A stretch of DNA of 64,000 bases. It comes from a bacterium. GTDB taxonomy: Bacteria > UBA8248. The translations under genes were made by a program, and so were the position numbers. A model generated the notes under the pieces. That model was not told the origin of the DNA. It saw only the letters and a list, made by a program, of their open reading frames with translations, and made no database searches. Shown here in pieces: positions 1-64,000 of the stretch. Every line of letters starts with the position of its first letter. The stretch's first letter is position 1. The stretch is from assembly GCA_965261085.1 (NCBI GenBank), contig OZ253442.1, forward strand, positions 32,001 through 96,000. The letters are read 5' to 3'.

Positions 1-198
1 CGGGTTGAGCGCACCGGCTGCGGGACCGTCGCCCTTGCCCGTTGGCCCGTGGCAGGAGGCGCAAAGCTGCTGGTATTTGACCTTGCCGGCCGCAGCATCG
101 CCTTTTTGCTGAGCGGCCCCGTCATCGGAGGCCAGGAGAAAGATCGCCATTCCGAGTACGCAGCCGGCGCAGATGAAAAACCTTCTCGATCGAGACAT
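1..198 (-). CDS. Periplasmic class I cytochrome c (3' part runs off the window)
   Basis: Not in the ORF track. Manual translation from ATG 198: MSRSRRFFICAGCVLGMAIFLLASDDGAAQQKGDAAAGKVKYQQLCASCHGPTGKGDGPAAGALNP. Signal-like N-terminus, CxxCH heme motif, GGAGG RBS upstream. Confidence 0.85.
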   Translation of the reverse strand, partial: MSRSRRFFICAGCVLGMAIFLLASDDGAAQQKGDAAAGKVKYQQLCASCHGPTGKGDGPAAGALNP

Positions 199-246
199 TC
201 GTTTTCAACCTCCCTCACGATTCTACGGGGTAAACCACCATCTCCA

Positions 247-2913
247 TTAAAGCGTCCGGGGAACGAAACTAAGACTCGTCAGCGAATGCTTGTGCGGAGA
301 TTCTCCAATCTTCTTCAATCGTCCCTTACCCAGCTTATACCGATAGCGGTTGGTCAAGGGATCCGGCACCCTGTGAACCACCGAATTGGCCGGGTTTTCG
401 GGAAAGCCGAAATAGGCGAAGGTGACGCCTGCGCGAACCGCATCCGTGACAATGGCCACTGCGGTGAAGCTCCCCTTGCTTTTCTTGATTCGTCCGGCCT
501 TCATCAGCTCGGTGAACGTCTGCTCCTTGTCGTCGACGCCGATGTATCCTCCCGTCTGCACGAGCAGGTCGTCGTTCTCGATGGCCACGAGGTCTCCGGA
601 CTCGATGCCTCGGGCGCTGGCGTCTTGCGGGTGAATTTCCAGGAACTGCTGCGGCCAGCGCTGCATGATGTAGGGACGCCGCTTGTCGTCGTAGCCGGAT
701 TGCCAAAGCTCGTTTATCCGGCCGTTCGTCACCCACAGTTCGTCTCCTTGCGGAGTGACCCGATCGTAGAAATCCTTAAAATCTTCCCAGTAGCTTTTCA
801 GCAAAACCGCCTTGCCGCTCTGGGTCCCGAAGGAGGTGAGCCATTTCCTGTGCATCGTGGGTCCTTCCGGGGTTCCCAATTCAAGGGTCTCGTCGTGTAG
901 CCGCTTCGTCCCGACAAGTTCTCCCTTGACCATGCGGATGGGGGTTTGAATGCCGGCGGTTCCGTATTCGCGGAGCAGTTCGTGCCCTCGTTTCCCATCG
1001 CGCTTGGCCTTCACCACGAGCGGATGGTAATTGAGGACCCCTTTGCGTCCGAAGCGGGCCGCCTCCTCGAATATCTGGTTGCTGTTCTTCCAATCGAAAC
1101 CCTTGAATCCCATCTTCCTGGCGAAGGCCGCGATGATCCACCAGTCGGGCCTGGCCTCTCCGGGGGGGTCGGCGAACTTGCTGTAGAGCCTGAGACGACG
1201 CTCGCCGTTGCACCGGGTGAAGTCTTCCTCGCCCCAGGTGGCTGCCGGAAGCACCAGATCCGCATACTCCGTTCCGATCGGAGTAACAGGATAAATGTCC
1301 TGGTTGGCCACGACCATGCCGCCGGTGTCCACCCGTCTCTTTAAGGCGTTCACCGCCGTCTCGACGTCAAAGCTCTCGATCTGATGGGGATTGTTACGAG
1401 TCAATCGCTGGAAGACGCCCATCAATTCCTGGGATGCCGCCATGGCCTGACACCAGGTGGTTCCGATGACCCATGCGAAACGGACGTGGCCATCCACGAC
1501 CCACCGGTCCAGATCGATTTCCTTCTTGCGGCGTCCCGGCGCCTTCTCCGGAGACAGGTTCCTCGGATAACCGGCTGCGCCCATCCAGCCTCTTTGATGC
1601 CCCCCTCCGCGCGAGATCACACGGCCCGGTCGCGACCCGGCCCCACAAACCAGCCCGAGGGCCGCGAAGGAAGCCGTGTTCCCGAAGCTGTTGCACCAGT
1701 AATTTCCCTTCTCGAGCATGAACGAGGTTTTTTTGCGCGTCCCGTCGGGTTTGGGCTTGGCCAGGATTTCAGCGGTCTTCCGAATCGATGCCGCGGACAC
1801 ACCCGTAATCTTGGCGACTTGGTCCAACTCGGCGTAGGGATAGCTTAGAACCCACTTTTTGTAGCCCTCGAAGTCGGTCCCGTACTTACCCCAGGTCGTG
1901 ACCCACTGCCACGGCGTGTTGCGGGTTCCGCGTCCCATGCCGGCGTTGATCTCCCACTTGTTCGCCAACTTTCGCGCAATCCACTCCTTATCCTCCCAGC
2001 CGTTTTCCAGGATCAGGCGGATGATGGCCAGATGAAGTACCGTATCCGTTCCCGGAATGACGGGAAGGAAGAGACCTCCCTGTTTCTCACCGTAGACAAC
2101 GCCCGTGGTCTTCCGGGGAAGGGCGAAGATCAGTTTCTTGGCAGGCGTTTTCCCTCCCATGATCCAGGAGGTGAACAACACCGATTTGGTTTCCCACGGG
2201 TCGACGCCGGAGAAGAAGATCACTTCGGCCTCTCCCCAGTCGTCATAGGAGGCGCTGAAAGGATTGATACCGGAAAAATCGATCCCGGGCGTGTCCGGGC
2301 CGGGACCCGGCTTGTCATGCGGGGCGTAGGCCGGCGTTCCGATGGCGCGGAAAGCGAGCTTGGAGATGGCGTAGGTATTTTCGAAATACTGATAGGAATA
2401 CGTCTTCATGGCCCAGGCGTGCTCGCCGTACTTCTTGAGGACATGTTTCGAGATTCCCGCCATGACGCCCAGGGCCGTATCCCACGAAACCTCCTGGAGG
2501 GTTCCACCAACCCGCATCATCGGCTGACGCAGGCGATCCTGGGAGGGTTCGTTGGGATTAAAAAGCTTCTTGGCCAGGACGCCGCCCCGGATGGAGTGGT
2601 TCCCCCCGACGTTCACGACCTTCGAATCCTTATCGGGCATGACGATAACGTGGTGGGGGCGACCGTTGGCCATAATAATGTTGTGCATGTTCGGGCTGAT
2701 CCAGCCGCCGCTCATCATGCCGGTGGGGAAATCGACGCCCAGGGCATTCTCCCCGCCCTTGGGCCCGCCCTCGCGCCCGACCGGCCACCTGTACACCTTG
2801 TACCCGCAGCCCACGATGCAATAGTCACACACCGTGGTGAAAACCTCCGCGTCCGGCGGCGGGAGGGGGACACTGTCTTCCGCAAGGTAGTAGTTCGTTA
2901 CCTTTCTTGCCAT
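247..2913 (-). CDS. idrA: DMSO-reductase-family molybdoenzyme large subunit, AioA-like; likely iodate reductase IdrA
   Basis: CDYCIVGC [3Fe-4S] motif, HSIRGG, EKG, RGGGHQRG, C-terminal molybdopterin dinucleotide domain. Context of Rieske plus two CcP genes is the idr rather than aio arrangement. AioA HNRPAYNSE is replaced by HDKPGPGPD. Confidence 0.8.
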   Translation of the reverse strand: MARKVTNYYLAEDSVPLPPPDAEVFTTVCDYCIVGCGYKVYRWPVGREGGPKGGENALGVDFPTGMMSGGWISPNMHNIIMANGRPHHVIVMPDKDSKVVNVGGNHSIRGGVLAKKLFNPNEPSQDRLRQPMMRVGGTLQEVSWDTALGVMAGISKHVLKKYGEHAWAMKTYSYQYFENTYAISKLAFRAIGTPAYAPHDKPGPGPDTPGIDFSGINPFSASYDDWGEAEVIFFSGVDPWETKSVLFTSWIMGGKTPAKKLIFALPRKTTGVVYGEKQGGLFLPVIPGTDTVLHLAIIRLILENGWEDKEWIARKLANKWEINAGMGRGTRNTPWQWVTTWGKYGTDFEGYKKWVLSYPYAELDQVAKITGVSAASIRKTAEILAKPKPDGTRKKTSFMLEKGNYWCNSFGNTASFAALGLVCGAGSRPGRVISRGGGHQRGWMGAAGYPRNLSPEKAPGRRKKEIDLDRWVVDGHVRFAWVIGTTWCQAMAASQELMGVFQRLTRNNPHQIESFDVETAVNALKRRVDTGGMVVANQDIYPVTPIGTEYADLVLPAATWGEEDFTRCNGERRLRLYSKFADPPGEARPDWWIIAAFARKMGFKGFDWKNSNQIFEEAARFGRKGVLNYHPLVVKAKRDGKRGHELLREYGTAGIQTPIRMVKGELVGTKRLHDETLELGTPEGPTMHRKWLTSFGTQSGKAVLLKSYWEDFKDFYDRVTPQGDELWVTNGRINELWQSGYDDKRRPYIMQRWPQQFLEIHPQDASARGIESGDLVAIENDDLLVQTGGYIGVDDKEQTFTELMKAGRIKKSKGSFTAVAIVTDAVRAGVTFAYFGFPENPANSVVHRVPDPLTNRYRYKLGKGRLKKIGESPHKHSLTSLSFVPRTL

Positions 2914-2925
2914 GGTGCGTCCTCC

Positions 2926-3468
2926 TCAGCGCTGCAGCGGCGCAAGGTTCGAGTGATAACCGTATATGAGGCCCATCATCCCAATCGCGTAGATGTCGTC
3001 TCCACGGGTCTCCAGAACGACCTGGGGGAGGCTTTCCGTGGCTTGCCCCGCCGCGACCATGCCGTGCTTCATCAGGTCAAAGGACGTCAGATGAAAAGGG
3101 CACGGGCCTATGGCCTTGTACTTCCCGTTGTAGGTGCCCTGGAGGGGACCCCCCATGTGAGTGCAAAGGGTGCTGAACGCCACGACGTCTCTCTTAGAAC
3201 CGACGCCGCCGCCGGCCTCGACGCCCAACTTGATCAGCATGCATCCCGAGAAGACGTCCTTCCACGGATATTGGAAGTATTGCGGCGCATCGACCTTCAG
3301 ACTGCTGAGTTTTCCGATTTTCTTGCGGGGATAACCAGCCTTTTGCAGGGCCGCCCCGGCCATACCGGGAATGCCCTGGACCAGCACCACGCTCACGGCG
3401 GCTCCGCTGGTCAGGAGAAAGGCTCGCCGGGACATGCAAGGCCGGTTTTCCTTGGCTTCCTGAGTCAT
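2926..3468 (-). CDS. idrB: Rieske [2Fe-2S] small subunit with Tat signal (AioB/IdrB)
   Basis: Start reassigned to ATG 3468 (AAGGAGG RBS). SRRAFLL twin-arginine motif; CTHMG...CPFH Rieske ligands, without the two disulfide cysteines. Confidence 0.82.
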   Translation of the reverse strand: MTQEAKENRPCMSRRAFLLTSGAAVSVVLVQGIPGMAGAALQKAGYPRKKIGKLSSLKVDAPQYFQYPWKDVFSGCMLIKLGVEAGGGVGSKRDVVAFSTLCTHMGGPLQGTYNGKYKAIGPCPFHLTSFDLMKHGMVAAGQATESLPQVVLETRGDDIYAIGMMGLIYGYHSNLAPLQR

Positions 3469-3478
3469 GGATTCCTCC

Positions 3479-4618
3479 TTACGGCATGGCCGCGTACGGC
3501 GGCAGTTCAGGGGGCTGGACGAGCAAAGGCTTATCGCTCGAGAGTGACTCCAGGAAGGCCAGCAGGTCCTCCTTCTCCTCGTCTGAAAGCCCCAATTTTT
3601 TGAGAAGGGGACTCTTGTTCGAGTCCTGCCCGCCTCCTTCGTTATAAAAATCAATGACCTCTTCGAGCTCGAAAAAAGCGCCATTATGCATGAAAGGGGC
3701 CGTGTATTTCAGTTCCCGGAGGCTGGGGGTGCGGAACTTCCCCCGGTCGGCTTTCCTCTTGGTGGTGTAGTAGAGCCCCAAATCCCGATCCGCCTTTCGG
3801 TACACGGATTCAGGAACCCCCCGAATCACGTGCTGAAAACGAAGCGTTATCTGCCGCAGGGGGTCTTCCTTGAACGCGGGATTTTGGGGAACGCCGATGT
3901 TGTGATAGTCATCGTCCGACAACAGGGACCCGTTATGGCACTGGACACACTGGGCCTTTCCGCGAAAAAGAGCCAAACCCCGTTTCGCGCTTTCGGAAAG
4001 CGCTTTGCGGTCTCCTTTCATGTAGCGGTCGAACGGCACGTCCTTCGCACTGGAAACCAGTGTGCGCTCGAAAGCCGAAATGGCGCGCCAGGCGTCGTCG
4101 ATGGTCGGCCAGGCGGCTCCGAATACCTCACGAAAGCGTTTGACGTACTCCGGAACCTGACGCAGACGCTCCTCCATCATCATGGTGTCGCCGTTTCCGG
4201 CCACGTTGCCGGTAGCGGCGCTCTTGGCCTGGGCTTCCAGACTCGGAACCTCGCCGGCCCAGAACAATTTTGCGTAATAGGCTGAATTCAGGATTGTCTG
4301 GGAGTTCCTCCAGTGCTGCGTGCCTGGATAGCCCCGGCTCAGATCCCCCCCGTCTCCCCAGCCGCTCTCCGGGCTGTGACAAGAGGCGCACGACGTGCTG
4401 GCATCCCCCGACAACCGGGCGTCGAAAAAGAGCAGCTTGCCCAACTCCACCTTGGCCGGAGACATGGGATTGTCCGCCGGAACCGGAACCGGCGGAAGGG
4501 GCCCCAGGGGAGGAAATTTCCCCTCCTGGGCCGAAACCGACCCTCCCATCAGAAGGGCGGCGATGAAGCAAACGGCCATTGTGGAACCCAAGAACCAATT
4601 TTTCATTCGCCCTTTCAT
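3479..4618 (-). CDS. idrP1: Di-heme cytochrome c peroxidase (CcP/MauG family), IdrP1-like
   Basis: Signal peptide, LGKLLFFDARLS, CASCH and CVQCH, FRTPSLR, PFMHNG. Confidence 0.78.
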   Translation of the reverse strand: MKGRMKNWFLGSTMAVCFIAALLMGGSVSAQEGKFPPLGPLPPVPVPADNPMSPAKVELGKLLFFDARLSGDASTSCASCHSPESGWGDGGDLSRGYPGTQHWRNSQTILNSAYYAKLFWAGEVPSLEAQAKSAATGNVAGNGDTMMMEERLRQVPEYVKRFREVFGAAWPTIDDAWRAISAFERTLVSSAKDVPFDRYMKGDRKALSESAKRGLALFRGKAQCVQCHNGSLLSDDDYHNIGVPQNPAFKEDPLRQITLRFQHVIRGVPESVYRKADRDLGLYYTTKRKADRGKFRTPSLRELKYTAPFMHNGAFFELEEVIDFYNEGGGQDSNKSPLLKKLGLSDEEKEDLLAFLESLSSDKPLLVQPPELPPYAAMP

Positions 4619-4628
4619 GGCCGTCTCC

Positions 4629-5735
4629 TCAATTATCGCCTAGTTTGCGAATTGCATAATCGGGAAGTTTCGGCTCCTTCACGGAAACCGGAGAGCCGGA
4701 GAGACTTTTCAGGAATTCCACCAGGGCCTTGCGCTCATCCGCCTTGAGACCCAGGGGTTTCAGCCGCGTACTCTTGTTGGGACCGCGGCCGCCGCCCTTG
4801 TCGTAAAAGGCGACGACGTCCTCCAGCGCGGCGAATGCGCCGTTGTGCATGTAGGGAGCCGTTCGAGCGACTTCCCGCAAAGTGGGCGTTCGGAACTTGC
4901 CCCGGTCGCTCTCTTCTTTCGTCACGACGTAGAGGCCCGGATCGGCCCTGAGGTTCATGAAATTCGGAACACCGATAACCTTGTTGAACCGGCGGAAAGT
5001 GATGTGGCGCAGCGGATTCTTGAATATCTGCTCGTTTTCGGGAACGCCGAGCGCATGAAATTCGCCGTCGCTCAAAAGAGATCCGCCATGGCACTGGACG
5101 CAACCGGCCTTCCCCTGGAACAAGGCGAGTCCCTTTCGAGCCTGGGCGGAAAGGGCTTTTTTGTCGCCCTTGAGATACTTGTCAAAAGGAACGTTCCGGG
5201 AAGTGATGGTATGGAGGAACGCCGTAATGGCCTTAAGCGCCCCACCGAAGGAAGGTTCCCCTCCATACGCCTCTTTGAATTTCTTGACATAGGAGGGAAT
5301 CTGCTTGAGCCGCTCGGGAAACAACCGGCCATCGACCAGCATGAAGTGGGCCTCGGTGAGGTGATCGCGAACGAGCGTGGGCAGGTCGGCCCCGCTCAGG
5401 CGACCGTCCCAAAAGACGCGTTTGTTGTAGGCGGCGTTCAGGAGAGTTTGCGCGTTCCGAAAATACTTGCTCCCGGGATAGCCCGTGGACAGGCTCTGTC
5501 CATCACCCCATCCCTTGGCGGGTTGATGGCAGGTGGCGCAACTGATCCCCCCGTCCCCCGATAACCGGGGATCAAAGAACAGATACCGGCCCAAATCGGT
5601 CTGTGCGGGCTTCTGGGCCTTGGGCGGCGGAAGAGGCGAGAGAGAAGCCCCCCAGCCGGCGGCAGGAAGAAAAACCCAGAAGCTCAACAGGATTCCGCCG
5701 ATCACCCGACACCCGACAGCGCGAACAAGATCCAT
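4629..5735 (-). CDS. idrP2: Di-heme cytochrome c peroxidase (CcP/MauG family), IdrP2-like
   Basis: Signal peptide, LGRYLFFDPRLS, CATCH and CVQCH, FRTPTLR, PYMHNG. Paralog of the adjacent gene. Confidence 0.78.
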   Translation of the reverse strand: MDLVRAVGCRVIGGILLSFWVFLPAAGWGASLSPLPPPKAQKPAQTDLGRYLFFDPRLSGDGGISCATCHQPAKGWGDGQSLSTGYPGSKYFRNAQTLLNAAYNKRVFWDGRLSGADLPTLVRDHLTEAHFMLVDGRLFPERLKQIPSYVKKFKEAYGGEPSFGGALKAITAFLHTITSRNVPFDKYLKGDKKALSAQARKGLALFQGKAGCVQCHGGSLLSDGEFHALGVPENEQIFKNPLRHITFRRFNKVIGVPNFMNLRADPGLYVVTKEESDRGKFRTPTLREVARTAPYMHNGAFAALEDVVAFYDKGGGRGPNKSTRLKPLGLKADERKALVEFLKSLSGSPVSVKEPKLPDYAIRKLGDN

Positions 5736-5808
5736 TCTTCCCTACCCCCCACGGCTAGTATTCTATACCCTATAAGATATCCGTCTCAACCGTGACGAAA
5801 ATTCGGCC

Positions 5809-6552
5809 TTATTTCGAAGAGAACGTGAAGGCGGCAGCCTCCTTTCCACCGGCGGAGATGGTGATGTTTTTCTTTTTCATCCCCAGAGCCGGATGCCACG
5901 CCCTCAGGGAGTATTTCCCCGGGGGTATATCCTTGATCTGAAAGGTCCCATCCCCGCTCATGATCGCGTAATAGGGGTTCCTGGCCACGAAGAGAAACCC
6001 CTTCATCCAGTTGTGCACGTCGCACTCGATCCGGACGATCGGGCTCCGCCGAACCTTGGCCTTACGGACGACCTTTTTCCGAAATTTGGGTTGAGAGATG
6101 TTCCACATGGACCGTTTGGAGCGTCCTATGATCTCGTAGGTGTGAATGTTGTGATGGGCGGCGTCGCTGTTCAGGATGGTGACCTTGCCCCCTTCGGCGA
6201 CTATTTGCAGGTAGGGGACATAGGCGCACTTCTTCTGGTCCACCACGACGCTCTGGATTTTCTTGGGAAAGGCCTTGCCCTGCTTGACCTTGTGGAGATA
6301 GACGATCACGCCCCGGAGAGAGCCGTCCTTCGCGTCCACCTCCTGGCGGGTGACCTGGCCCTTGCCGCAGGCGTCATGGTCCTTGGTAATGATGTATTTG
6401 ACGGGCGCGGGAGGAGCACCCTTGAAGCTCACTCGGCCGGTGATGGTCCCGCCGCTGGTGGTAGATACGACTTTATACTTTGCTGAGGAAGAGTCAGGAG
6501 AAAAAAGAAAAAGCAGGGGAAAAACGAAAAGTAAGAAGGATTTACCCATCAT
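5809..6552 (-). CDS. Secreted carboxypeptidase-regulatory-like/cupredoxin-domain protein
   Basis: Signal peptide; GTITGRV; HNIH...CDVHNWM putative type-1 Cu ligands; DGTFQIKDIPPGKYSLRAWH beta-sandwich. Confidence 0.72.
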   Translation of the reverse strand: MMGKSFLLFVFPLLFLFSPDSSSAKYKVVSTTSGGTITGRVSFKGAPPAPVKYIITKDHDACGKGQVTRQEVDAKDGSLRGVIVYLHKVKQGKAFPKKIQSVVVDQKKCAYVPYLQIVAEGGKVTILNSDAAHHNIHTYEIIGRSKRSMWNISQPKFRKKVVRKAKVRRSPIVRIECDVHNWMKGFLFVARNPYYAIMSGDGTFQIKDIPPGKYSLRAWHPALGMKKKNITISAGGKEAAAFTFSSK

Positions 6553-6789
6553 TGAAAGAACTCCCTCGCAATGTCTTCTGTTGGCTTACGGCAACACGAT
6601 TATCGACCATCAACTATCCCGAGTCGTTTTCCGTCCTCCTCATCAGCGAAGTGTCGTCAAGGAACGGGAATGTCCTTTCGATGCGGGTCGCGCTCAAGTC
6701 GGCGACAAGTGGAATCGTCCCCACCACGGACGCAACAGAAACCCAACGTTCATCGTAGCGTGTCGCATGCTCTTTATGAGCTTGTTCAT

Positions 6790-6837
6790 AATTTCAATAT
6801 ACGAGCAACTCTTGAATGTTGCAACAAGATTGAAATT
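6790..6837 (-). promoter_or_regulatory. Sigma70-like promoter of the idr operon, framed by inverted repeats
   Basis: Minus strand TTGCAA (6824-6819)-17 bp-TATATT (6801-6796). Perfect 9-bp IR AATTTCAAT (6790-6798)/ATTGAAATT (6829-6837); palindrome TGTTGCAACA (6817-6826) over the -35. Confidence 0.5.
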
Positions 6838-7040
6838 CGACCTTTCTCGTGAGGCGGGCCGTTGCGCTCTGAGACCTACTTGCTTAGAGAGAACAAGAGA
6901 AGGGAGACTCAGCATCGAAACGCAGTGTGACCTACGTGAAAAACCAAAGACCACATCTAATAATGAAGAAAACTTTCCCCAGCAAATGACGAATGCACGA
7001 ACAGATGAGAAGAGAATCGAGTGTCTGTTTTAGTGGCTGT

Positions 7041-7080
7041 TACAGGGACATACAGGGATATACGAAGACGCACAGGGAGC
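7041..7080. repeat. Four 10-bp periodic direct repeats near the tRNA 3' end (integrase arm-type-site-like)
   Basis: TACAGGGACA TACAGGGATA TACGAAGACG CACAGGGAGC, 60-100 bp beyond the tRNA-Arg CCA end. Confidence 0.5.
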
Positions 7081-7139
7081 AAATTCAAAATATCCAGATC
7101 GCTGCTATCTGGTTGATTTTATTTTCCCTGATTTTCAGA

Positions 7140-7216
7140 TGGCACGCCCGGTAGGACTCGAACCTACAACCTTCGGATCCGAAGTCCGACGCTCTATCCA
7201 ATTGAGCTACGGGCGC
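7140..7216 (-). tRNA. tRNA-Arg(TCG)
   Basis: GCGCCCGTAGCTCAATTGGATAGAGC...CTTCGGA...GGTTCGAGTCC...CGTGCCA, 77 nt, encoded CCA. Confidence 0.95.
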
Positions 7217-7273
7217 GTGATATCCGTTGGTCTTGTTCGGAAGACAGGTTCCGCTCAAGAATGTGTAAACGTA

Positions 7274-7350
7274 TGGGGTGAGTGAGGGGACTTGAACCCC
7301 CGACCTCCGGGGCCACAACCCGGCGCTCTAACCACTGAGCTACACCCACC
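7274..7350 (-). tRNA. tRNA-His(GTG)
   Basis: GGTGGGTGTAGCTCAGTGGTTAGAGC...TTGTGGC...GGTTCAAGTCC...CACCCCA with G-1. Confidence 0.95.
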
Positions 7351-7423
7351 ATGCCTCCACCCGCCTCGCCTGCGCGTGTGGCCACGCATCCGGCGAGAGG
7401 AGCAACGCAATTACCCCAAAAAA

Positions 7424-7500
<77 letters not shown>

Positions 7501-7863
7501 CCACCTCGGCGACTTTCCCGTGGCAACCCACTCGCAGGCACCGATTTTCCGCTCAAAAGGCAAGAGAAAATATCACAAATCGAGATCGTCAACAACGCCT
7601 AGATCAGGAAGACCCATCCTGCGCGAGAAGTCACGATGGAAAAAGGATGGCTTGGCGCTCAGGCCAGGACAGGAAGATGACCTGGAGCGATTACGCGGAC
7701 ACGCGAACCCGGTAACGCACGCATGGGGCCTTTCGGCCCCGCCCAGCGAGCGCCCCTCTTCTCCCCAAATTTTTGTATTGAGCGTTTTAGTATAAGGAAA
7801 CCGCCGGAAATGTCCAGTGCCGCCGGGCAATGGCCACTATCCCAGGCGGGCGCAGCAAAAAAT

Positions 7864-8757
7864 CTACTCTCCCTCGAAGGGTTTTCTGCGCACCCTGCCC
7901 TCGCCCACCAGGGCCGCCTTCATGAGGAGAACCAGGGTGTTGGTTCTGGGGATGAGGTGGATGAAGCGATCGAGTTTCTGATCGATCACGTCGATTTCGC
8001 TCTCAGAAAGTCCGAGCGCCGCCACACGCTCCCTGCTCAAATCGACGGCGAAGGGAAACTCCTGTGCGGCGGCCGCCGCAGCTCCTTGCGCCTGGGTGAC
8101 GGTAATCCGGTACCCCGCCTTCGCCATCTCTTCTTTGAGAAACGGCCACACCCGCTCCAGAAAGGCGGGATGATGCCCCAGAGCGCGCCAAACGCTGCCC
8201 AGCCCCCCGGTCGTCTCGCGAATCTCTTCATACAGAGCACCCAAAGAAGCATCGACGGCGGCCGGGTCCACCAGACTTTCTCCACGCATCGAGGAGGGCG
8301 GACCCTTTGGCAACTCATCGGTGTCGGATTCTGCGCCGGGGCGGACGCCACCTATCTTCATGCCGTTGAGCGCGCCCTTCAAGGCGGCGGCGAGAATGAG
8401 GTTTTTGGGATTCGCGTCATTGTATATGTCCAGGACGCCGTCGACCGCGCCGATATCCTCAGGCCTGTAGTCGAAATTATCTTCTAATTCTTCGCCCACG
8501 TCGGGCACGTCGGGCGGCATGGGCGGGGCCATCCGCATCCTGAGGTTATCCGCGCAGCGCTCGAAATAAGCGATCGATGCATTGGGCCTGAGCGCATCCC
8601 AGGCCGCGGAAAAGTATTGTTCATGAACGGCCAGGGTGCGATAGATGAGGTTCACCTGCGTGCTGCGGAGCACCTGACGCATGTCTTCATAGATCGCCGC
8701 AACCTTCCCGGTGGCGCGATCTTCGGTGATTTCATCCAGGGCGATGGGTTTCATCAT
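7864..8757 (-). CDS. DehI (group I haloacid dehalogenase) fold protein
   Basis: Two internal repeats (EDRATGKVAAIYEDMRQVL...YRTLA...AW and DPAAVDASLGALYEEIRET...WRALG...VW) typical of the DehI pseudo-dimer. Start set at the ATG after GAAGGGG. Confidence 0.7.
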   Translation of the reverse strand: MMKPIALDEITEDRATGKVAAIYEDMRQVLRSTQVNLIYRTLAVHEQYFSAAWDALRPNASIAYFERCADNLRMRMAPPMPPDVPDVGEELEDNFDYRPEDIGAVDGVLDIYNDANPKNLILAAALKGALNGMKIGGVRPGAESDTDELPKGPPSSMRGESLVDPAAVDASLGALYEEIRETTGGLGSVWRALGHHPAFLERVWPFLKEEMAKAGYRITVTQAQGAAAAAAQEFPFAVDLSRERVAALGLSESEIDVIDQKLDRFIHLIPRTNTLVLLMKAALVGEGRVRRKPFEGE

Positions 8758-8898
8758 TCCCCCTTCGAGGCCCGAAAGGCAAAAGCGAAAAAGCGGCCCG
8801 GCGAGGCGCCGCGCGAATCGCCCAGAGTATATGGGTGGTTGTCGGATGGAAACAAGCCAGTTTCGTTCCAGAAGCCCATCTGTGTGCAATAAAAACCC

Positions 8899-8943
8899 TT
8901 GACATAAAAGTTGAATGGCAATATATTTGATTCAGTCAAATAT
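8899..8943 (+). promoter_or_regulatory. Sigma70 promoter overlapped by a palindromic operator (likely MarR autoregulation)
   Basis: TTGACA (8899-8904)-17 bp-TATATT (8922-8927); IR ATATTTGA-N5-TCAAATAT (8923-8943); second half-site ATATTTGA at 8954. Confidence 0.72.
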
Positions 8944-9064
8944 TGATGCCCTCATATTTGACGAGGATTAAACAAGAACCATCAGACGAAATGCCCGGGA
9001 AACATCGAGGCTGCGCCTCCAAAACCCGGGCCACGAAATCCGGGAAAGACGGCACAGGGGAGTC

Positions 9065-9559
9065 ATGAATAAAATGGACATCACGCCGCAAGCCTGTTGC
9101 GAAGGGGCAGCACTCGAGACCCACGGCCTCGGCGCGCGTCTTCACGTAGCGCTCGATAATCTCTTTCATCAGAAAAAACCCGCCGACAGAGAGGCGGTGT
9201 GCCGCCACGACATCACCAACAACCAGTGGACGCTCCTTCACATGCTCGCCCATGCGGAAACGGGGCCCCTGCCCATGGGGGTGATCGCCAGGCGAATGCG
9301 CCTCACCCCGAGCGGCGTGACGCGCTGCGCGGACCCACTCGTCGATAGCGGGCTCATCGAGCGCTGCATGAAAGAAGGAGACCGCCGCGTGTGCTGCCTG
9401 GGATTGAGCGAGGCGGGCGCCGCGCTCCACGGGACCATATCGGAAGGCTGCGCGCTCGAGGACGGCGCGCTTCTGGACGCTTTCTCCCCCGAGGAGCAAG
9501 AAGAGATCGTCCGCGCGATAGAAAAACTCGCGCGCGCCGCCAAGGAGTCCTCGTCATGA
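9065..9559 (+). CDS. Cys-rich MarR-family transcriptional regulator
   Basis: ITNNQWTLL...LTPSGVTR..DPLVDSGLIER...DRR wHTH pattern; CC pairs. Confidence 0.85.
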   Translation: MNKMDITPQACCEGAALETHGLGARLHVALDNLFHQKKPADREAVCRHDITNNQWTLLHMLAHAETGPLPMGVIARRMRLTPSGVTRCADPLVDSGLIERCMKEGDRRVCCLGLSEAGAALHGTISEGCALEDGALLDAFSPEEQEEIVRAIEKLARAAKESSS

Positions 9560-10653
9560 TCACCGAAGCGAAAACAGTCCAGGCGGTTGATAACGCTACA
9601 CCGCCCGCGGACGAGGCCTCCTGCTGTGCGCCCAAGCCGAAATCCAGATGGACCTCCCCCTACCTGTGGGGTTTCATCTCGATAGGCGCTCTGCTGCTGC
9701 TCATTCTGTGGGCGGGGGCGGGCCGGGAGATTTCCGCCGGCCTCATCACCGCCGAGATCAAGCGAAACCTCCTCTTCATGCTGAAGAGCTTCTGGGGCAT
9801 TGCGCCCTTTTTTCTCTTGAGTGTGGGGGTCTCGGCCTGGGTCACCGTCGCCGGATACGCGGATAAAATAAAAGCGGTGTTCAGCAAGCGCCAGGGTCTC
9901 GCCATCGGCGGCGCGGCGGGGGTGGGCGCGGTGGTTCCTTTTTGCTCTTGCGGCGTGATTCCCCTGATCGCCGCCATGCTCGCAAGCGGCGTACCCCTGG
10001 GTCCCGTAATGGCCTTCTGGATAAGCTCGCCCCTGATGAGCCCCGAGAAATTCGTGCTGACCGCAGGCGTTCTGGGGACGGATTACGCCTTCGCGCGGCT
10101 CATCAGCGCCATCGTCCTGGGAGCGGGCGCCGGATACGCCACATATCTCATCGGGCGCGGCGGAAGGCTCGATGGTCAACTCAGGGCCACCATCGCGCCG
10201 AGTGCGCCCAAAGCCCACGATGAGAACCGAATAAAGGGGCCGTCTTTGAGCGGCTTCACCGCCCAGGCGTGGAGCGTGGGCTTTTATCTCTCCAAGTGGC
10301 TGGCCGTGGCGTTTTTCTTAGAAGCGCTGATCGTCCACTACGTCGACCCGGCGTGGATAGGCGCGATACTCGGGGCGGATAACCCCTGGTCGATTCCCCT
10401 GGCGAGCGCGGTGGGCATCCCGCTCTACACCTCGGGCGTCGCCGCCATCCCCATCACCAAGGGGCTCCTCGCCGCAGGCATGGGCAGCGGTGCGGCCATG
10501 GCCTTTCTCATCGCGGGTCCCGCCACGTGCATACCCGCCATGGCCGGCGTGTGGGCGCTGGTGAAGCGAAAAATCTTCGCCATCTACCTCGCCACCGGCA
10601 TCCTGGGGTCACTGGTTGCGGGATACGCATTTCAGCTTCTCATCCGGCCATAA
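9556..10653 (+). CDS. DUF318/ArsP-family permease
   Basis: PFCSCG...FWISSPLM and GIPLY...AFLIAGPAT motifs; many TM helices; ATGA overlap with the MarR stop. Confidence 0.85.
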   Translation: MITEAKTVQAVDNATPPADEASCCAPKPKSRWTSPYLWGFISIGALLLLILWAGAGREISAGLITAEIKRNLLFMLKSFWGIAPFFLLSVGVSAWVTVAGYADKIKAVFSKRQGLAIGGAAGVGAVVPFCSCGVIPLIAAMLASGVPLGPVMAFWISSPLMSPEKFVLTAGVLGTDYAFARLISAIVLGAGAGYATYLIGRGGRLDGQLRATIAPSAPKAHDENRIKGPSLSGFTAQAWSVGFYLSKWLAVAFFLEALIVHYVDPAWIGAILGADNPWSIPLASAVGIPLYTSGVAAIPITKGLLAAGMGSGAAMAFLIAGPATCIPAMAGVWALVKRKIFAIYLATGILGSLVAGYAFQLLIRP

Positions 10654-10682
10654 GGCTTAAGGCCGCTCATCGGTGATATCCT

Positions 10683-10720
10683 GCCCGGCGCCTGTTTTCC
10701 ACCTCAGGCGCCGGGCTTTT
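10683..10720 (+). terminator. Rho-independent terminator
   Basis: GCCCGGCGCCTG-loop-CAGGCGCCGGGC-TTTT. Confidence 0.75.
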
Positions 10721-10879
10721 CTGGTTCCTGAACCTGGAGTTTGCGGGACGACATCCGCTTCAGCCTATAATCGTTTCCCGAAAGACGCCCGGCCCCTCGA
10801 CAAGATGCGCGCCCAGTCGTAATCTCCCGTAAAATTCTACAAATACCCTCATACCGGAAACACACGGGAGACATATTAC

Positions 10880-11737
10880 ATGCCGATATCCCCTCACGCC
10901 GCCGAATACGCAGAACCCAGCCGCATGCGCGTGGGCTACGTCATCACCACGCCCGAGGTGCGCTCGCCCCTGATGCCGGGCGTGCGCGGGGATTTCGGTG
11001 AGAACCTCGCCGTGCTGAAAGAACTGGGCTACGACACGCTCGAAGTCGCCATGCGCGACCCAGGCGACCCCGACGCGCAGGGGGTGGAGGCGGAAATCGC
11101 CCGCTCGGGCCTCTCGGTGACGATGATAGGCTCGGCCCCCAGCGAGCTTCAGGACGGGGTGGTGATGTGCCACCCCGACGCGCAAATCCGCGAGGTGGGC
11201 GACGCCCGTCTGCGCGCCCTCATCGATGCGGGCGAGAAACTGGGCGCGCTCGGCGTGAACATCGGCCGGTTTCGCGGCACGTGCATTCCCGGCGAGATGT
11301 GGGAGACCTCGAACGCCTGGATGCGCGACGCCATGCGCGCGGGTGCGGACTACGCCGCAAAGCGCGGCATGAAAATCTACATCGAGCCCTACAACCGCTA
11401 CGAGACGAACTTCATCAACACCGTGCGCCAGGGGATGGAATACGTGAAGGCCGAAAACCACGCGGGCCTCGCCCTGATGATAGACAGCTGCTGGATGAAT
11501 TCGGAGGACGCCTCCATACCCGGGGCCATCTTCGCCGCGCGCGAGTGGATAGAATACGTGCACGTGGCCGATTCCACGCGCGGCTATCCGGGTTCGGGCC
11601 ACATCCACTTCGGCGACTTCATCCGCGCGCTGAGGGAAATCGGCTACGAGGGCGTGCTCTCGGTGCAGATCGACCAGAAGCCCGCCTTCCGCATCGCTGC
11701 GGAGCGGAGCATCACGCTGCTCAGGTGTTATTTGTAG
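10880..11737 (+). CDS. Sugar phosphate isomerase/epimerase (xylose-isomerase-like TIM barrel)
   Basis: IEPYNRYETNFINT, YVHVADSTRGYPGSGHIHF motifs. Confidence 0.85.
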   Translation: MPISPHAAEYAEPSRMRVGYVITTPEVRSPLMPGVRGDFGENLAVLKELGYDTLEVAMRDPGDPDAQGVEAEIARSGLSVTMIGSAPSELQDGVVMCHPDAQIREVGDARLRALIDAGEKLGALGVNIGRFRGTCIPGEMWETSNAWMRDAMRAGADYAAKRGMKIYIEPYNRYETNFINTVRQGMEYVKAENHAGLALMIDSCWMNSEDASIPGAIFAAREWIEYVHVADSTRGYPGSGHIHFGDFIRALREIGYEGVLSVQIDQKPAFRIAAERSITLLRCYL

Positions 11738-11768
11738 GGGCGGGTGATCGGGGCTCCACCAGTATAGT

Positions 11769-12086
11769 CTACATCGCGCGCGGCAATGCGGCCCGAGGCG
11801 GGAGACCCTCCCTCGTGGGCAGAAGGCGAATAGCATCGCCTGATTCCCCCTCGGCGCGGGCAAGTTCGAAATGCGCTTGCAGATTGAGCCAGAACTCGGG
11901 CTCGACGCCGAACCAGTGGCCCAAGCGCAGAGCCGTATCGCCGGTGATAGAGCGCTTGGCGTTGATGATCTGGCTCACACGGTTGGGTGGCACGCCAATC
12001 TGGCGCGAGAATTCCGTAGGCGTGATCCCGAGTTCCGCCAATTCGTCCTTCAATATCTCACCGGGGTGCACGGCTCGCTTCAACAT
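11769..12086 (-). CDS. higA: HigA-family antitoxin (HTH)
   Basis: HPGEILKDEL...KRSITGDTALRL...FWLNLQ. Confidence 0.9.
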   Translation of the reverse strand: MLKRAVHPGEILKDELAELGITPTEFSRQIGVPPNRVSQIINAKRSITGDTALRLGHWFGVEPEFWLNLQAHFELARAEGESGDAIRLLPTREGLPPRAALPRAM

Positions 12087-12099
12087 CTCATCTTCCCTC

Positions 12100-12126
12100 T
12101 CATGAATGATAGTCCACTATCTCGAC
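12100..12126 (-). pseudogene. higB: Relic 3' end of higB toxin
   Basis: GTC GAG ATA GTG GAC TAT CAT TCA TGA = VEIVDYHS*, the typical HigB C-terminus, directly upstream of higA. Confidence 0.7.
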
Positions 12127-12127
12127 C

Positions 12128-12592
12128 CTACTTCCCGCACTCCCCGCGCGCGAGCTTGGTGGCGATGTGGCCCGGAAAGGCGGGGAAGATCTCGATCACC
12201 CTCTTGTCTTTCACCTCGCGCACGACGACGGTGTGCGAGTACCTTCTGGACAGGAAAAACCCGGTGAGGCGAAAGCGGCCGAAGGACTGCCAGGTGAGGA
12301 TGAAGGGATAAGTGATGGATTTTTTCTTATTAAAAGGCCGCGAGATGCGAAGCTCCCCCTCGCCGCCGATGGGGTAGGCCAGTTTCTTGAACCCGCCCTT
12401 TTTCCGCTCCACGAGCCAGATAGCCAGATCCCGCTTTCCCTCGGGCAGCGTGATGCGCACCTTCTGCTCGACCTTGTAGCCGTTCAGGATCGTGTAGCTC
12501 ACTTCGCAGTTCAGCACTCTCTCCAAGTTCGTCTCGGCGCTTGCGCCGAGACACGAGGCGAGCAGCACGAAAACACAGATGATGCGCTTCAT
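12128..12592 (-). CDS. Hypothetical secreted basic protein
   Basis: MKRIICVFVLLASCLGASA signal peptide; GAGG RBS; no recognised domain. Confidence 0.65.
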   Translation of the reverse strand: MKRIICVFVLLASCLGASAETNLERVLNCEVSYTILNGYKVEQKVRITLPEGKRDLAIWLVERKKGGFKKLAYPIGGEGELRISRPFNKKKSITYPFILTWQSFGRFRLTGFFLSRRYSHTVVVREVKDKRVIEIFPAFPGHIATKLARGECGK

Positions 12593-12721
12593 CCGAAAAC
12601 CTCAGGAATGGAAGGGTCGCATACGACGGCGAACGTATTATGGATGATTCGAGCAGGTGATTTCCAGCGGGGACGGTCGGAGGCGCTTCCATCAAACACG
12701 GAAAACTTATCCCCCCAACAA

Positions 12722-12755
12722 AAAACCGCCCCGAGCCGGAACCCGGGGCGGTTTT
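12722..12755. terminator. Bidirectional rho-independent terminator
   Basis: AAAACCGCCCCG-loop-CGGGGCGGTTTT. Confidence 0.75.
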
Positions 12756-12770
12756 ATTCTGCGGCGTTAT

Positions 12771-13448
12771 TCAGCCGTTCCTGTTCGGATCCAGTGCGTC
12801 GGGTTCGGGGTATTCGTTCGGCCAGTGGTCCACCATCGTCTTGTAGTAGGTCTTGACCTTCCCGCCGTCGAGATGCAGGGATTTCTTGATCTTGTCGACC
12901 TCTCGCTGTTCTTCGAGCGGGATGCCGAGCGAATCCATGTAGCGGTTGAAGAGGTTGAAAAGCCCGCTCACCATCGTGAGTTCGACGATCTCGGCTTCCG
13001 AGAAATGCTTCCTCACCTCCTCGAACACGTCGTCTCTCGAACGCGCGGTGTTGAGCGTCACATGCTCCGCCCACAGGATGGCCGCCTTCTCGCGCGGGGT
13101 GAACAAATCCGATGCCATGTAGCCGTCCGTGCCGATGACTTCCACTTGTTCTACAGTGATGCCCGCCGCTTGACCAAGCGACGTGTTGTGCGTGTATCAG
13201 TAGGCGCACCCGTTGAGATGGCTCGTCTTGATGACCACCATCTCCTTTATCTTCGTCTTGAGCAGGCTGCCCCCGCCCTCGCGCTGGAGCGTCGCTATGA
13301 AGGGCAGCATGGCCTTGGCGACATGGGGGGTTTTGGCCAGCACCCGCATCGAATGCGGGACGCGGCCCAGCATGGCGGTGGTGGCCTCGTAGAAGCGGGC
13401 CACGTCGGCATCCGCCTCCTCGGGCTGAATCATCTCTATTCTGGACAT
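12771..13448 (-). CDS. AhpD/carboxymuconolactone-decarboxylase-family selenoprotein (UGA=Sec at 13197-13199)
   Basis: ORFs 13197..13472 and 12771..13145 are in frame and joined through one TGA: ...TSHLNGCAY-U-YTHNTSLG... (CxxU in place of CxxC). C-half FTPREKAAILWAEHVT...FSEAEIVELT completes the fold. Confidence 0.85.
13164..13199 (-). promoter_or_regulatory. Putative bacterial SECIS element
   Basis: UGA, 13 nt, then stem CGUCGCUU / loop GGUC / AAGCGGCG; G-initiated apical loop 21 nt after UGA. Confidence 0.7.
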
Positions 13449-13557
13449 ATCAGAACTCCCCTGTCTGCGCATCCAATAATAAAATAGACGCCTTGTTCAT
13501 CATCGGCTCCAGCCGCCGGGCGGCGGCGAACAGCCGAATCCTCATAAATTTTCCCCA

Positions 13558-14160
13558 TTATGACCCATCCGCCGCCTCCCGGGCCAGCCACGCGCGAAAC
13601 TCCGCGAGCGCGAGACCCCGGTGGCTGATGCGGTTTTTGAGGTCGAGCGGAAGCTCAGAAACGGCGCAGCCGTGCTCGGGCAGATACATGAGCGGGTCGT
13701 AGCCGAAACCGCCCTCCCCGCGCGGTGCGCGAAGTATCCGCCCGCCCAGCACACCCTCGAAAAAACCGAACCAACCGTCGGGCTTCACGTAGGCCAGTAC
13801 GCAGGCGTATCGCGCGCCACGCTCGGCTTCGGGTACTTCGCGCATTTTTTCGAGCAAGAGCGCGTTCCGCCCCGAATCGTCCAGCCCGTTTCCGCCGAAG
13901 CGCGCGGAGCGGACGCCCAATTCACCGGGCAGCGCATCCACCTCCACGCCCGAATCATCCGCGAGGGCGGGGAGGCGGCTCGCCTCGCATGCGGCCCGCG
14001 CCTTGATGAGCGCGTTTTCCGCGTAGGTGGAGCCGGTCTCTTCGACGTCGAATTCGATGCCCGCCTCATGTGGGAGCAGCAGTTCGACGCCCATGCCCAG
14101 GAGAGCGGCGCGCACCTCGCGCGCCTTTCCGGGATTTCCACTCGCGAGAACGATCTTCAT
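13558..14160 (-). CDS. rdgB: Non-canonical purine NTP pyrophosphatase (RdgB/HAM1)
   Basis: MKIVLASGNPGK, ENALIKA, ADDSG, GFGYDP, SHRG; start overlaps the rph stop. Confidence 0.95.
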   Translation of the reverse strand: MKIVLASGNPGKAREVRAALLGMGVELLLPHEAGIEFDVEETGSTYAENALIKARAACEASRLPALADDSGVEVDALPGELGVRSARFGGNGLDDSGRNALLLEKMREVPEAERGARYACVLAYVKPDGWFGFFEGVLGGRILRAPRGEGGFGYDPLMYLPEHGCAVSELPLDLKNRISHRGLALAEFRAWLAREAADGS

Positions 14161-14894
14161 TTCGCGCCGATATACGCGGCCTGAACTTCCAGAAGCTCCC
14201 CGATGCCTTTTTCCGCCAGGGCGATCAAGCGGTTCAGATCGCTTTTGCGAAACGGTGTCTGCTCGGCCGTTCCCTGAAGCTCCACGAAACGGCCCCCGGC
14301 GGTCATCGCGACGTTCATGTCCACCTCGGCGGTCGAGTCCTCCGAATAATTCAGATCCAGCATGGGGACGCCCCCGACCACGCCGACGCTCACGGCGGCT
14401 ACCGCCTCGCGGATGGGTGATTTGGCGATGCGCCCATCTGCGAGCATGGCGTTCACCGCGCGCGCCAGGGCCACGTAGCCTCCCGTGATGGCGGCGCACC
14501 GCGTTCCGCCGTCCGCCTGAATCACGTCGCAATCGATGTAAATCGTGATCCCCTCTATTTTCGAGAGGTCGACTATCGAGCGCATCGAACGCCCGATCAG
14601 GCGCTGTATCTCCTGGCTGCGGCCCGCGCGCGCGCGTTTTCTGTCCACGCGCCAGGGCGAGCTGCCCGGCAGCATGGCGTATTCCGCCGTCACCCATCCC
14701 TCGCCCGAATCGCGCTTGTGGGGCGGGACACGCTCCTCCACCGAGGCGGTGCACAAAACCCGGGTATCACCCACGGCGATGAGGCAACTCCCCGCGCAGG
14801 TTTTCACGTAATCGGCCTCGACGCTTACTTTTCGGTTCTCATCGTGAAGCCTCCCGTCCGCGCGCACCTCATCGCCCATTCCTTTCCTTGCCAT
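14157..14894 (-). CDS. rph: Ribonuclease PH
   Basis: GWVTAEYAMLP, GRSQEIQRLIGRS, DVIQADGGTRCA, ELQGTAE. Alternative start 14879. Confidence 0.95.
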   Translation of the reverse strand: MARKGMGDEVRADGRLHDENRKVSVEADYVKTCAGSCLIAVGDTRVLCTASVEERVPPHKRDSGEGWVTAEYAMLPGSSPWRVDRKRARAGRSQEIQRLIGRSMRSIVDLSKIEGITIYIDCDVIQADGGTRCAAITGGYVALARAVNAMLADGRIAKSPIREAVAAVSVGVVGGVPMLDLNYSEDSTAEVDMNVAMTAGGRFVELQGTAEQTPFRKSDLNRLIALAEKGIGELLEVQAAYIGAK

Positions 14895-14994
14895 GCTCTC
14901 TCCTATCGAAAATGAACCTCGCGTCCAAACGCAGGGGATACTACGGGGATTTCATAGGTAAATCCAGAGAAGAAGAGCCGGGCCGGCGAACGGG

Positions 14995-17900
14995 CTATGC
15001 CTCTGCGGCGGGTGCGGTGTATTTCGTCTCGCGGAGACCCACGGCGCGCCTTAAGGAGCTCACAAAATTCTGGGCCGCGAGATAGATACAAGGCACCAGG
15101 AAAAGCGTGAACAGGGTGGAAAGCGAGAGCCCGCTCAAAACGACGAGTCCCAAGGGTTTCAACATCTCGGAGCCTTTGCCCCAGCCGCTCGCCAGGGGCG
15201 TCAGCGCAATGACGGTGGTGAGCGTGGTCATGAGAATGGGGCGCAGCCTCGTCGACGCGCCCTTGATGATGGCTTCTCTGATGTCCATGCCGCGTTCTCT
15301 CAAGCGTTCGACGTAGTCGATCATCACGATGGAGTTGTTCACCACGATGCCCACGAGGAGGATGACGCCGATGAGCACCGTCGAGCCGAAAGGAGTGCCG
15401 GTGAGATAAAGACCCACAAGCGCGCCCGTGAGTGCGGGCGGCACGGCGAAGATGATGACGAAAGGGTTCACGAGCGAGTCGTACTGAACGGCCAGCACCG
15501 TATAAACGAGGAAAAGCGCCAGCAAAGCCAGGATGAGCAGTTCGCGGTTTGATTTCTTCAGGTTCTCCTCATCCTCGCCGGGCAGGATGAAGTAGCCCCT
15601 CGGCACGTCGACTTCTTTTAAGCGCGCGCGCACGTCCGCTCCCACATCGCCCAGGGAGCGGCCCTGGATGTCGCCCGTTATCTGGATGATGCGGTTCTGA
15701 TCCGTGCGGACGATGACCGAACTGCCCTGCCCGTAGCGAATGCCCGCCACGTGATGGAGGCGCGTGGAGCGTCCGTCCCGGGGAAACAGGGGCAATTGCG
15801 CCAAATCCTGCTCGCTCGTGATCTCGGTGTCGGAGAACTTCACGCGCACGGGCACGCGCGTATCCACCCTGTTGATGAACGTGGCTATCGACCCATCGAC
15901 CGCCGTGGCCACGGTATCGCCCACGTCCTCGACCGAGAGGCCGAGTTCAGCCGCGCGCTCCCTGTTCACCTGAATACGGAACTCAGGCCTCGGCCTGTCC
16001 TCGTTCATCTGCACGTTGTGTAGCCCCGCCACACCCTGTAGCTTCTCCACGACCTCTTCGGCGATGCGGTTGAGGGTGGGCAAATCCTCGCCCCGGACAC
16101 CCAGGGAGAAACTCTTGTTGTGCCGCGTGTTGGAGGTGCGCAGGCCCCGCACACGGCTCTTGAAGGCGTAAATGCGCGCGTCGGGGTACGTCATGCGCGC
16201 GAGCCGGGGCCTGAGCTTCTTCAGGTAGCCGAACACGCTCACGTCTTCTTTGAGCGTCACGTCGATTCTCCCCCGGGAGGCGGAGGGCGAGAAATTCCTG
16301 CCGAAAAGACGCCCCCCCGCAGTGGCGAACACCTTGTCGACGGCGGGGTCGCGCACGAGCATGTCGTGAATCTCGCGCGTCACCTTTTTCGTGTAATCGA
16401 GGGTGCCGCCCGGGGAGAAGCGAATGTCCACCGAGATGCGCCCATCATCCACCTGGGGCAGGAGTTCGTTGCCCAGCTTGTCGACGAGCGTGTAGCTGCT
16501 CGCGCAGACGGCCAGGGCGACGATGATGACCACCCACCTGAGCTTGAGCACGGGCCGCAGGAGGTAGCGATACACCCGGTGAACCAGATCGACGAGCCAG
16601 CCGAAGAGGCGGAAGAGCGGAAAGCGGCTGAAACCGCTGCTCATCGGTATCTGCAGGAGCCGGGCGGAGAGCATGGCCACGACAGTGAGGCCGACCAGGA
16701 GGCTGCATATGAACGCCAGCGTGATGGTGAGTATCAACTCGCGGAACAGGAGCGCCACGTAGCCCGAGATGAGCAGAAACGGCATCACGGCGGCCACGTT
16801 CGTGAGCGTGGAGGCCACCATGGCGCTTTCCACCTCTGAGGAGCCGCTCTCCGCCGCCTCCACGGGGTCGCCTCCTTCCGCCTGATGGCGCGAGATGTTC
16901 TCGAGCATGACGATGGCGTTGTCCACGAGCATCCCGACGCCGAGCGCCACCCCTCCCAGGCTGAATATGTTGAAGGTGAAGCCCAGCATCCACATCAGGA
17001 AAAACGTGAAGACCGAAGCGACCGGGATCGCCAGGCCGATGATCAGCGTGCGCCTGAGACTCCCCAGGAAGCAAAGCACCACCAGTATCGCCAGCGCACC
17101 GCCCACCAGGGCGGAGGAGAGGACGCTCTTGATCGAGGCGCGGATGAAGAAACTCTGGTCTGAAATCGGAACGAGGTTGATGTCGGGCGGCACGATGCCG
17201 TAGCGCTTCAGGAAAGCGAGTCTATCCTTCAAGCCGTCCACGACGGAGACCGTGTTGGCGTCGGGCTGTTTCAGGGCCACCATCTTGACGCTCTCATCGC
17301 CGTTCAGCCACACGAAGATGCGCCGCTCCTTGCCGCCGTCCTGAATTTTTGCGAAATCACGCAAGTAAACCCGGCGGCCATCCTTGGTGGGGAAGATCAG
17401 GCGTGAAAGTTCGCCCGCGTTTTTGAGCTTGCCCGCCGTTCGGCTCGAATACTCGCGCTGGGCGGTCTTTATCCGTCCGGCGGCGAGGTCCATATTCTCG
17501 GCGCGCATCCTTCGCAAGACCGCCGGGAGGTCGAGTCCCAGACCCTGCATCCTCAGCAAATCGACGAGTACCTGCACCTCTTCGTCCTGGCCGCCGAACG
17601 CCTCCACCGAGGCGATGCCGGGGACGGTCATGAGCTGGGGGATGAGCACCTTGCGCGCCCAGGTCTGAAGCTGCGGGCCTTTCAGGGTTTTAGACGACAG
17701 GGCGTATTCGATGATGGGCACCTGCGCCGGGTCGGACTTGAATATCCGGGTGTTCTGAAGCTGGTCCTGTATCTCTTGGGGCAAGTTTCTTCTGGCGACG
17801 TTGAATTTGGTGATGGCGTCCTGAAGCGCCAGATCGATGTCGCGCTTGAAGTCGAAGAACATCCACAGGCGCGCTGCGCCCTCGCGGCTGATCGAGAAAA

Positions 17901-18135
17901 TGCGCACCACCCCCTGGGTGGTCGCGAGTTCGCGCTCCACCACCTTGGTGACCTGCTCCTCGACCACTTTGGGGTCGGCTCCCTCGAAATCTATGCCGAT
18001 GAATATCCGGGGATAGATGATTCTGGGCAGAAAATCGACCGGCAGCCGCGTGAGCGCGAAAAAGCCGAGCACCAGCGCGCACACCACGCCCATGATGGTT
18101 CCCACGGGCCTTCGGATGCAGCTTCGGCTCAGCAT
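14995..18135 (-). CDS. RND efflux transporter permease (AcrB/AcrD/AcrF family)
   Basis: 1046 aa; GMLVDNAIVMLENI, GIVVNNSIVMID, RLRPILMTTLTT. Confidence 0.95.
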   Translation of the reverse strand: MLSRSCIRRPVGTIMGVVCALVLGFFALTRLPVDFLPRIIYPRIFIGIDFEGADPKVVEEQVTKVVERELATTQGVVRIFSISREGAARLWMFFDFKRDIDLALQDAITKFNVARRNLPQEIQDQLQNTRIFKSDPAQVPIIEYALSSKTLKGPQLQTWARKVLIPQLMTVPGIASVEAFGGQDEEVQVLVDLLRMQGLGLDLPAVLRRMRAENMDLAAGRIKTAQREYSSRTAGKLKNAGELSRLIFPTKDGRRVYLRDFAKIQDGGKERRIFVWLNGDESVKMVALKQPDANTVSVVDGLKDRLAFLKRYGIVPPDINLVPISDQSFFIRASIKSVLSSALVGGALAILVVLCFLGSLRRTLIIGLAIPVASVFTFFLMWMLGFTFNIFSLGGVALGVGMLVDNAIVMLENISRHQAEGGDPVEAAESGSSEVESAMVASTLTNVAAVMPFLLISGYVALLFRELILTITLAFICSLLVGLTVVAMLSARLLQIPMSSGFSRFPLFRLFGWLVDLVHRVYRYLLRPVLKLRWVVIIVALAVCASSYTLVDKLGNELLPQVDDGRISVDIRFSPGGTLDYTKKVTREIHDMLVRDPAVDKVFATAGGRLFGRNFSPSASRGRIDVTLKEDVSVFGYLKKLRPRLARMTYPDARIYAFKSRVRGLRTSNTRHNKSFSLGVRGEDLPTLNRIAEEVVEKLQGVAGLHNVQMNEDRPRPEFRIQVNRERAAELGLSVEDVGDTVATAVDGSIATFINRVDTRVPVRVKFSDTEITSEQDLAQLPLFPRDGRSTRLHHVAGIRYGQGSSVIVRTDQNRIIQITGDIQGRSLGDVGADVRARLKEVDVPRGYFILPGEDEENLKKSNRELLILALLALFLVYTVLAVQYDSLVNPFVIIFAVPPALTGALVGLYLTGTPFGSTVLIGVILLVGIVVNNSIVMIDYVERLRERGMDIREAIIKGASTRLRPILMTTLTTVIALTPLASGWGKGSEMLKPLGLVVLSGLSLSTLFTLFLVPCIYLAAQNFVSSLRRAVGLRETKYTAPAAEA

Positions 18136-18148
18136 AATGGCGCTCCTC

Positions 18149-19702
18149 TCAAGGCTCTACGAGCCGGATGGGCCGCTTGTCCCGCAACTGGGTGGTGGCG
18201 CTCACCACCACCCGCTCGCCCACCTTCAAGCCCTCGAGAATCTCGATTCGCCCATCCACCATCTCGCCCAACCGCACCTCGCGGCGCACCGCCATGAAGC
18301 GCGGGCCGCGTCCCCCCGGGGGGCCTCGCCTCGTCCCTCCTGCGCGCGCGTTCGCTTCGGCCACGCCCCCGCGCGCTGCGCCTCTAGCGCCGGGAGCACC
18401 TCGTCCGCCGCCGCTTCTACCAGCTCCTCTTTGCAACCTTTCCACGACGAAGACGGCGCCCGCCTTCGTGCGCAAATCCCCGTCCCAGATAACGGCGTGA
18501 ACCGGCAGGTTGATCGCGCTCCTCCCCAGCAAGGGGTCAAACCTCACGCGGGCCAGAAGGCCGGGCCTTAAGTAAGAATCGGGGTTTTGAACATCCACCT
18601 CCACGATGAGCTGGCGCGAACTCGGGTCGACGCTCGGAAAAATCCGGGTCAGCTTTCCCGAATACGCGCGGCCCCGGTAGGCGTCGAACTCGACTCGCGC
18701 ACCCTGGCCTTTCTTGATGAGAGGCAAATCCAGCTCGCTCACCCGCACGCGGGCGCGCAGCGTGTCCGTCTGGGCGATGGTGAACAGATGCGCCCTGTTC
18801 ACCGCCAGGTCGCCGGGCTCGATTTTTCTCTCGGTGACGACGCCTGGAATCGGCGAGCGAACGGTGAAGTATTCAAGCTCGACCTTTAGCCGCCTCACCC
18901 GCTGCATACGCTGGCTCACCTGCGCCTGCGCCATGTCGACTTCTTCCACGCGCGCGCCAATTTTCACCAGCTTGAGCTTTTCTTTTGCAACCTGCACACG
19001 GGCGGCGTCCTCGGCAACGCGCGCCCTGCGCTCGGCCACGTCCGCGCTGGCGCGATTCGCCTCCGTCGACACTTTACGCCACTCCCGTGCGCTGATGACG
19101 CCTTTTTTGTGCAAGGCGTCCAAGGAGCGCGCGTTGGCTTCCGCCTCCTCGCGTCGGGCGAGGGCGGAGCTGATTTCCGCCTCGCTGCGCTTGCGCGTCG
19201 CCTCCGCCTGTGCGACGACGGCCGCTGCCGCCGCGATTTCCTCGGGCCGGCTTCCGGCTTTGAGTCTTTGGAGATTCGCCCGCGCTGCGTCGAGTTCGCT
19301 CTCCGCCAGCTTCAAGTCTATCCGTTTGATGGTGGAATCAAGACGCGAGAGGATTTGCCCCTTCTTTACCTGCGAGCCCTCGCGCACCAGAACCTCGCGC
19401 ACCTGCCCTTCGGCGCGCGACATGAGCTTCACCTCGCTTCTGGCCAGAAGGGTGCCAGTGGCCGCCACGCGCCTGCCCAGACGGCCAGTCGAGACTTTCT
19501 GCGCCTGAACCGAGACGATGCGGTTTCGCCTTCCCCTCGGGCGGCCCGCGGAGGCGTAGGTGAACTCGCCCGCTACGATGAGCACCATGATGAGCACAGC
19601 GGCTGATCTTGCAGACATCTTCTCGTGGCTCCCGAAAGAGAAACACGGCGACGAACCATTCACGCGACGGATGTTAAAAAGCGACGCAAACGATCTTATC
19701 AC
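18149..19702 (-). CDS. RND periplasmic adaptor (membrane fusion protein) with long coiled coil
   Basis: Lipoyl-like halves (VREGSQVKKGQIL; VRSPIPGVV), PSVDPSSR, EILEGLKVGERVV. Start uncertain. Confidence 0.88.
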   Translation of the reverse strand: MIRSFASLFNIRRVNGSSPCFSFGSHEKMSARSAAVLIMVLIVAGEFTYASAGRPRGRRNRIVSVQAQKVSTGRLGRRVAATGTLLARSEVKLMSRAEGQVREVLVREGSQVKKGQILSRLDSTIKRIDLKLAESELDAARANLQRLKAGSRPEEIAAAAAVVAQAEATRKRSEAEISSALARREEAEANARSLDALHKKGVISAREWRKVSTEANRASADVAERRARVAEDAARVQVAKEKLKLVKIGARVEEVDMAQAQVSQRMQRVRRLKVELEYFTVRSPIPGVVTERKIEPGDLAVNRAHLFTIAQTDTLRARVRVSELDLPLIKKGQGARVEFDAYRGRAYSGKLTRIFPSVDPSSRQLIVEVDVQNPDSYLRPGLLARVRFDPLLGRSAINLPVHAVIWDGDLRTKAGAVFVVERLQRGAGRSGGGRGAPGARGAARGGVAEANARAGGTRRGPPGGRGPRFMAVRREVRLGEMVDGRIEILEGLKVGERVVVSATTQLRDKRPIRLVEP

Positions 19703-19796
19703 AAACCAGGGGTTATCTCTTTTGGACGCAGACAGGTTCCTGGGGGAGTGTCATGGGGAATGGGCGAGCAGCCGGCACCCAAAGGGCGATGGCGCC

Positions 19797-20666
19797 TTAG
19801 CCCAGCGTGCGGAGCCACTCGGCGATTGCCCGGCCAATCTCATCCGGAGAATCCTCCTGGATGAAGTGAATCCCCGGCACGCTCACTTCGGTCTGGCTCG
19901 GCCAGGTGCGGCAGAATTCGCGCTGCTCGCCTATCAGGATGGCGCCCGGCTCGGCGTTCACGAACAGCTTGGGAACGGGCGACTCGCGAAGCCACGCGGC
20001 GTAGTCAGCGACGATTCCGGCCACGTCGGCAGGCTCGCCCTCGATGGGAATCTCGCGCGGCCACGTGAGGGTCGGGCGGCGGCCTTCTCCGGGTTCTGCG
20101 AAGGGACGGCGGTATTCGGCCATCTCCTCCTCGGTAAGCTCCCGCTGTATCGAGCCCGGCAGCACGCGCTCGACGAACACGTTGTTATCCAAAACCATGG
20201 ACTCGCCGCTTTCCGAGCGGAACCCCTGAAAGACCCGCTGCGCCGCATCTGGCCACTGCGCCCAGGTGAGCGGCTGCACGATGGCCTCCATGTAGGCCAG
20301 CCCCTTCACGGCGCCCCGGTGCCGGTTGGCCCAGTCGAAGCCCAAGGCCGAGCCCCAGTCGTGCATGATGAAGGTGACGCGCTCGCCGACGCCCAAAGCC
20401 TCTAAAAGCGCGTCGAGATGCCGCCGATGCTCCACAAAGCGGTAGCGGCCCGGGCCGCTGTCGTCCAGTTTGTCCGAATCGCCCATGCCGATCAGGTCGG
20501 GCGCAATGCAACGGCCAAGCGGAGCGAGGTGGGGGATGACGCCGCGCCACAGGTAGGAGGAAGTCGGGTTTCCGTGCAGCAATATTATGGGGTCACCATC
20601 GCCGGTCTCGACATAGGACATCGTGCGGCCGAGCACCTGCGTGCGTTTCTTTTCAATCCACGGCAC
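19797..20666 (-). CDS. dhaA: Haloalkane dehalogenase (LinB/DhaA-type)
   Basis: HGNPTSSYLW, HDWGS nucleophile, YMEAIV, GIHFIQED: Asn/Asp/Trp/Glu/His pentad intact. Confidence 0.9.
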   Translation of the reverse strand: MPWIEKKRTQVLGRTMSYVETGDGDPIILLHGNPTSSYLWRGVIPHLAPLGRCIAPDLIGMGDSDKLDDSGPGRYRFVEHRRHLDALLEALGVGERVTFIMHDWGSALGFDWANRHRGAVKGLAYMEAIVQPLTWAQWPDAAQRVFQGFRSESGESMVLDNNVFVERVLPGSIQRELTEEEMAEYRRPFAEPGEGRRPTLTWPREIPIEGEPADVAGIVADYAAWLRESPVPKLFVNAEPGAILIGEQREFCRTWPSQTEVSVPGIHFIQEDSPDEIGRAIAEWLRTLG

Positions 20667-20778
20667 TGCGGATCTCCTTTTGGGGCTTGGCGTTCAGGCT
20701 CTTCAACGACGCCCGCGCACCACGGAAGCGTCCGATTTGTCATCAGAGTGATGGAATCTCGAGCGATGGAGGATAAAT

Positions 20779-21762
20779 CTAGCCGCCGATGGAACTCATC
20801 GTGCGCTCAGGCTGGATGAACTCTTCCTGTCCGATGAGGTGGCCCGGCGTCTTGGTGAGAACCACCTCGCCGAGCCAGGCCTTTATCTCATCATCCGAAG
20901 CGCCGCCCCGCAGCATCTTCTTGACGTCGTGCTCGACCGTGGAGAAAAGGCAGGTCCTCACCATGCCGTCCGCCGTCAAGCGGATGCGGTTGCAATCCTG
21001 ACAGAAAGGCCGCGTGACCGAGGCGATGACGCCCACCTCGCCCTTGCCGTCCTTGTAGCGGTAGCGCGTCGCGGGGTCGGAAGGGTGTCCGCTCACCAGT
21101 TCGAGTTCTCCCTCGATGGAGAGGCCCTCCAATATTTCCTCGGCCGTCAGCACCTTCTCTTTCGTCCAGGTGCGGTCCGCATCGAGCGGCATGTATTCGA
21201 TGAAGCGAACGACGTGGCCCGTTTCGCGCGACCACCTGGCGAAGCGCGGCAATTCCTCCTCGCTCAAGCCCTTGACCGCCACCGCGTTGATCTTGATCGG
21301 CGAGAATCCCGCCTCCGCAGCGGCCTCTATGCCTTCCATCACCTGGCCGAAAACGTCGCGGCGCGTCATGAACAGGAATTTGCCCGCGTCCATGGAATCG
21401 AGGCTGATGTTCACGCGCCGAAGCCCCGCCGCGTACAGATCCTTCGCCATCTTGGGGAGAAAAACGCCGTTGGTCGTAAGAGCCAGGTCCATATCGGGCT
21501 GAATTTCCATCATCTGCTCGACCAGGCGGTGTAAGTCCTTTCGCAGGAGCGGCTCGCCGCCGGTCAAGTGATAGCTCGTGAAGCCCAAATCGGTGGTGAT
21601 GCGCACCACGCGGGCGATTTCCTCATAATCGAGAACCTCCGCGTGGGGCAGCCACGTCATGCCCTCTTCCGGCATGCAGTAGAAACACCGGAAGTTGCAC
21701 CTGTCCGTCACCGAGATTCTCAAATCATCGTGCGCGCGTCCGTAGCGATCGAATAACGCCAT
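20779..21762 (-). CDS. moaA: GTP 3',8-cyclase MoaA
   Basis: CNFRCFYC radical SAM motif, FCQDCNRIRLTADG, C-terminal IGG. Confidence 0.96.
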   Translation of the reverse strand: MALFDRYGRAHDDLRISVTDRCNFRCFYCMPEEGMTWLPHAEVLDYEEIARVVRITTDLGFTSYHLTGGEPLLRKDLHRLVEQMMEIQPDMDLALTTNGVFLPKMAKDLYAAGLRRVNISLDSMDAGKFLFMTRRDVFGQVMEGIEAAAEAGFSPIKINAVAVKGLSEEELPRFARWSRETGHVVRFIEYMPLDADRTWTKEKVLTAEEILEGLSIEGELELVSGHPSDPATRYRYKDGKGEVGVIASVTRPFCQDCNRIRLTADGMVRTCLFSTVEHDVKKMLRGGASDDEIKAWLGEVVLTKTPGHLIGQEEFIQPERTMSSIGG

Positions 21763-21773
21763 TTCCTCTAGCC

Positions 21774-23729
21774 TTATCTTGAAGGTGGAGCCATCACCTG
21801 GCCGGTCAACTCCGTATTATACCCCCCTAATGCCTCCACGGCATCCTTAAAAGCCGCATCGCGCAAAATATCCATCACCTTTTGTATCGCGGGCGTCTCC
21901 CAATGCTCCCCGGGCACGATGAAATCGAAGCGCTCCCGCTCCAGTGGGATGAAATCGAGGTTCAGCATCCTGGCAGCCGCGAAAATCCCCAAACCGCAAT
22001 CCGCGCGCCCCGCCACCACCGCCATGGCCACCGCCATGTGCGTGGTCTCCACCCGCTCATAGCCCCGAACGTCCTCGGGCGAGAGGCCGGCGCGCTCCAT
22101 CAAATGATCGAGCAGCACCCGCGTGCCCGCCCCGCTCTGGCGGTTCACGATGGCGACATCCTCGCGGTTCAGGTCGGCTACCCCAGTGATTCCCTTGGGA
22201 TTGCCCCTGGGAACCAGGATGCCCTGTTCGCGCTGGACGAAATTCACCACCACGACCGCGCGGCCCCTGAGATAGCGTTGAATATAATACCAGTTGTACT
22301 CCCCGGTCTCGGGGTCCAGCAGGTGGCTGCCCGCGATGTGCGCCTCGCCGTCGCGCACGGCGATGAGGCCCGCCAGCGAACCCACCGCCGAGGCGGAAAG
22401 ACGCGTGTCGTTGTGTCGTGTTCTCAACGCATCCGCCAGCAGATCGAGCGCGTTGTCGTGGCTGCCCGCCATGAGCAGGTTCCCCCGGATATCGGCCATG
22501 GGCCTCAACAGCTCGACCGTGACTTCTTCGCCCGTCTCGATTCCCTCCGAGTGGGCGGGCACGCGCACCACGCCGTCGGCCTCTACGAGCGAACTGATGA
22601 CGCTGGCCCCGCGCTTGGCGGGCAGGCAGACCATCCGCTCGCCCACCCGGCCGAGCTTCACGCGCAGAAATTCCTCCATCCCGAGCCGAGAGGCGCTCTT
22701 TCGGCTCATGAAGGCTTGTATGCGTTCTTCTTCCCCTGGGGCCGCGCCCGCCATGTGGGCCATCAGAGGACGCACGAACTCCTGAAGCGCGAGCACCGCC
22801 GAGACCGGATAGCCCGGAATCCCCAGCACGGGTTTCCTCTCGCCCGATTTCGACTTGCAAACGCCCAGTATGGTGGGCTTGCCGGGGAAGATGGCCACGC
22901 CGTGCACCAGAAGCTTACCCAGTTTTTCCACCACGGCGGCGGTGTAATCCTCCCGCCCGGCGGATGAGCCCGCGTTCACCAAAACGACGTCCGCGCTTTC
23001 GAGCGCGCCTCGAACCGCAGCCTCGATGGCCGAAAACCTATCCTCCAAAATCGGGCCGGGGAGCGCCTCTCCCCCCCACTCGGTGATGAAGGCGGACATG
23101 ACGCTCGAGTTGAACTCCACCAGATCGCCCGGCTTCAAATCGGCCCCGGCTTCCACGAGTTCGTCTCCGGTGGGGATGATGGCGATTCTCGGCCGGCGGC
23201 GCACGCTCACCCGCGTGATGCCCGCCGCCAGAAGCGCGCCCAGATCGTAGGGCCTTAAAGTATGTCCCGCCGTGAGGATGAGCTGGCCCTCGACGATGTC
23301 CTCTCCCGCCACGCGCACGTTCTGCCAGGGCGAGAGGGCCGCCTCGATACGAACCGCGCCGGGAGTCGCCTCGTGCACGTGCTCGATCATGACGACGCAA
23401 TCCGCCCCATCGGGCAGCGGGTCGCCCGTGTCGAGGGGGTGGGCCTCCTCGTCCAAGAGAAACTCTTTGGGACTCACGGGCGTGGCGCCCGAAGTCTCCA
23501 CCGAGGCGAGGGCGTAGCCGTCCATGGCGGCGGCGTGAAAGTGCGGGCTGGAAATCCGCGCGTAGGCCGCGCGCGCCGTCACGCGCCCCAAAGCCTCGGA
23601 AGTCGGAACTTCCTCCCCCTCGAGGCGGAACTCACCCACTTTCTCCAGAAGACGCGAGAGCGCCTCTTCGCGCGGGATGTTTTCCAAATAAATTTTCCGG
23701 CCGCCCTGGGCCAGTGATGAATCGTTCAT
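21774..23729 (-). CDS. moeA: Molybdopterin molybdotransferase MoeA fused to a PBP (molybdate-binding-like) domain
   Basis: AAMDGYA, PTGDEL, GIPGYPVSA, then GSHD...VGSLAGL...NRQSGAGTR PBP domain. Confidence 0.9.
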   Translation of the reverse strand: MNDSSLAQGGRKIYLENIPREEALSRLLEKVGEFRLEGEEVPTSEALGRVTARAAYARISSPHFHAAAMDGYALASVETSGATPVSPKEFLLDEEAHPLDTGDPLPDGADCVVMIEHVHEATPGAVRIEAALSPWQNVRVAGEDIVEGQLILTAGHTLRPYDLGALLAAGITRVSVRRRPRIAIIPTGDELVEAGADLKPGDLVEFNSSVMSAFITEWGGEALPGPILEDRFSAIEAAVRGALESADVVLVNAGSSAGREDYTAAVVEKLGKLLVHGVAIFPGKPTILGVCKSKSGERKPVLGIPGYPVSAVLALQEFVRPLMAHMAGAAPGEEERIQAFMSRKSASRLGMEEFLRVKLGRVGERMVCLPAKRGASVISSLVEADGVVRVPAHSEGIETGEEVTVELLRPMADIRGNLLMAGSHDNALDLLADALRTRHNDTRLSASAVGSLAGLIAVRDGEAHIAGSHLLDPETGEYNWYYIQRYLRGRAVVVVNFVQREQGILVPRGNPKGITGVADLNREDVAIVNRQSGAGTRVLLDHLMERAGLSPEDVRGYERVETTHMAVAMAVVAGRADCGLGIFAAARMLNLDFIPLERERFDFIVPGEHWETPAIQKVMDILRDAAFKDAVEALGGYNTELTGQVMAPPSR

Positions 23730-23773
23730 TCGCTTACACCTGATACGATGAGAAAATCCCGTTCAAACTGCGC

Positions 23774-25015
23774 TCAATAAAGATGCACGCGCACTTGCGC
23801 GCCCTCGCGCAGCCCTTCCGCTTCGAGCGGAATCGTGATGTAGCCGTCCGCTTTCGTCATGGTCGATATCATCGCGGAATTGCCCATCAGGGGATGGGCC
23901 ACGCGCCCGCCCTCGCCGATTGAAAGCGTGACACGAACCAGGTCCTCGCGTCCGGGAGCCGAGGCCACGTTCCTTGAAAGGGTGGCCGCAAGACCATCGG
24001 AACTTAAGTCTTCGCGTACGACCTCGCCGCTCAACTGCCGGATGACGGGCCGGACGAAGGCGTGAAAAATCATGAGGGCTGAGACCGGATGCCCCGGAAT
24101 GCCGATGACGGCCTTGTCTTCTCCGCCTCGAACGACGCGCCCGATGATGGTCGGCTTGCCGGGCTTGATGGATATGCCGTGCACCAGAACGCCCGGCTCT
24201 CCCAGGGAGTCGATGGCCTCCACCGTGTAATCGCGAAGGCCCATGGAGCTTCCGCCCGAGATGAGCACCACGTCCGCACGGCTTACTGCTTGCTCCAAAC
24301 GCTCTTTGATGATGCCGAGATCATCGGGGAGGATGTCTTCGGTCTCGGGCTCGCCCCCCGCCTCAACCACCCCCGCCGCGAGAGAGAAGCGGTTGATGTC
24401 GCGCACCTGGCCCGCGCGGGGCGTCTCGCGCGGGTCGATGAGTTCATCGCCCGTAGGCAGTATCGCCACCCGTGGGCGGCGGTGGACTTCCACCGAGGTG
24501 ACCCCCACGCCCGCAAGCGCGCCGATATCCTGACTCCTGAGGCGCACGCACGCTCCCAGGAGCAACTCGTCTTTTTTGAGATCATCGCCTACGCCAAGGA
24601 CGTTCTCACCCACGGCGGCGGGACGCCTGACCTCGAGCGTCTCCGCGTCGGGAGCGGTGGTGAACTCCTCCATCACCACCGCGTCGGCACCCTCTGGAAC
24701 CATGCCGCCCGTCAGGATGCGCGCCGCCTCGCCCCGGCCCACGGAGAATTCCGGCGCCGCCCCCATCGGCACCTGGCCGACGATATCGAGATAGGCGGGT
24801 ATGGACTCGCTCGCGCCGAAAGAATCCGCCGCCTTAAGCGCGTAGCCGTCCATCGTGGCGCGCGGGAAATCGGGCAGGTCGACGGGGGAGTGGACGTCTT
24901 CGGCCAGGACGCGGCCCACTGCATCGAAAGAGGAAACACTCTCCGCCCCCAGCGCGCGGAAACCCTCGAGCGCCTCTTTTGCTTCTTCTGGCGAAACGAC
25001 CTTGAAGAATTCCAC
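23774..25015 (-). CDS. moeA: Gephyrin-like molybdotransferase MoeA
   Basis: ATMDGYA, TGDEL, SGGSSMG, IKPGKP, GIPGHP. Confidence 0.92.
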   Translation of the reverse strand: MEFFKVVSPEEAKEALEGFRALGAESVSSFDAVGRVLAEDVHSPVDLPDFPRATMDGYALKAADSFGASESIPAYLDIVGQVPMGAAPEFSVGRGEAARILTGGMVPEGADAVVMEEFTTAPDAETLEVRRPAAVGENVLGVGDDLKKDELLLGACVRLRSQDIGALAGVGVTSVEVHRRPRVAILPTGDELIDPRETPRAGQVRDINRFSLAAGVVEAGGEPETEDILPDDLGIIKERLEQAVSRADVVLISGGSSMGLRDYTVEAIDSLGEPGVLVHGISIKPGKPTIIGRVVRGGEDKAVIGIPGHPVSALMIFHAFVRPVIRQLSGEVVREDLSSDGLAATLSRNVASAPGREDLVRVTLSIGEGGRVAHPLMGNSAMISTMTKADGYITIPLEAEGLREGAQVRVHLY

Positions 25016-25282
25016 CCGGTCTCTCCGTCTTCAAAATGAAAAACCAACCGCTGCGCGCGCAGGGCTGGTCGCAAAATCCGGTGGACATTCACGGGCGTTC
25101 GCCCGGCGTCCCCCTATCAGGCAAAAGACCGCGCTGCGCCCTACGAGGCTATCCCCGGCCCATCTCCCGCAACTCCCGGTAGGCGCGGCTGCGTCATCGC
25201 CCTCTATGAGAAACAACCCGCCGCGGCGAGGAGTACCAAGCCCAGGAATCCACGCGCGGTGGACTCAGAGCGAACCGGCTAT

Positions 25283-25483
25283 TCAGCCCTTATCGCCCTC
25301 TCCGGCGGCGGACGCCTCTTTCTTATCGGGCAATTCCGGGTCGTCGCTTATCCCCTTCTTGAAGCTCTTGATTCCGCGAGCGAGGCCCGAACCGATCTCG
25401 GGCAGGCGCTTCGCGCCGAAGACCAGCACGCATATCGCAAGAATGACCAGCAACTCGGGAATGCCCATATTCATCGGGAACAT
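25283..25483 (-). CDS. tatA: Twin-arginine translocase TatA
   Basis: MGIPELLVILAICVLVFGAKRLPEIGSGLARGIKSFKKG. Confidence 0.93.
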   Translation of the reverse strand: MFPMNMGIPELLVILAICVLVFGAKRLPEIGSGLARGIKSFKKGISDDPELPDKKEASAAGEGDKG

Positions 25484-25508
25484 CGGCAAAACTCCTTTGG
25501 ATGAATGA

Positions 25509-26690
25509 TCAGGAAGCAGCGTCCGCGAACACCTGCGAAGCGGCTCCGACACCATCTCCAGCCTTTGTAATATACCCTAATTTGGAAAAAATCACCTCCA
25601 GCGCCGAGAGAAGGTAGACCACGTTCGCCTGCGTGGCCCCGTGGCCCATCATTCCGATACGCCATATCTTGCCGGCCACCGGGCCCAGGCCGCCGCCGAT
25701 CTCGATGTTGAAATCGTTGAGCAGGCTCTTGCGAACGGCGGCGTCATCCATGCCCTCTTTCAAAGTGATGGTGTTGAGCGTGGGCGTGCGCGCGCCTTCT
25801 TGCGCGAACATGGACATCCCGAGCGCCTCCACGCCCGCTTGCAACGCCTTGCTCGCCAGGGCGTGTCTCGCAAAACGCGCCTCGAGACCCTCATCGAAGA
25901 TGATCCTGAGCGCTTCTCTGATCGCGTAGTTCATCGTAATCGGCCCGGTGTGGTGATAGACGCGATCGTTGCCCCAGTATTTCTCGACCATGCTCACGTC
26001 GAAATACCAGCTCGTGACCTTGGATTTTCGCTCACGCACCTTGCCGAGCGCGCGCTCGCTGAAGGTGATGGGCGCAACGCCCGGCGGACAGGCCAGGCAC
26101 TTCTGCGTGCCGCTGTAGGCGATCTCCACCCCCCATTTGTCGAGTTCCACGGGCACGCCGCCCAGCGAGGTGACGCAGTCGAGCAGCAAGAGCGCCCCGT
26201 GCTCGCGGCACATCGCGCCGATTTCCTCCATCGGCTGGAGCACGCCCGTGCTCGTTTCCGCGTGGACGATGCCGACCATCACCGCGTCGGGGTTCGCATC
26301 GAGGGCCGCCTTCACGTCCTGTGGGTCGATGGGCTTGCCCCACGGGGCCTCCACGATGACGACCTCCGCCCCGTAGCGCGCGGCCACGTCGCTCATCCGC
26401 CCGCCGAACACGCCATTCACGCAGATGATGGCCTTGTCCCCAGGTTCGATGATGTTGCAGACCGAAGCCTCCATCGCGGCGCTGCCCGTGCCCGATACGG
26501 GGAACGTCACCTGGTTCTCGGTGTTGAACAGATCGCGCAGCATCACCTGGCAGTCGTCCATCACCGCCAGGAAATCGGGGTCCAAGTGCCCCACCACGTG
26601 GGTGCTCATGGCTTTTAAAATTCTCGGGTGAACCGGGCTCGGCCCCGGCCCCAGCAACAAACGCAAATGCGGATTCAACTCTCCAGACAA
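25509..26690 (-). CDS. Alanine-glyoxylate/serine-pyruvate aminotransferase (class V)
   Basis: LLLGPGPS, HAETSTG, SGTQKCL PLP lysine, YHHT, WRIG. Confidence 0.92.
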   Translation of the reverse strand: MSGELNPHLRLLLGPGPSPVHPRILKAMSTHVVGHLDPDFLAVMDDCQVMLRDLFNTENQVTFPVSGTGSAAMEASVCNIIEPGDKAIICVNGVFGGRMSDVAARYGAEVVIVEAPWGKPIDPQDVKAALDANPDAVMVGIVHAETSTGVLQPMEEIGAMCREHGALLLLDCVTSLGGVPVELDKWGVEIAYSGTQKCLACPPGVAPITFSERALGKVRERKSKVTSWYFDVSMVEKYWGNDRVYHHTGPITMNYAIREALRIIFDEGLEARFARHALASKALQAGVEALGMSMFAQEGARTPTLNTITLKEGMDDAAVRKSLLNDFNIEIGGGLGPVAGKIWRIGMMGHGATQANVVYLLSALEVIFSKLGYITKAGDGVGAASQVFADAAS

Positions 26691-26973
26691 GACTTATCCC
26701 TCGCTCGAATCAAGTTTTTGGAATGGATGAGAAGCCTCTGACCCTCTCACTCGGCCCCTCGTTCCGAAATATGACCGCGAGATACTACCACACGCCCCCA
26801 CCACCGCAAAGGGGGGTGGGGTGTATCTAAGGGATGGTGCGGCTTCGTGAGTATGAGGAGGCATGCGACGCACCTTTCAAATCAAAAGAGTTTGACAAGC
26901 ATTCTCGTGAGAACCTAATGTGGGGAACTGGCATACAACCTGGAAGAAAAGAGAACTTTATGGGGAAAGAACG

Positions 26974-27294
26974 ATGACCGAATTCGAAATCGCAACCTTG
27001 GCTATACAAAATTCAACCTTGGCATTCCAGAAATCGACGCTGTCATTTCAGGAGTCGCAGTTGGTGCTGCAAAAATCGGCGATTGAGGTGCAAAAAGCCG
27101 CGCTCATGGCGCAATACGCCGCCGTATGGGTGGCCGGCGCGGTGGGTTTTGCGCAATGCGCGCTCATCGGCGTCGGTCTCTGGTTCATGCGTCGCGCGGC
27201 GATCGCGCGGGACAAGGCGCTGGACATACTCATGAAACGAGCGGAGGACCAAGGCCTCGCGCTGCTAACCCTCATCGAGCGAACAGCGAAGTAG
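26974..27294 (+). CDS. Small membrane protein with heptad repeats
   Basis: ATLAIQN STLAFQK STLSFQE SQLVLQK SAIEVQK heptads, one TM helix, short C-terminal helix. Confidence 0.6.
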   Translation: MTEFEIATLAIQNSTLAFQKSTLSFQESQLVLQKSAIEVQKAALMAQYAAVWVAGAVGFAQCALIGVGLWFMRRAAIARDKALDILMKRAEDQGLALLTLIERTAK

Positions 27295-27395
27295 AACCGA
27301 CAAAATCGTCGTTCAGGTAAAATTTCGCCAAGCTATTCAACACCTTACCCTATCTGTTTAGGACAGCGTCCCAATCCGCCAGAATAATGGCGTGC

Positions 27396-27836
27396 TCAAG
27401 CCTGCTTCCGGGGATAAAGCTCGTGGTCGGGATCGACCCAGACGACGTAGAAAGTGTCCAAGAGCAAAACCCCGTGAACGCGCCCATGCTCATTCGCAGT
27501 GAGTTGAAACTGCCACGCCTGCTCGGAGCGAAACTGCTCGTTGAGGGTGCGAAACCCTCGGGGTTCGGTGGTTTCGCTAAAATCAATGGGATGCGACCGC
27601 AAAGCGCTCGATCTGTTCGTTCGAAACTCCTTTACGGTCAAGCGCGATACATCCCTCAACCGCTCCAGAAGAGTCTTCAGATACCCGTCCCGGCAACGAG
27701 CAAGACTGAATTTCGCGTTTCTAGTCAGATCCAGATGCTTGAACGAAAACCTGAGTGTATCTGCATCCGGCAGCGGTTGAATAGATGGGATTGTTTCGGC
27801 TAAACGTGGAACCTTACCCCGCCTGATCTTCCCCAT
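27396..27836 (-). CDS. Putative toxin (RelE-like nuclease) paired with the Panacea antitoxin
   Basis: FSFKHLD...RSHPIDF...GRVHG...FYVVWVDPDHELY; overlaps the antitoxin 3' end. Confidence 0.6.
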   Translation of the reverse strand: MGKIRRGKVPRLAETIPSIQPLPDADTLRFSFKHLDLTRNAKFSLARCRDGYLKTLLERLRDVSRLTVKEFRTNRSSALRSHPIDFSETTEPRGFRTLNEQFRSEQAWQFQLTANEHGRVHGVLLLDTFYVVWVDPDHELYPRKQA

Positions 27837-28278
27837 CGACCCTCGCCTTGTAGTAATCCCTCATGTCTTCATGAGAAATCACGTTATTCGATGGGGCATC
27901 CGGCTGCAGATCCCCACGCGCATTTCGCCAAGGGTCCTCTTGATGAGTAAGCTTTTCCAGATCGTAGGCACTCAGTCCTGCGTATACGTCCATTACTTCA
28001 TCGAGATGGTCTCTCGCTTGCGAATCGAAATCTTCCTCTTCGGGTTCGACGTCGATCGGCCGCCACGACCACATCTTGTATTCTCCGTAGACCGACGGCA
28101 CGACCGGACCGTGGACCCACGCTTCGATGGGATCGCCGAAGAGAGGCGCATCATAGAGCGCAAGATGCCACGCCTGCGCGTAGTAGAGCAGCTTTTGCAA
28201 CTTGAGATTCGAGATAGGGTCGCCGTGCTCGTGCGAGAACCCGATGATGTACTGAGCGACCTGATAGGCGCTCGGCAT
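27814..28278 (-). CDS. Panacea-domain antitoxin (DUF4065/SocA/GepA)
   Basis: ISNLKLQKLLYYAQ, IEAWVHGPVVP, LTHQEDPW; start reassigned to ATG 28278. Confidence 0.9.
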   Translation of the reverse strand: MPSAYQVAQYIIGFSHEHGDPISNLKLQKLLYYAQAWHLALYDAPLFGDPIEAWVHGPVVPSVYGEYKMWSWRPIDVEPEEEDFDSQARDHLDEVMDVYAGLSAYDLEKLTHQEDPWRNARGDLQPDAPSNNVISHEDMRDYYKARVDGEDQAG

Positions 28279-28391
28279 TTCAATCTCCCTTCTGCGGCGG
28301 CGCGTCGTGAACCGGGCGCGGAGCGCATTCACTCTTGCTTTACCCATGAAACCACTTCGGGTCGGAATGTTCAAGCCCGCTCGTCCGCCAC

Positions 28392-47636: not shown

Positions 47637-48518
47637 GTGTCGAAAATCGTTGCATACCTAGGGCTTGGGACCATGGGCGGAGCCATGGTCAACAATCTTC
47701 TCAAGGCAGGTTTCGTCGTTCACGGGTTCGACCCTGCGCCCGAGGTCCGAGCCCGGGCGGAAGAGGCGGGAGCGAAAACCTTCGACTCCCCGGCCGAGGC
47801 GGCCTCGGAAGCGGACGTCATCTGCTCATCCGTGCCTGAAACCAAGGATGTTCATGAGACTTATCTCGGAGAAAAAGGAGCGCTCCTCACCTCCCAGGAA
47901 GGCGTCGTCTGTTTTGATTTCTCCACCATCGCCCCCAGCGGCAGCCAGGCCATCGCGGAACAAGCAGCGGAAAAAGGCGCGATATTCCTCGATACGCCCG
48001 TAAGCGGCAGCGCCCCCAGCGCCATCAGCGCTGAGTTGAACGTGATGGTCGGCGGTGATGAAGCGGCGATGAATCGACACCGTGACGTTCTCGAGGCCGT
48101 TTCCGAGTCCATCAACCATTTCGGTCCGAATGGCGCGGGCCTGCACATGAAACTCGTGGCCAATCAAATCGTCTCGGTGTTTCTTTCCGTGGTGTCTGAA
48201 GGACTGACCCTCGGAGAACGCTCGGGCCTTGATCCCGTCGAGATGATGGAATACCTGAAAAGCGCCTCGATCCCCAAAATTCTGAGCATCAAGGGTCCCG
48301 CCCTGGCGAGGAGGGACTACACGCCGTCTTTCAAAATTGACTTGATGCGAAAAGACCTGCGCCTCATCTCCGAGATGGCCGAGGCCGCGACGACGCCGAC
48401 TCCGTTCGCCGCGCTGGCGAGGCAGGTTTTCATCGCCACATCGGCCATGGGCTTCGGCGAAGTGGACCAAAACGCCGTGCGCGAGTTTTTCGATAAAACC
48501 GCCGGGCTCGGCTCTTAA
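47637..48518 (+). CDS. NAD(P)-dependent beta-hydroxyacid dehydrogenase
   Basis: YLGLGTMGGAM, LDTPVSG, MKLVANQ, KDL; GTG start after GAAGGAG. Confidence 0.9.
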   Translation: MSKIVAYLGLGTMGGAMVNNLLKAGFVVHGFDPAPEVRARAEEAGAKTFDSPAEAASEADVICSSVPETKDVHETYLGEKGALLTSQEGVVCFDFSTIAPSGSQAIAEQAAEKGAIFLDTPVSGSAPSAISAELNVMVGGDEAAMNRHRDVLEAVSESINHFGPNGAGLHMKLVANQIVSVFLSVVSEGLTLGERSGLDPVEMMEYLKSASIPKILSIKGPALARRDYTPSFKIDLMRKDLRLISEMAEAATTPTPFAALARQVFIATSAMGFGEVDQNAVREFFDKTAGLGS

Positions 48519-48535
48519 TCCATCGCGCCTGAAAC

Positions 48536-49525
48536 CTAAGTCGCCTTTTTGAAAAACCCCTCTACGGGGAGTTTCGCACCTACGCCCTGAGCCTTGGCGC
48601 GCCGATAGAGTTCTGCGCCCAAGGCCACGTCCTCTATCGCGACCCCCTGGCTCAAAAATAGATTGACCTCATCATCGGACGCACGTCCGGGCATGGCGCC
48701 CGTCGCTATCAACCCGATCTCCGATACCTGACCCCACTGGATGACGTTCGCCCGTATGGCGCCGACCAGGTCACCGCTCTCGAACTCGGCGCCCTCGAGG
48801 CTGTCCGTCACGATTCTTCCTCTCGCCGCGCGGCGGAAAGTTTCGTCGTCTATCTCGCGGTTCGTGATTCTGTTCGAGCCCGCCGCGATGACCGTCGTGC
48901 CCGGCTCCAGAGCGTTCCCGTCAAAAACCGGTTCGCGCGCCGTGGTGATGGTGCACACGATTTGCGAGCCTTTCACCGCCTCGGTCGCAGATTCGACCGG
49001 AACGAGTTCCGCGTTCACCCTATCCTGCATCGCGCGAACGAATTTTTCTCTCTTCTCGGGACGGCGGCTGTGCACTTTCACCACCTTGAGCTTGCGCGCG
49101 CAACAGATGGCTTCAAGCTGCGCTCTCGCCTGCCACCCTGTGCCGATCAACCCGGCTTCGGTAGCGTCTTCTCTGGCCATATATTTCGCGGCGACGCCGC
49201 TCGCCGCCCCGGTGCGCATCTGCCCCTGTATGTTGGCCTCCATGAGCGACAACATCTCCGACGTATTGGCATCCCACAGCAGGAAGATGAATCGCACGCC
49301 GATGCCCGGAAACGTGGTGTAGGCCTTGAGACCCAAATAACCCTCATTTTCATCGACCATGCCGCCGAACATGACGTGCATCGCGCCCTTGGGAAGAAAA
49401 ACCCGCCGTCTCGGCTGATTCGGCGCGCGTCCTTCTCCCTGGGCCTTGAAGCATTTCTCCACCACATCCATGACATCGGACATGCTCACCAGTTTCTTGA
49501 CGTCGGACTCACTTAAATAAAGCAA
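48536..49525 (-). CDS. Ornithine cyclodeaminase/mu-crystallin family protein
   Basis: MRTGAASGVA, IGTGWQARAQ, FLSQGVAIEDVA. Confidence 0.9.
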   Translation of the reverse strand: MLYLSESDVKKLVSMSDVMDVVEKCFKAQGEGRAPNQPRRRVFLPKGAMHVMFGGMVDENEGYLGLKAYTTFPGIGVRFIFLLWDANTSEMLSLMEANIQGQMRTGAASGVAAKYMAREDATEAGLIGTGWQARAQLEAICCARKLKVVKVHSRRPEKREKFVRAMQDRVNAELVPVESATEAVKGSQIVCTITTAREPVFDGNALEPGTTVIAAGSNRITNREIDDETFRRAARGRIVTDSLEGAEFESGDLVGAIRANVIQWGQVSEIGLIATGAMPGRASDDEVNLFLSQGVAIEDVALGAELYRRAKAQGVGAKLPVEGFFKKAT

Positions 49526-49572
49526 CGATTCTTTCTCCTCTGTGATTCATGATTTCCCGTAACCAAAATATT

Positions 49573-50820
49573 TCAAGTCAAAGCAACGCTGGAAAAAGTG
49601 ACCGTTCCGTTCGGGTCCGGCCATTGAGAATAACGAAGCACTTCCCCCTCGCAGTCACCCAGAACACGCAACATCGTGTAAATGGGCGCCAGCCCACACA
49701 CGTTTCTCGCATCCCCATCCTCTGCCACGCTCCAATAGAATTCCTCTGCATCTCCTCGGCATACCGCTTGCAAGGATTTCCCATCCGCTTCCTCGATTTC
49801 TTTCAGCCGCACTTCATCCACGGGGTATTCATCGCCGAATTGAGGACCGACATGGGCGAAATCCACACTCGCAATCAGGCAGACCCTTCCTCCATTTTGC
49901 CGGTATGCCGCAACCATCTCTTTCAGCGCGGCCAGAAAAGTCTCCACTTGCGCATCGCCCCGGGGAGATTCGTCATGAGCGACAAACCGGTGGAACGAAC
50001 CCACCAGGATGGGAACGAACTGAACAGGCCGGACGCCTGCAAAGAGATATTGCAGAAAAACAGCTTGAAACTCGATGGAGTGCTCGGCGCGATGCACGAA
50101 TTCATCCTGAAAGGAATTCACCTTCAGCCGGCGCGAGAGTTCCTCCACGAATCCTGCGTTCGCCTCTAAAATTCCGAACGGCGTCTCAAAAGACTTATCA
50201 GTGAGGTTATACATGTTTTTCGTCGGAGCGTGGACCGTTCCCAGAACGACAAACAAATCGGCATCAGATCGCTCTGCGATTGATTTATAAGCCCATGCGA
50301 AGGTGGCGCCTCCGCGATGAAAATCAATATGCGGCGCGACCACGCCCCGAAGCGATTTGGCCGGGGCCGGGGAATTTTTCGCAAGACTCCCCGGGCCGTC
50401 ATCTCCTGTGAAAAAGCCATCGATTTGAGAGCGCAAACGCGCCGGGTCCGCATCGTAGCTTCTACCAGACAAAAAACTCGGACGCACCGGAGCACTCAAG
50501 AAGGCGCTCTTGAGCGATGCGCTCCAGGAGGCGAAACCATCCCCCTCGAGTAAATGCGCTTCTTCGAGTCGGGACACCATTGCCCGGTAACTTTCTTCGG
50601 AGATATCCATCCCGTGAAGGGATTTACATTGCGCCTTGATATCCTCAAACGTGTGGCGACCATCGAGCCGCTGAAGCACGGGAACCAACGCCATGGGAGC
50701 AAAAAGAACCTCATCGCTGAGACGAAGCGGATCGCTGAGCCTCAACATCCTCTGGCCTTGATGTTCCGCAGGAGTAGCCTCCACGGGTCTCAGCTTCAAT
50801 CGCTCCGATGTCATGTCCAA
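49573..50820 (-). CDS. amrB: AmmeMemoRadiSam system protein B (MEMO1 family) with N-terminal extension
   Basis: VAPHIDFHRG, EHSIEFQ, ASVDFAHVGPQFGD, NVCG. Confidence 0.88.
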   Translation of the reverse strand: MDMTSERLKLRPVEATPAEHQGQRMLRLSDPLRLSDEVLFAPMALVPVLQRLDGRHTFEDIKAQCKSLHGMDISEESYRAMVSRLEEAHLLEGDGFASWSASLKSAFLSAPVRPSFLSGRSYDADPARLRSQIDGFFTGDDGPGSLAKNSPAPAKSLRGVVAPHIDFHRGGATFAWAYKSIAERSDADLFVVLGTVHAPTKNMYNLTDKSFETPFGILEANAGFVEELSRRLKVNSFQDEFVHRAEHSIEFQAVFLQYLFAGVRPVQFVPILVGSFHRFVAHDESPRGDAQVETFLAALKEMVAAYRQNGGRVCLIASVDFAHVGPQFGDEYPVDEVRLKEIEEADGKSLQAVCRGDAEEFYWSVAEDGDARNVCGLAPIYTMLRVLGDCEGEVLRYSQWPDPNGTVTFSSVALT

Positions 50821-50826
50821 AATTCC

Positions 50827-52035
50827 TCACCCTCTGCTTTTAGTGGCGTATCTTCCAAAAAACGGTGCGCAAGATATCCCGATGACCGATAAAATCGCCA
50901 ACGTGTAAAAACCCGGACCGAACGACCCGGCCCAATCTCTTATCGCGCCAACCATCCAGGGACCGACAAAACCACCCAGATATCCCACGCCGATGATTAA
51001 ACCGCCCGCCCGGCCCACCTGGCTTTTCTCCACATATTGAGCGGGATACGCCAGGCAAAACAAAAACCAGCAATTCGTGGTCAAGCCCAAAACGGCGGTT
51101 CCCGCCGCGGCAACCCATAGGTTTCCCTCCGGCATCATGGCGAGCGCCACGGCCGTGAACAACCCGCACAAAACCATCATGACCCGCTCGCCACCGAGGG
51201 CCAACGCTATTTTATGCGCGCTCAGGGAAATAATAATTCCAAGCAAAGGCAAACTCGACACGATAAGCGCGGCACTCGATTGCGGCCAGCCCTTCGCCAT
51301 CAAAATCGTGGCCAGCCAACCCAAACTCGTATAAAAAACGACGTTGTTGACGAACAAGGAGCCGGCGACGGCCCAGACGGCAGGCAGCCGATACACCATG
51401 CCGCTATTGGCCGAGGCGGAATCGGGTTCTAAGTCCACCGCAATCGAGGCGGAATTTTTTCGCCAGACGATGAACGCCAGGATCAAAATGAGCGCCCATC
51501 CCAGATAGCCGCCGCGCCAGACGCTCCCTCCCCACCCGGCGGGCAAAACTCCTGCGGCCGGCGTCATATAGTGCGAGGCCGCGACTCCCAAGCCCGCTCC
51601 CGCAATGATGGAAGCCGTGTAAACGGCGGAGCCGAACTCGTTGCGCTCAGGAGGAACTATCGTCCCCACCACTTTCGGCATGACGGGAAACACCAGACCC
51701 GTACCGGCGCCCACGAGCGCGATTCCCAAAGCGAGCGACCAAAAATCTCCGCTGGTAAGGCGAACGACTCCTCCCAGCAAAGTGAAGAAAACGCCACCCA
51801 AAACGATTTTCTTCACCCCCAGTCGATCGACCAGCCGCCCCCCGGCAACCGCGAAAAACGCTATCAAGGGAAACGGCGCGGACAACAAAAAACCGCCCGC
51901 GCCGTAGGATAAGTTCAAATCATTCCGGATGAAGCCGATGAGTCCGCTCGTCGATACCAACGAGCCGAAAACGGCGAAAATGATGAAACAGGCAGACCCA
52001 AATATAGAACGCCAATGCGGGTATTCTTCCTTCAT
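50827..52035 (-). CDS. MFS transporter (CynX/NimT-like)
   Basis: About 12 TM helices, GRLVDRLG motif A, GYLGGFVGPWMVG; ATGA overlap with the upstream gene. Confidence 0.85.
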   Translation of the reverse strand: MKEEYPHWRSIFGSACFIIFAVFGSLVSTSGLIGFIRNDLNLSYGAGGFLLSAPFPLIAFFAVAGGRLVDRLGVKKIVLGGVFFTLLGGVVRLTSGDFWSLALGIALVGAGTGLVFPVMPKVVGTIVPPERNEFGSAVYTASIIAGAGLGVAASHYMTPAAGVLPAGWGGSVWRGGYLGWALILILAFIVWRKNSASIAVDLEPDSASANSGMVYRLPAVWAVAGSLFVNNVVFYTSLGWLATILMAKGWPQSSAALIVSSLPLLGIIISLSAHKIALALGGERVMMVLCGLFTAVALAMMPEGNLWVAAAGTAVLGLTTNCWFLFCLAYPAQYVEKSQVGRAGGLIIGVGYLGGFVGPWMVGAIRDWAGSFGPGFYTLAILSVIGISCAPFFGRYATKSRG

Positions 52036-52985
52036 CCATCCAGCTCCAGCAACCGCGCCGCGTTTCCTCCCAGCCACTTTTCCGCAACGTGCGGCTTCAA
52101 GGGGAGACTCCTCGCTTCTTCGAGAATTTCGCCGAGAGATATCGGCAGAAGCGGCCAATCGGTTCCAAACAGAATTTTATCCTGTATCGTGGAGTTCCCG
52201 AAATGAAGGAGCATCTCCCAGCCGGAATGAGGGGTCGAGAAATACTTCCACCTATGGCCGGAAGGGTCGATATACAGATTCGGGTGCCGCCAGGCGGCGG
52301 CGACCATCTCCGGCACCCAGGGCCAACCACCATGGCCGGCGATTATCTTCAGATCCGGCATCTCTCCACAAAGACGATCCAAAGCCAGGGGCCTGCCGAG
52401 TTCCATCGGATGAGCGGGCGCCCAGTTCACCGAAGTATGAATCCACACGGGAACGTCCAACTCGACGCACTTTTCATAAATCGGCCGATACGCAGGCGCG
52501 TCGGCGGGGAGGCGATGAAGAAAAGGAACGAGAAAGGCCCCGTGCAGGCCAAGTTCGCGCACGCCTTTTTCCAGCGTAATCGCCGCATCGTCCTTGTTGG
52601 GGTCGACGCCCTGAAAAGCCAGAATCCTGCCCGGATACGAATCCACCGCACTGGCGAGAACATTCGGGTCGAGCGGTGAAACGCCGGTGGTGCTCTCCTG
52701 GTCGATGCTGAAAACGACCGCCTTGTCGTAGCCGGCCGCATCTAGAGTCGCTATAAACTCTTCGATGGGTCGCCCAAGCCTCGTCGATATCTCATCGATA
52801 AAGGTATGGATTTCTACTCGCGACCTCCCCACCGCCCTGCGGCGAAACTCCTCTTCCTCCACGCCGCAAAAAGCGCTCAAGCCCTTCGCAAACATCTTCA
52901 AGTAACCGGGAATCGAGGCCCAGCCCAACAGGCGGGCGCGGTAGGACTCCGCGACGGGCAAGAAGCTGCAAATATCGACGATCAC
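52032..52985 (-). CDS. Amidohydrolase family 2 protein
   Basis: PVWIHT, IIAGHGGWPW, NLYID, ILFGTDWP, GGNAARLL. Confidence 0.85.
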   Translation of the reverse strand: MIVDICSFLPVAESYRARLLGWASIPGYLKMFAKGLSAFCGVEEEEFRRRAVGRSRVEIHTFIDEISTRLGRPIEEFIATLDAAGYDKAVVFSIDQESTTGVSPLDPNVLASAVDSYPGRILAFQGVDPNKDDAAITLEKGVRELGLHGAFLVPFLHRLPADAPAYRPIYEKCVELDVPVWIHTSVNWAPAHPMELGRPLALDRLCGEMPDLKIIAGHGGWPWVPEMVAAAWRHPNLYIDPSGHRWKYFSTPHSGWEMLLHFGNSTIQDKILFGTDWPLLPISLGEILEEARSLPLKPHVAEKWLGGNAARLLELDG

Positions 52986-53980
52986 TGCAAACGACCCTGA
53001 GCCTGCCCGACAGAAGCGCTCGGCCCGGAAAGAGAGAAATCATTTTGACTCAAGGTCAATCGCGCCGAATTCACGGACACCGCCAGGATGAAAACGAGAA
53101 AGACGGCGAAAGAACCGGTCATGCGCACGCTCCCGCCTCGCCTGAGCGCGCCGAGCAACAATTCGAACAACGATATGACGCAGACGGCGCCGATGATGAG
53201 GAACGTCACGAAAGGAGAACCGCCTGACACCAGCATGCCTGCCATGAAATCAGACCCCTGGAACAAAAACCAGCCTCCCGCGACACCTGCCTGAATCATC
53301 AGAAAACACAAGGAGAACTTGGCTCCGAGCCGAACCCACCGCGCTCCGTTCGACGCGGAAACAGAACTCTCCCATCTAAAAGCCTTTCCCCCCAGAAACA
53401 TGAGGACGAGGCCGCCGACCGAGAACGCCGAGAGATAAAAATGCGCCATGGCCCACCAAAAAGAGGAACGGGCCAAAAAGCGCCAACTCCACCCCTCTTC
53501 CAAACCGAGGAGATTTGGATTCACACAAGAAAGCGTGAACACCCAAACCAATCCTGCGCATAATACCATCAAGACGCCCGGTGGAATCATCATCAGGTGC
53601 GCGAATCCGAATTTCGAGCCCTGTCTCGTATGCTTCGAATGAGCAAAGGCGAGAACGGCGAAGACGAACAGCAAGAGCAACAACACACCCAATGGGCGTA
53701 TCAGCGCGATCACGGTAGTAAAAAAAACGGCCGGCTGCATCGTGGACGCAAGCAAGGTGAGCGCCGCCCCGATGAAGAATACGGGAACGAAATAAGCCAG
53801 GCACAGGCCCGAGAGGCGACATGCGAATTCGATGTCGTCATCGTCGTTCTCCCACCACCCCCAGAACGCGAGATGCGCCGAAAACCACGGCACCGAAACG
53901 CTCACGCCGGCGCACAGCCACAACGCGGAGCCGAGCAGTACGATGAGCCACTCGCTCGATTCTGCGATCATCATGTTCAT
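52982..53980 (-). CDS. Integral membrane protein, partner of the bd-like/cytochrome c protein
   Basis: About 8 TM helices; coupled by overlaps to both neighbours. Confidence 0.65.
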   Translation of the reverse strand: MNMMIAESSEWLIVLLGSALWLCAGVSVSVPWFSAHLAFWGWWENDDDDIEFACRLSGLCLAYFVPVFFIGAALTLLASTMQPAVFFTTVIALIRPLGVLLLLLFVFAVLAFAHSKHTRQGSKFGFAHLMMIPPGVLMVLCAGLVWVFTLSCVNPNLLGLEEGWSWRFLARSSFWWAMAHFYLSAFSVGGLVLMFLGGKAFRWESSVSASNGARWVRLGAKFSLCFLMIQAGVAGGWFLFQGSDFMAGMLVSGGSPFVTFLIIGAVCVISLFELLLGALRRGGSVRMTGSFAVFLVFILAVSVNSARLTLSQNDFSLSGPSASVGQAQGRLQ

Positions 53981-56082
53981 GACGAATTCTTCTCTTCCGG
54001 TTTTTTCGCGTCTTGCGGGTCGCTCGGCGGACTGGAAGGAGCGGCGGAAACGCTTTCCCCGTCATCCGGGCTTTTATTGTTTTTCGCGTCGATCGAGGGA
54101 GCAGGGGATGAGGCGGCGCTTTCCGGTTTTTCCGATATTCCGATGTCCTGTAAACTCCCGGCGTCTTGCCTATCATCCCGTGCGCCAGAAGGCGCAGTAG
54201 AGGCCTTCCTCCCCTCATCCGATTTTTTTATATCCTGCGATTTCTTGGAGTCGGCATCCTGCGCGGCGTTCGAGGGAGCGGGAGAAGCGGTGACGCCGCT
54301 ATCCTCCTCTGGCGGCTTTTTGGCGTCCTGTGCGCCTTTGGCATCTTGCCCATCATCCGGCTGACTCGGAGAAACGGGTAAAACGCCGCTCTTCTCTTCC
54401 GGTTTTTTCGCGCCTTGCGTGGCGCCCGGCGGGCCGGAAGGGGCGATGGAGACGGCTCCCTCTTTTTTCGAGATTTTTGCGTCCTGGATGCTGATGTCCC
54501 TCGACCGAGTGGAAGAAACGGCGGAGCCCGCCTGTTCCTGTTCTTGTGATTTTTTCACGCTTTGTGCGGCTTTCGAGAGGTCCGGAGAAATGGTAGTCCC
54601 GCTCTTTTCTTTCACCTCGGGCGTACCTTGCGCTTTCGCCGCAGCCTGGATTTCTTTTTTTATCTCGGGCGCGGTTTCTTTCTGCACCTGGCGCATATTC
54701 GACTTTGGAACCTCTGCGCGCTTTTCCACACCCCGGGTAGAGGTTTTCGGAACCATCGCCGGGCGAACCGCCGGTTTCTGTGTGGCGGGCGGAGGCTCGG
54801 GGCGTGATGCTAAAGTTCGGCCTGATTTCGCGATCATCGCCTCAAGATACGCCGCCAGGGCGCGCCGCTCTTCGGGCGTTCCCGCAAAAAGGGGATACGG
54901 GGGATGTTTGGAGCCTATTTCTCCAAGAAACCGAAGGGCATCTCCCTCGAACCTGAATCGGGGGGTTCGAGACGGATCCTCGGATTTCACCCAATTCTCG
55001 TGGCAGGCCATGCATTGAGCGCGGAAGCTGAACGCGCCGAGTTCCTCCTGCGCGGGCAGAGGCTCGCCGAGGTTCACGAAATTCCACAGGCCCGCTCGAT
55101 TCGAGATCTCCGCCTCCTCGATGATCATTCCATTGCGATACATATATTGTTGAATCTGGAAATTTCCCTTCGCCTCCACATAAACCCACCCACACGCCAC
55201 CATCAGGAGAACGACCAGAACCGAAGCCGCACCCGCATGCCATCGATGCCGTCTTTCGGGGTCGCGAACGCCCCATCTATAGGCGATGCCTCCCATAGCC
55301 GCCTGCGCCGCCACCGCGACTGCCATCAGCCAGAACACCCATTGCTGATTCGTCCCTCCCGGAAGGCGGATTCCCCACCATATCCATCCGGGAACGCCGA
55401 TGACGGCTCCCGCCACCATCCACTTGCCTAATTCATGCACCAGGGCGACGCGCCACGGACCGTCCTTTCGGGTCGCGGCGTAGAGCAAACCGAAAGCACC
55501 GAAGGCCAATACCGAAATAGCCGCCCACGTCACGAATACGGAGGGGAAGGTGGGATTCCAGAAAGCATTCGACAACCCGGGTTCCGCTACCCACCCGCCC
55601 GTGTGTATTGAGAAGGCGCAGACCGAAACCAGGACGGCGGCTGCACACCAAAAGCCGATTACAGACAAGAGGCCCCATACAAAATGAAGCCTGCTTTCAT
55701 GGCTTCCTCTTCCCCATAGGGCGATGTATCGACCCAAAAAACAAAAACCCGATAAAAAAAGCAACAAGCCCAAAAGGGCGGGTGTTATGAAAATCGAATG
55801 GAGTTGCTCCATCATCCGGGGTCGTTGGGCCATCGTGACGACCCAAAGGCCAAGGCCCAGAGGACAGGCCACCCAACCCGCCAGGGCGCGCGTCGTCTTC
55901 GCGCACCGCAGGGCGAGTTCGTCCCATCTCGGGTCCATGCTTTCTGAACCATGAAACTTCGCGACAAGGGTGAAAACCGAACCGCCGCAGACGCACGCAC
56001 TCGCAAGGGCGAAGAAGAACGAAAACCCCGCCGCCAGGAGATGATCGGCCAGTGTTAGCGCTTCCTGAAATGGAAATGACAC
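53977..56082 (-). CDS. Cytochrome bd subunit I-like membrane protein fused to a c-heme domain and a low-complexity tail
   Basis: TM region with GLGLW, F..TGGW...FWNPT, YMY.NG; CMACH heme motif; C-terminal ~270 aa K/S/P/A/D-rich repeats. Confidence 0.65.
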   Translation of the reverse strand: MSFPFQEALTLADHLLAAGFSFFFALASACVCGGSVFTLVAKFHGSESMDPRWDELALRCAKTTRALAGWVACPLGLGLWVVTMAQRPRMMEQLHSIFITPALLGLLLFLSGFCFLGRYIALWGRGSHESRLHFVWGLLSVIGFWCAAAVLVSVCAFSIHTGGWVAEPGLSNAFWNPTFPSVFVTWAAISVLAFGAFGLLYAATRKDGPWRVALVHELGKWMVAGAVIGVPGWIWWGIRLPGGTNQQWVFWLMAVAVAAQAAMGGIAYRWGVRDPERRHRWHAGAASVLVVLLMVACGWVYVEAKGNFQIQQYMYRNGMIIEEAEISNRAGLWNFVNLGEPLPAQEELGAFSFRAQCMACHENWVKSEDPSRTPRFRFEGDALRFLGEIGSKHPPYPLFAGTPEERRALAAYLEAMIAKSGRTLASRPEPPPATQKPAVRPAMVPKTSTRGVEKRAEVPKSNMRQVQKETAPEIKKEIQAAAKAQGTPEVKEKSGTTISPDLSKAAQSVKKSQEQEQAGSAVSSTRSRDISIQDAKISKKEGAVSIAPSGPPGATQGAKKPEEKSGVLPVSPSQPDDGQDAKGAQDAKKPPEEDSGVTASPAPSNAAQDADSKKSQDIKKSDEGRKASTAPSGARDDRQDAGSLQDIGISEKPESAASSPAPSIDAKNNKSPDDGESVSAAPSSPPSDPQDAKKPEEKNSS

Positions 56083-56152
56083 CAGAATTACCTGCTCGAA
56101 AATATAAAAAATGCCTGAAACTCGAAACCGGAGAAGCTGATACCCCCGAGCT

Positions 56153-57271
56153 TTATACCTTCACCGCCTGCCGTGTCATGTATTTCTCGAGTTTATTCTC
56201 ATCGAGGGCGACGCCCAAGCCGGGCGCATCGGAAATCGCATACCGCCCCGAGTCCATGTCGACGGGAAAATCGACGACGTCGTCCAGCATCTTCTCGGGA
56301 CCGACGGACTCTATTGCCGCCAGAAAGGCATTCGAAGTCGCCGCCACGTGAATCTCGCCCAGCGTGTAGGGCGACAACCCGAACCCGTGACCGATGACCA
56401 GTTTCATGCCGGCGGCCTCCGCCGTACCGACCATGTCGCGGACGCGAAGGGGGCCGCCTTGCTTCATGATCTTGACCTTGACGGTATCGGCGGCTTCGGC
56501 CCGGATGATTTCGAGCAGACTCTTGGGCCCGAATATGCATTCATCCGCCATGACGGGGATGTTGATGGAGCGGCGCACACGGGCGAGTCCCTCGATGTCG
56601 TGCCTGGGAACGGGCTGTTCGAAATGCTGGATGTCGGCTCCTTCCACTTCCCGCGCGAGCGCAACGGCGTCCTCCACGCTCCCGTAGGATTCATTCGCGT
56701 CGATTCGTATCTCGAAATCATCCCCCGTCGATTCCCGCACGGCCAGCACCCGCGCCGCATCTGACGCCACGTCTCCACCCGCCTTCACCTTACAAGCTCT
56801 CCAGCCGCGCTCATAAAAGCCCCGTGCCTCGCGCGCCGCCTCATCGGGCGCCTTGATGCCGATCCAGGCGTTGAAGCGCACCTCGTCCTTCACCGCGCCG
56901 CCAAGTAGTTCATACAGGGGGATGCCCAGGTATTTCGCATGAAGGTCGGCCAGGGCGAGCGACAAGGCTCCCTTTCCGCCATCGAAGCCGTCGCAGGCCT
57001 CATCCATCTTCTTTGTGAGTTCACGCGACGCCCTGGGGTTCGCGCCGATGAGAGCGGGCGCGAGCTTTTGCTCCATCGCGTCTGCAATCTCATCGCTCCC
57101 CAGACCTGAATATCCCGCCACGGGCTCGACGTCGCCTATGCCCGAGAAGCCGTCGTCCGAGGTTACACGAACGACGATCGCCGGCTGGACGTTGTGATTG
57201 TGGTTCGCGTTCTTGAAAAAGTCCCGCATCGGCATGTCGACGCGGAATATCTCGATGGATTCGACCTTCAC
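56153..57271 (-). CDS. Enolase superfamily, muconate cycloisomerase/dipeptide epimerase subgroup
   Basis: KVK, DANE, EQP, ADE, KIMKQGG, PGLGV; GTG start after GGAGG. Confidence 0.85.
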   Translation of the reverse strand: MKVESIEIFRVDMPMRDFFKNANHNHNVQPAIVVRVTSDDGFSGIGDVEPVAGYSGLGSDEIADAMEQKLAPALIGANPRASRELTKKMDEACDGFDGGKGALSLALADLHAKYLGIPLYELLGGAVKDEVRFNAWIGIKAPDEAAREARGFYERGWRACKVKAGGDVASDAARVLAVRESTGDDFEIRIDANESYGSVEDAVALAREVEGADIQHFEQPVPRHDIEGLARVRRSINIPVMADECIFGPKSLLEIIRAEAADTVKVKIMKQGGPLRVRDMVGTAEAAGMKLVIGHGFGLSPYTLGEIHVAATSNAFLAAIESVGPEKMLDDVVDFPVDMDSGRYAISDAPGLGVALDENKLEKYMTRQAVKV

Positions 57272-57328
57272 GGCACCTCCCCCTCTATTCATTTCATTCT
57301 GAATCGGATGAAGTCTTTGTGAAAACCC

Positions 57329-60300
57329 CTACTCCGCTTCCGCCACGGCCTCGCATACGCGTTCTCTTAACACATCATCGACGGGGCAGGAAACGTCGAC
57401 GCCCGGACGCAAAAAAGAAAACACCAACTCATGGACTTCAAGACCCGTCGCCGCCTCGAGCCCCATGACGTAAGCGCCACCCTGGTTCGCATAAAACAAT
57501 GCCTTTTGGTCCGCTTCGTTCGCCGCGATCTTATCGGTCTTGAAATCCACGAGCGTCAGTTTCCCCTCTTCTTCGAACACTAAATCGATGAATCCCCGAA
57601 TCATCCTGCCGTCCAACTCGAACATGAAGGCGAGTTCCCGCCAACGCCTCGAGGCGGCCGCCGCACGCGCCAGTACACCCCCACTCATCGAGTTTCGAAT
57701 CAATTCCGTGGCGAGTGCGGTGTCGTCATCGCCCAAACCGAGCGTGCGGGCGTAAGCGATGCTTTCCTCTCTCAAACCCTCCAGACACTCAGGCTCCGGC
57801 GGCTCCAATTTTGCGAGAATCACATGAACCAACCGCCCGAACGCCACGCCCCCCGCATGAATCTCTAGGTCTTGAGATTCATCCTCAACGAAAAGCGCCC
57901 ATGAAGTCGCAGGCTCCGCTTCGTCAAACCCTTTGGCGAGCCCACTGGGAGCCAAGGGCTTCAACACTTCGATCGGTTTCTTTAACCGCTTCAATTTCTC
58001 ATCCAAAGCGACGCGCTGATTGGCAAGGCTCACCGAACCCCCGCTCACCTGGCGGAAAACACCATCGGGCACACGGAGGATGGATTCGAGAGGTTTCGAC
58101 TCCCCCGGCGAAACTTCGAGGGGAGATGCGGGCGCTCCTTGAATCACATCGTCTACTTCTTCCTCTTTCAGGCCCGCACTTTTCATAAGGAAGCGAAAAC
58201 CCGATTCCGGCCAGAGCAGATAGTCCTGCGCCCTTGTCGCGCCCACATACCAAAGACGCTTTATTTCGGCTTCCCGGAATTGTTTTTCCCGCTCCAGCGC
58301 ATCCGCATATCCCGCTGAATTCAGCCAACGGGTACTTGAGCCTAGATGTAAATCGACTACTTCGTTTCCTTTTTCGTAATTCGCGATCCACGCCTCCGTG
58401 CTCTTATCGGGTCGCCCCTCCAGGTCGGCCAAGGCAACCACCGGAAATTCCAGCCCCTTGGCCTGATGGATAGTCATGAACCGAACTGCCCGGCCCTCAT
58501 GGGTATCCAGAAACGCCTCAGGCTCTTTGGCTTCGCGCCCCAGGTCGTATTGCGCCTCCAGGTTTGCTGCGAACGCATCTACGCCCCGTTTCCCGTTCCC
58601 GGCGAATTCATGCGCCATGTCCAGGAGCTTGAGCAGATTGGCGACGCGCTGCTCTCCTCCTGAGGACGCCAGGAACAACTCGAACGCCTGCGTGCGACGG
58701 TATATCTCCTCCAAAAGCGAGCGAGCGCTCAAATCTTTCTTTCCATTGTGCAGCAGATGCATCTCCCGAACCGCCTCTTTCAACTCCCCCGGCGGTTCAC
58801 GTGTTTTCAGGAAGTAGCGGGCGATATCCACATCCGAGAAACCATACAAGGGAGAGCGCAAGGCGGCGGCCAGCGCCAGCGATTCGCCCGGACGCACGAC
58901 CGCGGATAATACCGAAATGGCCGCACCGACCTCGAATTTATCGTAAAACCCGTGTCCGCCATCCGAGACGAAAGAAACATCCGCACCGCGAAACGCATCC
59001 TCGAACTGGCGATAGCCCGTGCGAACGCGGAAGAGGACGGCGATGTCCCCGTAATTGACCGGGCGGCGCGCGTCACCCTCGCCGATCTCTAATTTCCTCT
59101 CCTCCACCAACTCTCGAATCGCGGCGGCGAGACAGGCAGCCTCGTTTTTTCGCCTCTCCTCCTCTTTCATCCTGCCACCATCCTCGGGCCCATCCCCATT
59201 TTCTTGCTTCTGGATGAGGAAAACGCCCGGGTTTGATGATTCGCGATGCGCCATCAGTTCGACATATGGAGGCTGAACCCCTGCTTCAGGACGGATGACC
59301 CGCGAAAACGCCTCGTTCACGAAATCGACCACGCCGGGGGTGCTGCGGAAGTTTTCTTTGATATGCAGCACGCGGCCACTCGGGAGGGCGCGAATCCTCT
59401 CCTTCACTTCATGATAAATGGCGATGTCCGCCCGGCGGAAGCGGTAGATGGATTGTTTGGGATCGCCCACCAGAAAAAGTCTGGCGTTGCCCATCCGCGC
59501 TTCGCGCCAATCGCGGGCGTCCGTCTCTCCTGCGAGCAGAAATATCAATTCCACTTGCAAAGGGTCGGTATCCTGAAACTCATCGATCAGGAAATGTTTT
59601 ATGCTCTCGCGAATCCTCCTGCGCGCCCCGGGGTTCTCCCGGACGAGCTTCGCCGCCAAAAAGAGAATATCCTGATACGACAAAACGCCCGCTTCGCGCA
59701 TTTCCCGCTCGAAAGACTCGACGAAGCCCCGGACGATGGAGACAAGGCCCGCGAGCATCTCGTGGGCTATTATCGCGGCGCTATCTTGTAGAAACCGATC
59801 ATACCCCGCGCGAAAGAGCTTGAGGTTTTCTCTCCCCTCATCTGCAGAATCGCCCCACTTTCTCGGGGAACCCACATTTTTTTTCATCCTGACGCTTGGA
59901 TTCCAGAGTTCACGGAGCAACACTGTTTTCGATAATCCCAAGAGGCTCTCCAGCCAGTTTTCGGCTTTTTCGAGTTCCAAAAACGCCTTGTCTGATTCAT
60001 CGCTGCAATGGCGCTTCCCAAAGTCCACCCAGCCGGCAAACGTCTCTGTGATAGATGCACGGATTTCATCGAGAGAAGCGACGTTCAAGCGGGGGAAATG
60101 TTCTCTGAGTTCAGGCATGTCGAGCAGGGCGTCGCGAATTTTCTCCAAATCGGAGACGGTAAAACCAAGGTCAAGGAAATCGCGCAATCGCCTGTCATTG
60201 CCGTTCAGTTCTTCCATCAACCAGTCGCGCCAGGCCGCATCGCGCCTCGCCTCGTACTCTGTTTCATCCACGTCCCCCACCTCGGGCCGAAGTCCCGCTT

Positions 60301-60655
60301 CCACGGAAAATCCCCGCAAGATATTCAGGGCGAAGCTGTGGATCGTGGAGATGCGTGCGGACTCGATATTCTCCAGCGCATCTTGTAAGCGCTCTTTGGC
60401 TCCGGCGTCTTCTTCCTGAACCGCCGAAAGAATTTCACGGCGAATTCGATCTTTCAGTTCCGCTGTCGCCTTTCGCGTGAAGGTGATGGCGGCTATCTCA
60501 CCCAAGCGTACTCCTTCGCTACGAATCAAATGCAGGATTCTCTCCACGAGCAGGGTCGTCTTGCCCGTGCCCGCGCCCGCTTCGACCAGAACGGGGCCTT
60601 CCGTCCAGGTCGTAGCCTCATCTCTTTGTTCTTGATCGCGAGGCTGCGCGTTCAT
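57329..60655 (-). CDS. addA: AddA-like UvrD helicase with PD-(D/E)XK nuclease
   Basis: AGAGTGKT, IDEFQDT, VGDPKQSIYRFR, TIHQAKGLEF, GFIDL...VDFKT. Confidence 0.9.
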   Translation of the reverse strand: MNAQPRDQEQRDEATTWTEGPVLVEAGAGTGKTTLLVERILHLIRSEGVRLGEIAAITFTRKATAELKDRIRREILSAVQEEDAGAKERLQDALENIESARISTIHSFALNILRGFSVEAGLRPEVGDVDETEYEARRDAAWRDWLMEELNGNDRRLRDFLDLGFTVSDLEKIRDALLDMPELREHFPRLNVASLDEIRASITETFAGWVDFGKRHCSDESDKAFLELEKAENWLESLLGLSKTVLLRELWNPSVRMKKNVGSPRKWGDSADEGRENLKLFRAGYDRFLQDSAAIIAHEMLAGLVSIVRGFVESFEREMREAGVLSYQDILFLAAKLVRENPGARRRIRESIKHFLIDEFQDTDPLQVELIFLLAGETDARDWREARMGNARLFLVGDPKQSIYRFRRADIAIYHEVKERIRALPSGRVLHIKENFRSTPGVVDFVNEAFSRVIRPEAGVQPPYVELMAHRESSNPGVFLIQKQENGDGPEDGGRMKEEERRKNEAACLAAAIRELVEERKLEIGEGDARRPVNYGDIAVLFRVRTGYRQFEDAFRGADVSFVSDGGHGFYDKFEVGAAISVLSAVVRPGESLALAAALRSPLYGFSDVDIARYFLKTREPPGELKEAVREMHLLHNGKKDLSARSLLEEIYRRTQAFELFLASSGGEQRVANLLKLLDMAHEFAGNGKRGVDAFAANLEAQYDLGREAKEPEAFLDTHEGRAVRFMTIHQAKGLEFPVVALADLEGRPDKSTEAWIANYEKGNEVVDLHLGSSTRWLNSAGYADALEREKQFREAEIKRLWYVGATRAQDYLLWPESGFRFLMKSAGLKEEEVDDVIQGAPASPLEVSPGESKPLESILRVPDGVFRQVSGGSVSLANQRVALDEKLKRLKKPIEVLKPLAPSGLAKGFDEAEPATSWALFVEDESQDLEIHAGGVAFGRLVHVILAKLEPPEPECLEGLREESIAYARTLGLGDDDTALATELIRNSMSGGVLARAAAASRRWRELAFMFELDGRMIRGFIDLVFEEEGKLTLVDFKTDKIAANEADQKALFYANQGGAYVMGLEAATGLEVHELVFSFLRPGVDVSCPVDDVLRERVCEAVAEAE

Positions 60656-63600
60656 ATAGCCCTCTCTCTCAATGCCTGGAGCGCGCTCATCCCCGGCGCC
60701 CCTTCTTTTCGCGCTGCGCGCTCGGCCCTGTCGGGTCCGCAGAGGGTCTTGTAATCGCAATATCTACACCCATCGTCCGTGGGTGTCGGGAAAAAACGCC
60801 CCTCCCCGACCGAGGCGAGAAAATAATCCAAAAGCGCATCCACGTCCGCCATCTTCTCTTCGATGTCCTCACAGGAGCGGACGCGCTCTTCTACACCCTC
60901 CTCCTGAGTGATGTAGACGTATGCGCCACTCACCCCGGCGCCCTCCGGCAAGGCATCTGGCCGCGCGCGCAGATGCCGCGCATAGAGATGAAGCTGAAGA
61001 CTCCCGCCACCATCCAGAACTTTTCTCCGGGCTGGGACCAAATCCTTCCTTCTCACGGTCTTGAAATCGACGACCCGGTACTCCCCCACTTCGTTTCGCT
61101 CGAGCAGGTCCATCCGCCCGCTCAGAGAGATATCTCCACCTTCCAGCGATATCCGCAAAGGCTCCGAACCCTCCCCGCCGAATCTCTCTTCAGCGCTCAC
61201 CGGAAGCCAGTCTGAGGGGTCCGAACGCTTTTGCTCGATGTACCCCCACAAGCGCCGGTAGAGCGCATCTTCAAGCACACCCCAGGGCAGCGCGAGCAGG
61301 GGCGGTGGCTCGGCCTTTTGTTCCTCCTCGCTCATCGCCTCCCTGATCGCCTCTCGGAGCGAATCGCGCGCAGTCGATTCATCGAGCGCATGAAACGCCT
61401 GGTTCGTCCCCTGGAGCCGGCCGTGGAACAGATCGAGAATCCGGTGCGTCAACTGACCCCTCAGCCTCCCATCCATGGCGAAAGGAGGGAGTGATTCCTT
61501 ACGCTTTTCCATGCGCGGGTGCAGACGATCGTTGATGAACCGGTAAGGACACCCGAAGAAATTCTCCACCCCGGTGACCCCGATAGGACGCGTGGGTGAA
61601 TGAATTCTCTTCAGAATGTTCTCCCGCAAATCAGGGGCGGTGAGCATCCCGTCGTGCTCGGTCAAAACCTCGCGCCGCCATCTCTCGGCCAGTGCGGCCC
61701 GCCTGCGGAGAAACCCGGGAAAATCGTTCATGTAGGAAAGGCAGCCCGCATCTCGACAATCAATCTGATCCACAATTCGCGCGAGGTCATACTCGCGCAG
61801 ATGAACGGGAATCTCTGCGATATCTTCGCGGCTTAACGCAGCGGCGGCGGTGCGGCTGCGCGAGCGCGCGAAAAGCCCCCACGCGCCGTCTTTCGCTTCA
61901 TCCAATGCGTCCGCCAGATAGTGAAGAAACATGCTCGGAAAAGAGGTCGCCTCATCCGTCCCGCCATCCTCCGCGCTCGTCGCGGAAAGGATGAGGCGCT
62001 TCCTGGCCGATTGAAGAATCGTCCACAACTGAAACCGCGCTTCGCCCTCCCTGGATTTTTTGAGCGGAAGCGCCACCCCCCCGTCCGGGAATGTCTCTTT
62101 GACGACGTCGTTCAACCTCTCGCGCACCAAATCGGACATTAGCGGGTCTTCGGTTCCCGCGGGCGGAAACAGGCCCTCGCCCAGGCCCGAGAGCACCACC
62201 GCATCGAAGGAAAGCCCGCGCGCGCTCTGGACGGAAGAGAGGCTCGCCAGATGGCCTTCGCCCGGCTCGTTCCCGCGCAGGGGGGTTTTCTCGAAAAATC
62301 GCTCGCAAAGCGCACAGAACGCATCGCGCGTCATATCGCCGGTAATCGCGTCCAAATCCGAGAGGGACGAGAGCGCCTTCTCCAACTCATCCCGACCCTC
62401 CAAACCGTTCGTCGTCTCCCAAAAAACCTCCAAGGCCGATTTAACGAACGAAGAGGGCGGCCCCTGTCCCGGAATTTTCTCCAGAAGCTCGAAAACATCG
62501 CCCATCGCCATGCCGAGAGAATATGCGGCGGGATATTCCTCATCCTTTTTCCCCATCTCATCCAAAGCGTCATCGAGCGCCGCGAGCCAGGCGTCGGGGC
62601 CTCTTAGATAGGGCAGGCTTCTCGAGAAAAACTCCCACTTCGAGGCGAGGACGGGATCGGCGGCGAACTCCTCGAATCCATATTCTTGCGCTAGTTCCTC
62701 GAACCTCGGCGAGCCGGTGAAGCCTCCCTCATCCAGAAAGCGCATCACCTCGTCGCGCGGGTAATCCTCCATCGCCAGGCGAAGCATGAGGAGAAACAAG
62801 CGGGCGACAGGCGCTGCGGATAAGGCTGTTTTCTCCTCGGCCCGGCAGGGAATTTCGAGGCTTTCGAACGTTTCCTCGAATAAATCCTGATACCCGCTTC
62901 GCTCGGTCATCAAGACGCATATTTCATCATCGCCCTCAAAATCCTCTCTCGCCCGCAGCATTTCCCGGCATACTTCCCACGATTCCCTGCCTCTTGCGGG
63001 CGCCGCCACGACCCGCAGGGCGTCTTCCCCCAAAGGCTCCGCTTTGTCATCAGAGAAAAGCGCCCCCGCCAGACCCGAGAGCGGCCTCGGCTCGATCGCT
63101 CCGGCTTCTTCTCTTTGAAAACCCATCTCCTCGAACCAGCGGACAAGGGGCTCCGCGTGTGCGCACGCAGGCGCGTCTGTTTCTGCGGGCGCCAGGACTT
63201 GCGACTGCGCCTCGCGGCAGACCGCCGCCGCCAGCCTGCGCTGAAGCGCGTTCATCTCGGCGAAGCCGTAAAAGATGGTGGGAACGCGCGGCGGCTCGGC
63301 TTCCGCCTTCTCGCACGCCCTCAGAAGAAGGGAAGAACCGTCGTAAAATTCACGCTCGTTCATCTCGCGCCGGAAACTCTCGGCCAAAAGCCCTAGGTCC
63401 CGGCAACGCGCGGCATCAGGGCCTGAGATTTTTGTGCTGAGTTCCCTCAAAGCCTCGGGCGAGAGATTCGCCTCGGCCAAGTCGGTGAGTGTGGCGTAGA
63501 GACTCTCCCCGTATCCTTGGGAAGCAGAGCGAAAAAAGGCGAGTTCTCTCTGCACGCCCGCGAACGCCTTCTCCGCCAGAACCTCGGCGAGGGCCGGATG

Positions 63601-63873
63601 AGCCCGCGTGAACCCCGCCAGGCCGCGCTCTGGTTCGGAAATCTCGCGCGCCAGGTCGAGCATGCTCAGAACCGACACACCGGCGAAACCGCCCGCGCGC
63701 GCAAGCACTTTCTCGACATGATCGCGCAGCCGGTTCGAAATAACGACGACCCGCCTTTGCGCGAGGGGGTCTCCCCCGGCAAGGCGGCGCACGCGCGAGG
63801 CGAGGGATGATTCCAGATGGTGGAAAGGAGCGGCGATCAGAATTTTAGGGGCCGACGCCATAGGGATTTCCAT
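60652..63873 (-). CDS. addB: AddB-like inactive helicase/nuclease with Fe-S cysteines
   Basis: GCPYRF, GRMDL...VDFKT, QL.LY, CRYCDYKTLC; overlaps the addA start. Confidence 0.85.
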   Translation of the reverse strand: MEIPMASAPKILIAAPFHHLESSLASRVRRLAGGDPLAQRRVVVISNRLRDHVEKVLARAGGFAGVSVLSMLDLAREISEPERGLAGFTRAHPALAEVLAEKAFAGVQRELAFFRSASQGYGESLYATLTDLAEANLSPEALRELSTKISGPDAARCRDLGLLAESFRREMNEREFYDGSSLLLRACEKAEAEPPRVPTIFYGFAEMNALQRRLAAAVCREAQSQVLAPAETDAPACAHAEPLVRWFEEMGFQREEAGAIEPRPLSGLAGALFSDDKAEPLGEDALRVVAAPARGRESWEVCREMLRAREDFEGDDEICVLMTERSGYQDLFEETFESLEIPCRAEEKTALSAAPVARLFLLMLRLAMEDYPRDEVMRFLDEGGFTGSPRFEELAQEYGFEEFAADPVLASKWEFFSRSLPYLRGPDAWLAALDDALDEMGKKDEEYPAAYSLGMAMGDVFELLEKIPGQGPPSSFVKSALEVFWETTNGLEGRDELEKALSSLSDLDAITGDMTRDAFCALCERFFEKTPLRGNEPGEGHLASLSSVQSARGLSFDAVVLSGLGEGLFPPAGTEDPLMSDLVRERLNDVVKETFPDGGVALPLKKSREGEARFQLWTILQSARKRLILSATSAEDGGTDEATSFPSMFLHYLADALDEAKDGAWGLFARSRSRTAAAALSREDIAEIPVHLREYDLARIVDQIDCRDAGCLSYMNDFPGFLRRRAALAERWRREVLTEHDGMLTAPDLRENILKRIHSPTRPIGVTGVENFFGCPYRFINDRLHPRMEKRKESLPPFAMDGRLRGQLTHRILDLFHGRLQGTNQAFHALDESTARDSLREAIREAMSEEEQKAEPPPLLALPWGVLEDALYRRLWGYIEQKRSDPSDWLPVSAEERFGGEGSEPLRISLEGGDISLSGRMDLLERNEVGEYRVVDFKTVRRKDLVPARRKVLDGGGSLQLHLYARHLRARPDALPEGAGVSGAYVYITQEEGVEERVRSCEDIEEKMADVDALLDYFLASVGEGRFFPTPTDDGCRYCDYKTLCGPDRAERAARKEGAPGMSALQALRERAI

Positions 63874-63923
63874 CTCACGGATGATGGGGCGGTTTCTCAG
63901 TGAAGCAAAATCCAAACGCTCGA

Positions 63924-64000
63924 CTAGGTGTCCAGCACGCTCTCGCCGAATAAATCTTCCACCGCGAGCAGGCCCGGCGTAAGGCCCTGCCCGTGGGCGT
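63924..64000 (-). CDS. 3' end of a gene resembling the 4,5-dihydroxyphthalate decarboxylase/periplasmic binding family
   Basis: ...AHGQGLTPGLLAVEDLFGESVLDT* resembles the family C-terminal QGL...L..EELF motif; truncated by the window. Confidence 0.5.
   Translation of the reverse strand, partial: AHGQGLTPGLLAVEDLFGESVLDT

Follow-up and report, generated by a model that had tools for sequence, protein, structure and literature searches.

The window analysed here, a stretch of DNA 64,000 nucleotides in length from a Nitrospinota-like bacterium, encodes an operon of the iodate reductase (Idr) type. The four-gene core is a further member of an already published clade of putative IdrA proteins, and what is new is that, in all nine loci of this lineage with room downstream, the cluster continues into a Rieske/cytochrome b complex bearing an NAD(P) oxidoreductase. 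We read the genes as a periplasmic Idr-type molybdoenzyme system that most likely reduces iodate. In the sea, the speciation of iodine is shaped by iodate reduction, which via iodide also affects ozone deposition; to our knowledge the genetics of iodate reduction are known from a few Proteobacteria. The Nitrospinota are a phylum known for nitrite oxidation.

Organization of the operon

Six co-oriented genes occupy positions 1 to 6552 of the window, and the gaps along X-P2-P1-B-A-cytochrome c measure 73, 10, 10, 12 and 48 nt:

5809..6552, minus strand: X, cupredoxin-like, secreted, 247 aa
5760..5799, minus strand: sigma-70-like promoter match (10/12) with a weak hairpin, from a consensus scan only
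4629..5735, minus strand: P2, IdrP2-type di-haem cytochrome c peroxidase (CcP), 368 aa, signal peptide, two CxxCH
3479..4618, minus strand: P1, IdrP1-type di-haem cytochrome c peroxidase, 379 aa, CCP_MauG
2926..3468, minus strand: B, IdrB-type Rieske [2Fe-2S] small subunit, 180 aa, Tat signal
247..2913, minus strand: A, IdrA-type Mo-bisPGD large subunit, 888 aa, [3Fe-4S] motif
1..198, minus strand: class I mono-haem cytochrome c, first 66 aa only, the rest lying beyond the window edge

The original prediction of a tightly spaced, co-oriented operon was confirmed, all six genes being present on the minus strand with gaps of 10-73 nt, but the count of six is set by where the window ends, since the co-oriented cluster of the closest relative has ten genes. 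The cytochrome c fragment is absent from the ORF list, which has a floor of 70 aa, and was recovered by translation; it holds CASCH, and a full-length homologue of 126 aa in locus L001 matches Cytochrom_C and Cytochrome_CBB3.

We found at least 584 loci that encode a relative in a collection of species-representative genomes and kept 80 of them for synteny. The order P2-P1-B-A recurs in 62 of these 80 and is therefore not a product of chance. The full series X-P2-P1-B-A-cytochrome c, which had been proposed for a synteny search, was thus recovered for its core, while its two ends are conserved in part: 33 of 68 loci, from many phyla, have X upstream of the two CcP genes, and a cytochrome c gene lies downstream of A in 21 of 68. 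The two carriers, taken at first for additions, are thus not peculiar to this host. A cytochrome c gene also follows the large subunit on Azonexus and Thiothrix plasmids and in the NT-25 aio cluster. We dropped the idea that the cytochromes c of Azonexus and of the window lineage are orthologues, because just 30% of residues agree over 91 aa.

X may be transcribed separately from the remaining genes: the promoter-like site lies inside the 73-nt X-P2 gap, the same gap spans 400-800 nt in relatives L003-L009, and together these weaken the case for co-transcription of X. An Rfam scan of positions 1-9000 returned three tRNAs and two sub-threshold matches antisense to two of them, and no Moco riboswitch. 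The reported lack of a chlorite-dismutase gene in the window was upheld, none being found among the 46 ORFs of at least 100 aa scanned against Pfam, which is a point against the reading as an iodate reductase. Located 2.5 kb away are genes for a MarR regulator and a permease of the ArsP_1 family. The window also encodes two ankyrin-repeat genes and RTX genes, which make an animal symbiont a plausible host. A literature search on iodate with sponge and symbiont returned only work unrelated judging by title.

The large subunit and its clade

A carries the [3Fe-4S] motif C29-x2-C32-x3-C36 (CDYCIVGC, residues 29-36) and matches Rieske_3 (E 4.8e-36), Molybdopterin and Molydop_binding in Pfam. Its N-terminus, read from the translation, is devoid of a signal peptide, which fits export together with IdrB. 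We built a tree from 89 Idr-like rows and 5 AioA references, four partial A rows (L041, L048, L068 and L071) having been removed beforehand, and here the link to verified IdrA (SCT, IR-12, DN11 and R. azorensis) runs through published statements and the Azonexus plasmid cluster. Rather than nesting inside the AioA clade, A falls among the Idr-like rows, beside Nitrospinota and Methylomirabilota/Rokubacteria sequences, and the branch that separates it from AioA has an SH-aLRT of 100 and a length of about 1.0.

The MAFFT motif alignment tells the same two groups apart. Both motifs that had been read in the window, HDKPGPGPD and RGGGHQRG, are present. The accompanying claim that true arsenite oxidases carry HNRPAYNSE holds for three of the five AioA references, the others being of the HNRPGYSSE or HNRPKFGSE type, so that the group as a whole reads HNRP(AYN/GYS/KFG)SE; R-x-GGHQE(G/A) is found in all five. 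We take the residues of HNRPxxxSE and GGHQEG to be the arsenite-binding residues of AioA. GGHQRG occurs in 88 of the 89 Idr-like rows against GGHQE(G/A) in every AioA reference, and H-D in 87 of 89 against H-NRP in five of five. Identity is likewise bimodal among the best 40 of 55 records of a plasmid search: two idr-like plasmids are 58-59% identical to A, while the remaining 38, mostly annotated AioA, reach 27-31%. The position of A outside AioA, its active-site motifs and the P2-P1-B-A synteny all bear out the proposed Idr-type assignment.

The genes that directly adjoin A, with gaps of 10-12 nt, encode a Tat-signal Rieske protein and two di-haem CcPs. In translation, B shows the twin-arginine motif MSRRAFLL and CTH...CPFH, and its identity to the Azonexus small subunit is 57%. 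P1 and P2 each have two CxxCH motifs and a CCP_MauG domain (Pfam E 7.1e-45 and 9.9e-42, respectively) and are 50% identical to each other. The best solved relatives of P2 are bacterial CcPs (3hq6, E 3.7e-45), MauG reaching only 4.5e-19, and P1 matches PDB 4aal at E 9.1e-51. Against the Azonexus idr-like cluster, P2 is 52% identical to the first CcP and P1 62% identical to the second; all four core proteins lie at 52-62% identity to this Rhodocyclales-type plasmid cluster, itself uncharacterised. None of the five aio loci examined has CcP genes.

The operon is not the oddity of its host that it first seemed, since the clade has been published as deep-branching putative IdrA: PMC8692401 counts Rokubacteria, NC10, Lindowbacteria and Planctomycetaceae among the deeper members of the IdrA clade, and for Denitromonas it reports an idrA knockout and a dependence on Mo. 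Six taxon names (Lindowbacteria, Rokubacteria, NC10, Nitrospin-, Planctomyc- and Stieleria) are absent from the accessible portion of its supplements, and we found no tie between our loci L011, L013 and L051 and the tree in that source. Literature on iodate with Nitrospin- and idr drew no link between them.

Within the clade, the loop beside the conserved His varies by subclade, being HDKPGPGPD in the window and of HDKC type in the Azonexus-type proteobacterial subclade, and substrate specificity could therefore differ. The system might then reduce a high-potential oxyanion or oxidant other than iodate (bromate, chlorate, selenate or some further substrate), the peroxidases handling the matching reactive by-product. 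The enzymes of the deep clade are known from sequence alone in the literature examined, and promiscuity towards halogen oxyanions is known among related Mo enzymes: the accessible parts of PMC9468665 and PMC9048795 show the Shewanella DMSO reductase acting on both bromate and iodate, which it reduces. The loop difference is set against an Arg-for-Glu change and an H-D motif common to the whole clade and against the orthology of the four-gene core, and Ca. Methylomirabilis iodofontis, a deep-clade carrier with the order idrP2-P1-B-A, comes from an iodine-rich spring (PMC10989891). We therefore hold a different oxyanion to be rather unlikely, though it is the alternative that fares best, and iodate stays the preferred substrate.

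A cupredoxin-like protein upstream of the peroxidases

Pfam finds in X only a C-terminal CarboxypepD_reg/fn3_3 match and no cupredoxin; Copper-bind is reached weakly by 8 of 34 X homologues (best E 0.019), and the NCBIfam models, MbnP included, give no match. The label "cupredoxin-like" nevertheless has support. Invariant positions in the 34 homologues are C62, Q106, C109, D130, H134, N135, C177, H180, M183, G202, P210, G212 and H220, among them the predicted copper ligands H134, C177, H180 and M183. A profile made from the cupredoxin part alone matches the type-1 copper protein 5fc9 (E 7.6e-6) and amicyanin (E 6.6e-4), with the ligands aligned, and each of the four ligand positions falls on its amicyanin counterpart, by the residue numbers that we assume for its ligands. 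X is thus predicted to be an amicyanin-like cupredoxin domain (about 92-190) set within a CarboxypepD_reg-like beta-sandwich, whose N-terminal strand (about 35-60) and C-terminal part (194-243) we read from the sequence, and to carry an amicyanin-like type-1 copper site.

X stands upstream in none of the eight Pseudomonadota loci, canonical idr clusters keeping P1 and P2 without it, and the X-P2-P1 module lies away from B-A in L032 and L034. In L060 a CtaG/Cox11 copper-chaperone gene adjoins X. The presence of X does not track the loop type of A, a correlation that we dropped when the HDKPGPG-type loci split into 27 with X upstream, 18 without it and 2 with it elsewhere. Searches of the literature found no publication tying an X-type cupredoxin to idr, none pairing idrA with plastocyanin, and, for iodate with cupredoxin, only work unrelated judging by title.

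X would probably be a dedicated electron donor of P1 and P2, since X-P2-P1 moves as a module. MauG modifies preMADH and MbnH modifies MbnP, and the same mobility (L032, L034, L076) would also suit an X that is no electron carrier but a substrate or partner modified by MauG-like di-haem proteins, or a copper-handling protein; P1 and P2 give sub-threshold matches to MbnH and MauG models (204-235 bits), and a non-cupredoxin sandwich surrounds the copper domain. However, both peroxidases are far nearer true CcPs (E 1e-45 to 1e-51) than MauG (E 1e-18 to 1e-19), the His-Cys-His-Met ligands of an electron-transfer type-1 site are all present in X, which fails to match the MbnP model, and the canonical clusters retain P1 and P2 where X is missing. 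A role for X other than electron transfer is accordingly improbable, and we keep to that of a carrier.

Continuation of the cluster beyond the window in relatives

Inspection of the genes left of the window, as had been suggested, was made through relatives, one of them 95.7% identical in DNA, and the cluster runs on there into the module kept in the nine lineage loci. In L001 this module comprises two cytochromes, a b6-type cytochrome b and a multi-haem cytochrome c, together with a Rieske protein and an NfnB/GltD-like FeS flavoprotein. The nearest match of the Rieske protein is Kuste4569 (9rk4, E 9.1e-15), with a further match to 9rk3; that of the flavoprotein is 9bov/9bp5, which served as the homologue in PMC12954380. 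The module thus resembles a Kuenenia-type Rieske/cytochrome b complex with an NAD(P) oxidoreductase, and its occurrence in the window host is inferred from the relatives. In these it is a putative, unusual quinol-oxidising membrane complex.

Proposed function and alternatives

From the gene content, clade, motifs and synteny observed above we infer what the substrate is, which way electrons flow and which proteins X works with. IdrB would take IdrA over the membrane by the Tat route. Electrons would reach the Rieske centre from the downstream-encoded cytochrome c, from the type-1 copper protein X or from both, and pass by the [3Fe-4S] cluster to the Mo cofactor, the site at which IO3- would be reduced first to hypoiodous acid and from there to iodide. 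Clearing H2O2 or another reactive by-product would fall to the two di-haem peroxidases. In the Nitrospinota lineage, the carriers would be fed by the directly downstream Rieske/cytochrome b complex with its NAD(P)-oxidoreductase subunit.

A bolder and decidedly speculative extension, which we think unlikely, would make the Idr-type reductase the high-potential sink of a bifurcating Rieske/cytochrome b complex in this lineage: one quinol electron would pass through the multi-haem cytochrome and cytochrome c or X to IdrBA and iodate (about +0.7 V), while its partner would reduce NAD(P)+ by way of the b haems and FeS clusters. If so, a chemolithoautotroph would gain reducing power without oxygen, and iodate would have a genetic basis as the oxidant in apparently anaerobic nitrite oxidation, a role proposed but never demonstrated (as cited in the accessible parts of PMC8114937 and PMC11373643). 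For one Kuenenia complex no favourable partner reaction has been proposed so far (PMC12954380).

That A is a true arsenite oxidase, as auto-annotated, with X and cytochrome c as electron acceptors in the manner of azurin and cytochrome c for Aio, is very improbable: although A passes the NCBIfam arsenite-oxidase equivalog TIGR02693 (462 bits, cut-off 359) and B passes TIGR02694 (121 bits, cut-off 95.65), homologues of A are named 'arsenate reductase (azurin) large subunit', a cupredoxin partner would suit Aio and the MarR regulator and ArsP_1-family permease are near, the split from the five AioA references is fully supported, A has neither HNRP..SE nor GGHQEG and is only 27-31% identical to AioA among the plasmid matches listed, the CcP pair is missing from all five aio loci, no ars, aioXSR or phosphate-type genes lie beside the operon, the permease scores closer to SaoE and Cu/Zn efflux models, and TIGR02693 does not separate Idr-like from Aio proteins, idr-like plasmid genes bearing the same product name.

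Three points would be of consequence should they hold: most idr-like diversity would lie outside the Proteobacteria, at least 584 loci encoding a relative; a conserved copper protein would accompany about half of the examined loci, with no link to idr found in the searchable literature; and one Nitrospinota lineage would wire its reductase to a Rieske/cytochrome b complex of the Kuenenia type that is linked to NAD(P). We offer these genes for probing how Idr receives its electrons, what IdrP1/P2 do and whether iodate drives anaerobic nitrite oxidation.

Comparison with known systems

The operon shares with IdrABP1P2 of Pseudomonas sp. SCT and Denitromonas iodatirespirans IR-12, and with the putative system of Ca. 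M. iodofontis, the same four genes in the order P2-P1-B-A, a Tat-Rieske protein, the [3Fe-4S] motif and a periplasmic location. It differs from them in its Nitrospinota-like host, its upstream cupredoxin-like gene, its HDKPGPGPD loop and the direct joining of its lineage's cluster to a Rieske/cytochrome b complex, and it is known from genes alone. With AioAB (PDB 4aay, 1g8k) it has in common the fold family, the architecture of Rieske, [3Fe-4S] and Mo-bisPGD centres and Tat export, as well as, in NT-25, a downstream cytochrome c gene; in some species cupredoxins serve AioAB as partners. In contrast to AioAB, which is devoid of CcP genes, the window has a large subunit at 27-31% identity, across the tree split, with HDKP..D and GGHQRG motifs. 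X has the core spacing His...Cys-x2-His-x2-Met of amicyanin and of Nitrosopumilus 5fc9, but unlike them its core is set between N- and C-terminal CarboxypepD_reg-like parts, with an extra invariant Cys pair (C62 and C109). The downstream module, which lies outside the window, combines a Rieske/cytochrome b with an NAD(P) oxidoreductase subunit, as do Kuste4569-4574 and Kustd1480-1485 of Kuenenia stuttgartiensis, its function being putative there and here alike; unlike the Kuenenia complexes, it adjoins an Idr-type reductase instead of an HAO-like octahaem protein, and its cytochrome b is unsplit (498 aa).

Organization of the operon

The six genes that the original prediction had grouped into one operon are all present in window 1-6552, in the same orientation on the minus strand:

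5809-6552, minus strand: X, cupredoxin-like protein of 247 aa with a signal peptide
4629-5735, minus strand: P2, di-haem cytochrome c peroxidase (CcP)
3479-4618, minus strand: P1, di-haem cytochrome c peroxidase
2926-3468, minus strand: B, Rieske small subunit with the twin-arginine motif MSRRAFLL
247-2913, minus strand: A, molybdopterin large subunit of 888 aa with a C-x2-C-x3-C [3Fe-4S] motif
1-198, minus strand: c-type cytochrome (CASCH), interrupted by the window edge, first 66 residues only

The intergenic gaps from X to cytochrome c measure 73, 10, 10, 12 and 48 nt in order, P2 and P1 share 50% identity, and each encoded protein is either periplasmic or exported. Upstream of the operon lies a 590-nt spacer, followed by three tRNA genes at 7140-7500. 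Since the X-P2 gap holds a hairpin and a promoter-like match (10/12), X may be transcribed separately from the remaining genes.

Affinity of the large subunit

A matched the NCBIfam arsenite-oxidase model with 462 bits (cut-off 359), its closest solved structures were AioA chains (4aay, E 6.1e-86), and iodate reductase was named in none of the 60 solved-structure matches listed for it (of 69). When a plasmid collection was searched by tblastn (55 matching records, identities from the 40 listed), A showed 58-59% identity to the idr-like clusters of Azonexus and Thiothrix plasmids, versus 27-31% to the other 38 listed records, mostly annotated AioA; the arsenite-oxidase model is thus unable to discriminate here.

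We inferred a phylogeny of 94 large-subunit sequences, comprising the window sequence, 76 of 80 related genome loci (the best 80 of 584 relatives, four partial A sequences being excluded), two plasmid idr-like sequences, ten database proteins and five annotated AioA, by a quick LG+G4 search with the AioA root serving for drawing only. The five AioA references split from the 89 remaining sequences, none of them an experimentally verified IdrA, with an SH-aLRT of 100 along a branch roughly 1.0 change per site long, so that A falls outside AioA, in agreement with the Idr-type enzyme proposed originally. Within this group A belongs to an 11-sequence clade with Nitrospinota MAGs, to which Methylomirabilota/Rokubacteria sequences are sister. 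The motifs first quoted for A are present as described: GGHQRG occurs in 88 of the 89 Idr-like sequences versus GGHQE(G/A) in all five AioA, and the residues after the conserved His read H-D in 87 of 89 versus H-NRP in 5/5. The Arg that replaces Glu next to the Mo site would fit an anionic substrate.

Synteny and the published IdrA clade

The order P2-P1-B-A was found in 62 of the 80 loci, and no CcP gene in any of five aio loci. The 18 exceptions comprise three loci with split or duplicated CcP hits, eight with P1-B only (five cut by contig ends, three with one long open frame spanning both CcP places), four Dehalococcoidia loci with a single CcP and no Rieske gene, two in which both CcP genes lie a few kb downstream, and one lacking both CcP and Rieske genes. 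In the Dehalococcoidia subclade (L038, L039, L044 and L049) the lone CcP gene precedes that of the large subunit by about 30 nt, and a Rieske small-subunit gene was not detected.

Identity to the Azonexus plasmid counterparts is 62% for P1, 52% for P2, 57% for B and 58% for A. Reyes-Umana et al. (PMC8692401) defined IdrA by exactly this P2-P1-B-A synteny, and the deeper-branching members they list (Planctomycetaceae, Rokubacteria, Lindowbacteria and NC10) correspond to the groups of the window protein's named neighbours; in a Methylomirabilis MAG from water rich in iodine, Zhu et al. (PMC10989891) described idrP2-P1-B-A. Given these reports, the core operon is a new member of an already published putative IdrA clade. 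The operon is real, of Idr type and within a clade already recognised.

Of the 68 loci whose sequence extends 300 nt or more beyond A, 21 have a c-type cytochrome gene that starts at most 400 nt past A, and the same holds for both idr-like plasmids; in NT-25, a cytochrome c follows aioA. At only 30% identity, the window-lineage cytochrome c and its Azonexus counterpart look independently recruited.

The cupredoxin-like gene X

Pfam recognised only a C-terminal CarboxypepD_reg/fn3_3 piece in X. With a profile restricted to residues 92-190, 15 of the 16 solved chains matched at E ≤ 1 were cupredoxins, the best being 5fc9, a type-1 copper protein (E 7.6e-6), and the next amicyanin, wild-type and several variants (E 6.6e-4 to 3.7e-3). 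Among 34 homologues C62, Q106, C109, D130, H134, N135, C177, H180, M183, G202, P210, G212 and H220 are invariant, and in the profile alignment H134, C177, H180 and M183 line up with the positions of the copper ligands in amicyanin. Family, clade, motifs and synteny of the operon, and this copper-ligand conservation, are direct observations. Judged from the sequence, the CarboxypepD_reg-like sandwich appears to contain the cupredoxin core as an insert. With an E-value limit of 1e-30 the family counts 3490 representatives, part of them long repeat proteins matching the sandwich only, and its members are named 'hypothetical', 'carboxypeptidase regulatory-like' or 'plastocyanin' in their sources.

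X could be scored in 68 loci, those in which 900 nt or more precede the first CcP gene (the other 12 were not countable): it lies within 200 nt upstream in 22, within 1.6 kb in 11 more and elsewhere in the locus in three, and is lacking in 32. It was found upstream in 15/18 Planctomycetota, 4/4 Nitrospinota-labelled and 7/7 unnamed closely related loci, in single loci of Acidobacteriota, Hydrogenedentota, Lindowbacteria, Latescibacterota, Lentisphaerota, Rhodothermota and Rokubacteria, and in none of 15 Chloroflexota and 8 Pseudomonadota loci. Two loci (L032 and L034) carry an X-P2-P1 block separate from B-A, and another (L076) reads X-P2-P1-P2-P1-B-A, arrangements that link X with the peroxidases and not with the reductase. 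A gene with a CtaG/Cox11 copper-chaperone domain follows X in L060. In the searchable literature idrA was not found together with plastocyanin, and iodate with cupredoxin only in three papers, each unrelated by title; this widespread accessory gene is a new element of the system.

Several loci differ around X. A Planctomycetota MAG (L052, 2455-4007) has two tandem copies upstream of P2, and a Nitrospinaceae MAG (L063) has an HmuY-domain gene between X and P2 (2958-3680). The latter also has a sensor kinase and a sigma-54 response regulator nearby (12036-15379), as do the Azonexus and Thiothrix clusters; no such regulator adjoins the operon in the window. The X-P2 gap of L003-L009 is 400-800 nt long and apparently non-coding, versus 73 nt in the window. 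A 154-nt stretch of L005 (2018-2170) is 80% identical to window 31836-31975, which suggests a dispersed repeat.

Host and genomic context

Nitrospinota MAGs are the nearest named relatives of both A and X; as horizontal movement of idr clusters is reported in PMC8692401, assignment to a Nitrospinota host is tentative. The window shares 9.9 kb, flanks included, with L001, a 3.9-Mb chromosome (OZ244713.1; 95.7% DNA identity over window 1-9896). Other genes of the window include:

7864-8889, minus strand: DehI (haloacid dehalogenase) domain protein, 341 aa (E 4.5e-14)
9065-10653, plus strand: MarR regulator overlapping an ArsP_1-family permease
20779-25015, minus strand: molybdenum cofactor genes moaA, moeA-PBP-like fusion (PRK14498, 754 bits) and a second moeA
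27814-28632, minus strand: SocA/Panacea antitoxin domain protein (E 4.9e-23)
38735-40855, plus strand: tandem pair of ankyrin-repeat proteins of 318 aa (Ank_2, E 2e-72) and 378 aa (Ank_2, E 4e-69)
41892-45537, minus strand: pair of proteins with RTX calcium-binding repeats, 809 aa (24 HemolysinCabind stretches) and 350 aa

Tandem ankyrin-repeat proteins are unusual for free-living bacteria, and these are in keeping with the animal symbiont originally guessed at. Together with the RTX genes and the moaA-moeA-moeA cluster, 14 kb from A, they are consistent with, but no proof of, a bacterium living in association with a host and requiring Mo cofactor. The DehI-domain gene adjoins the far side of the tRNA genes and matched no NCBIfam model; a connection with halogens is possible. 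For the permease, SaoE and Cu/Zn efflux models were nearest, below cut-off. A 146-aa ORF (27396-27836) without family match overlaps the SocA/Panacea-domain gene by 23 nt, and the two may form a toxin-antitoxin pair.

A Rieske/cytochrome b module and the proposed working

In L001 the cluster runs past the window edge on the same strand:

gene 1, same strand: cytochrome c, full length 126 aa
gene 2, same strand: NfnB/GltD-like FeS flavoprotein, 701 aa (best solved relative 9bov, E 2.8e-83)
gene 3, same strand: Rieske protein, 166 aa (best solved relative 9rk4, E 9.1e-15; 9rk3 also matches)
gene 4, same strand: b6-type cytochrome b, 498 aa
gene 5, same strand: multi-haem cytochrome c, 267 aa

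The four-gene module following idrA and cytochrome c was present in all nine Nitrospinota-clade loci with room downstream (L001-L005, L007-L009 and L016; L006 was left out because of a contig end) and after A in none of the 70 others; in L074, genes for a cytochrome b and a multi-haem cytochrome lie upstream. Given the L001 continuation and the 9/9 occurrence in the lineage, the operon is most likely the leading part, six genes long, of a co-oriented cluster of ten.

For this Idr-type system we infer both the substrate and the electron paths. The Rieske/cytochrome b complex would oxidise quinol, cytochrome c and/or X would carry electrons to IdrB, then to the [3Fe-4S] cluster and to Mo, and iodate would be reduced. 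Iodate has been proposed as oxidant in apparently anaerobic nitrite oxidation (PMC8114937 and PMC11373643), the former paper considering its supply too low in oxygen-deficient zone cores. P1 and P2, with X as their putative electron donor, would clear H2O2 or a related oxidant, a peroxidase role proposed for Denitromonas in PMC8692401.

A second new element, specific to this lineage, is the link between the Idr operon and a Rieske/cytochrome b complex of NAD(P) type. Its likeness to the Kuenenia stuttgartiensis complexes lies in the L001 Rieske protein, which is closest to Kuste4569 (9rk4) and also matches Kustd1480 (9rk3), described in PMC12954380 as the Rieske subunits of the two Kuenenia complexes with an NAD(P) oxidoreductase.
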